In this document: one piece after another, positions 1 through 64,000 of the stretch
How positions within the stretch are numbered: position 1 is the stretch's first letter
Layout of the letters: the number at the start of each line of letters is the position of its first letter
NCBI GenBank assembly: GCA_938048455.1
Contig: CALIUY010000016.1
Span: 14,796 to 78,795, forward strand
Reading direction: 5' to 3'
DNA length: 64,000 nt
Source of the DNA: an uncultured Desulfobacterales bacterium
GTDB lineage: Bacteria; Desulfobacterota; Desulfobacteria; Desulfobacterales; SpSt-501
Notes under the pieces: model-generated
Told to the model about the DNA's origin: nothing
The model's database searches: none
What the model saw: only the letters and a program-made list of their open reading frames with translations
Translations under genes and position numbers: made by a program

Positions 1-543
1 ACCGAGAAGCCCGTAAAGCAGCAGAAGCGCCACCTCGTTCACCATCGGAGCGGCGATCAGAAACGAAAAGGTGACGCCCAGCGGAATGCCCGCGGTGACG
101 AAGCCGATGAACAGCGGAATCGCCGAGCAGGAGCAGAAGGGCGTGGCGACCCCGAGCAGGGCGGCGAGCACATTCCCCACGGCCTCCCGCCGGCCGGCGA
201 GGATGCGGCGCGTGCGTTCGGCGGTGAAGTAGGTGTTCAGAATGCCCACGGCGAAGACGACGACCGTCAGCAGCATCAACACCTTCGGCGTGTCGTACAA
301 GAAGAACTCGACCGCCGCGGCGAAATGCGAGCCGGCCTCCAGGCCGAACACATCGTATGTCAGGGCATGCGCCGCCTGGGGAAGCGCCCGGTAAACCGCC
401 CAACCGGCGCCGAGCACGACGAGGAACAGCGTCGCCTCCCAAAGTCGGATCTTCCGCGAGGCGGCGCCGCCCGTCGGCGCCGCAGGCTTGGCGGTCGCTC
501 CGCAGCAGGAGGAGGAAAACTCGGAGATCGGTTTCAACGACAT
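1..543 (-). CDS. COG0701/ArsP-type permease, N-terminal part (gene runs off the left edge)
   Basis: Absent from the ORF track because there is no stop in the window. Reverse-strand ATG at 543 is preceded by AAGGAG. Translation MSLKPISEFSSSCCG...TPFCSCSAIPLFIGFVTAGIPLGVTFSFLIAAPMVNEVALLLL carries the TPFCSCS..PLF signature I associate with the PF03773 permease family. Paralogue of 28894-30309. Confidence 0.8.
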   Translation of the reverse strand, partial: MSLKPISEFSSSCCGATAKPAAPTGGAASRKIRLWEATLFLVVLGAGWAVYRALPQAAHALTYDVFGLEAGSHFAAAVEFFLYDTPKVLMLLTVVVFAVGILNTYFTAERTRRILAGRREAVGNVLAALLGVATPFCSCSAIPLFIGFVTAGIPLGVTFSFLIAAPMVNEVALLLLYGLLG

Positions 544-609
544 GGGGACTCCTTTACGGTTCGCTTCGGGGAGAGTTTGGGGCTTCCGGGTGCCGCGGGG
601 GGTCGTTGC

Positions 610-2052
610 TCAAGCGGAAGGCTTTTCCTTGCCCTCCCGGGGTTGACGCGATGCGGACGGCTGAAGGGCCTGCCGCAGGATTTCGATCGGGTGGCGGACG
701 GGATAGGAGAGAAGCTGCTCGAACTGCAGTCTGCAGCTCAGGCAATCGGTTACGATCGCCTGAGGATGGATCTCCCGAATGCGGCGCATCAAACGGTCGC
801 CGAGTGCGATCGAGGCCTCGTGAAAATCCTGTTTGAACCCCATCACGCCGGCCAGACCGCAGCAATGGAGGTTTCCCTCGAGAGCGGTCGGCTCCAGTTC
901 CGGTACCCGCCGCAGCAGCTCAAGGTAAGGCCGGCCGAACTGCTGCTCCCGCTGATGGCAGGGTGGATAGTAAAGGGCCTGCAACCGGAGCGGGGAAAAT
1001 CCCTGCGGTCCTTCGCCCTCCCGCTCACGCTGCAGAAGGTATTCGCCGACGTCGTAGACTTTCTCGGCGACGGCGATGCGCTGCAGGGGGTCGAGCCCCG
1101 AGAAATAGCCGTCGTCTTTCAGGATGTTTTTGAACATGGCGCGGTCGAAGACTTCCATCCCGCCCACGGGCCGCCCCCCCGCCCGGGCGCGCGCCGGCAC
1201 CTGGATAAAACGCGCGTCGGCCCCCACGCGCTGCTGATAGGCTTCGGAAAAATAAGCCCCCTCGGCGAGCAGCCCGCGCAGCATGAAGCTGCAGGTCGGG
1301 CAGGAGCAGAGAATGTCGTATCCCTCCTCCACCGCCGCGGAAAGGACGGCAAGGTTTTGGGCCGCGGCCCGCAGGGTGAACTCGCGGTCGCCCTCGAGGA
1401 AGGAAGGCATGCCGCAGCAAGAAAGCGGCGGGCAGAAAACGGTCAACCCCCAAGCCTGCAAAACCTCGACCGTGGAGCGAGCGACCTCCGGGAAAAGGTA
1501 GGTCGCCGTGCAGCCCGCAAAATAGACGACCCGCCTTCCTTCCGCAGCCTGCGGTTTTCGGTCAAGCCCGCGTTTCCGCACCCAGGCCAGGAAATTCTCC
1601 TTGGAGAAAGCGGGAAGCCGGCGCTCGGAATGGATCCCGAGCCACCGCTTCAGACGCTTTCCCATCCGCGGAGAGGAGAGCAGCCGGTCGGTCATTCGCG
1701 GGAAAGCGCCGCAGATTCTCCCGAGCCGAGCGACATCTTCAATCAGGCGCACGCGCGGGGGAAGCCCGTCGCGGGCGACGAAAGCGGTCTTGGCGCGGAT
1801 GATGTCCGCGCGGATGTTGGGGCAGGGGCAAAGCGCACAGAAATTGCACTTCTCGACCATGCCGCGCAGTTCATCGGAGGAGGGCTTACGGCCGGTCTCC
1901 ATTTCCCGATCATGGAGACGGTAAAGCTCGGGGAAAAAGAGACAGGCCTCGTCCAGAATCGGGCGGCAGCAGTCGCAATCGGCGCAGTCGCGGATAATCC
2001 TCCGCGCGATCTCTTCCGGCACGGCCGCTGGGGGGGAATCCTTCGCCTTCAT
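610..2052 (-). CDS. HdrD/GlpC-like Fe-S oxidoreductase with two CCG domains
   Basis: ORF 610..2277 trimmed to ATG 2052 (GAGGA 6 nt upstream; the longer N-terminus is S/G/R-rich). Two ferredoxin-type Cys clusters (CADCDCCRP, CNFCALCPCP) are followed by two CCG motifs (LSCCGMP, LHCCGLAG). Confidence 0.85.
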   Translation of the reverse strand: MKAKDSPPAAVPEEIARRIIRDCADCDCCRPILDEACLFFPELYRLHDREMETGRKPSSDELRGMVEKCNFCALCPCPNIRADIIRAKTAFVARDGLPPRVRLIEDVARLGRICGAFPRMTDRLLSSPRMGKRLKRWLGIHSERRLPAFSKENFLAWVRKRGLDRKPQAAEGRRVVYFAGCTATYLFPEVARSTVEVLQAWGLTVFCPPLSCCGMPSFLEGDREFTLRAAAQNLAVLSAAVEEGYDILCSCPTCSFMLRGLLAEGAYFSEAYQQRVGADARFIQVPARARAGGRPVGGMEVFDRAMFKNILKDDGYFSGLDPLQRIAVAEKVYDVGEYLLQREREGEGPQGFSPLRLQALYYPPCHQREQQFGRPYLELLRRVPELEPTALEGNLHCCGLAGVMGFKQDFHEASIALGDRLMRRIREIHPQAIVTDCLSCRLQFEQLLSYPVRHPIEILRQALQPSASRQPREGKEKPSA

Positions 2053-2059
2053 GATATCC

Positions 2060-2371
2060 TCAGGTTTCGGGCCGCCGGGGATGCACGAAAAGCCGCCAGC
2101 AGCCGTAATCTCCCATGTACACGGGAAGAATCCCCCCCTCCGGTGGGATCTCCTCGAGAAGCCGGCGCTCGATGAACAGCTCGATTCCGGCCGCTTGCAA
2201 CCGTTCGCAGGATCGATGGTCCAAGGGCTTGCCGATCCGACCGATCGGCCCATCGACTCCGTGTCATCAGCCGACAACGGTCTTGCCGGAGAAGACGCTC
2301 AGGATGCCTCCCCGGTCGGCGATGAACAGCTGCTGTTCTTTAGAAAGCTCGATGCTCCAGGATCGTTTCAC
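2060..2371 (-). CDS. Candidate selenoprotein with vicinal Sec-Sec (UU), possibly thioredoxin/ArsD-like fold
   Basis: The frame starts at GTG 2371 (GTGA overlap with the arsR stop) and ends at TGA 2060-2062. It contains two consecutive in-frame TGA codons at 2264-2269 (codons 35-36). Translation: MKRSWSIELSKEQQLFIADRGGILSVFSGKTVVG-U-U-HGVDGPIGRIGKPLDHRSCERLQAAGIELFIERRLLEEIPPEGGILPVYMGDYGCWRLFVHPRRPET. Protein-like composition continues in the same frame across the TGAs, and a hairpin at 2225-2251 follows. Alternative reading: a 34-aa peptide ended by a tandem stop. Confidence 0.5.
2225..2251 (-). promoter_or_regulatory. Candidate bacterial SECIS hairpin after the tandem UGA
   Basis: RNA GGGCCGAUC-GGUCG-GAUCGGC (7 bp, GU-containing 5-nt loop; a further GG/CC closure is possible). 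It starts 12 nt after the second UGA. Confidence 0.4.
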
Positions 2372-2787
2372 CGCCTCCCCCTTCCCCGGCCTGGCGCTTC
2401 GCCGGCCCGCAACGGGCGTTGTCGGACCGGGCCCGGGGCCGGCAGATCGCAACGGGCCTTCCGACGCCAAACCTCCGCCGACCTTTCGCGCCGCCCCGGA
2501 CTCGACGAAGCATCCTGCAGGCGGGCGCGGACGACGGAAAGCGCCTGCCTGACCGCAGGTGCGGCTTGCCGTCCGATTCGCCGGTAATACATCCAGCGGC
2601 CCCGTTTCTCCGCCGCCACCAGCCCCGCACGCCGCAGGATACCCATGTGCTGCGAGACCGTGGACGGCGCCAGCCCAAGCAGCTGCGCCACCTCGCACGC
2701 ACAGAGTTCTCCGTCCTCGAGAGCGAAAAGCACGCGCAGACGGTTTTCGTCGGCGAGCGCCCGAAGAAGATGGACGAGATCCCTCAT
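2368..2787 (-). CDS. arsR: ArsR/SmtB-family metalloregulator
   Basis: LRALADENRLRVLFAL..GELCACEVAQLLGLAPSTVSQHMGILRRAGLV is a winged HTH with a CxC site in the ELCxCE position. The last ~45 aa are R/P/G-rich and look unusual. Confidence 0.85.
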   Translation of the reverse strand: MRDLVHLLRALADENRLRVLFALEDGELCACEVAQLLGLAPSTVSQHMGILRRAGLVAAEKRGRWMYYRRIGRQAAPAVRQALSVVRARLQDASSSPGRRERSAEVWRRKARCDLPAPGPVRQRPLRAGEAPGRGRGRR

Positions 2788-2847
2788 CCCGTTATCCTGT
2801 CCGTTCCCGGCGGCGGAAGCAGGCTGACACCCCGAGGCCGGCTCCGC

Positions 2848-3942
2848 TCAGGGCTTGCAACTCAGGTAGCACACCCCCGCCGGCGTCTCGATCGCGTAAG
2901 GGAAATATTTCTTGCGGAAAGCAAGCGCCACGTTGACCAGGCTGATCAAGATCGGCACCTCGAGCAAGGGCCCGATGACGGTGGCAAAAGCCTGTCCGGA
3001 ATGGATGCCGAAGATGGCCACGGCCACCGCGATGGCCAGTTCGAAGTCGTTGCTGCCGGCGGTGAACGATACGGTGGTGGTCTGGGCGTAGTTCGACTTG
3101 ATTTTGTAGGCGATGAAAAAGGTCACAAACCACATCAGGAAGAAATAGATGGCCATCGGCAACGCGACGATCAACACATCGAGCGGCGTTTTGACGATCT
3201 TGTCGCCCTGGAGCGAAAACATGACGATGATGGTGAAGAGCAGGGCGACCAAGGTGATCGGCGAAATTTTGGGGATAAAGCGGGTTTCATACCATTCTCG
3301 GCCCTTGGCCTTGAGAAGCGAAAACCGGGTCACCACCCCCCCGATAAAGGGGATGCCCAGATAGATGAACACCGTCTTGGCGGCTTCGCCCATGGAGATG
3401 CTCACATCCAGACCCTTCACCAGCCCGAGCCAGTTCAGCCCGAGGGTGATGAAGAGATAAATCATCGGCGCGTAAAAAAGGACCTGAAAAACGGCGTTGA
3501 AGGCGACGAGCCCGACCGCCAGCTCGCGGTCGCCTTCCGCCAGTTCGTTCCAAACGATCACCATGGCGATGCAGCGGGCGAGGCCGACCAGGATGACTCC
3601 GATCATGTACTCCGGATGGTGGCGCAAGAAGAGAATCGCCAGCACGAACATCACCAGCGGCCCGATGACCCAATTCTGCAACAAGGAGATGACCAGCAGC
3701 CTTTTGTGCTGCAGCACCTTGCCCATCTCTTCGTATTTCACCTTTGCCAGCGGAGGATACATCATCAAAATCAGGCCGATGGCGATGGGAATCGAAGTGG
3801 CCCCGATTTGCATGCCGGATATGATCTGCGTGGCCGCCGGGAGGTAGTATCCCATCAGGATCCCCGTTGCCATGGCGAGGAAAATCCAAAGCGTAAGAAA
3901 GCGGTCCAGAAAGTTCAGGCGCTGGATATTCGTCGCTGCCAT
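2848..3942 (-). CDS. acr3: ACR3-family arsenite efflux transporter
   Basis: ORF 2848..3996 trimmed to ATG 3942 (AAGGAGG 6 nt upstream). [16 protein letters not shown]...[18 protein letters not shown] is typical of the Acr3/ArsB(ACR3) family. Polytopic membrane protein. Confidence 0.9.
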
Positions 3943-3994
3943 CGCGGCCTCCTTTCCAACGCGCCCGCGCGGCTTTCGCACCGGCGCGATGAAC

Positions 3995-4014
3995 ATTTCG
4001 TCGGGGAACGAAAT
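3995..4014. promoter_or_regulatory. Inverted repeat ATTTCGT-N6-ACGAAAT, candidate ArsR operator
   Basis: Perfect 7-bp arms that overlap the -10 element and predicted start site of the acr3 promoter. Confidence 0.55.
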
Positions 4015-4040
4015 ATAGAGAAGCCGAAAAATTCTGTCAA
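4012..4040 (-). promoter_or_regulatory. Sigma70-type promoter of the acr3-arsR operon
   Basis: Reverse strand TTGACA-17 nt-TATATT, about 70 nt upstream of ATG 3942. Confidence 0.65.
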
Positions 4041-4131
4041 GCGCCGGCGACGCGGGAAAAAAGGCGACGAGGGGGGTGCAGAACTCGAACCGAACTGCCG
4101 AAGGATGCGGTGGCCGGCCCGCAAAAGCGCC

Positions 4132-5064
4132 TCAACGGCGCGAAATGCGGCGTTTGAGCCGCTCGATCGCCTCCGCCCAACCTCCTCGCCTCAGAATGCG
4201 GCGCAGGGCGGGCAGCCGCTCGCGGGCCGCCCGTTCGCCCGCGGCGATCAACTCCCGGACGGAGGCGAAGTCCGTCCAATGAAAATTTCCCAGATCGGGC
4301 TCGATGAGCACATCGCAGGCTCGGCGTCCGGCGGCGCGCAGGTGAAGCATCATGATTTCGGTGGCGCGTTCCAGGACATCGATCCCGTCGCGGAGAGCCC
4401 GGCCGGCCTCGAGGCGGGAGCCGACGTCGACCCCGACGACCGTTTCGGCGCCGAGTTCGCGGGCGACTCCTGCAGGCACCGCTTCGAGCAGCGCCCCGTC
4501 GGCCAGCAGCATCCCCTGATGGGCGACGGGCGGCATGAGGCCGGGAAGCGCGCTGCTCGCCATCACCGCGCGGTGGAGCGAACCCTCCCGCAGAATCACC
4601 CGACGCCCCGTGACCAGATCCACGGCGGTGGCGGCGAAGGGGATCCGCACACCGTCGAAGGTGAGATCCGGGATCAGGCCCGAGAGGCACTGCCGAACCT
4701 CGCGTTCGGAAAGAAGCGATCCCCGCAGCAGAGCGACGTTGAGCAGATATTCCTTGGCCGCGAAATCCCCGATGCGCTCGAGCACGCCCTCGCGGATTCC
4801 GGCCGCGGGACGGCTGGGCTTCAGCCGGCGGAGCACGCCGGATGCGGCACCGCCGGGGGCGAAGAGCCGCATCGCCGCCTGCTTCAGGGCGTCCGCATCG
4901 GGGCACAAGGCGTAGGCGGCGCCGATCACCGCGCCGATGCTGCTGCCCACGATCAGATCGGGGATCCGCCCCTCCTGCTGAAGGACGGCGAGCACGCCGA
5001 TGTGGGCAAGCCCCCGCGCCCCGCCTCCGCTCAGGGCCAGCCCGAAGCGCGGCATCACGGCCAT
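4132..5064 (-). CDS. Patatin-like phospholipase
   Basis: SGGGARG oxyanion motif, GSSIG (GxSxG) nucleophile elbow and a later DGA motif. Confidence 0.85.
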   Translation of the reverse strand: MAVMPRFGLALSGGGARGLAHIGVLAVLQQEGRIPDLIVGSSIGAVIGAAYALCPDADALKQAAMRLFAPGGAASGVLRRLKPSRPAAGIREGVLERIGDFAAKEYLLNVALLRGSLLSEREVRQCLSGLIPDLTFDGVRIPFAATAVDLVTGRRVILREGSLHRAVMASSALPGLMPPVAHQGMLLADGALLEAVPAGVARELGAETVVGVDVGSRLEAGRALRDGIDVLERATEIMMLHLRAAGRRACDVLIEPDLGNFHWTDFASVRELIAAGERAARERLPALRRILRRGGWAEAIERLKRRISRR

Positions 5065-5089
5065 GGCGTCACCCAGGGCGCCGGGGAGC

Positions 5090-6079
5090 TCAAGGAGAGC
5101 CTTTCGAAGGCGCCGCTCGATTGGCGCCGGATGGCACGCGCTGCATGCGCCGATAGAAAACGACCGCGGTCGCCATCTGAAAGACGAACGCCAGGGCTAC
5201 GGCAAACTGCGCCAGCTCCGGCAGGCTCAACGCCGCCACGGCCACGGCGATGGGGAGGTTTTTCATGCCCGAGGAAAAGGTGAGGGCGATGTTCTTCTCC
5301 GGGCTCAGAAAAGAACGCCCGATCGCCCAGGCGGCGACGAAAAGGATCGGAAAGACGAAGACCAGTGCGGCCGCCAGCGGGCCGAGCACGGCCAGGTTCG
5401 CGCGCAGCAAGGGTACGGATGTGTTCACGGCCATAAACATCAGGATCACCGCCGCCGCTCCCGAGAGGGCCGGCATCCAGGGAACCCACGGCGTCATGTC
5501 GCGCCTTCGCTCCAGGATTTCGCGCACCAGCAGTCCGACCACCAGCGGCACGAGCACGCTCTCCAACACGCCGGCGAAGAGCACCCCGACCTCCACCGCG
5601 AGATAGGCACCGGCGAAGAGTTGCATCAAGAGGGGGATGAGAAAGGGGGCGGCGATCATCGTTGCGGCGTTGATGACCGTGGCCAGCGGGACATCTCCCT
5701 TGAGCAGCCCCGTCCAGACGATGGCCATGCCCGCGCACGGCACCGCACCGATCAAGATCAAGCCGGCGGCCAAATCCGGGGCGTCCGCCAACCACAACAC
5801 GGACAAAACCCAGCAGATCAGGGGCGCGGCCGCAAAATTCAGGGCCAGGCCCAAGACGAAGGCCTTGGTTTCCTTCAGCGCGCGCCCGAGGCTGCGCAGC
5901 CGCAGGGAGAACCCCATGGCGCCGATCATGAGGAAAACCAGGGCGAAGGCGAAGCGACGGATGAAGCGGCCCGGGGCCGGACTCCATCCACCGCTTACGA
6001 GACCGAGCAAAAGCGCAGCAACGATCAACTGGGAATACCGCTCGCGCATGAAATCGACAAATTTTCCGCTCACCTCCAC
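5090..6079 (-). CDS. Bile acid:Na+ symporter (BASS/SBF-like) family transporter
   Basis: 329-aa polytopic protein. IGAVPCAGMAIVWTGLLKGDVPLATVINA resembles the SBF-family core. Confidence 0.7.
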   Translation of the reverse strand: MEVSGKFVDFMRERYSQLIVAALLLGLVSGGWSPAPGRFIRRFAFALVFLMIGAMGFSLRLRSLGRALKETKAFVLGLALNFAAAPLICWVLSVLWLADAPDLAAGLILIGAVPCAGMAIVWTGLLKGDVPLATVINAATMIAAPFLIPLLMQLFAGAYLAVEVGVLFAGVLESVLVPLVVGLLVREILERRRDMTPWVPWMPALSGAAAVILMFMAVNTSVPLLRANLAVLGPLAAALVFVFPILFVAAWAIGRSFLSPEKNIALTFSSGMKNLPIAVAVAALSLPELAQFAVALAFVFQMATAVVFYRRMQRVPSGANRAAPSKGSP

Positions 6080-6198
6080 TCCTCCCTACTTTCCGCCGAT
6101 GGAGTTTTCCGAAATCCGGTCGCCGTTGCGGACCCGGTGGACGCAATCGCCGAGCGCGTCGCCCACAGGGCTCCGGCGAGGTTTCCCTCTGAACGCCT

Positions 6199-7353
6199 TC
6201 AAGGATTCCCTGGCTCCCTCTGCTCCTCGCCGACCGGGGGGCGGCAGAGCGGCTGCGGGGTCCCCTGTCCCGCGCGGGTGAAGACGATCTGCCAGAGTTG
6301 AATCGCCCGCGCCCGGAAAGCCCCGGCGCAGGAAAGGAGGTAGTAGTCCCACATCCGCTTGAAACGCGCACCGTATTTCGGCTGCAGCTCCGGCCAGGCT
6401 TCCTCGAAGCGACGCTGCCAAGCCGTCAGCGTCCGATCGTAGTGAGGCCCCAGGTTGTGGACATCCTCGACGACGAAAAGACCCTCGGCAGCGCGCGAGA
6501 TCTGCGCCAGCGAGGGCAGCATGCCGTTCGGAAAGATATAGCGCGTGATCCAAGGATCGCAGCCCCGACGCGATTCGTTCGCTCCGATGCTCTGGAGCAG
6601 GAAGACGCCGTCCGCGGCGAGGAGGGAGGCGACTTTTTGCATGAAGCGGCGGTAGTTTTGGGAACCGACGTGCTCGAACATGCCCACGGAGACGATCTTG
6701 TCGTAGACACCGTCGATCTCACGGTAATCGGCTTCGACCGCCTCGATCGGAAGTCCGCGGCAAAACTCCCGGACATGGGCGAGCTGACCGCGGGAGAGGT
6801 TGACGGCCGTAACGCGGCAACCCCTGCGTTCGGCCGCATAACGGGCGAAGCCCCCCCAGCCGCAGCCGATGTCCAGCAGACGGTCGGTGGCTTTCAGCCC
6901 GATCTTGCGGCAGATGAGCTCCAGCTTCCGTCTCTGGGCCTGCTCCAAATCGTCGCCGTCGCCGAAGAACGCGCAGCTGTACTGGTTGTAGGAATCGAGA
7001 AAAGAAAGAAAGAGATCGTTTCCCAACTCGTAGTGATGGTCGACGACGCGTCGGGCCCGGGCGCGCGACTGGAGATTGAGCACGAGCGCGGGCAGGGATC
7101 GCAGGAGAAGGCCGAAGCCTCCGCGCACGCGGCCCTCGATCCCGCTCCGCAGGAGGTGATCGAAGAACTCGTCCAGCCGCGGGCAGTCCCACCAGCCGTC
7201 CATGTAAGATTCGCCGAGACCGAGATTCTTCTCGGCGATCACCCGGCCGTAGAAGCGCGGGTCGTGGACCTCGAGATCCCAGGGTCGCCCCCCGCCTATC
7301 GTCACCCCGGCCGCGGCGAGAAGCGCGGTGACCAGCCGCTCATCATGGCGCAT
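6199..7353 (-). CDS. cfa: Cyclopropane-fatty-acyl-phospholipid synthase
   Basis: CMAS-family pattern: HYELGNDLFLSFLD, SAM-binding LLDIGCGWGGFARYAA, YDKIVSVGMFEHVG, C-terminal WDYYLLSCAGAFRAR. Confidence 0.9.
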   Translation of the reverse strand: MRHDERLVTALLAAAGVTIGGGRPWDLEVHDPRFYGRVIAEKNLGLGESYMDGWWDCPRLDEFFDHLLRSGIEGRVRGGFGLLLRSLPALVLNLQSRARARRVVDHHYELGNDLFLSFLDSYNQYSCAFFGDGDDLEQAQRRKLELICRKIGLKATDRLLDIGCGWGGFARYAAERRGCRVTAVNLSRGQLAHVREFCRGLPIEAVEADYREIDGVYDKIVSVGMFEHVGSQNYRRFMQKVASLLAADGVFLLQSIGANESRRGCDPWITRYIFPNGMLPSLAQISRAAEGLFVVEDVHNLGPHYDRTLTAWQRRFEEAWPELQPKYGARFKRMWDYYLLSCAGAFRARAIQLWQIVFTRAGQGTPQPLCRPPVGEEQREPGNP

Positions 7354-7493
7354 CGCCGTTTACCCCACACCGGTGTCGCCCACCCGAAGAGCCTCCGATG
7401 CAACCGGGCGAAGATTGTTCACCCCGGATTCCGAAGCCGCCGATCTCCTCGTTGATATCCTCATTCGGCTCAGGCGAAGCGGTTCGCGCTTGG

Positions 7494-7584
7494 GGAGGCC
7501 TCGCAGCGCTCCTCGAACGGCGCTCTCCCCGCCAAGGGGCCGGCGCCGGGACGAGCGACTTTCTCCGGACAGCGCGAGGCCTCC
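7494..7584. repeat. 11-bp inverted repeat GGAGGCCTCGC / GCGAGGCCTCC separated by 69 nt
   Basis: Arms at 7494-7504 and 7574-7584, in the spacer between the SelW-like stop and the cfa start. Confidence 0.5.
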
Positions 7585-7606
7585 TCCGTGGAGCTTCGCC
7601 GCCCGT

Positions 7607-7909
7607 TTAGGCCATGGGGAAAAACCCCCGCTTCTCCAGCTTCCTTCCGGGAAGGAGCCGGGCGTGAGGAAGGATCTTCAGCAGAACCTCTTCGTCCATC
7701 GGCAGCCGGCGGCATGACCCCTGGTTGCTGAAAATCACCTCGTCTTCGAGGCTCACCTCGAAGATCCCGTTGTGTCCGTCCACGAGTTCGGCCCGGAGAC
7801 CGAAGAAGGCTTCGATGGCTGCAGCCAGACTGACCGCACGTTCACGAAAGCCTCACTCCAAGCAGTAGACAATGCGGATGCGGGGCTTACCGCCCGTCTG
7901 CGATTCCAT
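7607..7909 (-). CDS. SelW/SelT/SelH (Rdx) family selenoprotein, CxxU
   Basis: Missed by the ORF track because of an in-frame TGA at 7853-7855 (codon 19). ATG 7909 has AAGGAG 8 nt upstream; TAA is at 7607-7609. Translation: MESQTGGKPRIRIVYCLE-U-GFRERAVSLAAAIEAFFGLRAELVDGHNGIFEVSLEDEVIFSNQGSCRRLPMDEEVLLKILPHARLLPGRKLEKRGFFPMA. This fits the Rdx pattern I.YCxx(C/U)..RA...L....G..G.FEV...ifS....R.P...E. Confidence 0.8.
7808..7852 (-). promoter_or_regulatory. Candidate bacterial SECIS element of the SelW-like gene
   Basis: Immediately after the UGA: lower stem GGCUUUCG/CGAAGCC, enclosing the upper hairpin GCGGUC-AGUCU-GGCUGC (7821-7837, GU in the loop). Confidence 0.45.
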
Positions 7910-7943
7910 AGGTCGTTCTCCTTTCCGAAGAAGATTTTGGATT

Positions 7944-8237
7944 TCAGGCGAAAATCCGCCGCAGGGCCTCTTCCAACGGGCCCCATTCGTTTTCGAGCAC
8001 CTCGATGCCGCGGGCCCTGAGCCATTCCCTGTGAAAGCTCCAGATCCCGTTACATACCACTTTGCGCACTCCCCGTTCCACGAGAAACCGACAGACCTCC
8101 CAGGGGTCCTCGGCGTGCAGCTCCTGGAATTTCGGGCTCCGATCGCCCTTCAGCCCCTCGAGGAACAACACCTCGTCGCAAAACCCGAAGCAGGGGGCGA
8201 TCCGCTTGTTCAAGAGGATCACGGCGATCCGATCCAC
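7944..8237 (-). CDS. NifX/NifB-C-terminal-like (dinitrogenase FeMo-cofactor-binding fold) protein
   Basis: DRIAVILLNKRIAPCFGFCDEVLFLEG...VRKVVCNGIWSFHREWLRARGIEVL resembles the NifX-like family. The maximal ORF is 7944..8345. I prefer GTG 8237 (alternative ATG 8276) because a -24/-12 promoter lies at 8293-8307, inside the long ORF. Confidence 0.65.
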   Translation of the reverse strand: MDRIAVILLNKRIAPCFGFCDEVLFLEGLKGDRSPKFQELHAEDPWEVCRFLVERGVRKVVCNGIWSFHREWLRARGIEVLENEWGPLEEALRRIFA

Positions 8238-8292
8238 TTCCACCTCGCCTTGCCGGTTTCCCCGGGAGCGTCCCATCGCGTCCGCAGGGACA

Positions 8293-8307
8293 GCAAAAAC
8301 GATGCCT
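8293..8307 (-). promoter_or_regulatory. Sigma54 (-24/-12) promoter for the NifX-like/SelW-like operon
   Basis: Reverse strand AGGCATCGTTTTTGC: GG and GC with the canonical 10-nt spacing. Confidence 0.6.
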
Positions 8308-8440
8308 GGGTGTTCATCGCTTCTTGGATCTGCCGAGGTTTCCACACCCCAACGTCAGCCCGCCCGGCCTGGGAAGCCTCCCCCCGCGAAGCCCGCTAAG
8401 CCCCTCGGGCAAGATCTTGTCGAAAAAGGATGCCATGCTT

Positions 8441-8461
8441 ATGTTTCACCCGTTGAAACAT
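8441..8461. promoter_or_regulatory. Palindrome ATGTTTCA-N5-TGAAACAT, candidate activator-binding site (UAS)
   Basis: Perfect 8-bp arms. Centred about 150 nt from both divergent -24/-12 promoters (8293-8307 and 8596-8610). Confidence 0.55.
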
Positions 8462-8595
8462 CTCGACCGCTTTTCACCCCTCTCCGGCAGACAAACCGGC
8501 ACGCAGGCGCCCGATCGACGTGTAGTTCGGCCGGCGGCGGGCACGGTGACGCTTTCCCGGGGGGCTGATTCGCTCGCCGAATTGCCGATCCCGCC

Positions 8596-8610
8596 CGGCA
8601 TAAGCTTTGC
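8596..8610 (+). promoter_or_regulatory. Sigma54 (-24/-12) promoter for the radical SAM gene
   Basis: CGGCATAAGCTTTGC with canonical GG-N10-GC spacing, 53 nt before ATG 8663. Confidence 0.6.
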
Positions 8611-8662
8611 TTGACTCCTGTCGCAGGACGCCGCGTGTCCCTAGCGAAAAGGAGGTTCAGGA

Positions 8663-9817
8663 ATGGCGACGCAAACCTCGGCCGACGTCCCACGGACCCC
8701 CTTTTTTGTCCGCAAAGCCCCTGTCCCGACAATCGGAGACACCCCGCTTAGGCGGACGAGCCGATTCCGTCGCGCCTGCCGCAGTTGGCTTTTCCCCTAC
8801 TTGCGGTCGCGTCTGGCGGCCGACGGGTTCCACCCCGTACTGTCCTTTTTCTACACCGACCTCAATTGCAACCTGAATTGCAGCTACTGTTACAGCCGGG
8901 GGAAAAACATCCCCGGGATGAGCTGGGAAACGGCTTGCGCCGCCGTGGAGTGGCTCGAGCGACAGGGCTGCCGGGTGCTCGCCTACATGGGGGGAGAGCC
9001 CCTGGTGCGCAAGTCCTTCATCGTCGAGCTCACACGCCTGGCGGCGGACAAGGGCTTCTTCGTCTATCTGCCGACCAACGGCATCCTCATGGACCGCGAC
9101 TTCATCGACGCGATCGGTGAAGCCGGAATCGCCGCCGTGAACCTCGCCGTCGACGCCATGGACGGCTATGCGGGGATTCCCAAGAACCTGAAACGCATCC
9201 TGCCGCAGTTCGAATACCTCGTCGAGCAGGAAAAACGCTACGGCTACCACACCTTTCTCAACATCAACATCACCGGCAAGAACGTCGAAGACGTGATGGC
9301 GCTGACGGAAACGGCTCATCGCTATGGGATCGCGACCGATTACCACATCAGCGAGCCGCCGCCGATCGAATACGAGGGCTTCGATCCCTCCCGAACCGAT
9401 GTCTGGATCCACGAATCGCAGATCGCCGCCGTCGACGAGCTGATCGACTGGCTGATCGCCAAAAACCGTGCCGGCTACACCATGGTCAACTCGATCGCCC
9501 ACCTGCAGGCGATGAAACGCTTCATCCGCCGCGAACTTCCTCCCTGGCCTTGCCAGGCGGGGCGGATCTCCATGGTCATCCGGCTGGACGGGAGCTTCGC
9601 CCCCTGTTTCGAGTATTACGCGAGCCAGGAGGACTGGGGCGACTTCCTTCGGGGACCGCGATTCGACGGCGAGCGGCTCGCGCGCCTCAAGGCGCGCTGC
9701 AGCCCGGGGTGCCTCTCGACCTGCAACTTCCAGGTCAGTCACTATTCGCAGTCCTGGCTGCGCTCGCTCCAGTGGGTGGCCAAACACGCCTACTCGCAGT
9801 GGTTCGGGGTCTCCTGA
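8663..9817 (+). CDS. Radical SAM protein with Cys-rich (SPASM/twitch-like) C-terminus
   Basis: CNLNCSYC (CxxxCxxC) after an N-terminal basic segment; C-terminal CQAG..APCFEYY..CSPGCLSTC. AAGGAGG lies upstream of the ATG. Confidence 0.85.
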   Translation: MATQTSADVPRTPFFVRKAPVPTIGDTPLRRTSRFRRACRSWLFPYLRSRLAADGFHPVLSFFYTDLNCNLNCSYCYSRGKNIPGMSWETACAAVEWLERQGCRVLAYMGGEPLVRKSFIVELTRLAADKGFFVYLPTNGILMDRDFIDAIGEAGIAAVNLAVDAMDGYAGIPKNLKRILPQFEYLVEQEKRYGYHTFLNINITGKNVEDVMALTETAHRYGIATDYHISEPPPIEYEGFDPSRTDVWIHESQIAAVDELIDWLIAKNRAGYTMVNSIAHLQAMKRFIRRELPPWPCQAGRISMVIRLDGSFAPCFEYYASQEDWGDFLRGPRFDGERLARLKARCSPGCLSTCNFQVSHYSQSWLRSLQWVAKHAYSQWFGVS

Positions 9818-9842
9818 GCGATTCTCTCTCCCGCGCCGCGTT

Positions 9843-10763
9843 TTATGCGCCGTCCGCGGGGGGAGCCGCACAGCTCCCCCCGCGGACGAGAAGTACCGGT
9901 TTGTCGCTGTATTCGGCAACGTTGCGCGAAACCGAACCCCAGAGAATCCCCTTCACCCGTCCCTTGCCGTGGGTGCCCATGAAGACGAGGGTGACGTCTT
10001 CCCCGCGGGCAAGCTGAAGCAGGGCCGCACGCGGATTGCCCACGGCAAGCCGCGTGCGCACGGCAAACCCTTCGGATCGCAAGCGCTGCTCCGTTTCTTC
10101 CAGCCGGCGGCGGTCGATTCGTTCGAATTCCCGGAATTTCTCCTCCGGCTGCAAGGACATGGCCTTTTCCTCCATGACATGGACCACCACGATCTCCCCG
10201 ATCCCGGAGCCCTTCAAGCGGCAAAGCGCCTCCAGGGCCGCGCGCGAGCACTCCGACCAATCGACGGGAAACAGGACGCGGCGGAAGGGATCCCGACAGG
10301 CGGCGCCCTCCGGGGATACCCGGCCGCCGTAAACTTCGGGGCACTTGGGGATGTAGACGGGAAAGCTGCCGTAGCGGACGAGGCGGTCGGTGGTCGAGCC
10401 GAAGAGAATTTCATCGAACCCGCTGCGGCGCTCGCGCCCGCTGACGATCAGGGAAACGTTCTCTTCATCGGCCACCTGGAGAATCCGGCGCCAGGGAACT
10501 CCGATCTCGATCCGGACCTTCGCCCGCAGTCCCTGCGCCTCGGCGATGCGGACCGCCTCATCCATCCGCGAGGAGAGCTCCGCCGCCAGGGAATCGAGCA
10601 TCTGCCGGGCGTGTCGCCCCTTCACGGGAAAATGCTCATCGGCTTGGATCACATGCACCAAAACGATCTCTTCGGTTCCGACACGCCGCAGGTTGGTGAC
10701 ACAGCCGAAGACCTCCCGGTAATAGGCCTCCAGGGCCGTGGCATAGAGAATCCTGCGGAACAT
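9843..10763 (-). CDS. Tandem universal stress protein (UspA-domain x2)
   Basis: Two Usp-like repeats (ILYATAL..LVHV and VLFPVDWSE..VVHV..GTHGKGRVKGILWGSVS). AAGGAGGGG lies upstream of ATG 10763. Confidence 0.85.
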   Translation of the reverse strand: MFRRILYATALEAYYREVFGCVTNLRRVGTEEIVLVHVIQADEHFPVKGRHARQMLDSLAAELSSRMDEAVRIAEAQGLRAKVRIEIGVPWRRILQVADEENVSLIVSGRERRSGFDEILFGSTTDRLVRYGSFPVYIPKCPEVYGGRVSPEGAACRDPFRRVLFPVDWSECSRAALEALCRLKGSGIGEIVVVHVMEEKAMSLQPEEKFREFERIDRRRLEETEQRLRSEGFAVRTRLAVGNPRAALLQLARGEDVTLVFMGTHGKGRVKGILWGSVSRNVAEYSDKPVLLVRGGSCAAPPADGA

Positions 10764-10809
10764 ATCCCCTCCTTCTTGTCAGCGCAAGGCCGCCTGTGAC
10801 TCGCCAGGA

Positions 10810-10824
10810 GCAACTCCGGTGCCA
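10810..10824 (-). promoter_or_regulatory. Sigma54 (-24/-12) promoter for the usp gene
   Basis: Reverse strand TGGCACCGGAGTTGC (consensus TGGCAC-N5-TTGC), 47 nt before ATG 10763. Confidence 0.7.
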
Positions 10825-10921
10825 GCCGCGCAGCTCTTCCCGGCCTGCGCTCCGAAATGCGGCCGGGCGCCGCCGAAAAGGCTAGGAGCCTCAAAAAGCT
10901 CGCCGAGCGTTTCGGCTGCGG

Positions 10922-10940
10922 ATGTTTCAAGCCCTGAAAC
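10922..10940. promoter_or_regulatory. Palindrome ATGTTTCA-N5-TGAAAC, second copy of the candidate UAS
   Basis: Same half-sites and spacing as 8441-8461. Lies between the divergent -24/-12 promoters at 10810 and 11087. A further TGTTTCC...TGAAACA pair follows at 10941-10972. Confidence 0.55.
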
Positions 10941-11086
10941 TGTTTCCGCGGTCAGCACCCCCTGATGAAACAAGGTCGTGCTTTCCCCCTTTCCCAGGGG
11001 AGAGCCCGAACCGATCGCCTCGCCGGAGTCCGCGGCGCACGCCCCGCGACTCGAACCCGAGTCCAGATCCCTTTCGGGAAAAACTC

Positions 11087-11101
11087 TGGCACAGGTGTTG
11101 C
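11087..11101 (+). promoter_or_regulatory. Sigma54 (-24/-12) promoter for the TauE-family gene
   Basis: TGGCACAGGTGTTGC, 48 nt before ATG 11149. Confidence 0.75.
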
Positions 11102-11148
11102 TCTCTTCGGCAATGATCGTGCTTTTTCGAGCCAAAGGAGGAAGACCC

Positions 11149-12060
11149 ATGAACAGCAGCCGAGATTCCACGTGGCGCAACTACCTCCCTTCGGGCATAC
11201 TGCTGGCGATCCTGATCGTCCTTACCGCCTGGTCCTTTGCCATCGGCATCGCCGCACGCGGAGGTCCTCCGGTCGATGCCGGCCGAGGGCTCGCTCTGGT
11301 CATCATCGGATTGGCCGCGGGCTTCTTGGGGGGCATCATCGGCACCGGCGGCTGCAGCGTGATGCTTCCCGCCATTCATTTCTGGATGGGCTATTCCACG
11401 CCGGTCGCCGTCGGCACGACCCTCTTTGCGGTCATTTTCACGGCGATCTCCGGCGGCTACGGGCACCTCGTCCGACGCAATCTGGACGTGAGCGCCACCC
11501 TTTGGCTGGGCGGAGCGGGGATCGTGGGCGTGTTGATCGGCTCCTGGCTTTTCACCCTGCTCAGCCGCCAGATCGCTCTTTTGGGATTGATCCTCGGACT
11601 GGCTTTTCTCTGGCCGGCTGGCCGCATGATCTGGGAAGGACTCCGCAAGGGGACGCATCCCGCTGCGGAAGGAAACCGCATCCCGCGCCACACCGGCGGC
11701 TGGATCGCGTTCGGATTCCTGATCGGCATTTTCACCGGCATCGTCGGGCTGGGAGGCGGCTACGCCCTGGTACCGGGGCTGATCTATCTTTTCGGCGCTC
11801 CGGTCTATGTCACCATGGGGACTTCGCTCGCCACGATGATCCCGCTGGCCGTTGTGGGCGGCGGGATCAAGCTGATCCAGGGCTACGTCGCCATTGGAGC
11901 CGGGCTGCTTCTGGCCGCGGGGACGGTCGTCGGCGCCCAGATCGGGGCGGCGGTGATCAAGAAGTTCAAGCCGGCGACCCTGAAGCTGATCTTCGGCGTT
12001 TACTTTCTCTACGTCGCCGTGAAGTTCGTGCTGGCCTATTTCGGCATTCAGATCTTCTGA
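11149..12060 (+). CDS. TauE/SafE (DUF81) family anion exporter
   Basis: ORF 10978..12060 trimmed to ATG 11149 (AAAGGAGG upstream). Duplicated G-rich TM motifs (GFLGGIIGTGG and GIVGLGGG). Confidence 0.85.
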   Translation: MNSSRDSTWRNYLPSGILLAILIVLTAWSFAIGIAARGGPPVDAGRGLALVIIGLAAGFLGGIIGTGGCSVMLPAIHFWMGYSTPVAVGTTLFAVIFTAISGGYGHLVRRNLDVSATLWLGGAGIVGVLIGSWLFTLLSRQIALLGLILGLAFLWPAGRMIWEGLRKGTHPAAEGNRIPRHTGGWIAFGFLIGIFTGIVGLGGGYALVPGLIYLFGAPVYVTMGTSLATMIPLAVVGGGIKLIQGYVAIGAGLLLAAGTVVGAQIGAAVIKKFKPATLKLIFGVYFLYVAVKFVLAYFGIQIF

Positions 12061-12128
12061 GGATTCTCCCGCTCCTTGGCTCAGGGACGACCCGCAGGAC
12101 GCCAGGGAATGCAGCCGCGGGCGCGAAT

Positions 12129-12374
12129 TCAATTTTTCGAAAAGAACAGGCGCCGGATCAACAGAAAACACAGACCGATGACCACCACCCAGAAAAGAAG
12201 GTTCAGCAGCGGATGGGGGAAATAGGGGAACCCGAAAAAATTCGGCGGGCAAGACCAGGAGTTCCAGGGCGGAAACCCCCGGCCCCACGGTCCCGCAAGG
12301 GCCGTCGAGGCGCGTGAAAGACCGAAAAACGAGGTCATCCAAAAACCGGATCGGCTAAAGCGGAAAGGCTTCAT
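12129..12374 (-). CDS. Hypothetical small membrane protein
   Basis: 81-aa ORF with a Gly/Pro/aromatic N-terminal part (GPWGRGFPPWNSW) and one C-terminal TM helix. Lies downstream of the TPR gene on the same strand. No family recognised. Confidence 0.3.
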   Translation of the reverse strand: MKPFRFSRSGFWMTSFFGLSRASTALAGPWGRGFPPWNSWSCPPNFFGFPYFPHPLLNLLFWVVVIGLCFLLIRRLFFSKN

Positions 12375-12439
12375 TTTCGCAAGACCTTTCGCCGGGAAGG
12401 AAGGCCGCTTGGCTGCCGCGGCTTATCCTGGAGTGACAC

Positions 12440-13072
12440 TCAGTCCCGTTCCGCCGCATCGCTCCCGTCAATCCGCCGTAAGGATCCCACGACGGCCGGG
12501 GGGACGTCCTGCCCCGAGCGAGCGCCGTCGGGCGCGGTCGCGTTGAAGCGGCGGGTCTGTCTCCAGGCCCGAATGGCCGCGTCGAGGTCCTGAAACGCAT
12601 CCAGCAGGATCAGGCCTTTGTAGAGATGGGCGTCCTCATGTTGCGGATGGAGGGCGATGGCCCGGTCCAAAGCCTCCAGCGCCTTCTCGGGCTTGCCGTC
12701 CTTCAGGTAGTGGATCCCCAGTTCCGTCCAGATTTCGGAGCGACGGGGGTCCAGCGCCAGGAAATTCTCGTAGGCTTCCGCAGCCTCCGCGGTCAGGCCG
12801 GATTCGCTGTAGGCACGGGCAAGCGCAAGCCAGGCGCCGGAATGGCCCGGATTTCTGGCCACGGCACGTTCGAGAAGCAGAATCTGCGGAACCGGAAAAG
12901 ATCGAACCATCGCGAAAAGCCGGCTTTCGCCGAAAATCCATTGATCGAGCACCCACGCCGATCCCAGGCTTCCGAAAAAGGCCGCGGCGCCCAAGAGGGC
13001 GAGGATCTTGCGCGAGGCCGTTTTTCCCCTGCGCTCAATCGCGACGGAAGCCCCGTGTCTTGCCGAGATCAT
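12440..13072 (-). CDS. Membrane-anchored TPR-repeat protein
   Basis: N-terminal TM segment followed by TPR-like repeats (AWLALARAYSESGLTAEAAEAYENFLALDP, IWTELGIHYLKDGKPEKALEALDRAIALHP). Confidence 0.7.
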   Translation of the reverse strand: MISARHGASVAIERRGKTASRKILALLGAAAFFGSLGSAWVLDQWIFGESRLFAMVRSFPVPQILLLERAVARNPGHSGAWLALARAYSESGLTAEAAEAYENFLALDPRRSEIWTELGIHYLKDGKPEKALEALDRAIALHPQHEDAHLYKGLILLDAFQDLDAAIRAWRQTRRFNATAPDGARSGQDVPPAVVGSLRRIDGSDAAERD

Positions 13073-13175
13073 GACCCTCGTTCTCCTTTTCTTCAGGGTG
13101 CCGGAGACCGGTTGCCGGCAGACGACGCGGAGCCTTGCTTTCGGTTTCGACCGGAGGTTGAAAGGTTGATGGGTT

Positions 13176-13206
13176 GGGGGGAGAGAGCCGAAGGCTCGAT
13201 CCCCCC
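13176..13206 (-). other. Stable intercistronic hairpin with UUCG tetraloop
   Basis: RNA GGGGGGA-UC-GAGCC-UUCG-GGCUC-UC-UCCCCCC between the ZraP-like paralogue 1 stop and the TPR gene. No U-tract follows. Confidence 0.5.
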
Positions 13207-13216
13207 GCGCCGCCGA

Positions 13217-13588
13217 CTACTTTTTCTCCTGATCCGCGAGCACCTTGAGCATCTCCGCCCTCAGGTTGCTCGACTCCTGCTGGAGCTCATCGATCAGATC
13301 AAAGATCTCCTTCTGCAACGCCGCCACTTTGGCCTGATCCGGGTTCGGGGTGAGCATCAAGGTTCTCAGCTCCATCTTCTTGCTGAAGAGCTGTTGCTGA
13401 AGGGGAACGGTTTTTTCCTGGTGTGCCTGCTGGAGCGCCAGAATCCGGGTGGACTGCTCCGGGGTGAGGTTCTGAACCATCGGCCCCATGCCGTAGAACC
13501 TGCCGCCCCAGGGCCCTGCGAAAGCTGCGGAAGCCACCAGTGTCAACGCCAGGGTGAGACTCAGTGCGGTCAAGGCTTTCTTTTTCAT
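13217..13588 (-). CDS. ZraP/CpxP/Spy-family periplasmic protein (paralogue 1)
   Basis: Trimmed to ATG 13588 (GGGAGG upstream). Signal peptide MKKKALTALSLTLALTLVASAAFA, Gly-rich GPWGGRFYGMGP, LTPEQ (LTxxQ) motif. Confidence 0.8.
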   Translation of the reverse strand: MKKKALTALSLTLALTLVASAAFAGPWGGRFYGMGPMVQNLTPEQSTRILALQQAHQEKTVPLQQQLFSKKMELRTLMLTPNPDQAKVAALQKEIFDLIDELQQESSNLRAEMLKVLADQEKK

Positions 13589-13634
13589 TTTTTCCTCCCT
13601 TTCCTGAATCGTGGGATTCCACGTCCTTATTTGT

Positions 13635-14093
13635 CTACCATCGGCCATACATGCGGCCGCCCTTGCCGAATCCGCCGCCGTAGCCCAAGCCGGGCATCAG
13701 GGCGAGCTGCTCCGGAGTCAGCAGTTTCCGGACCGCCAGCTGATGCTGCGTAGCCTTCTCGCGCAGCTTCGCCTCGAGCTCCAGGACCTCACGCTGCTTG
13801 GCATTGATCTTGCCCGCATCCGGATTGGGCTGGGACCACAGAAGCCGCATTTCCGTCCGTTTGCTGAAGAGCTGGCTCTGCAGCGGAGCGATTTCCTCAT
13901 AGTAAGATCGCCTCAGGTCCTGGATTTTCTGCGCCTGCTCGGGGGTGAGGTTGGGGGCCCCGGCATAAGGCACGCCATAGCCCGGGCCCATGCCGCCGCG
14001 CCCCCATCCGCCCATTCCGCCCGGGCCGGCGACAGCCCACGAAGCGACCAGAACCAGCGCCGCTGCGATAATAAGCGTGTGTGTTCTTTTCAT
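13635..14093 (-). CDS. ZraP/CpxP/Spy-family periplasmic protein (paralogue 2)
   Basis: Trimmed to ATG 14093 (AAGGAGG upstream). Signal peptide, Gly-rich N-terminus, two LTPEQ motifs, Gly-rich C-terminus ending GRMYGRW, similar in style to the E. coli ZraP tail as I recall it. Confidence 0.8.
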   Translation of the reverse strand: MKRTHTLIIAAALVLVASWAVAGPGGMGGWGRGGMGPGYGVPYAGAPNLTPEQAQKIQDLRRSYYEEIAPLQSQLFSKRTEMRLLWSQPNPDAGKINAKQREVLELEAKLREKATQHQLAVRKLLTPEQLALMPGLGYGGGFGKGGRMYGRW

Positions 14094-14134
14094 TGCGATC
14101 ATCCTCCTTTCGCTGGGGTTCTGCCGCTCTTCTT

Positions 14135-14150
14135 TGCAGGTCACATGCCA
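14135..14150 (-). promoter_or_regulatory. Sigma54 (-24/-12) promoter for ZraP-like paralogues 2 and 1
   Basis: Reverse strand TGGCATGTGACCTGCA, about 40 nt before ATG 14093. Confidence 0.75.
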
Positions 14151-14300
14151 GAAGCGCTACAAAAGAAAGGATGATCTATAACGCATTGAAATATATTGTA
14201 TAATTATCTACTGCGGGAGTTGGCGGCGGGATCGGGATGGCGGAAAAAAATGTCGAGGATTTTAGCGCGGCTGAAGCCACGGTCGATCGATAAGTCTATT

Positions 14301-14311
14301 GTTTCAAGACA
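14301..14311. repeat. 11-mer GTTTCAAGACA (copy 1)
   Basis: Identical AT-rich 11-mer also at 15025-15035. This copy lies about 150 nt upstream of the 14135-14150 promoter. Confidence 0.5.
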
Positions 14312-14406
14312 TTATTTATTTCCTGGGGCTCGACAGAAAAAGAAGCGCGCGGGACTTGTGAACGTCGAATGACGAAAGAGAAGAGGAAAAGCGAAGCCGT
14401 TATCAG

Positions 14407-14425
14407 AACCCAGTACTTTTGGGTT
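14407..14425 (-). terminator. Weak hairpin after ZraP-like paralogue 3
   Basis: RNA AACCCA-AAAGUAC-UGGGUU followed by a pyrimidine/U-rich stretch. The stem is short, so this is tentative. Confidence 0.3.
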
Positions 14426-14436
14426 GCCGGAGGAAA

Positions 14437-14934
14437 CTACCACCTGCCGCCGTGCATACGGCCCCTGCGGCCGGCCCCCAGGCCGTATTCCGATCCCGAG
14501 CCCATGCCATAGCCCCCCTGCGATAGGCGCTCGCGCTGCTCGGGGGTCAGCAGGGATTGGATTTCGAACCGCTGCCGAGTCGTCATTTCCCGCAGACGAA
14601 GGTCCAGCTCGGCCAGTTCGCGCTGCTTGGCGAGGATTTTCTCCTGATCCGGATTGGGATGCGCCCAGAGAGCGCGCAGTTCGGACCGCTTGGCGAGCCG
14701 CTGGTTTTGCAGCGGGGCCGCTTCAGCCCGGTGTTTTCGGCGAAGCTCTTCGATCTTTCGCATCTGCTCGGGGCTCAGGTCCGGGATTTCGGCATAACGC
14801 CCGCCGTAGCCGGAGCCCGCGCCCGGCCCGCGTCCCATGCCGCCTCCGCCCCAGATCCCTTCGGGCTCTGCGAGGGCGATAGAGGTGGTGATCGCCAGCA
14901 CCCCCAACACGATCGCTGTTTGTTTGTGCCGCAT
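14437..14934 (-). CDS. ZraP/CpxP/Spy-family periplasmic protein (paralogue 3)
   Basis: Signal peptide, Gly-rich N-terminus, LSPEQ and LTPEQ motifs, Gly-rich tail ending GRMHGGRW. Confidence 0.8.
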   Translation of the reverse strand: MRHKQTAIVLGVLAITTSIALAEPEGIWGGGGMGRGPGAGSGYGGRYAEIPDLSPEQMRKIEELRRKHRAEAAPLQNQRLAKRSELRALWAHPNPDQEKILAKQRELAELDLRLREMTTRQRFEIQSLLTPEQRERLSQGGYGMGSGSEYGLGAGRRGRMHGGRW

Positions 14935-14979
14935 GGAAAGAATCCTCCGTTCTCGATACCAGGGGTCAAGGCATGGCGG

Positions 14980-14995
14980 GCGGCCCGCGTGCCGG
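14980..14995 (-). promoter_or_regulatory. Possible sigma54 promoter for ZraP-like paralogue 3 (weak -12)
   Basis: Reverse strand CCGGCACGCGGGCCGC. The GG-N10-GC spacing is correct, but the -12 reads CCGC instead of TTGC. Confidence 0.3.
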
Positions 14996-15024
14996 AAATT
15001 ACGACCTGCTGAGCGGTTGGGAAG

Positions 15025-15035
15025 GTTTCAAGACA
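15025..15035. repeat. 11-mer GTTTCAAGACA (copy 2)
   Basis: Lies in the divergent region between ZraP-like paralogue 3 and the kinase gene. Confidence 0.5.
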
Positions 15036-15182
15036 GACAAGATAGATTAGATCGACAAAAAACAGCAAGTTCAAAAAGCGCCGGATTTTCCGCCCGCGGC
15101 GATTTTGCCGATCCGAGAAAACCCGGCACGCCTTCTTGCCCGCAATCGGGAAAGAGAGTAGGTTGAACTCAGGGAGTCATCC

Positions 15183-16928
15183 ATGATCATGATGACGCCA
15201 AAGACGCCGCCGAGTCGTGATCCTTCCAGGGAGAAAAAACTTTTTCTTCAGCCGCTTGCGGTCGTCGCGATTTCCGTCGTCATCGGCCTTCTTTTTTGGG
15301 CGACGGCGATGTTGACCGGTCGCCGGCTCGAGAAGGCGCTCCTCGAGGGTGTCCAGGCGCACGCACGCTCCATTCTCCAAGGGATCGAGCTTCTGGCCGA
15401 ACGCAAGTTCGAGCGCTGGGAGAAGCTGCTTCATGTGGGGGGATCCGATCCGTTTTCCCTGGATTCATCGTTCGAAGAAGTCTTTGCGCTGCGGGAGGTG
15501 ATGATTTCCGATCTGCTCTCCCGGGCCACGGAACTCGACGGCGCCCTGTCCGCCGGATCGGGGCCGGAAGAGTTCCTCGCGGAAGCCCTCGCTTCGGGGG
15601 AAATCGCGGCTCTGGCCGTCTTCGATGCGGCAGGCCGAACCCTCTACACCGCCGGCACCCTGCCGGAGGCCTTTTCCCTGGAGCTCTCCGCACTCCTGCC
15701 GCCAGGGGAAGAAATCGCCGTGAGGCTCGAGGCGGAGGAACCCTTCGCCCAAGGCTACGTCGGACTGCGAAGGCGCAACGCCGGCGGAGCGGTATTTCTT
15801 TTTTTCGAGCGCGAGGGAATCCGGCGCTGGACGCTGCGGCGGGCGCTCCGCGAGGCGGCCGAGGAGGTCGGCTGGCGAGAGGAGGTCGCCCATCTGGTTC
15901 TCCTGGACGACGGCGGCCGAACGATCGTCTCGCTGGGCGATACACCGCAAGATCGGCTGTCGGCCCCCCCGCCCGCGGAAGGGGAAATGCGCCGTCTGAC
16001 CCAAAAAGAAGGAGATCTCCTCGAGGCGGCGCGTCGCATCCGTTTCGAGGGCGAAAATCCTTTTCTCGCCCGCATCGGGCTGCGCGCCCGAACCCTCGAT
16101 GAATTGGTCCGCGACCATCGCCGCAGCGTCTATCTCTCCGCGGCGCTGATGGTCGGCTTGGGCCTGCTGTTCATCCTGCTGCTCACCTGGAATCAGAACC
16201 GTCACCTGCGGCGGATCGAGGCGCTGCAACGACGCCTGCACCAGACCGAGCGCCTCTCTTCCCTCGGAAAACTCGCCGCCGCCGTGGCCCACGAAATCCG
16301 AAACCCCCTGAACGCCGTGAGCCTCGCCATCCAGCGCCTGCAACGCGAAGCCGAGACGGGAAAGGGAAACCCGGCGGAAACGGCAAAGCTCCTGCAGACC
16401 GTGCGCAGCGAAATCCGGCGCCTGGACCGCATCGTCGAGGATTTCCTCATGCTCTCCCGCGCCGGCAGGATCGAGCTCCGCGCCGTCTCTTTGCGCGCGC
16501 TGATCGAATCGCTGCTCACCCTTCTCGGCGAGGAGGCCGGAGCGCGCGCGGTGACCTTGGAATCCGTCTTTCCGGAGACGGATCTCGTCTTGACCGGTGA
16601 CGAAAACCGCTTGCGCCAGGCGTTGCTCAACTTAATGAAAAACGCGCTCGAGGCCCTGCCTCAAGGCGGCACCGTCCGCGTCGCCCTCCGGAGCCGCCCG
16701 CCCGGGGAGGCCGAGATCGAAATCCGCGACACGGGGGTCGGGATCCCGCAGGCGAGCCTGACCGCAATCTTCGACCCGGATTACACGACCAAGCCCGGCG
16801 GCCTGGGATTGGGGCTTCCCATCGCCCTGCAGATCATCCGCGCCCATGGGGGCGAGCTCACCGTGCACAGCGCCCCCGGAGAGGGTACGGTTTTCACGCT
16901 CCGGCTGCCGCTTGCCGGAGGAAACTAG
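15183..16928 (+). CDS. Sensor histidine kinase (ZraS/AtoS-like)
   Basis: TM segment, long sensor region, H-box AAVAHEIRNPLNAV, N-box LLNLMKNALEA, G-boxes DTGVGIP and GLGLGLPIA. AGGGAG lies upstream of ATG 15183. Confidence 0.9.
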   Translation: MIMMTPKTPPSRDPSREKKLFLQPLAVVAISVVIGLLFWATAMLTGRRLEKALLEGVQAHARSILQGIELLAERKFERWEKLLHVGGSDPFSLDSSFEEVFALREVMISDLLSRATELDGALSAGSGPEEFLAEALASGEIAALAVFDAAGRTLYTAGTLPEAFSLELSALLPPGEEIAVRLEAEEPFAQGYVGLRRRNAGGAVFLFFEREGIRRWTLRRALREAAEEVGWREEVAHLVLLDDGGRTIVSLGDTPQDRLSAPPPAEGEMRRLTQKEGDLLEAARRIRFEGENPFLARIGLRARTLDELVRDHRRSVYLSAALMVGLGLLFILLLTWNQNRHLRRIEALQRRLHQTERLSSLGKLAAAVAHEIRNPLNAVSLAIQRLQREAETGKGNPAETAKLLQTVRSEIRRLDRIVEDFLMLSRAGRIELRAVSLRALIESLLTLLGEEAGARAVTLESVFPETDLVLTGDENRLRQALLNLMKNALEALPQGGTVRVALRSRPPGEAEIEIRDTGVGIPQASLTAIFDPDYTTKPGGLGLGLPIALQIIRAHGGELTVHSAPGEGTVFTLRLPLAGGN

Positions 16929-16942
16929 GGAGGGGCTCATCC

Positions 16943-18304
16943 ATGCAGGCGCTCGATATCCTGATCGCCGAAGACGAGCGCGTCCAGCGCGAAATGCTGC
17001 GCGATTTCCTCGCCGGCCAGGGCCATCGGGTCGTGGAGGCCGAGAACGGGGCCGTCGCTCTGGAAAAAATCAAGGCCGCGACCTTCGATCTCGCGATTTT
17101 GGATTACCGCATGCCCGACCGGACCGGCCTCGAGGTCCTCGAGGAGGCCCGTCGGCTCAACCCCGAGCTCGACGTGATTCTCCTGACCGCTTACGGCACC
17201 GTGGACAGCGCGGTGGCGGCCATGAAGGCGGGAGCGGCCGACTATCTCGGAAAGCCGCTCGACTTGGAGGAACTGCTGTGCGTGATCGAGCGCATCGCCC
17301 GCCACCGCACCCTGCAACGCGAAAACGAACGGCTCCGCGAACAGCTTGCCGAAACGGGTCTGAAACCCGAAGATCTCGTCTTCCGCAGCTCCCCGATGGC
17401 CGAACTCGTCAACCTCGCCGGCCGCGTCGCCGCCAGTCAAGCCACCGTTCTCCTGCGGGGGGAGAGCGGAACGGGAAAGGAGCTCTTCGCGCGCCTGATC
17501 CATCGCCTGAGCCCGCGCGCCGCCAAACCGCTCCTCATCGTGAACTGCGCCGCGCTCAGCGAAACCCTGATCGAAAGCGAGCTCTTCGGCCACGAGCGCG
17601 GCGCTTTCACCGGCGCCACCCAGCGCCGGATCGGCCGCTTCGAGCAGGCCGACGGCGGAACCCTCTTTCTCGACGAGATCGGGGACGTCTCCCCCGCCGT
17701 CCAGGTCAAGCTGCTGCGCCTGATCCAGGAGGGGGAATTCCAGCGCGTCGGCGGAAACCAGACGCTCCGGGCCGATGTGCGCCTGATCAGCGCGACTCAC
17801 CAGGATCTCGAGTCCAAAATCGCCTCCGGCGCCTTTCGGGAAGACCTCTACTATCGCTTGAACGTCGTTTCGCTGTCCATTCCGCCGCTCCGCGAGCGCC
17901 GCGCCGACATCCCGCCGCTTGTCGACCATTTCGTCACCCGCTTCGCCCGCGAAAACCGCAAGGCCCTAAAGGGGGTGAGCCGGGAAGCGATGGACCAGCT
18001 CGTCAAGTACGACTACCCGGGCAACGTGCGCGAGCTCGAAAACATCATCGAGCGGGCCGTCGTTCTCGCCCGCGGGGAGCTCATCACCACGGAGGAGCTG
18101 CCCTTCGGTCGTCGGCAGGCCGGCGAGGAATCTGCAGCCGTGCGGCAAAGCCTGCGTCAGGCTTTGGAACATCTCGAACGGCGCATGATCGCCGAGGCCT
18201 TGGAAGAAGCCGGCGGAAACCAGAGCCGCGCCGCGCAGCGGTTGGGTTTGAGCGAGCGGATGCTGCGCTACAAGCTGAAAAAGTACCGCCTCAAGCCGGC
18301 TTGA
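16943..18304 (+). CDS. Sigma54-dependent response regulator (NtrC/ZraR-like)
   Basis: Receiver (DLAILDYRMPDRTG), AAA+ (GESGTGKE, GAFTGA, FLDEIGD), Fis-type HTH (NQSRAAQRLGLSERMLRYKLKKY). Confidence 0.9.
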   Translation: MQALDILIAEDERVQREMLRDFLAGQGHRVVEAENGAVALEKIKAATFDLAILDYRMPDRTGLEVLEEARRLNPELDVILLTAYGTVDSAVAAMKAGAADYLGKPLDLEELLCVIERIARHRTLQRENERLREQLAETGLKPEDLVFRSSPMAELVNLAGRVAASQATVLLRGESGTGKELFARLIHRLSPRAAKPLLIVNCAALSETLIESELFGHERGAFTGATQRRIGRFEQADGGTLFLDEIGDVSPAVQVKLLRLIQEGEFQRVGGNQTLRADVRLISATHQDLESKIASGAFREDLYYRLNVVSLSIPPLRERRADIPPLVDHFVTRFARENRKALKGVSREAMDQLVKYDYPGNVRELENIIERAVVLARGELITTEELPFGRRQAGEESAAVRQSLRQALEHLERRMIAEALEEAGGNQSRAAQRLGLSERMLRYKLKKYRLKPA

Positions 18305-19679
18305 CCGGCGGGCTTTTGGGTTTCTCCCCGTTGGGAGAAAAGGGGGAGGAGAGGCCGTATTTGCGCATGCGTCGCCAGAGCGTCGTGCGGCTGATTCCGA
18401 GGGCGCGCGCCGCGGCGAGACGATTGCCCCGCAAGCCGGCAAGCACGGTACGGATCTTCTCGGCCTGAGCCGCGGTCTCCGGCGGCGGGCAACAGCGGCT
18501 TTCCGAGACCTCTTCCCGGATTTCCTGCGGCAGGTGTTCCGGCCGGATCAGCTTTTCGCGGCAAGTGACGAAAGCGTACTCGATGATGTTTTCGAGCTCG
18601 CGGATATTTCCGGGGAACGGATAGTCGAGAAGAAGATTCAACACCTCCGGGGCCACTCCCTGGATCTCCCGGCCCTTGATCATGTTGAACCGGCGCACAA
18701 CGTGGTCAACCAACAGGGGAATGTCCTCCCGGCGCTCGCGCAGCGGCGGGAGGCTCACCTTGACGACGTTCAGGCGGTAATAGAGATCTTCCCGGAACCG
18801 CCCCTCGCGCACCTGGGCCTTCAGGTCCAGGTTGGAGGCCGTCACCAGCCGAAAGTCGGATCGCCGCGGCCGGTTCGACCCGAGCGGGGTGAACACTCCG
18901 TCTTCGAGCACACGCAGCAGGTCGGCCTGGAACGCCGTCGAGGTGCTGCCGATTTCATCCAGAAACAGGGTTCCGCGGTCAGCGGCCAGGATCCGGCCGG
19001 ACTTGTCGCGCACGGCCCCCGTAAAGGCGCCCTTGGCGTAGCCGAAGAGCTCGGATTCAAGGAGCGTATCCGGCAGAGCGGCGCAGTTTACGGCGATGAA
19101 CGGGCCGTCGCTGCGCCGGCTGAGGCCGTGGATCGCCCGGGCGATCAGCTCCTTTCCCGAACCGGTCGGTCCCTCGATCAAAACCGCACTGTCGCTCACC
19201 GCGATGTCCGGCAAAAGAGCGAGCAGGGCGCGGATCCGCGGGTGGCGGCCGACAATGTCCTCCGGGGTATAACGCCGATCGATGTGGCGGCGAAGCTGCT
19301 CGATCTCGGTCAAGTCGCGCAGCGTCTCGACGGCCCCCAGGATCCGGCCGTTTTCGTCTTTCAGCGGGGCCACATTGAGGCGCACCATGACCCGTCCGCC
19401 GCCTTTGGCGATCAGGACGACGCGCTGATCGGCGGGGGGGCATTCGCCCTGCAGGCAGTCATCGAGGGGACAGCGGCGGGCGCACAGATCGGCCCGCAGG
19501 ACGTCGAAGCATTTGCGCCCCACGGCCTCGGCGGACGAAAAACCGGTGATCCGCTCGGCGGCGGGATTGAGGTAGGTGACCCGCTTTTGCGCGTCGATCG
19601 TGATCACGCCCTCGCTCACGCTCTCGACGATCGTGCAGCAGTGGGTGGGCGACAGGGTCAGGATGCGGAAACGCGCCAA
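18291..19679 (-). CDS. Sigma54-dependent activator with PAS domain and Cys cluster
   Basis: PAS (VSEGVITIDAQKRVTYLNPAAERITG), Cys cluster CFDVLRADLCARRCPLDDCLQGEC, AAA+ (GPTGSGKE, GAFTGA), C-terminal HTH (NRLAAARALGISRTTLWRRMRKYG). Confidence 0.9.
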   Translation of the reverse strand: MARFRILTLSPTHCCTIVESVSEGVITIDAQKRVTYLNPAAERITGFSSAEAVGRKCFDVLRADLCARRCPLDDCLQGECPPADQRVVLIAKGGGRVMVRLNVAPLKDENGRILGAVETLRDLTEIEQLRRHIDRRYTPEDIVGRHPRIRALLALLPDIAVSDSAVLIEGPTGSGKELIARAIHGLSRRSDGPFIAVNCAALPDTLLESELFGYAKGAFTGAVRDKSGRILAADRGTLFLDEIGSTSTAFQADLLRVLEDGVFTPLGSNRPRRSDFRLVTASNLDLKAQVREGRFREDLYYRLNVVKVSLPPLRERREDIPLLVDHVVRRFNMIKGREIQGVAPEVLNLLLDYPFPGNIRELENIIEYAFVTCREKLIRPEHLPQEIREEVSESRCCPPPETAAQAEKIRTVLAGLRGNRLAAARALGISRTTLWRRMRKYGLSSPFSPNGEKPKSPPVKPA

Positions 19680-19761
19680 GGCGACTCCTTTCGCGCACGG
19701 GGCGCGGTTTCGCCGGCAAGCGCGGCGAAGGGCGGGCTCCAGGCCTTGCCGACGCTTGCCT

Positions 19762-21027
19762 TCAGGGGCAGACGATGATGTTCCGCGCCCAGAGGCAATC
19801 GCCGCAGGTCGGATGGCGGTTGCCGAAGCAGTCCTCCTCGTTGGACTCGGAAAAGTCGCAGCCGCCGCAGTGGACGCAGGGGGAAAAGTCGAAATCGAGC
19901 ACGCGGCGGCGGAAGCTTCGGTATTCCTCCCGGTTCCAGATCGCGGCGATCTCCTCAGCAGCGATGTTGCCCACCACCCAGCGCCGGATCCGTTTCTCGC
20001 GCCCCAGGACGAAGCAGCGGTAGGAATGCATGAGGGGAATGCAGGGGCTGACGCCGCCGTCCCAGGCGACGGCGGCCGCCCCTTGATCGACGAAACGGCA
20101 ATGCCCGTCGGCCTGGGGGTTGCGCGGCCGCGGCGCCAACGGCTCGGCCGCGCAGCCGGACCAGAAGAGCTCGTTCAGGGCCTGCAGGTTCTCCGGCCGG
20201 GCATCCACCCGTGGAGCGGTTACCCGCGGGTAGAAGGGCGACCCGCTGCTCGTCCAAGGCTTTTCGGCCGACATCCAGTAAAGGATTTCCTCTTTCAACT
20301 CCTCCGTGTAGGGCATCAGGTTCGTGAGGATGATGAAAGCGGCCCCCATCTCGAAGGCCAGCCGTCTGAGCCCCTTCAGCTCACTCAAATTCTCGCGCGT
20401 GAGAACGAATTCAATGCCGATCTCGGGCTTCGCCCGGCGCCGTTCGTGGCGCAACAGGCGCAGCTCGCGCAAGTTCTCCTGGACCACCTTCAGATCCGCC
20501 CCCCCGTGTCCGGCGGCGTGGCCCGCGGGGGAAACCCCGTCCACGGAGACCACCAGCCGGTCCAGACCGGCCGCGAGCAAATCGCGGGACATCGAAGGCG
20601 AAAGAAGCAGACCGTTGGTGACGAGCTCCGTCTCCGCGCCCAGGGCGGAGGCGGCGGCGACCATCTCCGCGATCCGGGGGTGCAACAGCGGCTCCCCCAT
20701 GCCCCAGAAAGACATGGCGCGAAACGAGGGAACCCGCCTGAGCGATTCGATCAGGCGCTCGAAAAGATCACCGGCAAGGGTTCCGGTCGGCTCATCCCAG
20801 CTTCTGCGGATGCAGCTTCGGCAGTCGAGGTTGCAGCGTGTCGTCGGCTCGAGATAGATCTTTGTAAGCGGGGGGTCCTGAGGAAAAACCAGCAGCCCAT
20901 GCGGGCTGGGGCGGACTTCCACCGCCGCGCCGGGCTCGAGGCCCCAGCGCCGCCTCAGCGCCTCCGGAAGCACCAAGCGCCCTTCGGCGTCGAGTTCCAG
21001 AACCAGGGGAGGATCGGTCTCAGACAT
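19762..21027 (-). CDS. Radical SAM/SPASM protein with N-terminal AbrB/SpoVT-like domain
   Basis: N-terminal LELDAEGRLVLPEALRRRWGLEPGAAVEV (swapped-hairpin style), CNLDCRSC radical SAM motif, C-terminal Cys-rich CVHCGGCDF..CFGNRHPTCGDCLW. Confidence 0.85.
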   Translation of the reverse strand: MSETDPPLVLELDAEGRLVLPEALRRRWGLEPGAAVEVRPSPHGLLVFPQDPPLTKIYLEPTTRCNLDCRSCIRRSWDEPTGTLAGDLFERLIESLRRVPSFRAMSFWGMGEPLLHPRIAEMVAAASALGAETELVTNGLLLSPSMSRDLLAAGLDRLVVSVDGVSPAGHAAGHGGADLKVVQENLRELRLLRHERRRAKPEIGIEFVLTRENLSELKGLRRLAFEMGAAFIILTNLMPYTEELKEEILYWMSAEKPWTSSGSPFYPRVTAPRVDARPENLQALNELFWSGCAAEPLAPRPRNPQADGHCRFVDQGAAAVAWDGGVSPCIPLMHSYRCFVLGREKRIRRWVVGNIAAEEIAAIWNREEYRSFRRRVLDFDFSPCVHCGGCDFSESNEEDCFGNRHPTCGDCLWARNIIVCP

Positions 21028-21051
21028 GGGATCGGCTCAATCTCGGGCAAC

Positions 21052-21831
21052 TCATTTCGTCTTGCCGCTTTTGGCGCCGGCAGGCGCCGCGGGGAGGCCG
21101 AGCCTGCGCCGCAGTTCGGCCTCCTCGAGAAGCCCGGAGTGATAGCGCGCATCCGGGAAAATGTAGGTCGGCGTTCCGCTCACCCCTTTGCGGGAGAGAA
21201 GCTCGCGGGTTTCCTCGACCACGCCCTCGCCTTCGGCGCACTGGTTTTCGGAGAGATAGCCGTTGTGGAAATCATCCAGGGATTTCTTGTCGCAAATCAC
21301 GGCGATCGACTGCGGCCGCGAATCCTTGTAGGAGTCCAGGGGGAAAAAGAGGATCCGCGCCGTGATCTCTCCTTGAGCGGCAAGCTTCTTCAGCGTCTCC
21401 TCCCCTTTTTTGCAATAGGGGCAGTGCGGGTCGGTGGCGTAATAGAGGGTCTTCGGGCCGTCCCCCAGACGGATCACGGTGAGCGCCTCGAGCCGCTTCA
21501 TCTCTTCGGCCGTGAAGAGGTTCACCTGCTCGATCTTTTCGCGTGTCAGATTGCGGCCGGTTTTCGCCTCATAGAGCTGACCCATGAGGAGATATTCGCC
21601 CGACGGGCCGGTGTAGAAAATGTGGACCCGCTGATTCAGGCGCACCTGGATTTCGCAGAGGTTCTCAAACTCCGTCGGCTGAAGCGCAACCAGGCTCCGG
21701 TCCGGGGCCTCGAAGCGCGAGATCACCTGCTGGATCTTCTCGCGCGGCGGGCACTGCGCGTCGACCTTTCCCGCAAAAAGCGCAATCAAAGCGATCGTCC
21801 CGGCCACCGCAAAGGCTTGGCTTCGTTTCAC
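21052..21831 (-). CDS. DsbC/DsbG-like periplasmic thiol:disulfide isomerase
   Basis: Signal peptide, N-terminal dimerisation-like domain, thioredoxin fold with CPYC. Confidence 0.8.
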   Translation of the reverse strand: MKRSQAFAVAGTIALIALFAGKVDAQCPPREKIQQVISRFEAPDRSLVALQPTEFENLCEIQVRLNQRVHIFYTGPSGEYLLMGQLYEAKTGRNLTREKIEQVNLFTAEEMKRLEALTVIRLGDGPKTLYYATDPHCPYCKKGEETLKKLAAQGEITARILFFPLDSYKDSRPQSIAVICDKKSLDDFHNGYLSENQCAEGEGVVEETRELLSRKGVSGTPTYIFPDARYHSGLLEEAELRRRLGLPAAPAGAKSGKTK

Positions 21832-21888
21832 GGCCGTTCTCCTTTCTTCGACCCCATCGTCGGCTGCACCCTCTCTTCCGCGCCCGAC

Positions 21889-22428
21889 TCAGCGGCCGGG
21901 GAAGCCCGTCTCCACGGGCAGGTTCGCCTCCCGCCACACCGTCCAGCCGTTCACGAGCACGCGGGCGTGGCGGAAACCCGCATCGCGGAAAAACAGGGCA
22001 AGCTCGTGGCTCAAGGAACAGGTCTCCCCGTCGCAGTAAGTGATCACCGGCGTTTCCAGATCCAGGTCGGCCGTTTCCTCGATAAACCGCAGATCGACTT
22101 CCTGGAGCGGAAGGCTGCGGGCTCCGCGGATATGGCCGCGGGCGTATTCTTGGGGAGGCCGCGCGTCAAAGAAGACGGCGGCCCGCGTAAAAAAGAGTTT
22201 TTCCGCCTCCTCGAGCGCGATGTCCATTCGCTCGCCGGTCGGGGCGGTGAACCTTGCGGCGGGCGAAAAATCCCCCACCAGGGGGATCCCGTCCGGCCGC
22301 AGGGCGTTCACCGAAAGCGCGACGGCCACACTCCAGACCAGAAGCGCCGCCGTCTGCCAGGCGGCCCGGCTCCATACCGGCAAGGAGCTTTCGAGGGAGG
22401 AGACGCGTTTGGGGTCGACGTCGGCCAT
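21889..22428 (-). CDS. Membrane-anchored rhodanese-domain protein
   Basis: ORF 21889..22479 trimmed to ATG 22428. One TM helix, then a rhodanese domain (FFDARPPQEYARGHIRGARSLP, active-site loop YCDGETCSLS). Confidence 0.75.
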   Translation of the reverse strand: MADVDPKRVSSLESSLPVWSRAAWQTAALLVWSVAVALSVNALRPDGIPLVGDFSPAARFTAPTGERMDIALEEAEKLFFTRAAVFFDARPPQEYARGHIRGARSLPLQEVDLRFIEETADLDLETPVITYCDGETCSLSHELALFFRDAGFRHARVLVNGWTVWREANLPVETGFPGR

Positions 22429-22462
22429 AGAAACCACTTCTTTTCCTTTCCGGTTTCTGAAT

Positions 22463-22987
22463 TCAAGAATCGAAGTCAAACCGGCTCAGGTAGCCCTCCA
22501 ACCTCCCGCGGGCTTCCTCGTCAAGCTCGGGGCAATCGGCGGCCGACTTCACCCCCTCGGCGGCCCTCGCGGCGAAGACCATGCAGGTCGGCTCCCCGCA
22601 GCGCCGGCAATTGGTCCGCGGCAGCAGCTTCAGGATCTCGAGCACCTGGGGCTTGGGCGCTCCCTCGTCGCTCGGAGTGATCGTGGCGCGGTTCTCCCAG
22701 GCCTGGTTGATTTCGCGTTTCAGCCATTCGAGAATCTTGTCGGCCTCGGCCTCGTCATTCAGGGCGTTGATGGCGATCTCGCGGCCGTGGATGGTGATCA
22801 GTCGGCCGCGCGAACGCAGCACGAGCGCCGGCGGATCCTTCAAATACTCGAACCCGCCCAAAACCGCGTTCAGATAAGGCAGCACCGCGGAGACATCCTG
22901 ATGCAGGGTCGCGATGCAGTGCAGCGACTCAAAGCGCGGATTGCACTCCGCGCGGAAAATCCTCTTGGTGTATCCTTCAAGCAGCAT
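22463..22987 (-). CDS. Fe-S-binding protein with RnfB/CdhD-type N-terminal-cluster motif at its C-terminus
   Basis: Trimmed to ATG 22987 (GGAGGAGG upstream). LPRTNCRRCGEPTCMVFAARAA matches the Cx2Cx4C Fe-S cluster domain pattern. Confidence 0.65.
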   Translation of the reverse strand: MLLEGYTKRIFRAECNPRFESLHCIATLHQDVSAVLPYLNAVLGGFEYLKDPPALVLRSRGRLITIHGREIAINALNDEAEADKILEWLKREINQAWENRATITPSDEGAPKPQVLEILKLLPRTNCRRCGEPTCMVFAARAAEGVKSAADCPELDEEARGRLEGYLSRFDFDS

Positions 22988-23073
22988 ACGACCTCCTCCC
23001 GGCGAACACGCCGCTTCGCCGGCCTGGCTTTTCAGGGATGCGCGGGGCCGTAGCCGACCTCGAAGACAGGCAT

Positions 23074-23268
23074 TCAATGGCGCGCGAGCGCTTTCTCCAC
23101 CCGCTTGAGCAGCTCCTCGCGCACGAAGGCCAGCGCCTCCTCGGCCTGCCCGTCGAAGGCGATCGCGAGCAGCCGCTGCACCTCCTCGGGCCCGAGCGCA
23201 ATCAGAACCGGTTTCAACGGAAAGCTCACCTTCTCCTCCTCACGATGGGTTTCCCGATCGCCGGTCAT
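23074..23268 (-). CDS. Hypothetical small protein (64 aa)
   Basis: The ORF starts 3 nt after the stop of the upstream gene. Helical, acidic sequence (LIALGPEEVQRLLAIAFDGQAEEALAFVREELLKRVEKAL). No family recognised. Confidence 0.45.
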   Translation of the reverse strand: MTGDRETHREEEKVSFPLKPVLIALGPEEVQRLLAIAFDGQAEEALAFVREELLKRVEKALARH

Positions 23269-23271
23269 TTG

Positions 23272-24420
23272 CTATTCGACCACACCGGTCACCATCACCT
23301 GGAGCGCCGGACGGGCGGGGTGATCGGTTTCGATCACCACCATGTCGGCGATCCGGCCGGGCTCCTTGCGGGTGCTGAAAATCGTGAGCTCGTAGACCGT
23401 CCCCGAAGGACCGCTTTTCTGGGCCAACTGAAAGCGAATGTCGCGTCCTTTCACGGCCCGGAGGTTCCGGATGGCGAAGGGCCGCTCGGGGCGCGGCAGG
23501 ATTCGGGCGACGGCGCTCGCCGTCTCTCCCGCTTTCGCCCGCAACAGGACACTTTTGGGCTGGATGTCGGCGAAGGCCTCGACCCGCCCGCTGAGCATCA
23601 GCTCCAGAACAGCGGCGGCGGGGTCGTTGGTGTGCACCACCACCGCTTCGCGGATATCCCGGCCGGCGTATCCCGCGGTCTTGAATTCCACCCGGATCGT
23701 GCCTTGGCCTCCGGCAGGGATGAGCCTCGTCGACGAGGCCGCCGTGCAGCCGCAACCCGTTTTCAGCTTTTCGATTCGCAGCTCGGCCGTCCCCCGGTTC
23801 TCGACCACGAATTCATGACGCACGAGGTCGCCCTCGATGGCCGTGCCGAAGTCGTGGTGGGGTTTTGGCACCACAACGGCAGGGGAGCCGGCCTCGGCGA
23901 CGCCGCTGCCGCCAGCGGACAGCCAGAAGATCGCCAGCAGCAACGGCGCGGTTTTGCCGGCCGCCCGGCGGGCGAAAAACACGCTGTAAAAAAGGACCAG
24001 CGCCACGGCGAGAAACAGGCCGTCCCGCAGCAAAACCCAGTGGGTCGCCAGCGCCGGGCCCTCGCTTCCGGTGCTGAAGCAGCCGCAGTGGACGTCCAGG
24101 CCGCGGGCGGCGTTGAAAGCGAGCGCGCCGACAAACACCAGCAGCAGACCGTTGGCCGACAGCACGGCGCCGGGGAGCCAAAAACCGGTGATCAAGCACA
24201 GACCGAGGAAAAGCTCCATCCACGGAAGCGCCAGCGCGACCAGATGCACGAGGACATCGGGAAGGATTTGATAATTGTAGACGTCCTTGGCGAAGGCCGC
24301 CGGGTGGGCGATCTTGTCCAGGCTCGCGTAGACGAAGATCCCCCCCAGGAGCAACCGGGCCCCGAGCTGCATCCAATCGGCGGCCCCCCTGCGCAGCGGA
24401 CGCCCGGACTCAGTGTGCAT
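23272..24420 (-). CDS. MauE/DoxX-family membrane protein fused to a DUF1573-like beta-sandwich domain
   Basis: Trimmed to ATG 24420, which overlaps the upstream stop by 11 nt. The N-terminal 4-TM region has CGCF; the C-terminal HDFGTAIEGDLVRHEFVVENRGTAELRIEKLKTGCGCT is typical of DUF1573. Confidence 0.75.
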   Translation of the reverse strand: MHTESGRPLRRGAADWMQLGARLLLGGIFVYASLDKIAHPAAFAKDVYNYQILPDVLVHLVALALPWMELFLGLCLITGFWLPGAVLSANGLLLVFVGALAFNAARGLDVHCGCFSTGSEGPALATHWVLLRDGLFLAVALVLFYSVFFARRAAGKTAPLLLAIFWLSAGGSGVAEAGSPAVVVPKPHHDFGTAIEGDLVRHEFVVENRGTAELRIEKLKTGCGCTAASSTRLIPAGGQGTIRVEFKTAGYAGRDIREAVVVHTNDPAAAVLELMLSGRVEAFADIQPKSVLLRAKAGETASAVARILPRPERPFAIRNLRAVKGRDIRFQLAQKSGPSGTVYELTIFSTRKEPGRIADMVVIETDHPARPALQVMVTGVVE

Positions 24421-25408
24421 GCCCAGCCTCCTTTCCGTTGAGGCAAGAAAGGCCGCAGAGGAGTTCGCCGTTGCCGCAGTCCGCGGTTTCGAACTGGAAG
24501 ACCGGATGATCGATCCCGAAGCGCTCGCGGAGATGGCATCGCAGCGTCTGGGCCAGAGCCTCCGTGCGGCTGACCGCCTGATCGGGCACGACCACGTGGC
24601 AGGAAAAGGCCACGCCGCTCGAGGAGAGATTCCAGGCATGGAGGTAGTGAACGCTCCGGACGCCGGGGATCTTTTCCATATCGCGCTTCACGGTCGCAAG
24701 ATCCAGCCCCCGGGGCGTGGAATTCATGAGGATCAGGCCCGATTCGCGGGCGATGCTCCAGGAATTCTTGAGGATGAAGATCACGATGGCGAACGAAAGC
24801 AGCGGGTCGAGCCAATACCAGGGACGCACGGTGAGAATGGCCCCCCCGATCAACACGGCGACCGAGGTCAGCATATCGCCCACCATGTGCCAGAACGCGC
24901 CGCGCACGTTGAGGCTGTGCCGGGCGTCCCGATGAAGAAGCCAGGCCGACAGGCCGTTTCCCGCGACCCCCACCGCGGCAAGCCCCATCACGAGCTCCCC
25001 CGTCACCACCGTGGGATGCCGCAAGCGATCAACGGCTTCGACGAGGATGACCGCCGAGGCCCCCGCGAGCAGGGCGACCTGCACGAGCGCGGCCAACACC
25101 TCGGCGCGCCGAAAGCCGAAGGTGTGCCGCACGGAGGCACCGCGCCGACCGATGCGGAAGGCGAAATAGGCGATCATCACGGCTGCGAAATCGCCGAAAT
25201 TGTGCGTGGCATCCGAGATGAGCGCCATGCTGCCGGCGGCGAGTCCCCCCGCCACCTGAGCGAGGGGAATCAAGAGATTCAACCCCAGGGTGACGAGAAG
25301 GCGGGTGCCGGTGTGTCCGTCCCCCTCTTCGGCGGGGACCGACCCGGAACCCCCTCCAGGGGTCGCCGGAGGCGGAGTTTCAAGCGGAAAGCCGTGCCGC
25401 GTGCTCAT
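24410..25408 (-). CDS. Cation diffusion facilitator (CzcD/ZitB-like) metal exporter
   Basis: ISDATHNFGD and WHMVGD (HxxxD-type) motifs in TM helices; C-terminal cytoplasmic domain. The ATG 25408 start is preferred over TTG 25441. Confidence 0.85.
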   Translation of the reverse strand: MSTRHGFPLETPPPATPGGGSGSVPAEEGDGHTGTRLLVTLGLNLLIPLAQVAGGLAAGSMALISDATHNFGDFAAVMIAYFAFRIGRRGASVRHTFGFRRAEVLAALVQVALLAGASAVILVEAVDRLRHPTVVTGELVMGLAAVGVAGNGLSAWLLHRDARHSLNVRGAFWHMVGDMLTSVAVLIGGAILTVRPWYWLDPLLSFAIVIFILKNSWSIARESGLILMNSTPRGLDLATVKRDMEKIPGVRSVHYLHAWNLSSSGVAFSCHVVVPDQAVSRTEALAQTLRCHLRERFGIDHPVFQFETADCGNGELLCGLSCLNGKEAGHAH

Positions 25409-25445
25409 GGACAGGTTTTCCCGACACCCGGGCGGCGGCAAAAAA

Positions 25446-26162
25446 TCATGCCGACCAGAGAAGCCAAACCGGGTTGAGCAGAAAGTAGATCCCCAGCAGG
25501 CCGATCACGGCCCCGGCCGCCTTGCGGAACCAGGCTCCGGCCCCCTGCCAGGCGCTGTTTTCGACGAGCCGCCGGACGGCCGCGGTCGAACTGCCGGCGA
25601 CGGCGATCGGCAGGCAGTGGCCGATCCCGAAAAGAAGGATCAAGGCGATCCCCTGGAGCGGTTCCCGCTGAACGGTGATCATGGCCAGAATGGGGGCGAT
25701 GAATCCGAAGGTGCAGGAACCGGACAGGATGCCGTAGCCCAGTCCCAGAGCGAAAGCGCCGCGGCGGCCCCGGAAATTCAAGCGGTAGAGCAGGCTGCCC
25801 GAGGCCGAGCAGGACTCGACCCCCATCATGCCGAGCGCGACCCAGATCAGGACCGCACCCACGAGGATCTGCCACCAGGAACCGATATCCCCCAACATCC
25901 GGCCGAGAAGCGCGCATGCCGCTCCGATCAGACCGATCGTGAGAAAAAGCCCGGCGCTGAAGAGCCCGGCGTAAACCGCGGCCTGCCGGGGAACGAGCGC
26001 TTTTTCCTGGCCGCCGACGTAGGCGACGATCAGCGGGATCGAGGCGAGATGGCAGGGGCTGAAGAGCACGCTGACCATCCCCCAGATGAAGGCGCCGGCG
26101 GCGGCAAGCCCGCTTCCTCCGACCATCCACTCGTTTGCGGCAACAAAAAGCGCTTCCAGCAC
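25446..26162 (-). CDS. CcdA/DsbD-type thiol-disulfide electron-transfer membrane protein
   Basis: LFSPCHLASIPL and SGSCTFGF half-site Cys motifs; 6-TM architecture. Confidence 0.85.
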   Translation of the reverse strand: MLEALFVAANEWMVGGSGLAAAGAFIWGMVSVLFSPCHLASIPLIVAYVGGQEKALVPRQAAVYAGLFSAGLFLTIGLIGAACALLGRMLGDIGSWWQILVGAVLIWVALGMMGVESCSASGSLLYRLNFRGRRGAFALGLGYGILSGSCTFGFIAPILAMITVQREPLQGIALILLFGIGHCLPIAVAGSSTAAVRRLVENSAWQGAGAWFRKAAGAVIGLLGIYFLLNPVWLLWSA

Positions 26163-26172
26163 GACACTCTCC

Positions 26173-27075
26173 TCAGCGGATGCCGATCTGCGCGAGCACC
26201 CGGTTCACCTCGACCTCGGGGAAAAACCCTTCGTGGCGGAAGACCTCTTTGCCCTGGCGGTCAAAAAAGACCTGGACCGGAATCGCCCGGATCCCGTAAC
26301 GGGCGGCGAGAAGTTTCTCCTCGCCCACATGAACGAACACGACGTTCAAGCGCGGCCCATGCGCTTGGCGGAGCTTTTCGAGGATGGGCTGCATCATGTC
26401 GCACGGCACACAGCCGGAGGCCCCGAACTCCACGAGTGTGGGCTTCCCGGAAAAACGCGCCCGATCGACGGGATTGTCCTGCGCGGTCTCGGCCTTGCTT
26501 TGGAGCCAGGAGGCGTTGACCTCCAGGGGAACCCTTTTTTCGAGTGCCGCGAGAAAATCGACGACGGCCTGCTCCTGTTTTTGCTGCAGGAGCATCTGAC
26601 GGATCGCCCCCGAGACCTGCTCGTAGGGCGCCCCGCCGATCATCTCCCGGTTCTGCTCGTAGAAGGCTCGGACTTCGGTCTGGGAGACGCTCGCTTTGGC
26701 GCTTAGGCGACGGAAGAGAGCTTCGACCGCCTGGTCCTCCGATACCCCGGGGCCTGCGAGTCCCTGGCGCTTTGCTTCGCGAACGAGGATCCGACGGCCG
26801 GCCTCGCGCTCCAAAAGAAAGAAGCGGTTTCTCTCGAGCTGAGGCCTCCAGTCCGAGGGCGCCTCCTGCAACAGCCGCTCCAGCTCCTCGGCACGGATTT
26901 CCAGCTCTTCGCTTCGGAAGAGCACCGCGGCGGGAAGCGCGGACAGGCGCGCCGCACGCAGCACCCCTCCCGCCAGGCCGGGATAGCGTTCGTCTACGGT
27001 CGCCGCGGCGGCGGGGGAGGCGGCGAAAGCGAACACGGAGATCAGGAGCAAGACAAACGCCGCGGCCGCTTTCAT
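26173..27075 (-). CDS. Periplasmic SurA-N-like chaperone domain fused to thioredoxin (CVPC)
   Basis: Trimmed to ATG 27075 (ATGA overlap with the upstream stop). Signal peptide MKAAAAFVLLLISVFAFA, a helical chaperone-like region, then EFGASGCVPCDMM..AIPVQVFF. Confidence 0.75.
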   Translation of the reverse strand: MKAAAAFVLLLISVFAFAASPAAAATVDERYPGLAGGVLRAARLSALPAAVLFRSEELEIRAEELERLLQEAPSDWRPQLERNRFFLLEREAGRRILVREAKRQGLAGPGVSEDQAVEALFRRLSAKASVSQTEVRAFYEQNREMIGGAPYEQVSGAIRQMLLQQKQEQAVVDFLAALEKRVPLEVNASWLQSKAETAQDNPVDRARFSGKPTLVEFGASGCVPCDMMQPILEKLRQAHGPRLNVVFVHVGEEKLLAARYGIRAIPVQVFFDRQGKEVFRHEGFFPEVEVNRVLAQIGIR

Positions 27076-27452
27076 TTGACCCCCATCTTCGCCAGTTGCT
27101 CGACGATCGCCTTTTCGCTCATGAACCCCATGTGGCGAAAGACTTCCTTTCCGTTCTTGTCGAAGAAGATCTGTGTGGGAATGGCCCGGATGCCGAAGCG
27201 CCGGGCCTGCTCGGGATAGCGATAGATATCGATGACGATCACCGCCGCGCGGTCCCGGTAATCCTGCTCGACCTTTTTGAGGATCGGGGCCATCAGCTTG
27301 CAAGGCACGCACTGGTCGGACCCCAGGTCGAGCAGGGTCACCATGCCTTGGACCGGAACGTGGCGAAAGTCCTCCGCCGCGGCTTGCGCCGAACCGCAGG
27401 AGACGAGGATGAGGAAAGCCAGGAGCGATCCTGCCCGGCGCACCGTATTCAT
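27072..27452 (-). CDS. Periplasmic thioredoxin (CVPC)
   Basis: Signal peptide, LLDLGSDQCVPCKLM, AIPTQIFF cis-Pro region. Confidence 0.85.
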   Translation of the reverse strand: MNTVRRAGSLLAFLILVSCGSAQAAAEDFRHVPVQGMVTLLDLGSDQCVPCKLMAPILKKVEQDYRDRAAVIVIDIYRYPEQARRFGIRAIPTQIFFDKNGKEVFRHMGFMSEKAIVEQLAKMGVK

Positions 27453-27868
27453 CCGCAGCAGCCTCCGAAAGCCGTCCGGAGCGCCGCGCCTTCCCGCTCC
27501 GCGCAGGCGGCGCGAACGGCTTCTTTCACGCGACGCACATCCTGCGGATGGAGCTCGAAGTTTTTGTTCTTTTCGATTCCCAGCTCCGTGAGCACGATGT
27601 GGCGGAAGGATTCGATGCCGGCCCGCCGGAGGGTCGCCCGGGCGCAGCCGACGGGACAGCCGTCGATCGCCGCGATCAGCGGCACATCATTCGCGGACTG
27701 AATGAAGCCCTGAAGCCCGCCGCCGATTCCGGCGAGGCAATACATCGTCCCGAACCTTTCCTGCGTGAGCTCCACCGCGGCCTGGTTGGCGATCTGCCCC
27801 ACATTCGAGCCGCCCGAGCAGGCGAGAATCATCACCGCATTGCCGTTCGCGCAACAATTGTCAACCAT
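27449..27868 (-). CDS. DGC-domain putative metal-binding protein
   Basis: ILACSGGSNVGQIANQAA and AIDGCPVGCA motifs, characteristic of the DGC domain. Confidence 0.75.
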   Translation of the reverse strand: MVDNCCANGNAVMILACSGGSNVGQIANQAAVELTQERFGTMYCLAGIGGGLQGFIQSANDVPLIAAIDGCPVGCARATLRRAGIESFRHIVLTELGIEKNKNFELHPQDVRRVKEAVRAACAEREGAALRTAFGGCCG

Positions 27869-27978
27869 CGATGTCTCCTCCGGAAAGAAATTCGTTCAGG
27901 GTCGCGCAACCGAACCGTCATTCCGGACGGGGTCCGCGATCCTGAGGGATCGGGAACTGCGGACACGAGTGGATCCCT

Positions 27979-28030
27979 GAAAACAAAACCCCGACGCCAC
28001 CCCCTGCGGACATCCTCCGGGCGGCGCCGG
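27979..28030 (-). terminator. Rho-independent terminator after the small thioredoxin gene
   Basis: RNA CCGGCGCCGCCC...GGGGUGGCGUCGG forms a 12-bp stem (two G-U pairs), followed after 2 nt by UUUUGUUUU. Confidence 0.7.
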
Positions 28031-28049
28031 AGCGGTTTTCGCTTCCGGC

Positions 28050-28283
28050 TCAACGCTTGAGCCACTGCTTGACTTCTTCTTTGGTGGGAATCTTACCGAC
28101 GCATTTCACCTCTCCATCCACCACCACGGAAGGGGTGCCGAACACTCCGTAGTCGGCGATTTTCAGCATGTCGGTCACCTTCTCGACCACGGCATCGGCA
28201 CCGACCTCCGCCAAGGCTTCTTTGACGATGCGCTCGGTCTGCTGGCACTTGGGGCATCCGGGCCCCAGCACTTTGATGTTCAT
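28050..28283 (-). CDS. Small thioredoxin-fold protein (redox-active disulfide protein 2 type, CPKC)
   Basis: 77 aa. MNIKVLGPGCPKCQ...GTPSVVVDGEVKCVGKIPTKEEV. Confidence 0.85.
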   Translation of the reverse strand: MNIKVLGPGCPKCQQTERIVKEALAEVGADAVVEKVTDMLKIADYGVFGTPSVVVDGEVKCVGKIPTKEEVKQWLKR

Positions 28284-28367
28284 CTTGCCGAATCTCCTTT
28301 CCCCTCACGGTTCTTCTGGAAGAATTACATAACTTCCGCCCGATCGCAAGGCGTGCCGATCTCGTCG

Positions 28368-28868
28368 TCATCCGCCGGCGGCCGCTCGAAGCCACTCTCG
28401 AAGCTGGCTGCGCGCGGGAACCCGGCCGACGGCGACCACCTTGCCGTTGATCACGAGCGCCGGGCTGCCCATCACCCCGTAACAGGCGATTTCCTGGATG
28501 TCGCGCACGTGCTCGAGGTCGGCGGGGAGCTTGAGCTCGGCGAGAACCGCCATCAGGTCTTTCTCGAGGCGGTCGCATTGCGGGCAGCCGGGCCCCAGGA
28601 CCTTGATCCTCAGCCCGCCTTCTTCTGTTTCGGGAAGCGGCTGCCCGATGAACTTGCGGTACTCCCGGTAGAGAGCCGCGCGATAGGACTCCCGGGCCGA
28701 GGGAACGACATAGTTCTTTTCGCTCACCCGGGCGAGCAGGGCTTCTTCGATGACGGCACGATCCCGGTCGGCGAAATCCCGTGCGACCTCTTCCAGAATG
28801 GATTTCAGGCCGATGATGCCGACGAGATGGCTGCCGATGCGAATCTGGATTACTTCCGTGTCGCCCAT
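28368..28868 (-). CDS. Two-domain protein: unknown N-terminal domain plus small thioredoxin fold (CPQC)
   Basis: Trimmed to ATG 28868 (AGGAG 8 nt upstream). The C-terminal IKVLGPGCPQCDRL...GSPALVINGKVVAVGRVP is paralogous to 28050-28283. Confidence 0.75.
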   Translation of the reverse strand: MGDTEVIQIRIGSHLVGIIGLKSILEEVARDFADRDRAVIEEALLARVSEKNYVVPSARESYRAALYREYRKFIGQPLPETEEGGLRIKVLGPGCPQCDRLEKDLMAVLAELKLPADLEHVRDIQEIACYGVMGSPALVINGKVVAVGRVPARSQLREWLRAAAGG

Positions 28869-28893
28869 GATGCCGCTCCTGTCCTCACGGGAT

Positions 28894-30309
28894 TCAGAAA
28901 AAGGTTCCGAACAGCATTCCGCAGACCGTGGAAAGAACAATGACCAAGCTGCAATAAAGCACGGTTTTCTGGGTGCCGATGACGCTGCGGATGACGAGCA
29001 TGTTGGGCAGGCTGAGCGCCGGGCCGGCAAGCAGCAGCGCGAGCGCCGGGCCCTTGCCCATGCCGGCGGAGATCAGGCCCTGCAGGATCGGAACCTCGGT
29101 CAGGGTGGCGAAGTACATGAAGGCCCCGACCACGGCGGAAAAGAGATTGGCCCCCAGCGAGTTTCCGCCGACCCAGCGCTTGACCCACTCCGAGGGGATG
29201 ATGCCCTCCGTGCCGGGCTGCCCCAGAAGCAGACCGGCCACGAGCACCCCGCCGAGAAGAAGAGGGGTGATCTGCTTGGCGAAATCCCAGGAGGAAAGAA
29301 ACCAGGACTCCGTTTCCCCCCGGGTCGAGGCGAGAAGCCAGCCGAAGACCAGGATCCCGGCCGAAAAGGCGGCAAGCGGCCGGCCGGGGAAGAAAAGGGC
29401 GAAGGCGATCACCACCGCAGCACCGACGGCGACCTTGGCCGCTTTCACCCGGAACCAGGCGACGAGGATGCCGCCGAGCGCCGCCGCGGCGATCCCCGCA
29501 AGCCACCACTTCACGGAAAAAACCGCATTCCAGAGCCGGTCGGATGCGTCCTCGGAGCGGCTCCACGTGGCGAAGATCAGGACCATGACAAGCAGGGCGA
29601 ATTGCAGCGCGTTCTGCCACAGGGGACGCGTCACGGGAGCCTCCGGCAGGTGAAGCGCGGCCTGGGCTTTCTGGGCCTCCTCCTTGCGGTAGATCAGGTA
29701 CATGAGGAAACCGATCACGATGCTGAAAAGGATCGCCCCTACGGCGCGGGCGATCCCGATCTCCAGGCCGAGGATGCGTGCGGTCATCACGATGGCGAGC
29801 ACGTTGATCGCCGGACCCGAGTAGAGAAAGGCGATCGCCGGCCCCAAGCCCGCCCCCCGTCTCCAGATGCCGGCGAACAGGGGAAGCACGGTGCAGGAAC
29901 ATACGGCAAGGATGCTGCCGGAAACGGAGGAGACCCCGTAGGCGAGCACCTTAGAGGCGCCGGCGCCGAGGTATTTCATGACCGCCGCCTGGGAGACGAA
30001 GGTGGCGATCGCCCCGGCGATGAAAAATGCGGGCACCAGGCAGAGCAGCACGTGCTCGCGGGCATACCACTTTGTCAGCGCAAGCGAGGAGATCACCGCC
30101 TCTTGCAGGCGCGCGCTCTCGACCGGAAGGAAATAGAAGACGAGAAACGCCGCCACGATCGCCAGAAGCGGTTTGGCGATGTTGCGCCAATCGATCAGGC
30201 TCGGCTGACCGCCGCTTTCTTCGGTGACGGGGGCGGTACTGTTTTCTACGGATTCTCCGGTTGCCGGATAGGCGGAGGTGGTTTTCATCGGGGTTTTCCT
30301 CTTCTCCAC
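28894..30309 (-). CDS. COG0701/ArsP-type permease
   Basis: 471-aa polytopic protein. AVCSCTVLPLFAGIWRRGAGLG signature and a duplicated half. Paralogue of 1-543. Confidence 0.85.
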   Translation of the reverse strand: MEKRKTPMKTTSAYPATGESVENSTAPVTEESGGQPSLIDWRNIAKPLLAIVAAFLVFYFLPVESARLQEAVISSLALTKWYAREHVLLCLVPAFFIAGAIATFVSQAAVMKYLGAGASKVLAYGVSSVSGSILAVCSCTVLPLFAGIWRRGAGLGPAIAFLYSGPAINVLAIVMTARILGLEIGIARAVGAILFSIVIGFLMYLIYRKEEAQKAQAALHLPEAPVTRPLWQNALQFALLVMVLIFATWSRSEDASDRLWNAVFSVKWWLAGIAAAALGGILVAWFRVKAAKVAVGAAVVIAFALFFPGRPLAAFSAGILVFGWLLASTRGETESWFLSSWDFAKQITPLLLGGVLVAGLLLGQPGTEGIIPSEWVKRWVGGNSLGANLFSAVVGAFMYFATLTEVPILQGLISAGMGKGPALALLLAGPALSLPNMLVIRSVIGTQKTVLYCSLVIVLSTVCGMLFGTFF

Positions 30310-30378
30310 ATCAAGGGGCGCAAAAAATCCCCACCGACATCCCCCCTGAGGGAGGGTTGGACTATGATTGACCTTAGG

Positions 30379-30762
30379 TCATGAAAAGGGAACGGATTGC
30401 CTTCCGGTGATGAGCTCTCTGCGGACAAGACGCGCGCGGGATACTTCCTCCAGGATCGCCGGATCTTCCTCCAACCAGGTGGAAAGCTCGCGCAACAGCT
30501 TGGCAGCGAAGGGGTTGGCGGAATCGCGGGAAAGCTCGTAGTTCACCCACAGCCCATCTTTCGAAGATACAACAAAACCCATTTCTTCCAATAACTTAAG
30601 GTGTTTTGATACGGTCGGCTGCGAAATATGCAACAATGCCGTCAACTCGCAAACACATAGGCACCGGCGATGTTGCAAGTATTTAAGGATACGCACCCTG
30701 CTGGGATCGGCCAGCGCTTTCATCGTTCTTGTGAGCAAATTCAAAGACGAAAGAATATTCAT
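30379..30762 (-). CDS. arsR: ArsR/SmtB-family metalloregulator (CVC site)
   Basis: MKALADPSRVRILKYL..RRCLCVCELTALLHISQPTVSKHLKLLEEMGFV. ORF 30379..30879 trimmed to ATG 30762 (alternative 30723). Notably lower GC than the surroundings. Confidence 0.85.
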   Translation of the reverse strand: MNILSSLNLLTRTMKALADPSRVRILKYLQHRRCLCVCELTALLHISQPTVSKHLKLLEEMGFVVSSKDGLWVNYELSRDSANPFAAKLLRELSTWLEEDPAILEEVSRARLVRRELITGRQSVPFS

Positions 30763-30769
30763 GTTGGGC

Positions 30770-30798
30770 AATATAGTAAGGTCCCCGTTGCCTGTCAA
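30770..30798 (-). promoter_or_regulatory. Sigma70-type promoter of the arsR-permease-thioredoxin cassette
   Basis: Reverse strand TTGACA-17 nt-TATATT. The -10 ends 7 nt before ATG 30762, which implies a leaderless transcript or use of ATG 30723. Confidence 0.6.
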
Positions 30799-30894
30799 GG
30801 ATGCTTTCTTGACCGCAAACAACGCGAATGATAAAAAGGGCGCCCATAGTGAACAATTACTGTAAATCCTAAAAGGCATTCATCGATTTAGTTC

Positions 30895-31869
30895 ATGTTT
30901 TCTTTTTCCCCGCAGCGTTCGGCCTTGGGTTTTTTCCTCAAGACAGGATTTGCCGCCGTTGCGCTCGCCGCGTTTTTCAGCCTTCCGCTTGCCTGCGGGC
31001 CGGACGGGGAATACCGAGCGGTGGACTTTACCTCCCGGCCGGTTTCATTGCCGGTCTCCGCCAAGAACATCCCGCAGGAGGGGCGGCTTCGGGTCGCGGT
31101 GGCGGCGATGATTTCCCCCAAGGAAACCCTGATTCACTACAGAGAACTCCTCGATTACCTGGGACGGGAATCCGGCCAGACGATCAGCCTCCTGCAGCGT
31201 CGCACCTACGGCGAGGTGAACGATCTGTTCCCCCGCGGCGAAGTCGATCTCGCCTTCCTCTGCTCCGGCCCCTACGCCGTCGCCCGCCAACGGATCGGCT
31301 TTCTCGCCATCGCCGTGCCGGTGGTGAGAGGGGAGCCGTTTTATCGAGCCTATCTGATCGTCCCCCGCCAAAGCCCGGCGACCGGAATCGAGGATCTGCG
31401 TGGCAAGGTCTTCGCCTTCACCGATCCCGAATCGAACACCGGGCACCTGGTGCCACGGTACTGGCTTGCCGCACGGGGAGAGCGGCCGGAGACGTTTTTT
31501 CGAAAGACCATTTTCACTTACAGCCACGACAACTCCATTCTCTCCGTCGTCCGCGGTCTCGTCGACGGCGCCGCCGTGGACGGACACCAGTGGGAGTTTT
31601 TCGCCCGCAACCGGCCCGAGCTCACTTCCCCCGGGCGTATCCTTTTGCGCTCCGAGCCCTTCGGCAGCCCGCCGATCGTCGTCTCGCCGGCGCTGTCCAT
31701 CACCCTCCGCACACGGCTGCAGGAGATTCTACTCTCCATGCACGCCGACGCCGAAGGCCGGCGCATCCTCCAGGCCCTGGGGATCGATCGTTTCGTAGCC
31801 CCGGAGGAGTCCTGGTACGAGCCGATCCGCCGCATGCACGCGGGGTTGAACCTCGGCAGGGGGAGCTGA
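30895..31869 (+). CDS. PhnD-like (phosphonate-binding-type) periplasmic binding lipoprotein
   Basis: Lipobox LPLACG. LRVAVAAMISPKETLIHYRELLDYL..GEVDLAFLCSGPY..AFTDPESNTGHLVP fits the PhnD/Phosphonate-bd fold. Confidence 0.75.
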   Translation: MFSFSPQRSALGFFLKTGFAAVALAAFFSLPLACGPDGEYRAVDFTSRPVSLPVSAKNIPQEGRLRVAVAAMISPKETLIHYRELLDYLGRESGQTISLLQRRTYGEVNDLFPRGEVDLAFLCSGPYAVARQRIGFLAIAVPVVRGEPFYRAYLIVPRQSPATGIEDLRGKVFAFTDPESNTGHLVPRYWLAARGERPETFFRKTIFTYSHDNSILSVVRGLVDGAAVDGHQWEFFARNRPELTSPGRILLRSEPFGSPPIVVSPALSITLRTRLQEILLSMHADAEGRRILQALGIDRFVAPEESWYEPIRRMHAGLNLGRGS

Positions 31870-31873
31870 CCCG

Positions 31874-34102
31874 ATGCGTCCTCTGCCGCTCAAGAATACG
31901 CTCTGGGTGGCGACCGCCCTGCTCGTGCTGGCCTCCGGGGTGCTCATCTCGCTTTTCGCCGCGCAACGCTACAGCCTAAGTCTGATGGAGGCGGCATCGG
32001 CGCAGGCGGAGCAAGCCGCGCACAAACTCACACTGGACGCCGCGGAGCGCATCCTGATTCACGATCTCCTCGGCCTGCAGCGGCTGCTCGAGGACCAGAT
32101 CGCCAGTCATCCTTCCGTTTCCTACATTTTCATCCTGCACGAGGGCGAGGTCATCAGCCACACCTTCGAAAACGGCGTGCCCGCCGAGCTGATCGCCGCC
32201 AATCAAGCCGCCTCCCGCGAGGGCGCAACCCTGGTTCGCATTGCCTCCGAGGCCGGGGAGCGTTTTCTCGATGTCGCCTGGCCGATCTTCGACGGCCGCT
32301 TGGGGACCTTGCGTATGGGGTTCTCCGAAGAGCCCCTGCGCAAAAAAGTGGACGCCCTCAGGATGGAAATTTTCCTGACCACGGCTTTCATCCTGGCTGC
32401 GGCCCTGGGCGCCGCCCAGATGTCCGCCTATCGCCTGACTCGTCCTCTGCGACGGCTCGCCGCTTCCGTAAGCCGGGCCATCGAGGACTCCGGTGCCCCT
32501 CCCGACGCCGCAGCCCGCCCGCAGGAAGAGGTCTCCCGCCTGGAAACCGCCTTCAACGATCTTCTCCGGCGCATCAAGGAGCATGCGCGAAAGCTGGAGT
32601 CCTCCAACCGTGAACTCGCCGAACGGCACCAACAACTGGATCGCGCTCATCGTCGGCTCGAGCTCGCACTCTCCATCTCACAGGAGCTCTCCTCGCGCGT
32701 CGAGCTTTTCGACGTCTGCCGGCATCTCCTGCATGCTCTTAAAGAGGTCTCGATCTGCCCGCAGATCTCCCTTGCGCTCGTGGATCCGGAAACGGGGGAG
32801 GTCTTCCTGGCAACGAACAGCGGCATCGCCCGGCTCGGGGAAGAGGCCGCGGAGCCGATCCGTGACGCCATCCGCGAGGGCCGCGGCGTACGCCACTTTG
32901 AGCGAGAAAAGATTGCGATCGACGGGCTGCCGGCCGACTGGGGAATGTCCAGGCGACTGGCCCTGCTCCCCTTTCACCATCGCGAGGAGCCCCTGGGGGC
33001 GATGGCCGTCGGATGCCCTACGGATTGCTCCTGCGTTACCCGCGAGCTCGAGCTGGTCGAGCTCATCCTGAACCAAGCCGCCGGGTCCCTGCGTCGCGCC
33101 CTGGGCCACGAGCGGGCCTCACGCAACTTGCAAGCCCGCGTCGAGCCTTCCTCGGGCTTCTGCGGATTGATCGGCAAGGACCCAAAAATGTTATTGATTT
33201 ACCGACTGATCGAGGATGTGGCGCCGACGGATGCGACCATTCTGATCCAGGGCGAGAGCGGAACGGGAAAGGAACTCGTCGCGCGCGCCATTCACGAGAC
33301 CAGCCCGCGCCGGGATAAGCCCTTTGTCGTGATCAACTGCTCGGCCTACCCGAGCACCCTGCTCGAAAGCGAACTCTTCGGTCACGAAAAAGGGGCTTTC
33401 ACCGGAGCCACCCGCCGCCGGCTGGGGCGCTTCGAGCAGGCCCACGGCGGAACGGTCTTTCTCGACGAGATCGGAGAAATCCCGGCCTCGGCCCAGATCA
33501 AGCTCCTTCGCGTGCTGCAGAGCCAGAAGTTCGAGCGCCTGGGCGGAGAAGAGACGCTCTCCGTGGATGTACGCATCCTCGCCGCGACCAACCGCAACCT
33601 CGTGGAGGAGGTGAAGGCGGGTCGTTTCCGGGAGGACCTCTTCTACCGGCTGAACGTGATCCCGATCCAACTGCCGCCGCTGCGCGAGCGGAGAAACGAC
33701 ATCCCGCTTCTCGCCCTGCATTTTCTGCAACGCTTCGCCGGGCGGCAACACAAGGAGATTTCCGGGTTTTCCCGGGAAGCGATGCGTCTGCTCCTCCACC
33801 ACCGCTGGGTGGGCAACGTGCGCGAGCTGGAAAACACGATCGAGCACGCCGCGGTACTCGCCAAGGGCCGGCGGGTGGAGGTGACCGACCTGCCTCCTTC
33901 GCTCGCCGCGGATCTCCAAAAGTCGACCGCCGAACAGGTGATCGGAAAAACGATCACCGGCAATGAAGCCCGCCTCCTGCGAGAGGTCCTTCAAGAGTGC
34001 AATTGGAACAAGACCGAGGCGGCCCAGCGGCTGGGAATCAGCCGCAGCACGCTATACGAGAAGATAAAAAGATACGGCATTCTTCCCCCCACCCTGCACT
34101 GA
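31874..34102 (+). CDS. Membrane-anchored sigma54-dependent activator (2 TM - HAMP - GAF - AAA+ - HTH)
   Basis: TM helices near residues 10-30 and 165-185, HAMP-like linker, GAF-like region, AAA+ (GESGTGKE, GAFTGA, FLDEIGE), HTH (NKTEAAQRLGISRSTLYEKIKRYG). Confidence 0.9.
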   Translation: MRPLPLKNTLWVATALLVLASGVLISLFAAQRYSLSLMEAASAQAEQAAHKLTLDAAERILIHDLLGLQRLLEDQIASHPSVSYIFILHEGEVISHTFENGVPAELIAANQAASREGATLVRIASEAGERFLDVAWPIFDGRLGTLRMGFSEEPLRKKVDALRMEIFLTTAFILAAALGAAQMSAYRLTRPLRRLAASVSRAIEDSGAPPDAAARPQEEVSRLETAFNDLLRRIKEHARKLESSNRELAERHQQLDRAHRRLELALSISQELSSRVELFDVCRHLLHALKEVSICPQISLALVDPETGEVFLATNSGIARLGEEAAEPIRDAIREGRGVRHFEREKIAIDGLPADWGMSRRLALLPFHHREEPLGAMAVGCPTDCSCVTRELELVELILNQAAGSLRRALGHERASRNLQARVEPSSGFCGLIGKDPKMLLIYRLIEDVAPTDATILIQGESGTGKELVARAIHETSPRRDKPFVVINCSAYPSTLLESELFGHEKGAFTGATRRRLGRFEQAHGGTVFLDEIGEIPASAQIKLLRVLQSQKFERLGGEETLSVDVRILAATNRNLVEEVKAGRFREDLFYRLNVIPIQLPPLRERRNDIPLLALHFLQRFAGRQHKEISGFSREAMRLLLHHRWVGNVRELENTIEHAAVLAKGRRVEVTDLPPSLAADLQKSTAEQVIGKTITGNEARLLREVLQECNWNKTEAAQRLGISRSTLYEKIKRYGILPPTLH

Positions 34103-34204
34103 CCGGTCACCCTCTCAAAAATGCCCCGGTCTACAAGAGATTCCCACCCGGAATCATCCGGTTTCGAAACATCAAAAAAATATAGAAAATCAAATTTTTA
34201 ACCA

Positions 34205-34269
34205 ATATCTGGTTCTCGGGTGTCCGGGAATCGTACACCCAACCATACGAAAGCGATATCCCTGGTTCT
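34205..34269 (+). promoter_or_regulatory. Direct repeats ATATC..CTGGTTCT x2, candidate UAS of the ttr-like operon
   Basis: CTGGTTCT at 34209-34216 and 34262-34269 (53 nt apart), each preceded by ATATC. They lie 110-170 nt upstream of the -24/-12 promoter, with an AT-rich tract between. Confidence 0.4.
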
Positions 34270-34375
34270 TGCCGGGACAGGAGCGTCAAGCAGGTCCGAA
34301 AAATAATTTCACGATTTAAAATTAATCGCTTGGGATTATAGATCCCCTCCTGACTGCGAAGCCCTTGTCTTCATT

Positions 34376-34390
34376 TGGCACCTCTCTTGC
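34376..34390 (+). promoter_or_regulatory. Sigma54 (-24/-12) promoter of the receiver-ttrBCA-like operon
   Basis: TGGCACCTCTCTTGC is a perfect consensus, 46 nt before the start at 34436. Confidence 0.8.
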
Positions 34391-34435
34391 TCACGGACAT
34401 AAAATTTAGGTTGACAACCACCAAGGCTTTCCGCC

Positions 34436-34828
34436 GTGATGGCCGGCAATGTCATTCTCATAATCAACGACAGCCTCGAAGAACGCACCCTGATGGCGGC
34501 GATCTTGGATGAGATGAACCTCCGGCTGCGCCGCGCGGATTCCGTCGCCGCCCTCGCCGCAGCGGCCCGGGAAGAAAGCCCCGCGGCGCTGATCGTGGAC
34601 ATCGACGACGTCTCCATGACCAACCGAATGATCCGCGAAATCGCCACCGGTTTTCCCCGCCTCCCGGTTCTGGGCATCTCCTCGCAGCGGTTCCACCCGG
34701 ATCTCGCCGAATCCATCCGCGATTGCATCTATGCCTGTCTTCACCGGCCTTTAGACCCGGATGAGCTGCGCTACTGGCTGAAGAGCATCCTGAAGGACGG
34801 CCCCCCCTTGGAGGAGGTTTCCCCCTGA
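34436..34828 (+). CDS. Stand-alone CheY-like receiver-domain protein
   Basis: [25 protein letters not shown] receiver-like pattern. First gene after the sigma54 promoter at 34376. Confidence 0.65.
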
Positions 34829-34916
34829 CGGCGGCTCGAACAAACAGGCGCGGGGAAGCCAACGGTCCGGCGCGCCGAAAAATACCGGAAGATCTCCCGC
34901 ATCACGAGGAGGGAAC

Positions 34917-35669
34917 ATGAGCAGATTTCTGGCAGTGGAGGACCAGCTCGTTCGCATGCAGCGCGATTTGAAACGCGCGCTCGCCGCGGATCCCAAATCC
35001 GTGCGCTGGGGGATGGTGATCGATCTGGCCAAGTGCATCGGTTGTCATGCCTGCACGGTCGCCTGCGTGGCCGAAAACAAGCTGCCCCCCGGCGTCGTCT
35101 ACCGACCGGTGCTCGAGGAGGAAGCGGGCACTTACCCTGCGGTGCGCCGACGGTTTGTCCCCCGTCCGTGCCTGCAATGTCAGAACCCGCCTTGCACCAA
35201 GGTCTGCCCCGTCACGGCCACATACAAAAACGAGGCCGGCGTCGTGGTCGTCAATTACAACCGCTGCATCGGCTGCCGCTACTGCCTCGTCGCCTGCCCT
35301 TACAGCGCCCGCACCTCCGATTTCGGCGACTGGTACACCCGCGAAACGCCCGAGGGTCTAGGAGTCCTGCAGGGAAGGCAAACGGCGGCCGAGGGCTACG
35401 AGACGGAGGCGTCCGCGGAGTACGGCAAAAAGTGGCCGCCGCGGGGCAAGGGCTCCCCCATCGGCAACGCCCGCAAATGCCATTTTTGTCTCCACCGCGT
35501 CGCCGTCGGCATGCTGCCCGCCTGCGTGACCACCTGCATCGGCCGGGCGACCATCTTCGGCAACCGCAACGATCCCGAAAGCCTCGTCTTTGAGCAGATC
35601 GGCTCGGCCCGCGCCTTCCAGCTCAAAGCCGAACTGGGAACCCAGCCCGCGGTGTATTATCTCGCATAA
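34917..35669 (+). CDS. ttrB: 4Fe-4S subunit of a molybdopterin oxidoreductase (TtrB/PsrB/NrfC type)
   Basis: Four Cys clusters: [47 protein letters not shown]. The gene order FeS-membrane-catalytic matches ttrBCA. Confidence 0.8.
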
Positions 35670-35683
35670 GGGAAGGAGGAGGC

Positions 35684-36934
35684 ATGCATTATCGATTTTT
35701 TCCCCTGCTGAGCATCCTAGCCGTCGCCGGCCTGGCGGTCGGCAGCTACGGGATGGTCGACCGGCTCTGGAACGGCCTTAACCCCGTGGCCTTCGGAAGC
35801 TACGTGCCCTGGGGCCTGTGGGTGGCCTTCTACCTCTTCTTCCTGGGCCTCTCCGCCGGCGCCTTCCTGGTGACGATCCTGACCTATCTTCTGGGAATCA
35901 AACCGTTTTTAGGCATCGGGCCGCTTTCGGCCTTTATGGTGCTGGTCTGCCTCTTCTGCGAAATGCTCTTCATCCTGCTCGACCTCGGCACCATGCACCG
36001 CGCCTTCTACCAATTCTTTCTCACGCCGAGCTTCAGCTCCCTGCTGACATGGATGTTCGTCCTCTTCAACCTGATGGGGCTCATCTACACCCTGAAGACC
36101 TACTTTCTCGTCCGCGGCGATATCATCCGCAAAGCGCAAGGCACCCGGGGCCCGCTGGGGGCGATCTATCGGCTGCTCTCTTTCGGCCGCAGGGAGTACG
36201 ACGCCGCGATGGACGCCGCGGATGAACGGCGGGTGCATCAGCTCGCCTGGATCAGCCTGCCGGTGGGGATGCTCTTCTACGCCACCAACGGCGCCTTCTT
36301 CGCCATTCTGATCAACCGCCCGATCTGGAACAGCGCGCTTACGCCGCTTCTTTTCGTCGCCGCCGCGCTGCTGAGCGGCGGCGCCTTGGTCGCCTTTCTC
36401 ACCTACATGTACATCGACAACGCCGCCGGGCTGCGCGACACGCTGATGCGCTACCTCGGCCGCTCGATCCTCTTTCTGCTCTGCCTGTTTCTCGTGCTCG
36501 AGGCGATGCAGTTCTTCGTCGGCTATCAGACCGGACGCACCGACATCGTCACCAGCCTGAACCACATCACCCTGGGCCGGGGCTGGTGGATCTTCTGGGT
36601 CGTGCATCTCGGCCTGGGAAGCCTGATCCCGCTCGTGCTGCTCGTCTTCGGGGGGGGAAGCCCGCGCGCGACGGCCTGGGCCTGCTTTCTCATCTTCGCC
36701 ACTTTCGTCGCCGTGCGCTACAACTTCGTCATCCCGGATCTCGCCGTCTACAAGCTGGAGGGCCTGGAGTACGTCTTCCGCCACCCCCGGCTGTCGACCG
36801 AGTACGTGCCCAACCTGAACGAGTGGCTTGTCAGCCTGTGGATCATCTCCGCCGGGCTCCTGGCTTTCCTGTTGGGAACCCGCTATCTGCCGATCGTTCA
36901 TCCACACCCGAGAGGAGTCGACCATGCCGCGTAA
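35684..36934 (+). CDS. ttrC: NrfD/PsrC-family integral membrane quinol-interacting subunit (TtrC-like)
   Basis: 416-aa polytopic protein of NrfD type (WGLWVAFYLFFLGLSAGAF). Confidence 0.75.
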   Translation: MHYRFFPLLSILAVAGLAVGSYGMVDRLWNGLNPVAFGSYVPWGLWVAFYLFFLGLSAGAFLVTILTYLLGIKPFLGIGPLSAFMVLVCLFCEMLFILLDLGTMHRAFYQFFLTPSFSSLLTWMFVLFNLMGLIYTLKTYFLVRGDIIRKAQGTRGPLGAIYRLLSFGRREYDAAMDAADERRVHQLAWISLPVGMLFYATNGAFFAILINRPIWNSALTPLLFVAAALLSGGALVAFLTYMYIDNAAGLRDTLMRYLGRSILFLLCLFLVLEAMQFFVGYQTGRTDIVTSLNHITLGRGWWIFWVVHLGLGSLIPLVLLVFGGGSPRATAWACFLIFATFVAVRYNFVIPDLAVYKLEGLEYVFRHPRLSTEYVPNLNEWLVSLWIISAGLLAFLLGTRYLPIVHPHPRGVDHAA

Positions 36935-39900
36935 CATCCCCTCCCCCGTGAACCCGGATCTGGAAAAGGCTGCGGGTTTGAACCGCCGGGATTTCTTGAA
37001 GACGAGCGCCCTGCTCGGCGGGACCGTGCTGCTCGCCGGCTCCACGCCCCCTGCCTGGTCCCGGGGGGACGCCGCCGCCGAAGCCTCCGGCGCCTATGTC
37101 CACCATCGGCCCGAAAACCAGATTCTCTCCGCCTGCCAGCAGTGCAACACCAACTGCGGGATGAAGGTCAAACTGGTGGACGGCAAGGTGGCGAAGATCG
37201 ACGGCAACCCTTACAACCCCTGGTGCTTGACGCCCCAGATCGCCGAAGAGACGCCGCTCGCCCAGGCGGCGACCATCGAGGGCTCGCTCTGCCCCAAGGG
37301 ACAGGCCGGCATCCAGACGCTCTATGATCCCTACCGCATCGTCCAGGTGCTCAAGCGCGCCGGCAAGCGGGGGGAAAACAAGTGGAAAACAATCCCCTTC
37401 GACCAGGCCGTGCAGGAGATCGTCAACGGCGGCGACCTCTTCGGCGAGGGACCGGTCCAGGGACTCAAGGACATCGTCGTGCTGCGCGATCCCAAGATCG
37501 CCAAGGCCCTGGCCGATGACGCCGCCCTGGTTGCGGCGAAGAAAATGACGATTGAGGAGTTCAAACAGAAGCACGCCGACAACCTCCATCTGCTGATCGA
37601 TCCCGACCACCCCGATCTGGGTCCGAAGAACAACCAGTTCTGCCTGAATTGGGGTCGTCTGAAAAACGGCCGGGCCGATCTGCTCCGGGATTTCTTCGCC
37701 CGCTCCTGCGGCTCGGTCAATTACCACGGTCACACGACGGTCTGTCAGGGATCGCTCTACTTCGCCGGCAAGGCGATGAGCGACCAGTTCGTCGAAGGAA
37801 AATTCACCGGCGGAAGCAAATTCTACTGGCAGGCGGACACGGGGAACGCCGAGTTCTGCATCTTCGTCGGCGCCAATCCCTTCGAGGCGAACTACGGGCC
37901 GCCGCTTCGCGGCCAGAAGGTCACCGAAGGCACCGTCGACGGTCGCATGAAAATCGCGGTCATCGATCCGCGCTGCTCGAAAACCGCCGCCCGAGCCTGG
38001 AAATGGCTGCCGGTCGAACCGGTGAACGGAGTCCCGGCGATCGCCATGGCCCTGATCCGCTGGATCATCGAGAACCGGCGCTTCGACGCCGTCTATCTCG
38101 CCAACGCGAACAAGGCGGCGGCCCGGGCCGACGGCGAGCCCACCTGGTCGCAGGCCGCCTGGCTGGTGAAAATCGGCGATGACGGCAAACCCGGCAAATT
38201 TCTGCGGGCCTCCGATCTCGGTCGCCCGACCGAGAAACGCACCCGCAAGGACGGATCCACCTGGGAATTCGACGCCTTTCTCGTCAAGTCCGGCGAGGAA
38301 CTGATCGCTTTCGACCCCAACGACGAGAAAAACGCCGTGGAGGGCGAGATTCTCGTGGACACCGAGGCAAACGGCATCCGGGCGAAAAGCGTGCTGCAGA
38401 TCATTTTCGAGGCGGCGCAAGCCAAAAGCTTCGCGGCCTGGTGTGAAACGGCCGGTGTGCGCGCCGCCGACGTGATCGACATCGCCAAGGAGTTCGTCAG
38501 CCACGGCAAGAAGGCCGTGGCCGACCTGCACCGCGGCGTCTCCCAGCACACGAGCGGCTTTTACAACGTCGCCGCCTGGTATACGGTCAACGCCTTGATC
38601 GGCAACACGGGCTGGCAGGGCGGGCTCTGCAAGGCCACCACCTGGAATCACGACGGCAACCGGCCGGGCAAACCCTTCGATACAACCAAGCGTTTCGCCG
38701 GCACCATCCGCGCCTGGGGCGTGAACATCATCCGCCACAGCGCGGTCTACGACAAGAGCACCCTCTTTCAAGGGTTTCCGGCCAAGCGGCCCTGGTATCC
38801 CTTCTCTTCCGACATCTATCAGGAGGTCATCCCCAGCATCGGCGATCAGTATCCGTATCCGATCAAAGCCCTCTTGCTCTATATGGGATCCCCGGTCTAC
38901 GCCCTGCCTGCGGGACACACGCTGATCGAAATCTTAAAGGATACCCGAAAGCTCCCTCTCTTCATCGCCTCCGACATCGTCATCGGCGAGACCACGATGT
39001 ACGCCGACTACATTTTTCCGGACACGACCTACCTCGAGCGTTGGGAATTCCCCGGGGCCCACCCTTCGGTCGCCCCCAAGGTCTTTCCCATCCGGCAACC
39101 GGCCGTGGCGCCGCTCGTCGCAACCGTAAAGGTTTTCGGCGAAGAGATGCCGATGAATCTGGAGGCGCTGATTCTGGCCCTGGCGGAAAAGCTGAAGCTT
39201 CCGGGCTACGGCGAAAACGCCCTGGGGCCGGGGCTGCACCTCAAGCGGGAGGAAGATCTCTATCTGCGCATGGTCGCCAACGTGGCCTGGGGCGACAAGG
39301 AGGACGGCTCGGAGCGCGTGCCGGCAGCGGACGCCGAGGAGATGCGCATCTTCCTGGAAGCCCGTCGCCATCTGCCGAAGACCGTCTTCGACCCCGAGCG
39401 CTGGAAGAAGGTGGTGGGCGAAGATCTCTGGCCCCATGTCGTCTGGGTCCTCAACCGCGGCGGCCGGTTTCAGAGCTATGCCAAGGCTTACAAAGACGGG
39501 CGTCTCGTGAACGCCTACGACAAGATGATCGGGCTCTACTTCGAAAACCTCGCCACGACGAAGCATGCCATGACCGGAAAACCCTATCATCCCTATCCGG
39601 ACTTCGTCCCCGGGCCTTCGGATTGCAAGGGAAATCTCCTTCGCGACCGCGAGGCGGGTTACGACATGACCCTCATCACCTACAAGTACATCACCCAAAC
39701 CAAAACCCGCACCGTGGGAAACTACTGGCTGAATGCGGTCTATCCTGAAAACTACATCGAAATCTCGGCGGCCGACGCCCGCCGCCTGGGTCTTAAATAC
39801 GGCGATCGGGTGCGGATCGTCTCCGCCACCAACGAAGACGGCGTCTGGGATCTCGGAAACGGCACCCGTCTTCCCATCGCGGGCAAGGTCAAAGTCCTCC

Positions 39901-40136
39901 AGGGGCTCCGGCCGGGGGTGGTCGCCTTCTCGCTCGGCCACGGTCACTGGGCGCAAGGGGCTCTCGCCTTCGAAATCGACGGCAAGACCTTCCGTCGGGA
40001 CGAACGCCGCTTCCGCGGCTTACATGCCAACGCCGCCATGCGGGTCGACCCGGTGCTCGGCAACACGACCCTCGGGGACATGGTGGGGGGAAGCGCGGTG
40101 TTCTATCAGAGTCAGGTGAAGATCGTGCGCGCCTGA
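36924..40136 (+). CDS. ttrA: Molybdopterin oxidoreductase catalytic subunit, TtrA-like (tetrathionate reductase family)
   Basis: ATG 36924 (GAGGAG upstream; 11-nt overlap with the previous gene). Tat motif NRRDFLK; Fe-S motif CQQCNTNCG..CPKG. KRAGKRGENKWKTIPFDQAVQEIVNGGDLFGEGPVQGL and YPYPIKALLLYM..KLPLFIASD..ADYIFPDT closely resemble Salmonella TtrA as I remember it. About 1070 aa. Confidence 0.75.
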   Translation: MPRNIPSPVNPDLEKAAGLNRRDFLKTSALLGGTVLLAGSTPPAWSRGDAAAEASGAYVHHRPENQILSACQQCNTNCGMKVKLVDGKVAKIDGNPYNPWCLTPQIAEETPLAQAATIEGSLCPKGQAGIQTLYDPYRIVQVLKRAGKRGENKWKTIPFDQAVQEIVNGGDLFGEGPVQGLKDIVVLRDPKIAKALADDAALVAAKKMTIEEFKQKHADNLHLLIDPDHPDLGPKNNQFCLNWGRLKNGRADLLRDFFARSCGSVNYHGHTTVCQGSLYFAGKAMSDQFVEGKFTGGSKFYWQADTGNAEFCIFVGANPFEANYGPPLRGQKVTEGTVDGRMKIAVIDPRCSKTAARAWKWLPVEPVNGVPAIAMALIRWIIENRRFDAVYLANANKAAARADGEPTWSQAAWLVKIGDDGKPGKFLRASDLGRPTEKRTRKDGSTWEFDAFLVKSGEELIAFDPNDEKNAVEGEILVDTEANGIRAKSVLQIIFEAAQAKSFAAWCETAGVRAADVIDIAKEFVSHGKKAVADLHRGVSQHTSGFYNVAAWYTVNALIGNTGWQGGLCKATTWNHDGNRPGKPFDTTKRFAGTIRAWGVNIIRHSAVYDKSTLFQGFPAKRPWYPFSSDIYQEVIPSIGDQYPYPIKALLLYMGSPVYALPAGHTLIEILKDTRKLPLFIASDIVIGETTMYADYIFPDTTYLERWEFPGAHPSVAPKVFPIRQPAVAPLVATVKVFGEEMPMNLEALILALAEKLKLPGYGENALGPGLHLKREEDLYLRMVANVAWGDKEDGSERVPAADAEEMRIFLEARRHLPKTVFDPERWKKVVGEDLWPHVVWVLNRGGRFQSYAKAYKDGRLVNAYDKMIGLYFENLATTKHAMTGKPYHPYPDFVPGPSDCKGNLLRDREAGYDMTLITYKYITQTKTRTVGNYWLNAVYPENYIEISAADARRLGLKYGDRVRIVSATNEDGVWDLGNGTRLPIAGKVKVLQGLRPGVVAFSLGHGHWAQGALAFEIDGKTFRRDERRFRGLHANAAMRVDPVLGNTTLGDMVGGSAVFYQSQVKIVRA

Positions 40137-40162
40137 ACCCGAAAAGCCACGGAGAACGACCC

Positions 40163-40873
40163 ATGAAACCTTTCGCGGAACTGCTCCGGCAATCGGCCGC
40201 CGCCCATGGGCACTTGTGTCCGGGGCAGGTGGTCGGCGTACGCATGGCGATGCTCGGCTGCCGGCTGATCGGACTGGAGGAGCCGACGCGCCGCGAGCAG
40301 ATCAAGAAACTGATCGTCTTCGTGGAAATGGACCGTTGCACGGCCGACGCCGTCGCCCACGTCACCGGGGCGAAGCTCGGCCGCCGCAGCCTGAAGTTCG
40401 TCAACTACGGCATCATGGCCGCCTCCTTTCTCAACCTGGAGGCCGGCAAGGCCGTGCGCGTGCTCTCCACCGAGGAGGCGCGCGATCTCGCCGCGGTTTA
40501 CGCCCCGGAGATCTGCGGCCGGTCGCGGCAACAGCTGATCGGGTATTGCCGCATGCCGGACAGTGTCCTCTTCCGCGTGCAGGAGGTGCGCATTGCCTTG
40601 CGGCCGGTCGATCTCCCCGGCCCGAGCCGCAGCAAGGTCGCCTGCGACCGCTGCGGACAAATCGTGCGGGACGGCCGCGAAGTCCGCCGCGAGGGGATGA
40701 CCCTCTGCCGCCCCTGCGCCGAGGGGGCTTACTTCACTCAGGCGCGCGAGATTTGTTGGCCGCAGATGAACTGGACTCCCGGAGAGCCGCCCGGCCTGGA
40801 TGCGCCGCATGACACGGCTGAGGCCCGCTCGAATGGAGAACGGCCGCCCGCCGAGGTGATTGTGCTGCGCTGA
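40163..40873 (+). CDS. FmdE/FwdE-family protein with C-terminal zinc ribbon
   Basis: HGHLCPGQVVGVRMA and FVEMDRCTADAV motifs; CDRCGQ..CRPC ribbon. Confidence 0.8.
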   Translation: MKPFAELLRQSAAAHGHLCPGQVVGVRMAMLGCRLIGLEEPTRREQIKKLIVFVEMDRCTADAVAHVTGAKLGRRSLKFVNYGIMAASFLNLEAGKAVRVLSTEEARDLAAVYAPEICGRSRQQLIGYCRMPDSVLFRVQEVRIALRPVDLPGPSRSKVACDRCGQIVRDGREVRREGMTLCRPCAEGAYFTQAREICWPQMNWTPGEPPGLDAPHDTAEARSNGERPPAEVIVLR

Positions 40874-40939
40874 GGGGGTGGGCTTGCCGCGGAAGCTCCT
40901 TTACCTTACTTTGTACCTTGGAAACATGGACGGGATGCG

Positions 40940-41971
40940 ATGATGAAGAAAATCCGCCTGCAGGACGCCGTGGGGACCCGGCTCGCCCACGACATCACCG
41001 AAATCCGCCCCGGAGAGTTCAAGGGTCCGGCCTTCCGCAAGGGCCATACCGTCTGCGCGGAGGATCTCTGCCGTCTCCAGAAATTAGGCAAAAACCATCT
41101 CTACGTGCTCGAGGTGGGGGAAGACGAGATTCACGAAAACGAGGCCGCGGCCATGCTCGCCGCGGCTCTTGCCGGCCCGGGAACCCAATGGGAAAACGAT
41201 CCGCGGGAGGGCAAGATCGCGATCCGCGCCGCCGGCGACGGGCTGCTTTACGTCAATGCGGCGGCGCTCGCCGCCTTCAACCTCGTCGAGGAGGTGATGT
41301 GCGCGACCCTCCACACCCACAGCCTCGTCGCCGCCGGCAAAATCGTGGCCGCCACACGGGCGATCCCTCTCGTGATGAAGCGCGCGGCGATCGAACGCGC
41401 GGCGGCCATCGCCCGCCAGGAAGGCGGGGTAGTCCAGGTCCGGCCGCTTCGCCGGGCGAAGGCGGGCGTGGTGATCACGGGAAGCGAAGTCTATCACGGC
41501 CTGATTCAAGACCGCTTCGCCCCCATCCTCACGGAGAAGATCCGCGCGCTGGGAGGCGAGGCGGCCTTCGTGCGCTTTGCGCCCGACGACACCGGCCTCA
41601 TCCGCCGGGCGATCACCGATCTGCTCGCCGAAGGCTGCGACCTGCTTTTGCTCTCCGGCGGCATGAGCGTCGACCCCGACGATGTGACGCGTCTGGCCAT
41701 CCGCGAGGCCGGCGCCCATGAAATCCACTACGGCGCCGCCGCCCTGCCGGGGGCGATGTTTCTGGTGGCCTGGATCGGCGACACCCCTCTCCTCGGGGTG
41801 CCCGCCTGCGGCCTGTATCACCGCACCACGGTCCTGGATCTCATCCTGCCGCGCATTCTCGCCGGCGAACGCATCGGGAAAAAGGAACTCGCCTTTCTCG
41901 GTCACGGGGGGCTGTGCCAGGATTGCAAGCCCTGCGTCTTCCCGCACTGCGCGTTCGGCAAAGGGGCCTGA
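40940..41971 (+). CDS. Molybdopterin-binding (MoeA domain III / MoCF_biosynth-like) protein
   Basis: VVITGSEVYHGLIQDRF..DLLLLSGGMSVDPDD..PGAMFLVAW..PLLGVPAC pattern. Lacks a full-length MoeA N-terminus. Confidence 0.7.
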   Translation: MMKKIRLQDAVGTRLAHDITEIRPGEFKGPAFRKGHTVCAEDLCRLQKLGKNHLYVLEVGEDEIHENEAAAMLAAALAGPGTQWENDPREGKIAIRAAGDGLLYVNAAALAAFNLVEEVMCATLHTHSLVAAGKIVAATRAIPLVMKRAAIERAAAIARQEGGVVQVRPLRRAKAGVVITGSEVYHGLIQDRFAPILTEKIRALGGEAAFVRFAPDDTGLIRRAITDLLAEGCDLLLLSGGMSVDPDDVTRLAIREAGAHEIHYGAAALPGAMFLVAWIGDTPLLGVPACGLYHRTTVLDLILPRILAGERIGKKELAFLGHGGLCQDCKPCVFPHCAFGKGA

Positions 41972-42004
41972 TTCCTCGACCGTCCAGGAAGGAGCAACAT
42001 CCCG

Positions 42005-42559
42005 ATGACGCTTCCGGAAGGCCCCCCGATCCGCCTGGGGGCGTTGGATCCCCAATTTTCCCGCGAGATCAAGAAGCTCGCAGGCACCGATTTCCACGCC
42101 TGCCTGCAGTGCCGCAGCTGCAGCGGGGGCTGCCCCTTCAGCGATCACATGGACTACATGCCCAACGGCGTCATGCGCCTGGTGCAGCTCGGCCTCAAGC
42201 AGGAGGCGCTCTCCTGCAACACGATCTGGATCTGTGTGGGCTGCCACACCTGTTCGATCCAGTGCCCCATGGCGATCGACATCCCCGGCGTCATGGACGC
42301 CTTACGGGAGAAGGCGCTCGCCGAAAACATCGAGGCGATCGAGCCCGACATCCTCGCGTTTCACCGTGAGGTGCTGCACTCGATCGCCCGCTACGGGCGC
42401 ACCCACAAGTTGGAAATCATGCTGCGCTACAAGCTGAAAAAACGCGATCTGTTCAGCGACCTCGACGTGGGCCTGCGGATGCTCGCCAAGCGCAAACTCG
42501 ATCTCTCCCCCTCGCGCATCACGGACCTCGAGGCGATCGAAAAGGTGTTTCGTCCATGA
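42005..42559 (+). CDS. hdrC: Heterodisulfide reductase subunit C-like
   Basis: CLQCRSCSGGCP and CVGCHTCSIQCP, with the typical HdrC C-terminal helices. Confidence 0.8.
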   Translation: MTLPEGPPIRLGALDPQFSREIKKLAGTDFHACLQCRSCSGGCPFSDHMDYMPNGVMRLVQLGLKQEALSCNTIWICVGCHTCSIQCPMAIDIPGVMDALREKALAENIEAIEPDILAFHREVLHSIARYGRTHKLEIMLRYKLKKRDLFSDLDVGLRMLAKRKLDLSPSRITDLEAIEKVFRP

Positions 42560-43419
42560 ACGCCGCCGGCCGCTCCGCGCCGATCGAAGTCTCCTATTTT
42601 CCGGGATGTTCGCTCGCCACCACGGCGAAGGAGAACAACCAGTCGCTGATCGAGTCCTGCGCCCGTCTGGGAATCCGCTTGATCGAAATTCCGGACTGGA
42701 ACTGCTGCGGCAGCTCTTCGGCCCACAGCATCAGTCACCGGCTGGCCTTCGATCTCGCCTGCCGCAACCTCGCGCTCGCCCCCGCAGGGCGGCCGCTGAT
42801 CACGGCCTGCCCGAGCTGCACTCTGCGCCTGAAGCATGCCCAGCATCTCCTGCGACACGACCCCGAAGCCCGCAGGCGCTACGAATCGCTCTGGGGACGC
42901 CCCTACGACCCGGATCTGCACGTCCGCCATTTTTTCGGCCTGCTGGTGGAGATCGACTGGCGCTCCCGCATCGGAAACGGCGAAATCGCGGCCCTCGACC
43001 TCACCTTCGCCCCCTATTACGGGTGCATGCTCAACCGACCGGCGCCCCTGAGACCGAGTTCGGACCACCACGGGATCATGGAGCGGGTGCTCGGCGACCT
43101 GGGGATGCGCTCCGTGCTCTGGGCCTCTTCGACCCAATGCTGCGGAACCTTTCTCACCGTCGCCCGGCCCGACATCGTCACCCCCAAGGTGAACGCGATC
43201 CTGCAGAACGCGGCCGACAGCGGAGCCGAGTGCGTGGTCACCGCCTGCGCCATGTGCCACATGAACCTCGAGGTGCGCTGCACGCTGAAAGCCCCCATCC
43301 CGATCTTTCACTTCTCGGAGCTGATCGCGCTGGCTTTCGGCTCGGCCCGGCGCGACTGGTTCTCGCGCCACCTCATCGACCCGCGGCCGCTGTTGCGGCG
43401 CAAGGGGCTCGCCGAGTAA
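42556..43419 (+). CDS. hdrB: Heterodisulfide reductase subunit B-like (two CCG domains)
   Basis: YFPGCSL..WNCCGSS and APYYGCML..TQCCGTF..ACAMCH. ATGA overlap with hdrC. Confidence 0.8.
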   Translation: MNAAGRSAPIEVSYFPGCSLATTAKENNQSLIESCARLGIRLIEIPDWNCCGSSSAHSISHRLAFDLACRNLALAPAGRPLITACPSCTLRLKHAQHLLRHDPEARRRYESLWGRPYDPDLHVRHFFGLLVEIDWRSRIGNGEIAALDLTFAPYYGCMLNRPAPLRPSSDHHGIMERVLGDLGMRSVLWASSTQCCGTFLTVARPDIVTPKVNAILQNAADSGAECVVTACAMCHMNLEVRCTLKAPIPIFHFSELIALAFGSARRDWFSRHLIDPRPLLRRKGLAE

Positions 43420-43487
43420 GGCCGCTTTCGCCCCCCGTCTTCCTGTCAGCGACATTCGTCCAGCACCCGGCGGACGTCGGGCAGACA

Positions 43488-43667
43488 TCAGCCCCCGCGG
43501 GGGTTCAGCGCCGCACAGCGGCAAGCCCCCAGGCGCTTGGCGGCGACGATCTCCTCGAGAATCCGCGAACGGCCGTGGTTTCGAAAATCCGCCGCGATCT
43601 CGCCCCGCGTGTACCCGAAGCAAAAGCAGATCGTCTCCTCTTCCGGCGGCTTGTCTTCATCGGTCAT
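43488..43667 (-). CDS. BFD-like [2Fe-2S]-binding small protein
   Basis: 59 aa, MTDEDKPPEEETICFCFGYTRGEI...LGACRCAALNP (CxC...CxC). The start overlaps the moeA stop by 11 nt. Confidence 0.65.
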   Translation of the reverse strand: MTDEDKPPEEETICFCFGYTRGEIAADFRNHGRSRILEEIVAAKRLGACRCAALNPRGG

Positions 43668-44886
43668 GAGGATCCGGCACCTCCAAGAGATCCGCCCCCA
43701 CGATCTCCCCTGCGGCCGCCCCCGCCCGTTCTTCCGGCAGCACGAGAAGTCCCTGTTTGTCGGCCAGCGAGCGCAACACGCTTGCCCCGCGCAGGGGGAA
43801 GGCCAAGGGCGTTTCCTCCCCGGCGACAAGCCGCACGGGAACAAAGCGGGTCCAGCCGCGCTCCCCGCCCACGGCCTCGAGCAGCCGCACCCGGATGCGG
43901 GCAAACGCGGGCAGGTCATCGCCTCGCATCCGCAGCAGGGCCGGAAGGGCGAGCGCGAGGAAAGCCGTCTCGTTGGCCGCAGGACCGCCCGGCAGGAGAA
44001 AAAGGGGTTTGCCGGCGATCAGGCCGAAGCCGACCGGTTTTCCCGGGCTCATCCGCACGCGGTGATACACCCCTTCCATCCCCAGCTCGAGCGCGGCCCT
44101 CCAGGTCAGGTCCCTTTCGCTGCCCCAAGCGCCGCCGCAGGTGATCAGCGCGTCGCAGCGGGAAAGCGCCTGCTCCAGCGCGGCGGCGATCGCCGCGCGC
44201 CGGTCGGGGACAACGCCGCTCCGGGAGGGAAAGCCGAAGCGGGAAAGCCAGGCCGTGATCTGCACGAGGTTGCTGGCGTAGAGTTTGCCTTCCGCCAGCG
44301 GCTCCCCGGGAAGCGCAAGCTCGCTGCCGGCGGCAAGGACGGCCACGCGGGGATTGCCCACGACCGGCACCCGGGCGTGGCCGGAAGCGGCGATCAGACC
44401 GAGAAGCGCCGGCGACAGCCGCGCGCCCTTGCAAGCGATCCGCTCTCCGGCACGAACATCGGCCCCGCGGGGCAGGACGTTACGACCCGGCTCGGCGGTG
44501 TTGCGGCACAGGACCGATCCGTCCTCGACCACGGCATACTCCTCGGAGAGAACCGCATCGGCCCCCTCCGGAAGCGGGGCTCCCGTGGTGACCCGGTGCG
44601 CCTGGCCGCGTTCGATCCGTCCGCCGTGCGGGTCTCCCGCCCCCGAATGCCCGGCCAGCCGCAGCCGCACCGGTTGTTCCGGCGAGGCGTACCGGAGATC
44701 CTCGGAGAAAACCGCATAGCCGTCCCGGCGCGATGTCGCCAGGAGAGGGCAGTCCACACGGGCGAAAACCTCGGCGGCCAGGCTGCGGCCGATCGCCGTG
44801 ACCAAGGGCCGTTCCTCCGCCGGCAGCGGGGACACCCGGGCCAGCGTCAGAGCGAGAGCTTCGCGGAAGCCGATGGCCGTGTCCAT
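43657..44886 (-). CDS. moeA: Molybdopterin molybdotransferase
   Basis: LATSRRDGYAV, full four-domain length (409 aa), C-terminal LLVLPE pattern. Confidence 0.85.
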   Translation of the reverse strand: MDTAIGFREALALTLARVSPLPAEERPLVTAIGRSLAAEVFARVDCPLLATSRRDGYAVFSEDLRYASPEQPVRLRLAGHSGAGDPHGGRIERGQAHRVTTGAPLPEGADAVLSEEYAVVEDGSVLCRNTAEPGRNVLPRGADVRAGERIACKGARLSPALLGLIAASGHARVPVVGNPRVAVLAAGSELALPGEPLAEGKLYASNLVQITAWLSRFGFPSRSGVVPDRRAAIAAALEQALSRCDALITCGGAWGSERDLTWRAALELGMEGVYHRVRMSPGKPVGFGLIAGKPLFLLPGGPAANETAFLALALPALLRMRGDDLPAFARIRVRLLEAVGGERGWTRFVPVRLVAGEETPLAFPLRGASVLRSLADKQGLLVLPEERAGAAAGEIVGADLLEVPDPHDR

Positions 44887-44997
44887 GGAGACCTCTCAAG
44901 CGGGGCCGCGGGGCCCGCCGGTTGCAGATCCCAGGGAGATTACGATAAAATCCCTCTATCATGGATCCGAATTCGCCTCCAAGGAGGAAAAGGAATC

Positions 44998-45414
44998 ATG
45001 TTTCCTGCTATGTCCTGGCTTCGGCCGCTGGCCCTACTCCTTGCCGCCTGGATGTTTCTCACGGCGCTTCCTGTGGGGCCGGTTTTCGCCGCCCTGGTTC
45101 CCACCGCCGATCTCTTGCCGCAGGACCGTTCGTCCGACGAGGCGCGTGAAACGATCCGGGGTCTTCTCGCCCGCGAGGAGGTGCAGGCCCGTCTCCGGAC
45201 GCAGGGGATCGACCCGGAAGAAGCTTGGGCCCGCGTCGCCGCCCTTTCCGATGCCGAGGCGCAGGAGATTGCCCGCCGGATCGATTCGCTGCCCGCCGGC
45301 TCAGGCGCCGTGGGCGTCCTGGTCACGGCGGTTTTGATCATTTTTCTCGTTCTCCTGCTGACCGACCTTCTCGGTTTGACGGATGTCTTTCCCTTCGTGC
45401 GCAAGCACCGTTAA
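44998..45414 (+). CDS. PA2779-family-like small membrane-anchored protein
   Basis: ATG 44998 (AAGGAGGAAAAGG upstream). Signal/TM, then EVQARLRTQGIDPEEAWARVAALSDAEAQEIARRIDSLPAGSG and a C-terminal TM. The pattern is recalled from the PA2779 family, so the assignment is tentative. Confidence 0.5.
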   Translation: MFPAMSWLRPLALLLAAWMFLTALPVGPVFAALVPTADLLPQDRSSDEARETIRGLLAREEVQARLRTQGIDPEEAWARVAALSDAEAQEIARRIDSLPAGSGAVGVLVTAVLIIFLVLLLTDLLGLTDVFPFVRKHR

Positions 45415-45438
45415 TTCGTCCGCCGCCCCCGGGGGCCG

Positions 45439-46680
45439 ATGAGCGCCGCCCCGCCGATCGAGGCCGATCCCTCCTGGAAACGAACCCTCGCCGTGATGGT
45501 GTTCTGCCAGGTGATCTCCTCGATCGGTTTCTCGAGCGTCTTTCCCTTTCTTCCCCTTTACGTCAGGTCTCTCGGGTCGGTCACCGGAACCGATACCGAT
45601 CTTCTCGCCGGGCTCGTCTTCTCCGGGCAGGCGCTCTCCATGGCCGTCGCCTCGCCGTTCTGGGGCGCGCTCGCCGACCGCTGGGGAAAAAAGCTCATGG
45701 TGGAGCGCGCCATGTTCGGAGGCGCCGTCCTTTTGGGCCTGATGGCCTTCGTGCGCTCGGCCGAGGAACTGGTCGTGCTGCGGACCCTCCAGGGGATGGT
45801 CACGGGGACGATCGCCGCAGCGAACGCCCTGGTCGCGGCCGCAGCCCCCCGCGAGCGAGCCGGGTGGGCCATGGGCCTGCTCCAGGTCGGGCTGGCTGCG
45901 GGAGTGGGCCTCGGCCCCGTGATCGGCGGTGCGGTGGCCGACGCCTTCGGCTACGCGGCCGCTTTCTATGTGACCAGCGGGCTGCTGGCGCTCGCCGGCG
46001 CGATCGTCGCCCTCGGGGTGCACGAGCCGCAATCTTCCGGGGAGCGGCCGCGGCGGGCGCACCCCGGGTTCCGCGGGGAGTGGCGGCACGTTCTCGGAGC
46101 GGTGGGCGTTCTTCCCGCCTATCTGCTGCGCTTCATCGACTCGCTCTGCCGGATGGCCTTCATTCCCATTCTCCCCCTCTTCGCTCTCGAGCTCCTTTCC
46201 GACCCCGGCGCGGTGAACCGGTTCACCGGATTGGTGATCGGGACCTCTTCGGTCGCCGCCGCCATCGCCGCCGTTTTTCTCGGACGCCTGGGTGACCGCA
46301 CCGGCCACCGACCGATCGTCGCCGCCTGCGCCCTCACCGGAGGCATCGCGTTTCTGCTGCAGGTCTATATTGAACGAAGCGGGGGCTTTTTTCTGCTCCA
46401 GCTGCTGGCCGGCATCGCCCACGGCGGCATCGTCACCGGAGTGAGCGCGCTGCTCGCCCGCTATACGGACTGCGGTGAGGAGGGGGCGGTCTACGGGCTG
46501 GACAACTCGGTCAACGCCGCCGCCCGCGCGCTCGCCCCGATGGTCGGCGTGACGATCGGCCTGCTCTTCGGCTACCGTTCCGTGTTCGGGGCCGTGGCCT
46601 TTTTTTACCTCGCGGCGGCCCTGGTCGCCTTCCGCCGCCTGCCCCGTCCCGGCACCTGCCCGCCGCCCTCCGGGCCCTGA
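45439..46680 (+). CDS. MFS transporter
   Basis: 12-TM pattern with the WGALADRWGKK loop motif. Confidence 0.8.
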   Translation: MSAAPPIEADPSWKRTLAVMVFCQVISSIGFSSVFPFLPLYVRSLGSVTGTDTDLLAGLVFSGQALSMAVASPFWGALADRWGKKLMVERAMFGGAVLLGLMAFVRSAEELVVLRTLQGMVTGTIAAANALVAAAAPRERAGWAMGLLQVGLAAGVGLGPVIGGAVADAFGYAAAFYVTSGLLALAGAIVALGVHEPQSSGERPRRAHPGFRGEWRHVLGAVGVLPAYLLRFIDSLCRMAFIPILPLFALELLSDPGAVNRFTGLVIGTSSVAAAIAAVFLGRLGDRTGHRPIVAACALTGGIAFLLQVYIERSGGFFLLQLLAGIAHGGIVTGVSALLARYTDCGEEGAVYGLDNSVNAAARALAPMVGVTIGLLFGYRSVFGAVAFFYLAAALVAFRRLPRPGTCPPPSGP

Positions 46681-46776
46681 GGGGCCGATACCTTTGCATC
46701 TTCCACCGGCGGTGTTACCCTGCGGTGCGCGTCCGTCCCCTTGGGTTTCGCTCGCCCCGGAAAGGAGGAACCATCC

Positions 46777-47775
46777 ATGAAAGCGCTTGCTTCGATTCTT
46801 TCTTGCCTGCTGCTCAGCAGCGCCGCCTTCGCCGCCGACCCCGCCCTGGTCGAGAAAGCGCGGGCCGAAAAAAAGGCGGCCTTCTACGCGAACATCACCG
46901 CCGTGGAACCCATCCTCGAGTCCTTCAAGGCCGCAACCGGAGTCGTCGCCGAGTACACCCGGCTCTCCACCTCCAAGTTCGTTTCCACCGTGCTGACCGA
47001 GCATCAGGCCGGAAAGCTCTCCGCCGACGTGCTCCAAGCACCGCTTCCGATTCTTGAGCTGCTCCAGGAAAAGGGCGTGCTCGCGGATTATCGCCCGGCG
47101 GCCCTCGCCGCCTATCCGGAGTGGACGCGACGGGACGGCCGCATTTTCACCTTCGGCATCGAGGCCGTCGCCTTGATCTACAACCGGGAACTCGTTAAAG
47201 CCTCCGATGTTCCCCGGCGCTACGAGGATCTCGCCGACCCGAAATGGAAGGACAAAATCGTGATGGCCGATCCTTCCTCGCATGCCACGACCATTTCCTG
47301 GCTGGTGGCGCTGAAGGAAAAGGTTTTCGCCGAGGAGGCTTCCTGGAGGCGGTTTCTTCAGGGGCTGGCGGCCAACCGGCCGATGTTCGTCGCCTCCTTC
47401 GGGCCCACCCCCGCGCCAGTCGAAAGCGGCGAAAAATGGATTGGGATCTCGATGCCCAAATACATCGTGACCAAGGCCCCGGCCCCGCTGGATTGGGCCC
47501 GGGTCGAGCAGCCGCTGTTCGGCACCCCGCGCGCCATGGCGCTCGCCGCGGCCGCCCCCCGACCGCACGCCGCGCGGCTTTTCGCGGAATACTGGCTGTC
47601 CCGGGAGGCGATGATGATCCTCGCCGAGCGGGTCGGCGAATACGTCCTGCATCCGGGCATCTTCCCGCCGATCGCGGGCATGGAAAAGGCGCGCGTCGAG
47701 GCCATCCGCGAGTTGCCCGACGAGGAGATCCGCCGCTGGGGCGCTGAATTCAAAAAAATCTTTGCCGCTCCCTGA
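46777..47775 (+). CDS. ABC transporter substrate-binding protein (Fe3+/FbpA-AfuA type)
   Basis: Trimmed to ATG 46777 (AAAGGAGG upstream). Signal peptide; family-1 solute-binding pattern (YANITAVEP, IVMADPSSHATT). Confidence 0.7.
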   Translation: MKALASILSCLLLSSAAFAADPALVEKARAEKKAAFYANITAVEPILESFKAATGVVAEYTRLSTSKFVSTVLTEHQAGKLSADVLQAPLPILELLQEKGVLADYRPAALAAYPEWTRRDGRIFTFGIEAVALIYNRELVKASDVPRRYEDLADPKWKDKIVMADPSSHATTISWLVALKEKVFAEEASWRRFLQGLAANRPMFVASFGPTPAPVESGEKWIGISMPKYIVTKAPAPLDWARVEQPLFGTPRAMALAAAAPRPHAARLFAEYWLSREAMMILAERVGEYVLHPGIFPPIAGMEKARVEAIRELPDEEIRRWGAEFKKIFAAP

Positions 47776-47849
47776 GCTTGAAGGGCTTGCCCCCGTCGGC
47801 GGGCCCGGACCGCCCTTGCCCGCCGCCCGGGGGCTTCCTAGAGCCGCCC

Positions 47850-48938
47850 ATGGACATCCGCATCCAAGGCGTGAGCCGGCGCTTTCTCGCCCACGGAAAA
47901 GTCATTCCGGCGCTCGACGGCGTCAGCCTCGACATCCCGGCCCGCAGCATCTTCACCCTGCTCGGTCCCAGCGGCTGCGGCAAGACCACCCTCCTGCGCT
48001 GCATCGTCGGCCTCGACGCTCCCGACGAAGGGGAAATCCGAATCGGAGGGGAAGTCGTTTTTTCGCAAGCTCAAGGGATCTTCGTTCCGCCGGAAAAGCG
48101 CGGACTGGGGATGGTCTTTCAGACCTACGCCATCTGGCCGCACATGAGCGTGTTCCAGAACGTCGCCTATCCGCTCGAAGTCCGAGGGCTTTCCCGCGAC
48201 GAGATCCGCAAGCGGGTCGGGCGGGTGCTCGAGTTCGTTCAACTTTCGGGCTTCGAGTCCCGACCGGCGACCCGCCTCTCCGGCGGTCAGCAGCAGCGGG
48301 TGGCGCTCGCCCGAGCGCTGGTCGCCGAGCCGCGGGTCATTCTCTTCGATGAGCCCCTCTCCAACCTCGACGCCAAGCTGCGGGAGGAAACGCGTAAGGA
48401 GCTGCGCGCGTTTCTCACGCGGCTGCAGATCACGGCCGTTTACGTGACCCATGACCGCACCGAGGCGCTTTCCCTCTCCGACCGCATCGCGGTCATGAAA
48501 GACGGCCGGGTCCTCGAGGTGGGAACCCCGCGGGAGGTTTACTTTCATTGCGGCAGCCGTTTCGTGGCCGATTTCATCGGGCGGGCGAACCTGATCGCGG
48601 GGCGCATCCGCGGCCGAGATAAGGATCTCGCCCTCGTCGATTCGGAAATCGGCCCGCTGCGTTGCGCCGCTCGCGAAGGCCTGAGTCCCGGCGCCGCGGT
48701 GACGGTGTGCCTCCGGCCCGAAAATCTCCGTCTGCTGCCGGCCGCGGGGCAAGGAGAGCTCAACCGCCTGCGGGGACGGATCGAAACGCTGCTCTTCGTC
48801 GGCGAAGCCTGGGAAGGGGAGATCTCCGTCGGTGCCAAACGGCTGCTCGTGCAGCTTCCCGCCGCAAGCGAGCTTCGCGAGGGAAACGAGATCGATCTCG
48901 GCTTTGTGCCCCGGGAGGCGGTCCTGCTCGCGCCATGA
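47850..48938 (+). CDS. ABC transporter ATP-binding protein
   Basis: Walker A GPSGCGKTT, signature LSGGQQQRVALARAL, Walker B ILFDEPLS, C-terminal TOBE-like domain. Confidence 0.9.
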   Translation: MDIRIQGVSRRFLAHGKVIPALDGVSLDIPARSIFTLLGPSGCGKTTLLRCIVGLDAPDEGEIRIGGEVVFSQAQGIFVPPEKRGLGMVFQTYAIWPHMSVFQNVAYPLEVRGLSRDEIRKRVGRVLEFVQLSGFESRPATRLSGGQQQRVALARALVAEPRVILFDEPLSNLDAKLREETRKELRAFLTRLQITAVYVTHDRTEALSLSDRIAVMKDGRVLEVGTPREVYFHCGSRFVADFIGRANLIAGRIRGRDKDLALVDSEIGPLRCAAREGLSPGAAVTVCLRPENLRLLPAAGQGELNRLRGRIETLLFVGEAWEGEISVGAKRLLVQLPAASELREGNEIDLGFVPREAVLLAP

Positions 48939-50653
48939 GAAAATCCTTTCTCTCGCCGGGCACCGGCGAGAACCGCCGTCCGTTGACCTTCGGGCTGCTT
49001 GTTCTCGTCGGTGGGCTCACGGTCTGCCCGGTCGTTCTGCTTCTTCTGGGCAGCCTCACCGAGGGGCTCGGCGCCTTCGGCCGCCTGACGCTCGCCAAGT
49101 ACCGCGCGGCTTATGCCGACCCGGGCTTCGCGGCCATCCTCTACAACACCTTCGTGTTCACCGTGGGCTCGGCGACGGTCTGCACGGCGCTCGCCTTTTT
49201 TCTCGCCTACCTCAACACACGGACCAACCTGCCGGGCAAGGTTCTCTTCCGCATCCTCTCCGTCGTGCCCATGATGATCCCCCATATCCTTTTCTGCGTG
49301 AGCTGGGTTTTGCTCCTCAATCCCTCGAACGGGCTGCTCAATCTGCTCTTGCGGGAGGCGCTGGGTCTTTCCGCTTCCCCGTTCAACATCTACACCCTGC
49401 CGGGGATGATCCTGGTCGAGGCGCTGCTGGATCTGCCCATCGCCTATCTGGTCCTCGCCCCGGCGCTTTCGGCCTTCGATGCGACTCTCGAGGAGTCTTC
49501 CCATGTTTGCGGCGCTTCGAGGTGGCATACGTTTTTCCGGGTGACCCTCCCGGTGCTGCGGCCGGCCGTTCTGGCCGCGTTCATCCTGGTCATCGTGCGC
49601 AGTCTCGCCTCGTTCGCCGTTCCCTCGGTCATCGGCATCCCCGGCCGGATTTATGTCTTGGCCTCGCACATCTATCGTCTGGTCGCCACCGGCTTTTCCC
49701 CGGACTACGGGCAAGCCGCCGCCGTGGGCACCAGTGCGCTCGCCGCCTCGATCGTCCTGGTCGTGCTCTACCGCCGCCTGACGGCCTCGAGCGAGCGCTT
49801 CGTCACCGTATCCGGCCGCGGCTACCGGCCTGCGATCATCGAGCTCAAACGTGCGAAGATCCCGCTCCTTGCCGTCGTCGGTCTGCTCTGCTTCGTCTGG
49901 ATCGTGCTCCCGGTGCTCGTCCTCGGCTACGTCTCGCTCCTTCCCTACTCGATGATCCCCGGGGAAAAGGCCTTCGCCCTCATGAGCCTCAAGAACTGGC
50001 GCCTGGTCCTTGCCGATCCCATCTCACGGCTCTCGTTGCGCAACAGCCTCTTGCTCGGCATCGGCGGCGCCGTTCTGGGAATGGTTCTTTCCTTCTTCGT
50101 CTCCTGGGTGATCGTGCGCGTGCGCTCCACCGCCGCGGGCATCCTGGAATCCCTCAGTTTTCTTTCCTTTTCCTTCCCGGGGATCGTCATCGGCGTGGGC
50201 TTCCTGTGGTTCTTCGTACTCACTCCGCTCTATGGCACGCTCTGGGCGCTGCTCATCGGCTACATCGCCACCTATCTTCCCTATGGCATTCGGCCGCTCA
50301 CCAGCGCTCTGGTCCAGATCCACAGCCATCTTGAGGAGTCCTCCCGCGTCTGCGGGGCGGGGCCTCTCACCACGCTGCGGCGCATTGTCTTTCCTCTTCT
50401 CGTCCCCGGGATCGTCTCCGGCTGGATTCTCATGGCCACGATGTTCGTGCGCGAGCTTTCGCTTTCCGTCGTGCTCTCCCGGCCCGGAACCGAGGTGCTC
50501 GCCGTTCAGATCCTGCGTTTTTCCGAAGACGGGCTGTGGGGCAGGCTGGCCGCGCTGGGAATCGTGATGATTCTGATCTCGACCGCCCTGGTCGTCATCG
50601 CCGGCCTGTTCGGAAGGCGGAGCCTGCGGGCCTTCGGCCTCGAAGCTTCCTGA
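48935..50653 (+). CDS. ABC transporter permease (two fused MetI-like domains, FbpB type)
   Basis: ATG 48935 (ATGA overlap with the ATPase stop). Two EAA-like loops (EESSHVCGASRWHTFFRVTLP, EESSRVCGAGPLTTLRRIVFP). Confidence 0.85.
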   Translation: MRKSFLSPGTGENRRPLTFGLLVLVGGLTVCPVVLLLLGSLTEGLGAFGRLTLAKYRAAYADPGFAAILYNTFVFTVGSATVCTALAFFLAYLNTRTNLPGKVLFRILSVVPMMIPHILFCVSWVLLLNPSNGLLNLLLREALGLSASPFNIYTLPGMILVEALLDLPIAYLVLAPALSAFDATLEESSHVCGASRWHTFFRVTLPVLRPAVLAAFILVIVRSLASFAVPSVIGIPGRIYVLASHIYRLVATGFSPDYGQAAAVGTSALAASIVLVVLYRRLTASSERFVTVSGRGYRPAIIELKRAKIPLLAVVGLLCFVWIVLPVLVLGYVSLLPYSMIPGEKAFALMSLKNWRLVLADPISRLSLRNSLLLGIGGAVLGMVLSFFVSWVIVRVRSTAAGILESLSFLSFSFPGIVIGVGFLWFFVLTPLYGTLWALLIGYIATYLPYGIRPLTSALVQIHSHLEESSRVCGAGPLTTLRRIVFPLLVPGIVSGWILMATMFVRELSLSVVLSRPGTEVLAVQILRFSEDGLWGRLAALGIVMILISTALVVIAGLFGRRSLRAFGLEAS

Positions 50654-50656
50654 CAC

Positions 50657-53113
50657 TCAGGCGGCGGTTCGCCGGCGCCGGGGCGGGACGGGGAGGTAGT
50701 GGGTGGCGGGACCCTTGCCCGCCTTGCGGAGCAACCCCCGGGCCACCAGGTCTTGCAAGTCGTAAATGGCGGTGCGCACGGGAAGGTTGCCGCCGACGAT
50801 CTCCTGATAGCGGCTGCGCGTGATGCGCCCCTCACTGAGGATCACGGGCCAGGCCCGCGCCTGCCGCGCATTGAGCCCCGCGGCCGCCATCGGCGAGGGT
50901 TCATCCCGCCGCTCCTCGCCCGCCGCGGTCGCCTCGTTTTCGGCATCCTCTTCCCAGCCTTCCACGGCGAGCGGGATATCCTCGGCCTGGATCAGCGCGC
51001 TTTCCGCCATCACCACCGCGCGCATGAGACAGTTCTGCAGCTCGCGGACGTTTCCCGGCCAATGGTGTCGTCGCAGCTTGGCGAGCGCCCCCCGGCTCAA
51101 CCCCAGACCCCTCCGTCCGGTCCGCCGCTCCTCGCGGTCGAGGAAATGGCGCACGAGCAAGGAAATGTTTTCCCGCTGCTCGCGCAACGGAACGGTGTGC
51201 AGGGTGATCACCTTCAGGCGGAAATAGAGGTCCTCGCGGAACTCCCCGCGCCGGATCAGCGCCTCGAGATCGGCGTTGCTCGCCGCGATCAGGCGCACAT
51301 CGACGGTGGTTTCACGGTCGCTTCCCAGCGGCTTGATCTTGCGCTCGGCGAGCGCGCGAAGCAGCGCCTGCTGCACGCGCGGTGAGGCGACCTGCACTTC
51401 GTCCAGAAAAAGGGTCCCGCCGTCGGCCTCGAGGAAGGCGCCCTTGCGGTCGGCCTTGGCTTCGGTGAACGCCCCTCGCACATGCCCGAAGAGGGTGTCG
51501 AGCAGCAGGTTTTCGTCCAGCGCCCCGCAGTTGATCGAAACGAAGGGGCCCGCCGCCCGCGGGCTCAGCCGGTGAATCGCCTCCGCCGCGAGCTGTTTGC
51601 CCGAGCCGGTCTCCCCCAGGATCAGAACGTCGTAGTCGACTTGGGAGGCCTTCACGATTTCGGCCTTGAGCCGCTCCACCCGCGGGCCGCGGCCGACGAT
51701 CGCCGGCACGGGATCGGCGGCGGCGGTATCTATGGGCTCGATCCGCGCTTCCTTTTTCAGGCCCGCATCCCGCAGGGCCCGCTCTTTGTGCTGCAACGCT
51801 TCGAGGTGCCGCTGCTGGTCGGCGATCAACCCGTTGATCGCCTGTTGCAGAATCGCGATCTCCTTGCCGCGGCTTCCAATCCGGATCGGTTGCATATCTT
51901 CGTGCAGGTCGGCGACGGCCTCGGCCAGGCGCAGGATCGGTCGGGTGAGGATCTTGCCGATCCAATAAATGAGCCCCGCCACGAGCAGAGCGGACCCGAT
52001 CGTGATGATCAACATCAGGTCGATGTGCCGGTAGCCCGCCGCTTGAGAGAGGCGGCTGACGTCCCGAAAGGCAAGTCCGCCGATCGGTGTCGGAGCCGCC
52101 GCCGCCTGCCGGAAGCGCACCGGGGCGTAAGCAAGAAAATGGCTGCCGCCGATCGCCCCCGACGGGGGTGCAGCCAGAGCAACGACGCCGTGTTTGCCGC
52201 GCATCACGTCCTCCACCATCGTCCAGTATTCCTCGCAGGTGGAATCGGGGCGGAAAGCGAAGGGCTGACCCTTTCGACCGAGGGTCCCGGGATAGCGGGA
52301 CCGCACCTGATGCGTGTTGAGTTCCCCGTCAGCCCTGCCGGGCGGTTCCGACTCGAACAAAACCCAGCCTTCGGGATCGAAAAAGTAGAAAAATCGCGCT
52401 TCCGCGGTGCGCGGAAAACCTCGGGTCGGCGAGTCGTCCGCGTTGTGCAAAGACAGAATGTTTCTCAGACGGCGCGCGTCCAGCAAAAGCAGAAGAAAAC
52501 CGCGGTCCTCCGGGTATCTGAAAGCCGGGGTCGCCAGGGAAAACACCTGGCGGGTGATGCGCTGGTTTTCGTTCTCGGGCTCGGGAAAAGGAAATTCCAT
52601 CTCCAGGAGCGCTGAAATTGCAACCTGTTCTTTCTCCAAATTTTTGAAACTCTCCAATGCGGAAAGCAAGTTCGGCCTGACGGATTCGGCCTGGACCTGC
52701 ACGATACGCGTGCCGTTTGCCAGATAGACGAGATGATCGGGGTTCTTGCGCGATAAAAAAACAATACCGAGAATGTCGTTTTCACGGCGCGCGGCAGATT
52801 TTGCAAGAAATCGGATCAGAACTTCGGGATGGACTGTATTCGATGATAAATCGATGAGTTGTTCACGCAACCGATCCAGTAGACCCTCGATCTCATTGCG
52901 CAAGGATAGCGTTTCCAGAAGGGTGGAGCGCTCAAGGGCACTGTTGATGAATTGTCGGGATACCATGTAAGTGAAATAGCCGGTCAAGGTCATCAGCACG
53001 ATGACCGGAGGAATGAGGCCCAGCATCAAGCGGGTCTTGAGACTGCTCGTCAGAAGCGCGTTGCGCAGTCTTTCGAAACTCGAATCCGGAGTTTCCCCTT
53101 TCAACCAGCGCAT
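50657..53113 (-). CDS. Membrane-anchored sigma54-type activator (TM - ~315-aa periplasmic domain - TM - HAMP - AAA+ - winged helix)
   Basis: TM helices near residues 28-50 and 365-387. AAA+ has GETGSGKQ and FLDEVQ, but GAFTEA replaces GAFTGA. The C-terminus (YQEIVGGNLPVRTAIYDLQDLVARGLLRKAG) is not a Fis-type HTH. Confidence 0.85.
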   Translation of the reverse strand: MRWLKGETPDSSFERLRNALLTSSLKTRLMLGLIPPVIVLMTLTGYFTYMVSRQFINSALERSTLLETLSLRNEIEGLLDRLREQLIDLSSNTVHPEVLIRFLAKSAARRENDILGIVFLSRKNPDHLVYLANGTRIVQVQAESVRPNLLSALESFKNLEKEQVAISALLEMEFPFPEPENENQRITRQVFSLATPAFRYPEDRGFLLLLLDARRLRNILSLHNADDSPTRGFPRTAEARFFYFFDPEGWVLFESEPPGRADGELNTHQVRSRYPGTLGRKGQPFAFRPDSTCEEYWTMVEDVMRGKHGVVALAAPPSGAIGGSHFLAYAPVRFRQAAAAPTPIGGLAFRDVSRLSQAAGYRHIDLMLIITIGSALLVAGLIYWIGKILTRPILRLAEAVADLHEDMQPIRIGSRGKEIAILQQAINGLIADQQRHLEALQHKERALRDAGLKKEARIEPIDTAAADPVPAIVGRGPRVERLKAEIVKASQVDYDVLILGETGSGKQLAAEAIHRLSPRAAGPFVSINCGALDENLLLDTLFGHVRGAFTEAKADRKGAFLEADGGTLFLDEVQVASPRVQQALLRALAERKIKPLGSDRETTVDVRLIAASNADLEALIRRGEFREDLYFRLKVITLHTVPLREQRENISLLVRHFLDREERRTGRRGLGLSRGALAKLRRHHWPGNVRELQNCLMRAVVMAESALIQAEDIPLAVEGWEEDAENEATAAGEERRDEPSPMAAAGLNARQARAWPVILSEGRITRSRYQEIVGGNLPVRTAIYDLQDLVARGLLRKAGKGPATHYLPVPPRRRRTAA

Positions 53114-53232
53114 GGCAAGAATTCATCCGCAATTGCAGAACAGCAAGGTTGCATGCTGCCAGATACCTTCAACATCTACCAATCGGTCAAGAAAATCAAG
53201 TCAAATCAAAAGGTCGAATTTTGCCAGAAGCG

Positions 53233-53247
53233 TGGTACAGGGATTGC
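53233..53247 (+). promoter_or_regulatory. Sigma54 (-24/-12) promoter of the small-protein/TauE/lipoprotein operon
   Basis: TGGTACAGGGATTGC with canonical spacing, 76 nt before ATG 53323. Divergent from the activator gene 50657-53113. Confidence 0.75.
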
Positions 53248-53322
53248 TTCGCCGTTGACGATCGCGAAGGCCATGCAATTCTCCATAACCTGCCCATCAA
53301 CAAACGGAAAGGAGGCAATCGC

Positions 53323-53613
53323 ATGCAACTACTGAAACGAATCTGGATCGCGTTGGGCGCGTTCAGTCTTTCCACCCAGGTCGCCCTCGCCGCCGGCGGA
53401 GGTGGGGAGCCGATCGTGATCGTCGCCGATTCGCGCAAGCTCACCGGTATCATGGCCTGGTGGGCTAACCTTTACAACGAAAGCCACTTATACTTCACCC
53501 TGCTCACCATCATCATCATTCCCGTGGTCGGTGTCGTTTTCGGGCTCCTCGCCGACCTGGTGATGCATTTCGTGGGCATCGATCTCTCCTCGCGCGACTT
53601 GGCCGAGCACTGA
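53323..53613 (+). CDS. Small secreted/membrane protein (signal peptide plus C-terminal TM)
   Basis: ATG 53323 (AAAGGAGG upstream). MQLLKRIWIALGAFSLSTQVALA...LYFTLLTIIIIPVVGVVFGLLADLV. Confidence 0.6.
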   Translation: MQLLKRIWIALGAFSLSTQVALAAGGGGEPIVIVADSRKLTGIMAWWANLYNESHLYFTLLTIIIIPVVGVVFGLLADLVMHFVGIDLSSRDLAEH

Positions 53614-53668
53614 AAAAAACCGCCTTCCCGGAGCTCATCGCGGGACGGCGAGAGAAAGGAGATTGCGC

Positions 53669-54727
53669 ATGGATTGGCTGTATGTCCTCATGCCCATCGC
53701 GGGCGTCAAAATTTTCTGGCCCGGGCTCATCATCCTGGGCGTCGGCGTGGGAGTGATCGGCGGTTTCTTCGGTATGGGGGGAGCCTGGATGGTGACCCCG
53801 GGCTTGAACATTTTGGGGTTCCCGATGGCCTTCGCCATCGGCACCGACATCGCGCACATGGCGGGAAAATCGCTCATCTCCACCATGCGGCACGGCAAGT
53901 TCGGCAACGTGGACTACAAGCTGGGCCTGATCATGTTGGTGGGGACGGTGGTCGGCTTCGAGGTCGGCGCGCAGATGATCATGTGGCTCGAGCGTATCGG
54001 CCAGGTCGGTCCGGTGGTGCGGTGGATGTATCTCGTCCTGCTCGCCCTGATCGCCTGGATGGTCTTCGCCGACGTCGCCAAACGCCGCCGCAAGGAAAAA
54101 GAGGCGCTCGCGGCGGGAAAGGAAGTCGACAAGCTCGCCACCGGAATCGAGTGGCACAAGACGCTGCACAAGATCAAGATCCCCCCGATGGTGACCTTCA
54201 AACAGGCGGGAATCACCTGCTCGGCCTGGCTGCCGATCCTGGTCTCCTTCTTCACCGGCTGGCTGGCGGGCATTCTCGGCATCGGCGGCGGCCTGATCCG
54301 CATGCCGGCCCTCATTTACCTCGTCGGCTGCCCGACCCACGTGGCCGTCGGGACCGATCTCTTCGAGGTCATGATCTCCGGCCTCTACGGGGCGGCCTCC
54401 TACACTTACAAGGGCCGGACCGAACTCGTGGCCGCGATCATCATGCTCGTCGGTGCGGCGATCGGGGCGCAGGTCGGATCGGTGGCGACCAAGTACATCA
54501 AGGGCTACGGCATCCGCATCGCCTTCGGCCTGGCGGTCGTCGGCTGCTTCATCTCCGTCCTGCTCAAGTTGATCCCGACCTACTACCCGCCGCTTTACAC
54601 CATCTGCGACGTGAGCGCGACCATCCTCATCCTGGGTCTCGTCGCCGCGATGTCGGCTTACATCACGGTCAAGATGGTCCAGGGGGCGGCACGGGAAGTC
54701 GCCATGAAAAAAGGCAAAGCGGCCTGA
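53669..54727 (+). CDS. TauE/SafE (DUF81) family anion exporter
   Basis: ATG 53669 (AAGGAG 8 nt upstream; the track starts at TTG 53663). GGFFGMGGAWM and GILGIGGGLI repeats. Confidence 0.85.
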   Translation: MDWLYVLMPIAGVKIFWPGLIILGVGVGVIGGFFGMGGAWMVTPGLNILGFPMAFAIGTDIAHMAGKSLISTMRHGKFGNVDYKLGLIMLVGTVVGFEVGAQMIMWLERIGQVGPVVRWMYLVLLALIAWMVFADVAKRRRKEKEALAAGKEVDKLATGIEWHKTLHKIKIPPMVTFKQAGITCSAWLPILVSFFTGWLAGILGIGGGLIRMPALIYLVGCPTHVAVGTDLFEVMISGLYGAASYTYKGRTELVAAIIMLVGAAIGAQVGSVATKYIKGYGIRIAFGLAVVGCFISVLLKLIPTYYPPLYTICDVSATILILGLVAAMSAYITVKMVQGAAREVAMKKGKAA

Positions 54728-54762
54728 CCGCGATCGCCGCGGTCATTCGCCAAGGAGGGAAT

Positions 54763-55356
54763 ATGTCGAAGAATCGCCTGTGGCTGCATCTGCTTTTCGT
54801 TCTGCCCCTCGGTCTTGTCCTGGGCTGCGCCGAGGGGGGGAAAGTCGATCAGGGTCGGGTGGTCGAGTTCGATGCCGCAAAAAGGCTCGTCACCATCATC
54901 CGGGACGTGAAAAACGACACCCTCAACCCGGATTATTCCTATCTGCCGCCGCTCACCTACGCTTTGCCCGAGGATCCGGCCGAAACCGGGCCGCTGCCGC
55001 GGGCCGGGGGACGGCTGAAACTCGATGCCGACAAGAACCAGCTGAAAATCTACAATCCCGCCGCCAAAAACTTCCTGTGGATCGATTTCAAGCCGATTGA
55101 AAAAATCACCCGCGTGGAGCCGAACAACCCGCTCGTCCGCGGGAAGAGCTTCCCGATCATCGACCGGCAGAAAAGAACCATCACCATCTACTCTCCGCGC
55201 CAGAAGATCTACGAGACGATCGAAGTGGCCGAGGAATACCTGAAATGGCCCGACTCCACCTGGGCCGCGGGGGACGAGGTGCGGATCTATTACAAAGAAG
55301 AGGGCAAGTCGTTGCGTTTCATGAACATCACCCAGACCGACATTTTCAAAAAGTGA
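54763..55356 (+). CDS. Lipoprotein (DUF4881-like)
   Basis: ATG 54763 (AAGGAGGG upstream). Lipobox LVLGC. Beta-rich sequence; family recalled tentatively. Confidence 0.6.
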   Translation: MSKNRLWLHLLFVLPLGLVLGCAEGGKVDQGRVVEFDAAKRLVTIIRDVKNDTLNPDYSYLPPLTYALPEDPAETGPLPRAGGRLKLDADKNQLKIYNPAAKNFLWIDFKPIEKITRVEPNNPLVRGKSFPIIDRQKRTITIYSPRQKIYETIEVAEEYLKWPDSTWAAGDEVRIYYKEEGKSLRFMNITQTDIFKK

Positions 55357-55368
55357 GCCCGCCATCCG

Positions 55369-55407
55369 GGGGGGAGCGGCCGATTCCGACCGCTCCCCCC
55401 GGAGCGG
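55369..55407 (+). other. Intercistronic GC-rich hairpin with an alternative pairing
   Basis: GGGGGGAGCGG-N10-CCGCTCCCCCC (11 bp). The 3' arm can instead pair with the following GGAGCGG (CCGCTCC-CCCC-GGAGCGG), just before the SD of the next small gene. No U-tract. Confidence 0.45.
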
Positions 55408-55418
55408 AAAAGGAGGAA

Positions 55419-55646
55419 ATGATGCCGATCCTCTTCGCCGTTGGGGTGAACCTGGCCGTGCTGGCCGAGCTCTGCCTGGCGATGGCTTTCGCCGCCCAAG
55501 CTCCCCCGGAGCAATTCACCGGCGTCTTTTTCAAAATCTTTTTCGGGCTTCTCGCCCCCACACTCGTCGTGGCCGCGCTCGGCAAGCGCTTGCTGCGCGC
55601 TCGCGCGACACACGGCGATCCCGCCGGAAAACCCGGGGCCGCCTGA
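55419..55646 (+). CDS. Hypothetical small membrane protein (75 aa)
   Basis: AAAAGGAGG lies upstream of the ATG. Two hydrophobic helices. Confidence 0.5.
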   Translation: MMPILFAVGVNLAVLAELCLAMAFAAQAPPEQFTGVFFKIFFGLLAPTLVVAALGKRLLRARATHGDPAGKPGAA

Positions 55647-55659
55647 AGGGGTGTGCGCC

Positions 55660-55911
55660 ATGAATCGAGATTTCTCCGCGCCGATCTACATGGTCAAGAA
55701 AACGGCGGACGGCCTGACGGTCTTTTTCCGCGCCGGCCGGCGCCGGGGAATCCGGCCGGGCGACCGGCTCGCGGTGCTGAACGAGGAGGGGCTGCCCGTG
55801 GGCGAAATCCGGGTTCGCTCCTGCTCGGAGGAGGACGCCGAGGGAGCCGCTCTGGGCGAGGTCGCGATCGGCATGGGCTGCCGGGTCGAGCTTTCGCGTT
55901 CTTCCGCCTAA
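55660..55911 (+). CDS. Hypothetical small protein (83 aa)
   Basis: ORF 55651..55911 trimmed to ATG 55660. Coding-like composition; no family recognised. Confidence 0.45.
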   Translation: MNRDFSAPIYMVKKTADGLTVFFRAGRRRGIRPGDRLAVLNEEGLPVGEIRVRSCSEEDAEGAALGEVAIGMGCRVELSRSSA

Positions 55912-58598
55912 CCTCCGCCGCCGTCCCGATCTCCCCCGGACGAGAGCGGCGTACAGCCCCCCCCCCCGCCTCCTTCCGCGTCCAGCTGGAAATTGCCTTC
56001 GAGAAAACAGCGCGTCAGCTGCCGCACATGCTCCTCGGTGTGCATCATCATGTCCATCTGCCGGGTGAAAAGGAGCAGGCTGCCCAGCATGGTGAGCAGG
56101 GCCTCGACCTGGGGCCGCTCCTGCTTGCCGACCCGCGCCCGCACGTTGTCCCCCTGAAGGTCCACGAGAAAGCCGTGGTGGGCGAGAACCTGCTCGATCA
56201 TGCGGGCGCGGCGCGCCCGCCGTACATCGTCCGCCGCCCCGCCCTTGAACTGGAAGTGAATGTAATTCTTGGCCGCCGTTTCGCCGCAATAGGAGTCGAG
56301 CACGCTGTAGTGATAACCCACGCGGGAGCTGAAATTGAGGTACTTGTCCGAGATGATGGCGTAGCTGCGGTCGCCGAAGCGCTCGCTTCCCGCTCCGGGC
56401 TGGGAGAGCATCTGCTCGCTCAACACGGAGACGAAGCCGCTCAGGTTGACGGGACGGATGTGCGGCGAGCAGAGGGCGGGGTGGAGCATCCCCCGGAGCA
56501 GCGCGCGGAAAGGAACGGAGACGACCTGCTCCGGGGTGACCTGCGAGGCCCGGGTCGCATCCACGGAAAGACCGCCGAAGAGGTCGATCACATACAGGTC
56601 GAGAGGCACGGGGGCCTTGAGCCGCACGGAGATGCGGCTGCGGTCGGTTACGAGATCGCCGAGCTGGAAGATCACCGCATAAGCCGTTTCGTGAACGAAG
56701 CGCATGATGTCGTGAATCGTGCGGCAGTGTTCCTCGCTGAATTGCGGCGACTTGGGGTCGGTCAGGTAGAGCGGCACGATGAGATCGGCGCGCCGCCGCA
56801 AGGCCTGGTAGGCGGGGCCGCGGACCGTCACTCCCCCGCGCTGCGGCTGCGCCTCGAGGATTTCCGCCACCCGCCCCAAATACACCCGCCCGCGGTAGGC
56901 GTCGACGGTCACCTCCCGGCCTTCGGGGATCACCGCGGTCGCCCGCCGGGTGTTGAGCAGGGTGGGGACCAGGTATTCGCGGGCGAGCGAGGCCATGTGG
57001 CAGACGAGCCCGCCGTAATCGGTCACGATCGCCTGGGCCTTGTTCATGGCGATCACGTACTGCGGGGAGGGGTGCACGGCGACGAGGACGCCCCCGTCCG
57101 GGAAGGAGGCGAGATCCTGCTCGCTGCGGACATGGACGGCGACCCCGCAGCCCACGCCGGCGCAGGCGATCTCGGCCTCTTCGATCAGGGTCTGCGCATC
57201 GGGGGGGGGCGGGGGAAGGGAGCAAGACCGGCCGGGTTCGCAGGCCTCGATCCGCAACGGCCGGGCCTGCAAAATGACGATCGTTCCCGTCTCGTCGAGT
57301 GCCCATTCCACGTCCTGCGGCGCCCGGAAGTGCTCTTCCAGCCGGAGAGCGGCCGCGGCCAGCTCCTCGGCCTGGGGATCGCTCAGGCAGGGCAGACGGC
57401 GCTCCGCTTGGGGGATCTCCTCCTCGACCACGGAACCCCCGGGGAGGCCGACCAGGCGGACGGGTTGTTCGGCGATCCGCTTTTCGACCAGCCGCGGCGG
57501 GTTGGTTTTCTCGAAGACGTAGGCATCCGGGGCGACGATGCCGTCGACCGCATAGGGCCCAAGCCCCCGGACGGCCTGCAGGAGGACCCGATTGTCGAAG
57601 GGATCGACCGGGTTGCGGGTGTAGAGCACCCCGCTGGCACGCGCCGGAATCATCTCCAGACAGGCGACCGCCATCGAGGCCTCGTGAAAGGGGATCCCCA
57701 TGTGCAGCCGGTAGGCGATCGCCCGGGGGGAAAAGAGGCTCGCCAGAATGTTTTTGTATTCCACGAGCACCCGCGCGCGCGGCACATTGAGGACCGTGAG
57801 GTACTGTCCGGCGAAGGAAAGGGTCGCATCTTCGCCGATCGCGCTGCTGCGCAGGGAAACGCACAGCGGCCGACGCGCGGGCGGAACCGCGGCCTCCAGC
57901 TCGTCGAAGGCCTCCAGGATCACCCGCCCCAGGCTGGGGGGCACCTCGGCCTCGGCGATCAGCATCTGGATCTGCTCGCTGACCTGCAGGATGGTCTCGG
58001 TCTCGATGATGTCGACCTTGGCCTTCAAGCGGCGGACGACCTCCTCCAGGCGGTTGGCGGCCATGAAATGCTCGAAGGCGGCGGTCGTCACGGCGAACCC
58101 CCGCGGCACCGCAAGACCGACGCGGTTTCGGACCTCGGCGAGGTTGGCGTTCTTTTCCCCCACGAAGGCGGCCATCTCCCGGGAGGGGATCTCCGCGTAG
58201 CGCAGGATGAATTCCAGGGGGGGGGAGGAAGGTCGCGACGCCGGTCGGTCCGGCGTCTCGCCTTTGACGGCGTTCTGGATCGCCTCCAGGACACGGCGCA
58301 GGTGGGGATAGGGACGCCCCGACATCTTTTCGATGCACTCGATCATTCGGCCGCAATGAAAGAAGGTTCTCAGAGTCTGGGCTTCGATGTAAGACAGCCC
58401 GAAGGCGGATTGGCCGCGCAGTTTCTCCTCGATGTCGGCGATGATTTTGAGCAGTTCGGTGTTGGATTCGAGCAGGAGCTTGAAATTTTCGTAGCGGACG
58501 GCGAAGCGGGACATCAATTCCTGGCGGGGAGTCGAACGCAGGGATCGCAAGAGGTTGAAAATCGGAAGATCCAGGATTTTCACGCGGCCGCCGGCCAT
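55908..58598 (-). CDS. PEP-utilising enzyme / pyruvate-water-dikinase-like protein
   Basis: Trimmed to ATG 58598. PPDK_N-type ATP-grasp (VSLRSSAIGEDATLSFAGQYLTVLNV, SGVLYTRNPV) and swivel domain (VTDYGGLVCHMASLAREYLVPT). Confidence 0.8.
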   Translation of the reverse strand: MAGGRVKILDLPIFNLLRSLRSTPRQELMSRFAVRYENFKLLLESNTELLKIIADIEEKLRGQSAFGLSYIEAQTLRTFFHCGRMIECIEKMSGRPYPHLRRVLEAIQNAVKGETPDRPASRPSSPPLEFILRYAEIPSREMAAFVGEKNANLAEVRNRVGLAVPRGFAVTTAAFEHFMAANRLEEVVRRLKAKVDIIETETILQVSEQIQMLIAEAEVPPSLGRVILEAFDELEAAVPPARRPLCVSLRSSAIGEDATLSFAGQYLTVLNVPRARVLVEYKNILASLFSPRAIAYRLHMGIPFHEASMAVACLEMIPARASGVLYTRNPVDPFDNRVLLQAVRGLGPYAVDGIVAPDAYVFEKTNPPRLVEKRIAEQPVRLVGLPGGSVVEEEIPQAERRLPCLSDPQAEELAAAALRLEEHFRAPQDVEWALDETGTIVILQARPLRIEACEPGRSCSLPPPPPDAQTLIEEAEIACAGVGCGVAVHVRSEQDLASFPDGGVLVAVHPSPQYVIAMNKAQAIVTDYGGLVCHMASLAREYLVPTLLNTRRATAVIPEGREVTVDAYRGRVYLGRVAEILEAQPQRGGVTVRGPAYQALRRRADLIVPLYLTDPKSPQFSEEHCRTIHDIMRFVHETAYAVIFQLGDLVTDRSRISVRLKAPVPLDLYVIDLFGGLSVDATRASQVTPEQVVSVPFRALLRGMLHPALCSPHIRPVNLSGFVSVLSEQMLSQPGAGSERFGDRSYAIISDKYLNFSSRVGYHYSVLDSYCGETAAKNYIHFQFKGGAADDVRRARRARMIEQVLAHHGFLVDLQGDNVRARVGKQERPQVEALLTMLGSLLLFTRQMDMMMHTEEHVRQLTRCFLEGNFQLDAEGGGGGGCTPLSSGGDRDGGGG

Positions 58599-58694
58599 GG
58601 CGCCCCCCCTGTCCGGAAAACGGTTTTCACCCCGGCCCGACGCAGACCAAGGTACACGAAAGGGGGGAAAAAGACGAGTCGTACGACGCACCCC

Positions 58695-58723
58695 TTGTCA
58701 ATCCCGGACCGCCGCCCTATAAA
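58695..58723 (+). promoter_or_regulatory. Possible sigma70-type promoter of metY
   Basis: TTGTCA-17 nt-TATAAA, 46 nt before ATG 58769. Confidence 0.45.
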
Positions 58724-58768
58724 ACGGTTCCAGCCCCGAGCGGGCACCCCCCTCAAGGAGAGTCGCCC

Positions 58769-60079
58769 ATGGACCGTCCCACGTCGCACCTGGAAACCCT
58801 GGTCCTGCACGCCGGACACACCCCCGACGCCCAGACGCTTTCGCGCGCCGTGCCCATCTACCAGACGACGAGCTTCGTCTTCCGCGACACGCGCCATGCC
58901 GCCGACCTTTTCGCCCTGCGGGACACGAGCGGGTTCATCTACACCCGCATCGGCAACCCCACGACCGACGTGCTCGAACGACGGCTGGCCGCGATCCACG
59001 GCGGATCGGCCGCGATCTGCACGGCATCCGGCATGGCGGCCGTCTTCTACGCCGTGGCGGCGATCACCGGGGCGGGCCAGAACCTCGTCTCGGGCTCCAA
59101 CCTCTACGGCGGGACCCATGTTCTTTTCGAAAACACGCTCAAACGTTTCGGGATCGAAGTGCGCTTCGTCGACACCTCCCGTCCCGAGGCGGTGGAAGCC
59201 GCGATCGACGGCAAGACGCGTCTTCTCTACACCGAAAGCATCGGCAACCCGCGCGGCAACGTCGACGATTTCGAGGCCCTGGCCGCCGTCGCCCGCCGGC
59301 ATCGCATCCCCTTCGTCGTCGACAACACCGTTTCCCCGCCTCCGATCTTCAACCCCTTCGACCACGGGGCGGACCTCGCCGTCTATTCCCTCACCAAGAT
59401 CATCGGCGGCCACGGCAACAGCATCGGCGGAGCGGTGGTGGAGGCCGGCCGGTTCGACTGGGCGGGCGCCGGGAAATATCCCGAAATCACGGCCCCCGAT
59501 CCGAGCTACCACGGGCTGAATTTCTGGGAGGCCCTCTGCGCGCTCGAGGGCACGCCCTGCAGCGCCTTCTGCGTCAAGCTGCGCACCGGGCTGATGCGCG
59601 ATATCGGCGCGGCGCTCAGCCCGATGAACAGCTTTCTGATCCTGCAGGGTCTGGAGACGCTCCCGCTGCGGGCGCGAGCCCATTGCGAAAACGCTCGCGC
59701 CGTGGCCGCGTTTTTGTCCACCCACCCCCGGGTCCGCTGGGTGAACTATGCCGGGCTTCCGAGCCACCCGGACCACGAGCGGGCGAAACGCTATTTTCCC
59801 CTGGGGCCCGGCGCCGTCTTGGGCTTCGGGCTCGAGGGCGGTCTCGAGGCCGGCCGCCGCTTCATCGAATCGGTCCGGCTCTGTTCCCATCTGGCGAACA
59901 TTCTCGATGCGCGCACCCTGGTCATCCACCCGGCCACGACGACCCACTCCCAGCTCTCCCCCGAGGAGCAGCGCCGGGCGGGGGTGGAGCCGGAGATGGT
60001 CCGGATCTCGGTCGGAATCGAGCACATCGAGGACATCCTGGCGGATCTGGACCAGGCGCTCCACGCCGCCCACGCCTGA
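58769..60079 (+). CDS. metY: O-acetylhomoserine sulfhydrylase
   Basis: Cys/Met PLP-enzyme pattern: PIYQTTSFVF, YTRIGNPT, SLTKIIGGHG (PLP Lys); 436 aa. Confidence 0.85.
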   Translation: MDRPTSHLETLVLHAGHTPDAQTLSRAVPIYQTTSFVFRDTRHAADLFALRDTSGFIYTRIGNPTTDVLERRLAAIHGGSAAICTASGMAAVFYAVAAITGAGQNLVSGSNLYGGTHVLFENTLKRFGIEVRFVDTSRPEAVEAAIDGKTRLLYTESIGNPRGNVDDFEALAAVARRHRIPFVVDNTVSPPPIFNPFDHGADLAVYSLTKIIGGHGNSIGGAVVEAGRFDWAGAGKYPEITAPDPSYHGLNFWEALCALEGTPCSAFCVKLRTGLMRDIGAALSPMNSFLILQGLETLPLRARAHCENARAVAAFLSTHPRVRWVNYAGLPSHPDHERAKRYFPLGPGAVLGFGLEGGLEAGRRFIESVRLCSHLANILDARTLVIHPATTTHSQLSPEEQRRAGVEPEMVRISVGIEHIEDILADLDQALHAAHA

Positions 60080-60091
60080 CGCCGGCGAATC

Positions 60092-61291
60092 TCAGCGCGT
60101 CTCTTGGACCGCCGGAGCGAGCGGGCCTCCGGAAGCCGGGAGCGGATCGTCAAGCGCGGCAAGCGCGCGGCGGGCGATGTCCAAGGCGGCTTGGGGTCGC
60201 GCCAGACGGCGGGCCTGCCGCCGCAGGCGCCGCAGCCGGGCGGGGTCGGAGAGCAGCGTTTCGATTTTCCAGGGCAGGGTGGCGAGCGGCCCGATTTTCA
60301 CCGCCGCTCCGTTTTCGAGCAAATAGTCGGCATTGCGGCTTTCCTGGCCGGGAATGGGGTTGACGATGGCGAAAGCCGCCCCCCGCGCCAGGATCTCGGA
60401 GGCGGTCAGCCCTCCCGGCTTGCTGATCACGAGGTCGGCGGCCGCGAGCCACCGGTCCAGGACCGAGGTATAGCCCAGGATCTGCCGGCGATGAGGCGCG
60501 CGCGGCGGAAGCGCGGCCAGCCGCCGCTCGAGCGTCGCGTTGCGGCCGCAGACGACGGCGAGGTCGAGGGGTCGCTCGATCGCCTGCACGGCCTGGACGA
60601 TCGCCTCGACCGGTCCCACGCCGAAGCCGCCGGAAAGAACCAGAACCAGCGGCCGCCCCCCCGGAAGGCCAAGCTCCCGGCGGGCCTCCTCACCGGAGAG
60701 CGGCTGGCCGAACACGGGGTGAATGGGGATGCCGGTCACCGCCATCCGCGCTGTGGGGATCCCCAAGGCCGCGGCGTAGGCCGCGCTCTCGGCCGTCGCC
60801 AGGAAGTAGTGTTCACAAGGCTCCTGCACCCAGAGCCGGTGCACCATGAAGTCGGTCACCACCGTCATCTGGGGGACGCCGATCCGCCCCGAGCGGCGCA
60901 GGGCCGCGATGATCTCGGCCGGAAGGAAATGGGTGTTGATCACGAGATCCCAGGGCTCAGCGGTCAAAAGCCGGAGAAACGGCTTGAGGTTCAGCTTTTC
61001 CAGCGCGATCCGCAAGGGCGAGCCGGCAGGCTGTCTCTCCTTCGTCGGCCGGTCGAGAACGTCGTAGACGAAACCGAGCAGATGCGGCGCCCGGTTGGCG
61101 AAGTCGAGGTAGCCCTTGCCGTAGAGGCGGCGAAAGGTCTTGCTGGCGAGGCCGAGCACGTCGACCGCCTCGATCGTGCAACGCGGACGGAGTTTCCGGA
61201 ACGCGAGCGTCACCGCCTCGGCCGCGCGCACGTGACCCGCCCCGACCGAGGCCGAAAGAACGAGGATGCGGCAGGATCGCGCCTTGTTCAT
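60092..61291 (-). CDS. GT28-family glycosyltransferase (MGDG synthase / UgtP-like)
   Basis: Trimmed to ATG 61291. ILVLSASVGAGHVRAAEA N-terminal domain and SKPGGLTASE..PIPGQE C-terminal domain. Confidence 0.8.
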   Translation of the reverse strand: MNKARSCRILVLSASVGAGHVRAAEAVTLAFRKLRPRCTIEAVDVLGLASKTFRRLYGKGYLDFANRAPHLLGFVYDVLDRPTKERQPAGSPLRIALEKLNLKPFLRLLTAEPWDLVINTHFLPAEIIAALRRSGRIGVPQMTVVTDFMVHRLWVQEPCEHYFLATAESAAYAAALGIPTARMAVTGIPIHPVFGQPLSGEEARRELGLPGGRPLVLVLSGGFGVGPVEAIVQAVQAIERPLDLAVVCGRNATLERRLAALPPRAPHRRQILGYTSVLDRWLAAADLVISKPGGLTASEILARGAAFAIVNPIPGQESRNADYLLENGAAVKIGPLATLPWKIETLLSDPARLRRLRRQARRLARPQAALDIARRALAALDDPLPASGGPLAPAVQETR

Positions 61292-61500
61292 CGTCTCCCC
61301 GCAGGCACCGCGCTGCGGGATCGATTGCGACCCGGGCTGCGGGGAGTCCCGGCCGGACAAGAGGTGCCCTGGCCGGGCTCGCCTACCGGGAAGTCATCGA
61401 AAACTAACCGCAGCCTAACCCCGGATGAACGAAAAGACAACATCCTCGGGCGTTCGATGCGCAGATCCCGCTTCGGGTTCGTGCAGGAAAGGGATGATCC

Positions 61501-62193
61501 ATGGCCAAGGAACGCATCCTGGTCGTCGATGACGAAGAGGATATCGTCGAGCTGGTTCGCTTTCATCTGACCCGCGAAGGGTTCCTGGTCGACTCGGCCG
61601 CCAGCGGCGAAGAGGCACTCGCCAAGGTCCGCCAGGGCGCTTTCGCCCTGATCGTGCTCGACCTCATGCTTCCCGGGGTGGACGGGCTGGAAGTCGCCCG
61701 GGCGCTCAAGGCCGAGCCGCGCACCGCAGGCCTTCCCATCCTGATGCTCACGGCGAAAGGCGAAGACGCCGACATCGTCACCGGCCTGGAGCTCGGTGCC
61801 GACGATTACGTCACGAAACCCTTCAGCCCGCGGGTGCTGCTCGCGCGCATCAAGGCCGTGCTGCGCCGACGGGCGCGCACGGCGGTCGACGACCAGACCG
61901 TGCTGACGATCCACGAGCTCGAGATCCACCCCGGAAGACGCAGCGTGCTCGCCGGCGGCCAACCGGTCGATCTCACCTACACCGAGTTCCAGCTGCTCTC
62001 CTTTTTGGCGCGGCGGCCCGGATGGGTCTTCACCCGCTCGCAGATCGTCGACGCCGTGCGCGGAACCGATTACCCCGTGACCGATCGAAGCGTGGATGTC
62101 CAAGTGGTGGGCCTGCGCAAGAAGCTCGGCGCTTACGGCCGCTACATCGAGACCGTGCGCGGGGTGGGCTACCGCTTCCGCGAAAAGCCATGA
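61501..62193 (+). CDS. phoB: OmpR/PhoB-family response regulator
   Basis: Receiver (ILVVDDEEDI, VLDLMLPGVDG, MLTAKG) plus winged helix (LTYTEFQLLSFL, VRGVGYRF). Confidence 0.8.
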   Translation: MAKERILVVDDEEDIVELVRFHLTREGFLVDSAASGEEALAKVRQGAFALIVLDLMLPGVDGLEVARALKAEPRTAGLPILMLTAKGEDADIVTGLELGADDYVTKPFSPRVLLARIKAVLRRRARTAVDDQTVLTIHELEIHPGRRSVLAGGQPVDLTYTEFQLLSFLARRPGWVFTRSQIVDAVRGTDYPVTDRSVDVQVVGLRKKLGAYGRYIETVRGVGYRFREKP

Positions 62194-64000
62194 AACCGCC
62201 CCGCAAGCTTCTCTGGCGTCTCTTTTTTTCCTACCTCTTCATCGCCCTCGGGGCTTTGTTCCTTGCCGGCTGGCACTTCCTGCACACGCTGGAGAAGTTT
62301 TTCGAAGACCAGCTCACCGCGGATCTCTTCGGCCGGGCGCGGATGATCGAGCCCCAGATCCGGCCCCTGCTCGATCCGGTGCAGGCCCCGGCCGTGGATG
62401 CCCTCTGCAAGCTCTCCGGGCGTCACACGGGCACCCGCTTCAGCGTCATCCTGCCCGACGGGACGGTCGTGGGCGACACCTGGGTGGCCCCGGAATCCCT
62501 CGACAACCACGCCGGTCGGCCGGAAATCGCCGCGGCTTTAGCCGCCGGCTCCGGCCGTTCCCGGCGCTACAGCTACACCCTGCGCCAGAACGTGCTCTAC
62601 GCCGCCGTCGCGGCCGATACCGACGGGCACCGCCTCGGCGTGATCCGGGCCGCCATTCCGCTCTCCCGCATGGAAGCCCAGATCGGCGACATGCGACTCG
62701 AGTTCCTTGCCGTGGGGGGGATCGTCGCCCTGCTCGCCCTCGGGGTGACCTTGCTCATTTCCCGGCAGTACGGGCGCAAGATCGACGAGCTCAAGGAAGG
62801 CGCCGCCCGGCTGGCGCGCGGCGAGCTGGGGCACCGGCTGCGGGCTCCCGACTCCGAGGAGCTGGGCGGCCTGGCCGAATCCTTGAACCGCATGGCCGAG
62901 GAACTCGAATCCCGCCTGCAGACGGTTATCCGCCAGCGCAACGAGCTCGAGGCCGTGCTGTCGAGCATGCTGGAGGGCGTCCTCGCCGTCGACCGCGGCG
63001 AGCGGATCCTCAGCCTGAACCCGGCGGCCGCCCGCTGGTTCGACCTCGATGCGGAGCGGGTGCGCGGGAAAACCGTGCCCGAGGCGATCCGCAACCTCGC
63101 CATTCAGCAGTTCATCGCCCAGGCGCTCCAGACGCCCGGCTCGCTCGAGGAGGACATCACCGTGTATCGCGGCGGGGAGCGCACGCTCAACATCAAGAGC
63201 ACCCCCCTGCGGGGCGGCGGCGATGAAGCGATCGGCGTGCTGATCGTATTCAGCGACGTGACCCGGCTGCGGCGGCTGGAAGAGGTGCGCCGCGACTTCG
63301 TCGCCAACGTCTCCCACGAAATCAAGACCCCGCTCACGGCCATCCAGGGTTTCGTCGAGACCCTGCAGCAACACGGCACGGGGGAGGCGGAGGAAACCGC
63401 GCGGTTTCTGCAGATCATCGCCCGGCATGTCGGCCGCCTGAACGCGATCGTGGACGACCTGCTGCTGCTCTCGCGGATCGAAAACGAGGACGAACGCGGC
63501 GAGCTGGCCCTCGAGGCGGTCCGCCTGCGCGATCTCTTCCACGGCGCCGTCCAGGTCTGCCGGCCCAAGGCCGAAGACCGAAGAATCGCGATCGCCATCG
63601 AGACGGACCCGCAACTCACGCTGGATGCGGACCCCGTGCTCCTCGAGCAGGCCTTGGTCAATCTGCTCGACAACGCGATCAAGTACAGCGAGCCCGGCCA
63701 GTCCGTTCACCTGCGCGGCCGATCGACGGGGGCAAGGGTGGTCATCGAGGTGCAGGACCACGGCATCGGGATCGAAAAAAAACATCTTCCCCGGCTTTTC
63801 GAGCGCTTCTACCGCGTGGACAAGGCCCGCAGCCGCAACCAGGGAGGAACGGGACTCGGCCTGGCGATCGTGAAACATATCGCCCAGGCGCACGGAGGGC
63901 GCGTGACGGTGGAAAGCCAGCTCGGGGAAGGAAGCCTCTTCCGCCTGGAGCTGCCGCGGGGAGGTGGGCAGGAGGCGGCGGGGGGAAACCATCAGCCGAA
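62190..64000 (+). CDS. phoR: PhoR-like sensor histidine kinase (3' end beyond the window)
   Basis: Not in the ORF track (no stop in the window). ATG 62190 (ATGA overlap with phoB). TM, HAMP, PAS, H-box FVANVSHEIKTPLTAIQG, NLLDNAIKYS, DHGIGI, GGTGLGLAIVKH. Confidence 0.8.
   Translation, partial: MKPPRKLLWRLFFSYLFIALGALFLAGWHFLHTLEKFFEDQLTADLFGRARMIEPQIRPLLDPVQAPAVDALCKLSGRHTGTRFSVILPDGTVVGDTWVAPESLDNHAGRPEIAAALAAGSGRSRRYSYTLRQNVLYAAVAADTDGHRLGVIRAAIPLSRMEAQIGDMRLEFLAVGGIVALLALGVTLLISRQYGRKIDELKEGAARLARGELGHRLRAPDSEELGGLAESLNRMAEELESRLQTVIRQRNELEAVLSSMLEGVLAVDRGERILSLNPAAARWFDLDAERVRGKTVPEAIRNLAIQQFIAQALQTPGSLEEDITVYRGGERTLNIKSTPLRGGGDEAIGVLIVFSDVTRLRRLEEVRRDFVANVSHEIKTPLTAIQGFVETLQQHGTGEAEETARFLQIIARHVGRLNAIVDDLLLLSRIENEDERGELALEAVRLRDLFHGAVQVCRPKAEDRRIAIAIETDPQLTLDADPVLLEQALVNLLDNAIKYSEPGQSVHLRGRSTGARVVIEVQDHGIGIEKKHLPRLFERFYRVDKARSRNQGGTGLGLAIVKHIAQAHGGRVTVESQLGEGSLFRLELPRGGGQEAAGGNHQP

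Follow-up and report, generated by a model that had tools for sequence, protein, structure and literature searches.

The DsbD/CcdA-DsbC/DsbG system constitutes a reductive pathway of Gram-negative bacteria. A membrane complex of Mycobacterium tuberculosis, DoxX-SseA-SodA, reportedly joins a DoxX/MauE-type protein to the rhodanese SseA in thiol homeostasis, and Haft and Tolstoy are said to have introduced the Tso 'three selenoprotein operon' in 2025. In a review that covers this operon (PMC13188914), TsoB is a fusion of rhodanese, DsbD and thioredoxin (Trx) with a UxxxxU motif, and the regulator, TsoR, is of the ArsR type. For Pseudodesulfovibrio mercurii ND132, the accessible part of a preprint reports that 'operon C', arsR5-arsP-arsE-DGC, is up-regulated by arsenic (bioRxiv 10.1101/2022.10.17.512643). 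A 2026 preprint (Gonzalez et al., 10.64898/2026.03.05.709764) states in its accessible text that MauE can replace DsbB: MauE of Desulfatibacillum, a close relative of the host considered here, complements a dsbB deletion and needs its CGC motif to do so.

We analysed 64,000 nucleotides of an uncultured Desulfobacterales bacterium (the window). Reading of its open reading frames (ORFs) places 11 co-directional minus-strand ORFs at 19762-27868 (Table 1); the original prediction had correctly recognised a single-strand run of about 8 kb but had counted thirteen genes. Its tight packing with start/stop overlaps is evident from ATGA at 27452-27449 and 27075-27072 and from an 11-nt overlap of the CDF and MauE ORFs, with remaining intergenic gaps of 3-57 nt. 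Pfam and NCBIfam searches bore out the domains proposed for the DGC protein, both CVPC thioredoxins, CcdA, the CDF exporter, MauE-DUF1573, the Fe-S protein, the rhodanese, DsbC/G and the radical SAM/SPASM protein. As had been supposed, no description of the complete system was found in the literature searched.

Table 1. Features of the gene run and of the upstream ars cassette, with positions in the window
Feature	Position	Strand	Basis
ArsR/SmtB repressor, CLCVCEL three-cysteine As(III)-type site	30379..30762	-	Pfam HTH_5
Sigma-70-like promoter, TTGACA-17-TATATT, 11/12 positions	30770..30798	-	consensus match only
ArsP_1 (PF03773) family permease	28894..30309	-	Pfam E 3.1e-68
First ArsE-type mini-thioredoxin (Thioredoxin_3), N-terminal extension, start not fixed	28368..28800	-	PF13192 E 3.6e-24
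MTH895/ArsE family thioredoxin-like protein, CPKC motif	28050..28283	-	TIGR00412 103 bits (cut-off 62)
Intrinsic-terminator-like hairpin, 15-pair GC-rich stem then UUUUGUUUU	27980..28033	-	fold prediction
DGC-domain protein, cytoplasmic, CC pairs at both ends	27449..27868	-	PF08859 E 3.8e-34
Periplasmic thioredoxin, CVPC	27072..27452	-	PF00085 E 6e-13
Exported SurA-like chaperone domain then CVPC thioredoxin	26173..27075	-	Thioredoxin E 3.9e-10
CcdA (DsbD transmembrane core)	25446..26162	-	PF02683 E 1e-11
CDF-family cation exporter, Cys/His-rich tail	24410..25441	-	TIGR01297 261.6 bits (cut-off 82)
G06, MauE (DsbB-like, CGC active site) fused to DUF1573/OS_HP2 domain with CGC	23272..24420	-	Pfam + NCBIfam
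G07, small selenoprotein, 78 aa, Sec65 at 23074-23076	23032..23268	-	TGA/Cys homologue alignment
G08, predicted TBP-like N-domain + CFeSP/RnfB-type [4Fe-4S] C-domain, 174 aa	22463..22987	-	PF04060, Cx2Cx4C
G09, membrane-anchored rhodanese, YCDGETC (CX4C) motif	21889..22479	-	PF00581 E 7.4e-17
DsbC/DsbG-like periplasmic disulfide isomerase, CPYC	21052..21831	-	DsbC_N E 3.3e-9, Thioredoxin_2 E 4.6e-13
Radical SAM/SPASM enzyme, weak AbrB/MazE-like N-terminus	19762..21027	-	Radical_SAM + SPASM

The window also encodes acr3 (452 bits, cut-off 283). In the cassette upstream of the run, ArsR (NF033788, 86 bits, cut-off 55) begins at ATG 30762 rather than 30879, because the promoter falls within the longer ORF. 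This promoter is the only sigma-70-like site in 18000-31200, where 1.2 are expected in shuffles. The ArsP_1 permease scores under the SaoE and SO_0444 cut-offs. The first ArsE-type protein is kept in relatives, and the MTH895/ArsE protein also matches Pfam at E 2.5e-29. The strong terminator foreseen upstream of the run is real: its stem (28033-27989) is followed by a U-tract (27988-27980) in the predicted fold, and the hairpin is kept in loci L001 and L002. It was overlooked by a simple terminator scan owing to its long loop. In agreement with the original prediction, neither a sigma-70-like nor a sigma-54-like site was found in 27869-27978, and a search of the upstream region returned no ArsR operator for the run. 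As to the inverted repeats reported there, a GATCC-N4-GGATC palindrome does exist at 27951-27938, but its left arm is not conserved in L001, the closest relative.

The proposed insulation from the arsR cassette holds for the terminator but not for independence. ArsE-type genes lie directly upstream in 11/11 close loci reaching that far, ArsR does so in 10/10, and no more than 24-60 nt separate the run from the ArsE gene in L006, L007, L008, L011 and L012. L052 has the order arsR-arsC-acr3-rhodanese-MauE-Trx-CcdA-DUF1573 with gaps of 0-20 nt, and acr3, arsC or arsM are interleaved with run-type genes in L066, L082 and L084; these four loci come from members of different families. Both the constant ArsE-type neighbour and this interleaving argue against treating the run as separate from the cassette. 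Phylum-wide, 17 of 20 loci centred on G08 carry ArsR, ArsP, ArsE, DGC, Acr3, ArsC or ArsM. Ars markers stand clearly beside a G09-type rhodanese in 12 of 24 other genomes, with three more uncertain. The rhodanese-MauE pair occurs without ars genes in 9 of the 24, which argues against an arsenic island; its neighbours there are ahbC, ahbD and hemB (heme synthesis), lgt, chromate genes or a UshA-like selenoprotein.

Neighbourhood conservation in relatives, to which the original prediction had looked, was found for a core of ArsE, Trx, CcdA, MauE, G08 and rhodanese, retained in 12-13 of the 13 close loci. Other members vary (DGC 6/11, SurA-Trx 7/13, CDF 6/13, DsbC 6/13, radical SAM 4/13), and gene order is shuffled between families. 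The fixed thirteen-gene unit thus gives way to a mosaic of recurring modules, not an isolated novelty: an oxidative pair of MauE and membrane-anchored CX4C rhodanese; a reductive set of CcdA, two periplasmic thioredoxins and DsbC/G; cytoplasmic partners, namely the DGC protein and a pair made up of a small protein and a [4Fe-4S] protein; and the optional CDF and radical SAM/SPASM proteins.

The MauE-DUF1573 protein matches OS_HP2 (NF041425, 119.7, cut-off 100). The CGC motif of MauE is invariant (32/32 sequences), and the first Cys of DUF1573, Cys here, is TGA (Sec) in L002, L008, L009 and L052; the fusion itself occurs in only 4/13 close loci. This is the genome's only MauE, and DsbB, VKOR and DsbA were not found in the genome, which is 96.5% complete. 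MauE is therefore its only recognisable disulfide-forming enzyme, a new observation. The redox traffic is not limited to the electron import first proposed, since MauE is a DsbB-like disulfide-forming oxidase according to the accessible text of Gonzalez et al., giving an oxidative beside a reductive branch. In the neighbouring rhodanese, both Cys of CX4C are invariant (34/34), which points to a redox dithiol rather than a sulfur/selenium transferase. Its K and R residues number 36 before the anchor and 18 after it (11 sequences), and the rhodanese domain probably lies in the periplasm.

Among the reductive components, CcdA, which shares the DsbD_TM domain with one further gene of the genome, is present in 13/13 close loci and the separate CVPC thioredoxin, whose signal peptide reads as having an LVSC lipobox, in 12/13. 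The SurA-N-like domain assigned to the second thioredoxin is backed by fold, not by Pfam, which gave no match even at E 10. In its AF2 model (pLDDT 77.8), the sole non-thioredoxin structural matches are SurA-type chaperones (SurA, PEB4 and PPIase; Z 9.1-10.1, 130-145 residues). The DsbC/G homologue fails the NCBIfam equivalog cut-offs (45 vs 124 and 36 vs 215 bits). The CDF protein comprises Cation_efflux and ZT_dimer domains in Pfam, and CDF and MauE form a single ORF in L048.

What had been delimited as a 64-aa protein is G07, in which the supposed stop is a TGA read through as selenocysteine, a new small selenoprotein as judged from its homologues. Eleven TGA forms and nine Cys forms share the same alignment column, and a hairpin 3' of the TGA occurs in selenocysteine forms only, being absent from Cys forms. 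The motif around Sec65 is RH-U-MPVFE-x-x-Y-G-P; no Pfam or NCBIfam family matched. Its partner G08, fused to it in P0235, has a predicted TBP-like domain, also new here: in an AF2 model (pLDDT 95.3), the N-domain matches the structure of archaeal TBP (Z 11.0, rmsd 2.4, 91 residues), but with one TBP repeat instead of two, and with conserved residues on the helices and not on the DNA-binding sheet. The C-domain resembles the N-terminal [4Fe-4S] domain of RnfB and of the corrinoid Fe-S protein (CFeSP) large subunit (E 3.4e-15, aligned to CFeSP residues 4-55), with four Cys kept in at least 90% of sequences, although no corrinoid or Rnf parts accompany it. As for the protein described as AbrB-radical SAM/SPASM, the radical SAM and SPASM domains stand, whereas the AbrB-like N-terminus is seen weakly (MazE E 0.0028; 18 bits, under the cut-off of 24.7). 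Scores of 310.5 for TIGR04317 (cut-off 380) and 258.6 for TIGR04311 (cut-off 400) place it in a clade of putative metalloenzyme maturases. Its gene lies near G08 or G07 in 7/26 genomes.

We consider it reasonably likely that the run belongs to an arsenic-type metalloid resistance island governed by ArsR, in which it forms the arm that handles thiols and disulfides (and selenols) of the envelope; the tie to a thiophilic metalloid suggested at the outset is supported by ars-gene linkage across loci. In this host, a relative of anaerobic sulfate-reducers, it would probably serve as the disulfide-forming and disulfide-repairing arm. In the oxidative branch, MauE would act as a quinone-linked membrane oxidase whose periplasmic CGC site makes disulfides, most likely passing them to its near-constant neighbour, the CX4C rhodanese, and to its fused DUF1573 domain. 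In the reductive or proof-reading branch, the two CVPC thioredoxins, of which one is attached to a SurA-like chaperone domain, would receive reducing equivalents that CcdA moves through the membrane, and would in turn maintain DsbC/G and further periplasmic dithiols in the reduced state. The cytoplasmic DGC protein, with its vicinal Cys pairs, G07 and G08 may serve to bind the metalloid, to provide or sense electrons, or both, and the CDF exporter and radical SAM enzyme would be optional extras gained or lost between genomes. Such an arm, presumably arsenic-induced, may shield exported Cys/Sec client proteins from As(III) or other thiophilic metal(loid)s: Cys pairs at risk of being bound or mispaired by these would be either quickly closed into disulfides or repaired.

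The evidence for the arsenic-type island is the following: 1) the ArsE/ArsR linkage in close loci, the interleaving with acr3, arsC or arsM elsewhere, and the ars-type genes at G08-centred loci and beside G09-type rhodaneses; 2) the CLCVCEL site of ArsR and acr3 within the window; 3) the invariant MauE CGC and rhodanese CX4C, the latter equal to TsoB UxxxxU; and 4) arsenic induction of ND132 operon C and complementation by Desulfatibacillum MauE, as given in the accessible preprint texts. The terminator between run and cassette, and the failure to find for the run either a promoter or an ArsR operator, argue against it, as does the finding that no RNA run contains the locus. CDF exporters, moreover, transport divalent cations, not arsenite. 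These same regulatory features would suit a general machinery that forms and isomerises disulfides in the periplasm, has constitutive expression driven by a promoter of its own and merely lies beside ars genes, with MauE as DsbB and CcdA as DsbD alongside DsbC/G, the thioredoxins and the SurA-like chaperone. The standing of MauE as sole recognisable disulfide-forming enzyme fits this role and counts against the island; Gonzalez et al., in the accessible text, present MauE as a generalist, and in several genomes the rhodanese-MauE pair has lgt or heme-synthesis genes as neighbours. We nevertheless regard such housekeeping as rather unlikely: acr3, arsC and arsM are mixed in among run genes, beyond mere adjacency, in four loci from different families, ArsE genes lie within 60 nt in five others, and DGC, ArsE, G08 and CDF belong to no known Dsb system.

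Alternatively, rhodanese, MauE and DsbC could act with the radical SAM/SPASM enzyme to mature a particular exported protein or cofactor rich in Cys/Sec, such as DUF1573/OS_HP2, or to traffic sulfane sulfur or selenium, with metal stress secondary. Sec/Cys alternation in DUF1573 and G07 and the kinship of the enzyme to 'metalloenzyme maturase' families are in keeping with this, as is a true TIGR04311 member adjoining a G09-type rhodanese in L081. Given that the radical SAM gene and the DUF1573 fusion are each confined to a minority of close loci, that no precursor-peptide gene was seen, and that the rhodanese carries CX4C instead of a single-Cys persulfide loop, we hold it very unlikely. We rate as equally unlikely a mere accretion of unrelated small modules on the same strand of a stress island, each with its own transcript and role. 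Varying membership and shuffled order would be expected of such an assemblage, but a core persists in nearly all close loci, starts and stops overlap within the run, and parts are joined by fusions (rhodanese-DsbD-Trx in TsoB, in the accessible text; CDF-MauE; MauE-DUF1573; G07-G08).

Set against the systems introduced above, the run shares with the DsbD/CcdA-DsbC/DsbG pathway a CcdA membrane core, periplasmic CXXC thioredoxins and a DsbC_N plus thioredoxin isomerase with CPYC, but uses separate genes, one thioredoxin bearing the SurA-like domain. The DoxX-SseA-SodA complex, as a lead, is said to pair a DoxX/MauE-type membrane protein with a rhodanese too, though of another family branch and organism, SseA being a two-domain cytosolic-type rhodanese. 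Like Tso in its accessible description, the locus combines a rhodanese with a two-residue X4 motif (UxxxxU corresponding to CX4C), a DsbD core and a thioredoxin under an ArsR/SmtB regulator; unlike TsoB, these are three split genes, with Cys in place of Sec. Membership of the run in Tso was rejected (31-39 bits, cut-off 805), and an NCBIfam search found no TsoA or TsoC homologues in the run. With ND132 operon C, so far as its accessible account goes, the locus shares a CVC-type ArsR, PF03773 permease, PF13192 ArsE mini-thioredoxin and PF08859 DGC protein, in like order on a single strand. That operon ends at DGC and is reported to be arsenic-induced, whereas the present locus has two ArsE genes and a terminator, and continues past DGC with ten more envelope/Fe-S genes. 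The MauE pathway, as accessible in Gonzalez et al., where neither rhodanese nor arsenic is dealt with, has in common with this locus the MauE family and its CGC motif in a genome without DsbB or VKOR, and our MauE falls in the bacterial group of one of the two enzymes tested there. Here, unlike in that pathway, MauE is fused to DUF1573/OS_HP2, adjoins a CX4C rhodanese instead of DsbA or MauD, and is set within an ars-type island.

By inspecting open reading frames, we found 11 co-directional minus-strand genes within 19762-27868 (the run), where the original prediction had counted thirteen. The tight packing described there was borne out, with two ATGA overlaps, one 11-nt overlap and remaining gaps of 3-57 nt. 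The domains it had named were all confirmed by Pfam and NCBIfam, with a qualification for two parts. An AbrB-like N-terminus of the radical SAM/SPASM protein G11 has a MazE/MraZ match, but only a sub-threshold one; the SurA-like part of the exported protein G03 is backed by its fold (Z 8.3-10.1) but had no Pfam match even at E 10. Scanning the window for Rfam families and tRNA genes gave no matches.

Genes of the run in transcription order, with their occurrence at 13 close loci from relatives, and members of a ZraPSR-like set in the window
Feature	Position	Strand	Close loci
G01 DGC protein (Pfam)	27868-27449	-	6/11 covering its position
G02 CVPC thioredoxin, lipoprotein-type signal peptide	27452-27072	-	12/13
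G03 exported protein (SurA-Trx), C-terminus a second CVPC thioredoxin	27075-26173	-	7/13
G04 CcdA	26162-25446	-	13/13
G05 CDF exporter	25441-24410	-	6/13
G06 MauE-DUF1573 fusion	24420-23272	-	MauE 13/13; fused DUF1573 4/13
G07 small ORF	from 23268, second TGA at 23032-23034	-
G08 PF04060 Fe-S protein	22987-22463	-	12/13
G09 membrane-anchored rhodanese	22479-21889	-	12/13 (missing one, contig end)
G10 DsbC/G-like protein	21831-21052	-	6/13
G11 radical SAM/SPASM protein	21027-19762	-	4/13
Three Metal_resist/LTXXQ genes	13217-15027	-
Histidine kinase, ZraPSR-like set	15162-16928	+
Response-regulator sigma-54 activator, ZraPSR-like set	16943-18304	+

For G03, an AF2 model was built from an alignment of nine orthologues (pLDDT 77.8; N-domain blocks 83-94). 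An all-against structural search of the PDB returned SurA-type chaperones as its only non-thioredoxin matches, over 130-145 residues each: a PPIase (8hm3_B, Z 10.1), PEB4/Cj1289 (Z 9.1-9.7; 3rgc_B, 9.1) and SurA (Z 8.3-9.3; 2pv3_B, 9.3). These values fall below Z 13, where helical domains call for caution, and with that caution the modelled fold supports the SurA-like call. G11 contains Radical_SAM and SPASM domains and scored below the cut-offs of two maturase families (TIGR04317, 310.5 against 380; TIGR04311, 258.6 against 400), which indicates a paralogue within the same clade. G11-like genes were found in 27 of the 401 genomes sampled from the phylum and, in 7 of the 26 other genomes, such a gene stood no more than about 10 kb from G08 or G07; the association is recurrent, not obligatory. 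A second radical SAM protein of the window (8645-9817, +) has weak family matches only (best TIGR04317, 57.6 bits), and its gene adjoins one for a TauE-family exporter (10969-12060).

A search with the MauE-DUF1573 fusion G06 led to 13 loci (L numbers) in Desulfobacterales-type genomes, and the proteins of the window were mapped onto each. A core of the neighbourhood was conserved: CcdA and MauE were kept throughout, the G02 thioredoxin, G08 and the rhodanese were each present at all loci but one, and membership of the other genes varied. Directly upstream on the same strand, the pair of ArsE-type mini-thioredoxin genes was present at 11/11 loci reaching that far, and ArsR at 10/10. Where DGC is lacking (L006, L007, L008 and L012), ArsE and the thioredoxin gene are 24-60 nt apart, and at L011, which retains DGC, the ArsE-to-DGC gap is 46 nt. 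Because ArsE and ArsR stand upstream at every locus reaching them, with short gaps, we regard the run and the arsR cassette as one evolutionary unit. This result modifies the idea that the run is insulated from the cassette. The strong terminator is real: folding revealed a GC-rich stem of 15 pairs (28033-27989) with UUUUGUUUU after it. The two closest relatives retain this hairpin, which a simple terminator scan missed because of its long loop. It may split transcription of run and cassette in the window's genome, but the two evolve together.

As in the original prediction, no promoter of the run's own was found in 27869-27978, where a scan of 18000-31200 gave no sigma-70-like site. The sole such site in the scanned region, TTGACA-17-TATATT at 30798-30770, indicates that the true ArsR start is the ATG at 30762. 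This ArsR of 127 aa heads the cluster (NF033788, 86 bits, cut-off 55) and has a three-cysteine CLCVCEL motif, an As(III)-type triad. The cassette also encodes an ArsP_1-family permease, which scores under the named equivalog cut-offs, and, at 28050-28283, a 77-aa member of the NCBIfam 'MTH895/ArsE family' (103 bits against 62). The available part of a preprint on Pseudodesulfovibrio mercurii ND132 describes an operon, arsR5-arsP-arsE(PF13192)-DGC(PF08859), up-regulated in arsenic-treated cells (10.1101/2022.10.17.512643). The DGC gene G01 thus belongs with the ars cassette, and by analogy with this operon the run is predicted to be induced by arsenic and to act in resistance.

Two candidate controls of the run were discarded. 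One was a GATCC-N4-GGATC palindrome at 27951-27938 as operator, of which L001 does not preserve the left arm. The other was sigma-54 control by a downstream PAS-type activator (18291-19679), which is kept only in L001 among the mapped relatives. No -24/-12 site lies nearby, the perfect sigma-54 sites being at 10810, 11087 and 34376, so that this activator is not evidently the run's regulator. The site at 34376-34390 (+) immediately precedes a response-regulator gene and an operon for a Psr/Nrf-like molybdopterin oxidoreductase (34415-40136), and that at 10810-10824 (-) is upstream of a tandem-Usp gene (9843-10778). The ZraPSR-like envelope-stress set of the window (13217-18304) also occurs in L009, beside its copy of the run.

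Across the phylum, the link to ars genes was examined through G08, the best-conserved gene of the run. A word-indexed search gave about 3,800 relatives, nearly all of 174 aa, and G08 was present in 120/401 genomes (E 1e-20). We inspected 20 kb around 20 G08 hits from different families. At least one of ArsR, ArsP, ArsE, DGC, Acr3, ArsC or ArsM was found in 17 of these neighbourhoods, with ArsC immediately beside G08 in at least six; the CcdA-thioredoxin pair was found in nine and the MauE-rhodanese pair in four. At L052, a Pfam scan revealed the order ArsR-ArsE-DGC-G08-ArsR-ArsC-Acr3-rhodanese-MauE-Trx-CcdA-DUF1573, with junctions from ArsC onward that overlap or measure 3-24 nt. At this locus the envelope module is embedded in an ars operon of canonical type.

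The G09-type rhodanese was detected in 25/401 genomes (E 1e-25), and its neighbourhood was examined in 23 of the 24 other genomes. MauE adjoins it almost everywhere. Ars markers stand beside it with certainty in 12 genomes and uncertainly in three (L079 has an Acr3 fragment; genomes G390 and G140 were judged by G08 proximity only), and acr3, arsC or arsM is interleaved with run-type genes in L066, L082 and L084. In nine genomes the rhodanese-MauE pair has no nearby ars genes and is accompanied instead by ahbC/ahbD/hemB, lgt, a chromate cassette (chrA/chrE), a UshA-like (seleno)protein or a true TIGR04311 radical SAM gene beside katG. At L078 (7501-10620, +) the pair is downstream of a cassette of MarR, ChrE rhodanese and ChrA chromate-efflux genes, a second oxyanion-resistance context. 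The window's acr3 (2848-4131; TIGR00832, 452 bits against 283) lies 16 kb from the run, while in relatives acr3 is located inside it. It is part of a second, canonical arsenic cluster (610-4131, -) with a second ArsR/SmtB and an HdrD/GlpC-like CCG Fe-S protein, and an ArsR-Acr3-CCG trio of this kind comes after the run in L003, L004, L006, L007 and L012. The ars operon of Bacteroides vulgatus reportedly includes thioredoxin and CcdA genes.

The MauE part of G06 (PF07291, 91.3 bits against 27) contains a CGC site, C112-G-C114-F, that is invariant in 32/32 aligned homologues. In its available part, a preprint by Gonzalez et al. (10.64898/2026.03.05.709764) reports that an E. coli dsbB deletion regains motility and PhoA activity when supplied with MauE of Desulfatibacillum aliphaticivorans or of Caldithrix, and that complementation requires the CGC motif, which lies in a periplasmic loop. 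By analogy with the Desulfatibacillum protein, G06 is a putative DsbB replacement, with quinone as its predicted acceptor. The preprint's result and the invariant CGC together suggest that the operon makes disulfides too. Electron import into the periplasm, as originally proposed, agrees with the presence of CcdA, thioredoxins and DsbC, but is incomplete as an account, MauE being the likely disulfide former. G06 is the only MauE in the genome (96.5% complete), in which a Pfam search found no DsbB, VKOR or DsbA; one further DsbD_TM gene lies elsewhere. In the rhodanese G09, both cysteines of the motif YCDGETC are invariant in 34/34 sequences. Lysines and arginines flanking its anchor number 36 before and 18 after (11 sequences), a pattern that follows the positive-inside rule for a predicted outward-facing domain.

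Rearranged forms of these genes were observed among relatives. At L048 (10720-12342, +) CDF and MauE form a single 540-aa frame (Cation_efflux, ZT_dimer, MauE), a natural fusion of genes whose counterparts in the window overlap by 11 nt. At L047 (5576-6799, +) a VKOR-DsbA fusion gene stands within a string running from ArsR/ArsP/ArsE to Trx/CcdA/G08/radical SAM/rhodanese/MauE, which puts two disulfide-forming enzymes in one cluster. A G09-type rhodanese at G264:C1:3320278-3320763 (in L067) has an in-frame TGA inside a 420-aa open frame and may be a selenocysteine or a fused form.

The 64-aa protein of the original prediction, G07, had to be redrawn. Its stop is an in-frame TGA aligned with Cys codons of homologues, and the frame runs on as MPVFEVGYGPAHP to a second TGA. 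This TGA, with (M/V)PVFE-x-x-Y-G-P, was also found in L001, L002, L048 and L067, while the column holds Cys in L047 and in the database protein P0235; the family's invariant residues (P67, V68, F69, E70, Y73 and P75) are all downstream of it. A profile search reading through stops found the family in 56/401 genomes. At the codon level, 27 sequences comprised 11 with TGA, 9 with TGT/TGC and 7 outside the motif pattern. About 17 nt past the UGA, 10 of the 11 TGA forms (the exception is L067) have a SECIS-like hairpin of 4-5 pairs, GGCCG/CGGCC-type, with 5 pairs and a 4-nt loop in eight and 4 pairs and a 6-nt loop in two, and with a double compensatory change in L100. None of the nine Cys forms has the hairpin. 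Mean free energies were -9.9 kcal/mol for Sec forms versus -4.2 for the nine Cys forms, with GC also unequal (0.67 versus 0.53), and longer stretches folded no better than shuffles. The genome encodes the Sec-insertion genes selA (609.6 bits, cut-off 267.9) and selB (372.1, cut-off 242.25). On these grounds G07 is a candidate bacterial selenoprotein of 78 aa. Searches of Pfam and NCBIfam gave it no match (E up to 1), and so it matches none of the models from these two libraries that a 2026 review (PMC13188914) lists as domain ids in its table of 119 families. The comparison covers the Pfam and NCBIfam ids of a table that also has a few cd and PTHR ids. Solved structures gave nothing meaningful (best E 7.5), and the ESM Atlas gave unnamed clusters only (scores 0.88-0.91). 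Selenium may also enter relatives of the DUF1573 part of G06 (NF041425, OS_HP2, 119.7 bits against 100): the first Cys of its CGC motif is TGA in L002, L008, L009 and L052, an apparent exchange that fits the NCBIfam OS_HP2 (seleno)protein family.

Of the 55 other genomes with G07, 22 have it on one contig with G08 and no more than 5 kb away; in many of the remaining genomes the two are split across contigs. In P0235, G07 forms the front part of a fusion with a G08-type protein. Residues 1-100 of the AF2 model of G08 (pLDDT 95.3) superpose on one archaeal TBP repeat (1mp9_B, Z 11.0, rmsd 2.4, 91 residues), clear of the next unrelated rows (Z 6.5); Foldseek gave this likeness a probability of 1.00 but E 0.016, and a profile search against PDB TBP gave E 0.033. 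Residues 114-165 are a CFeSP/RnfB-type [4Fe-4S] domain (E 3.4e-15), and four cysteines are conserved in at least 90% of sequences. Among longer relatives (P0270, P0235, P0192, P0245 and P0258), one has MarR and one a G07-like domain ahead, and three have a common N-terminal domain of about 100 aa with at most a faint PF11823 resemblance. A Se/S-carrier (PF11823) assignment was rejected, the hit being in one of three only (E 0.063).

A reading of G08 as a DNA-binding regulator would draw on its TBP fold, on the MarR DNA-binding domain ahead of it in P0270 (one of 11 longer forms) and on the JGI name for its relatives, 'ArsR family metal-binding transcriptional regulator'; however, its conserved residues sit on helices. 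We also entertain, as a rather doubtful proposal, that G07, ending RH-U-(M/V)PVFE, and the 174-aa G08, with its TBP-like domain and CFeSP-type cluster, form a new Sec plus [4Fe-4S] module. Its low-potential electrons would reduce disulfides, selenosulfides or arsenic-thiol adducts and so power ArsE and CcdA, in an action resembling ferredoxin:thioredoxin reductase or heterodisulfide reductase. If so, anaerobes would have ferredoxin-driven, selenium-dependent envelope detoxification and repair inside arsenic islands. In a variant, G08 would be a redox or metalloid sensor domain, as its fusions to the MarR DNA-binding domain and to G07 might suggest.

For the run as a whole, we consider it probable that it is the envelope thiol/disulfide arm of an ArsR-governed metalloid resistance island. 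Under thiophilic-metalloid stress, the targets would be reduced Cys or Sec pairs in exported proteins, which MauE would shut into disulfides, probably using the rhodanese as carrier. Wrong pairs would be reopened and catalysts kept reduced by CcdA, the two thioredoxins and DsbC/G, and unfolded clients would be held by the SurA-like domain. In the cytoplasm, As(III) would be sensed by ArsR and exported by ArsP, and ArsE, DGC and G07/G08 would deal with thiol-bound metalloid or supply electrons. The CDF-MauE fusion of L048 would widen the range to divalent thiophilic cations. A housekeeping Dsb-type system merely lying beside ars genes is clearly less probable; the uniqueness of MauE in the genome and the terminator between cassette and run speak for it. 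We give still less credence to a maturation or sulfur/selenium-trafficking system, and just as little to a functionless mosaic, given that CcdA and MauE are constant at the close loci.

Arsenic resistance is usually drawn as cytoplasmic reduce-and-pump. The locus and its relatives suggest that anaerobes shield the periplasm too, with a complete disulfide-forming and -repairing system, including the newly recognised MauE oxidase, wired into their arsenic islands. The CX4C rhodanese emerges as a candidate partner for MauE in nature, and the MauE pathway is given a physiological setting. G07 would add a candidate selenoprotein family outside the Pfam and NCBIfam models of those 119, and attention is brought to G08 as an abundant, highly conserved Fe-S protein.

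In the literature searched, no printed account was found that links MauE or DoxX to arsenic or that covers the gene set as a whole, in agreement with the original view that this is not a described system. CcdA/DsbC is a textbook pathway. Already known in kind are, further, OS_HP2, the radical SAM maturase clade and, from the available parts of the preprints, the ArsR/ArsP/ArsE/DGC operon and the MauE pathway. New relative to that literature are: 1) the gene combination; 2) its embedding in ars islands; 3) the rhodanese as candidate MauE partner; 4) the G07 selenoprotein candidate; and 5) the TBP-like Fe-S protein. One close comparison is TsoB of the 'three selenoprotein operon', a rhodanese-DsbD-thioredoxin fusion selenoprotein with a UxxxxU motif (PMC13188914), of which YCDGETC in G09 is the cysteine version. 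TsoB (NF045694) is a single fused Sec polypeptide scoring above 805 bits, whereas the run has three separate genes with Cys, which scored 31.5, 39.1 and 18-19 bits against that cut-off of 805 and so are no TsoB members. From their sequences, the rhodanese, DsbD and thioredoxin genes of the run are predicted to be TsoB-like in working while standing outside the family.
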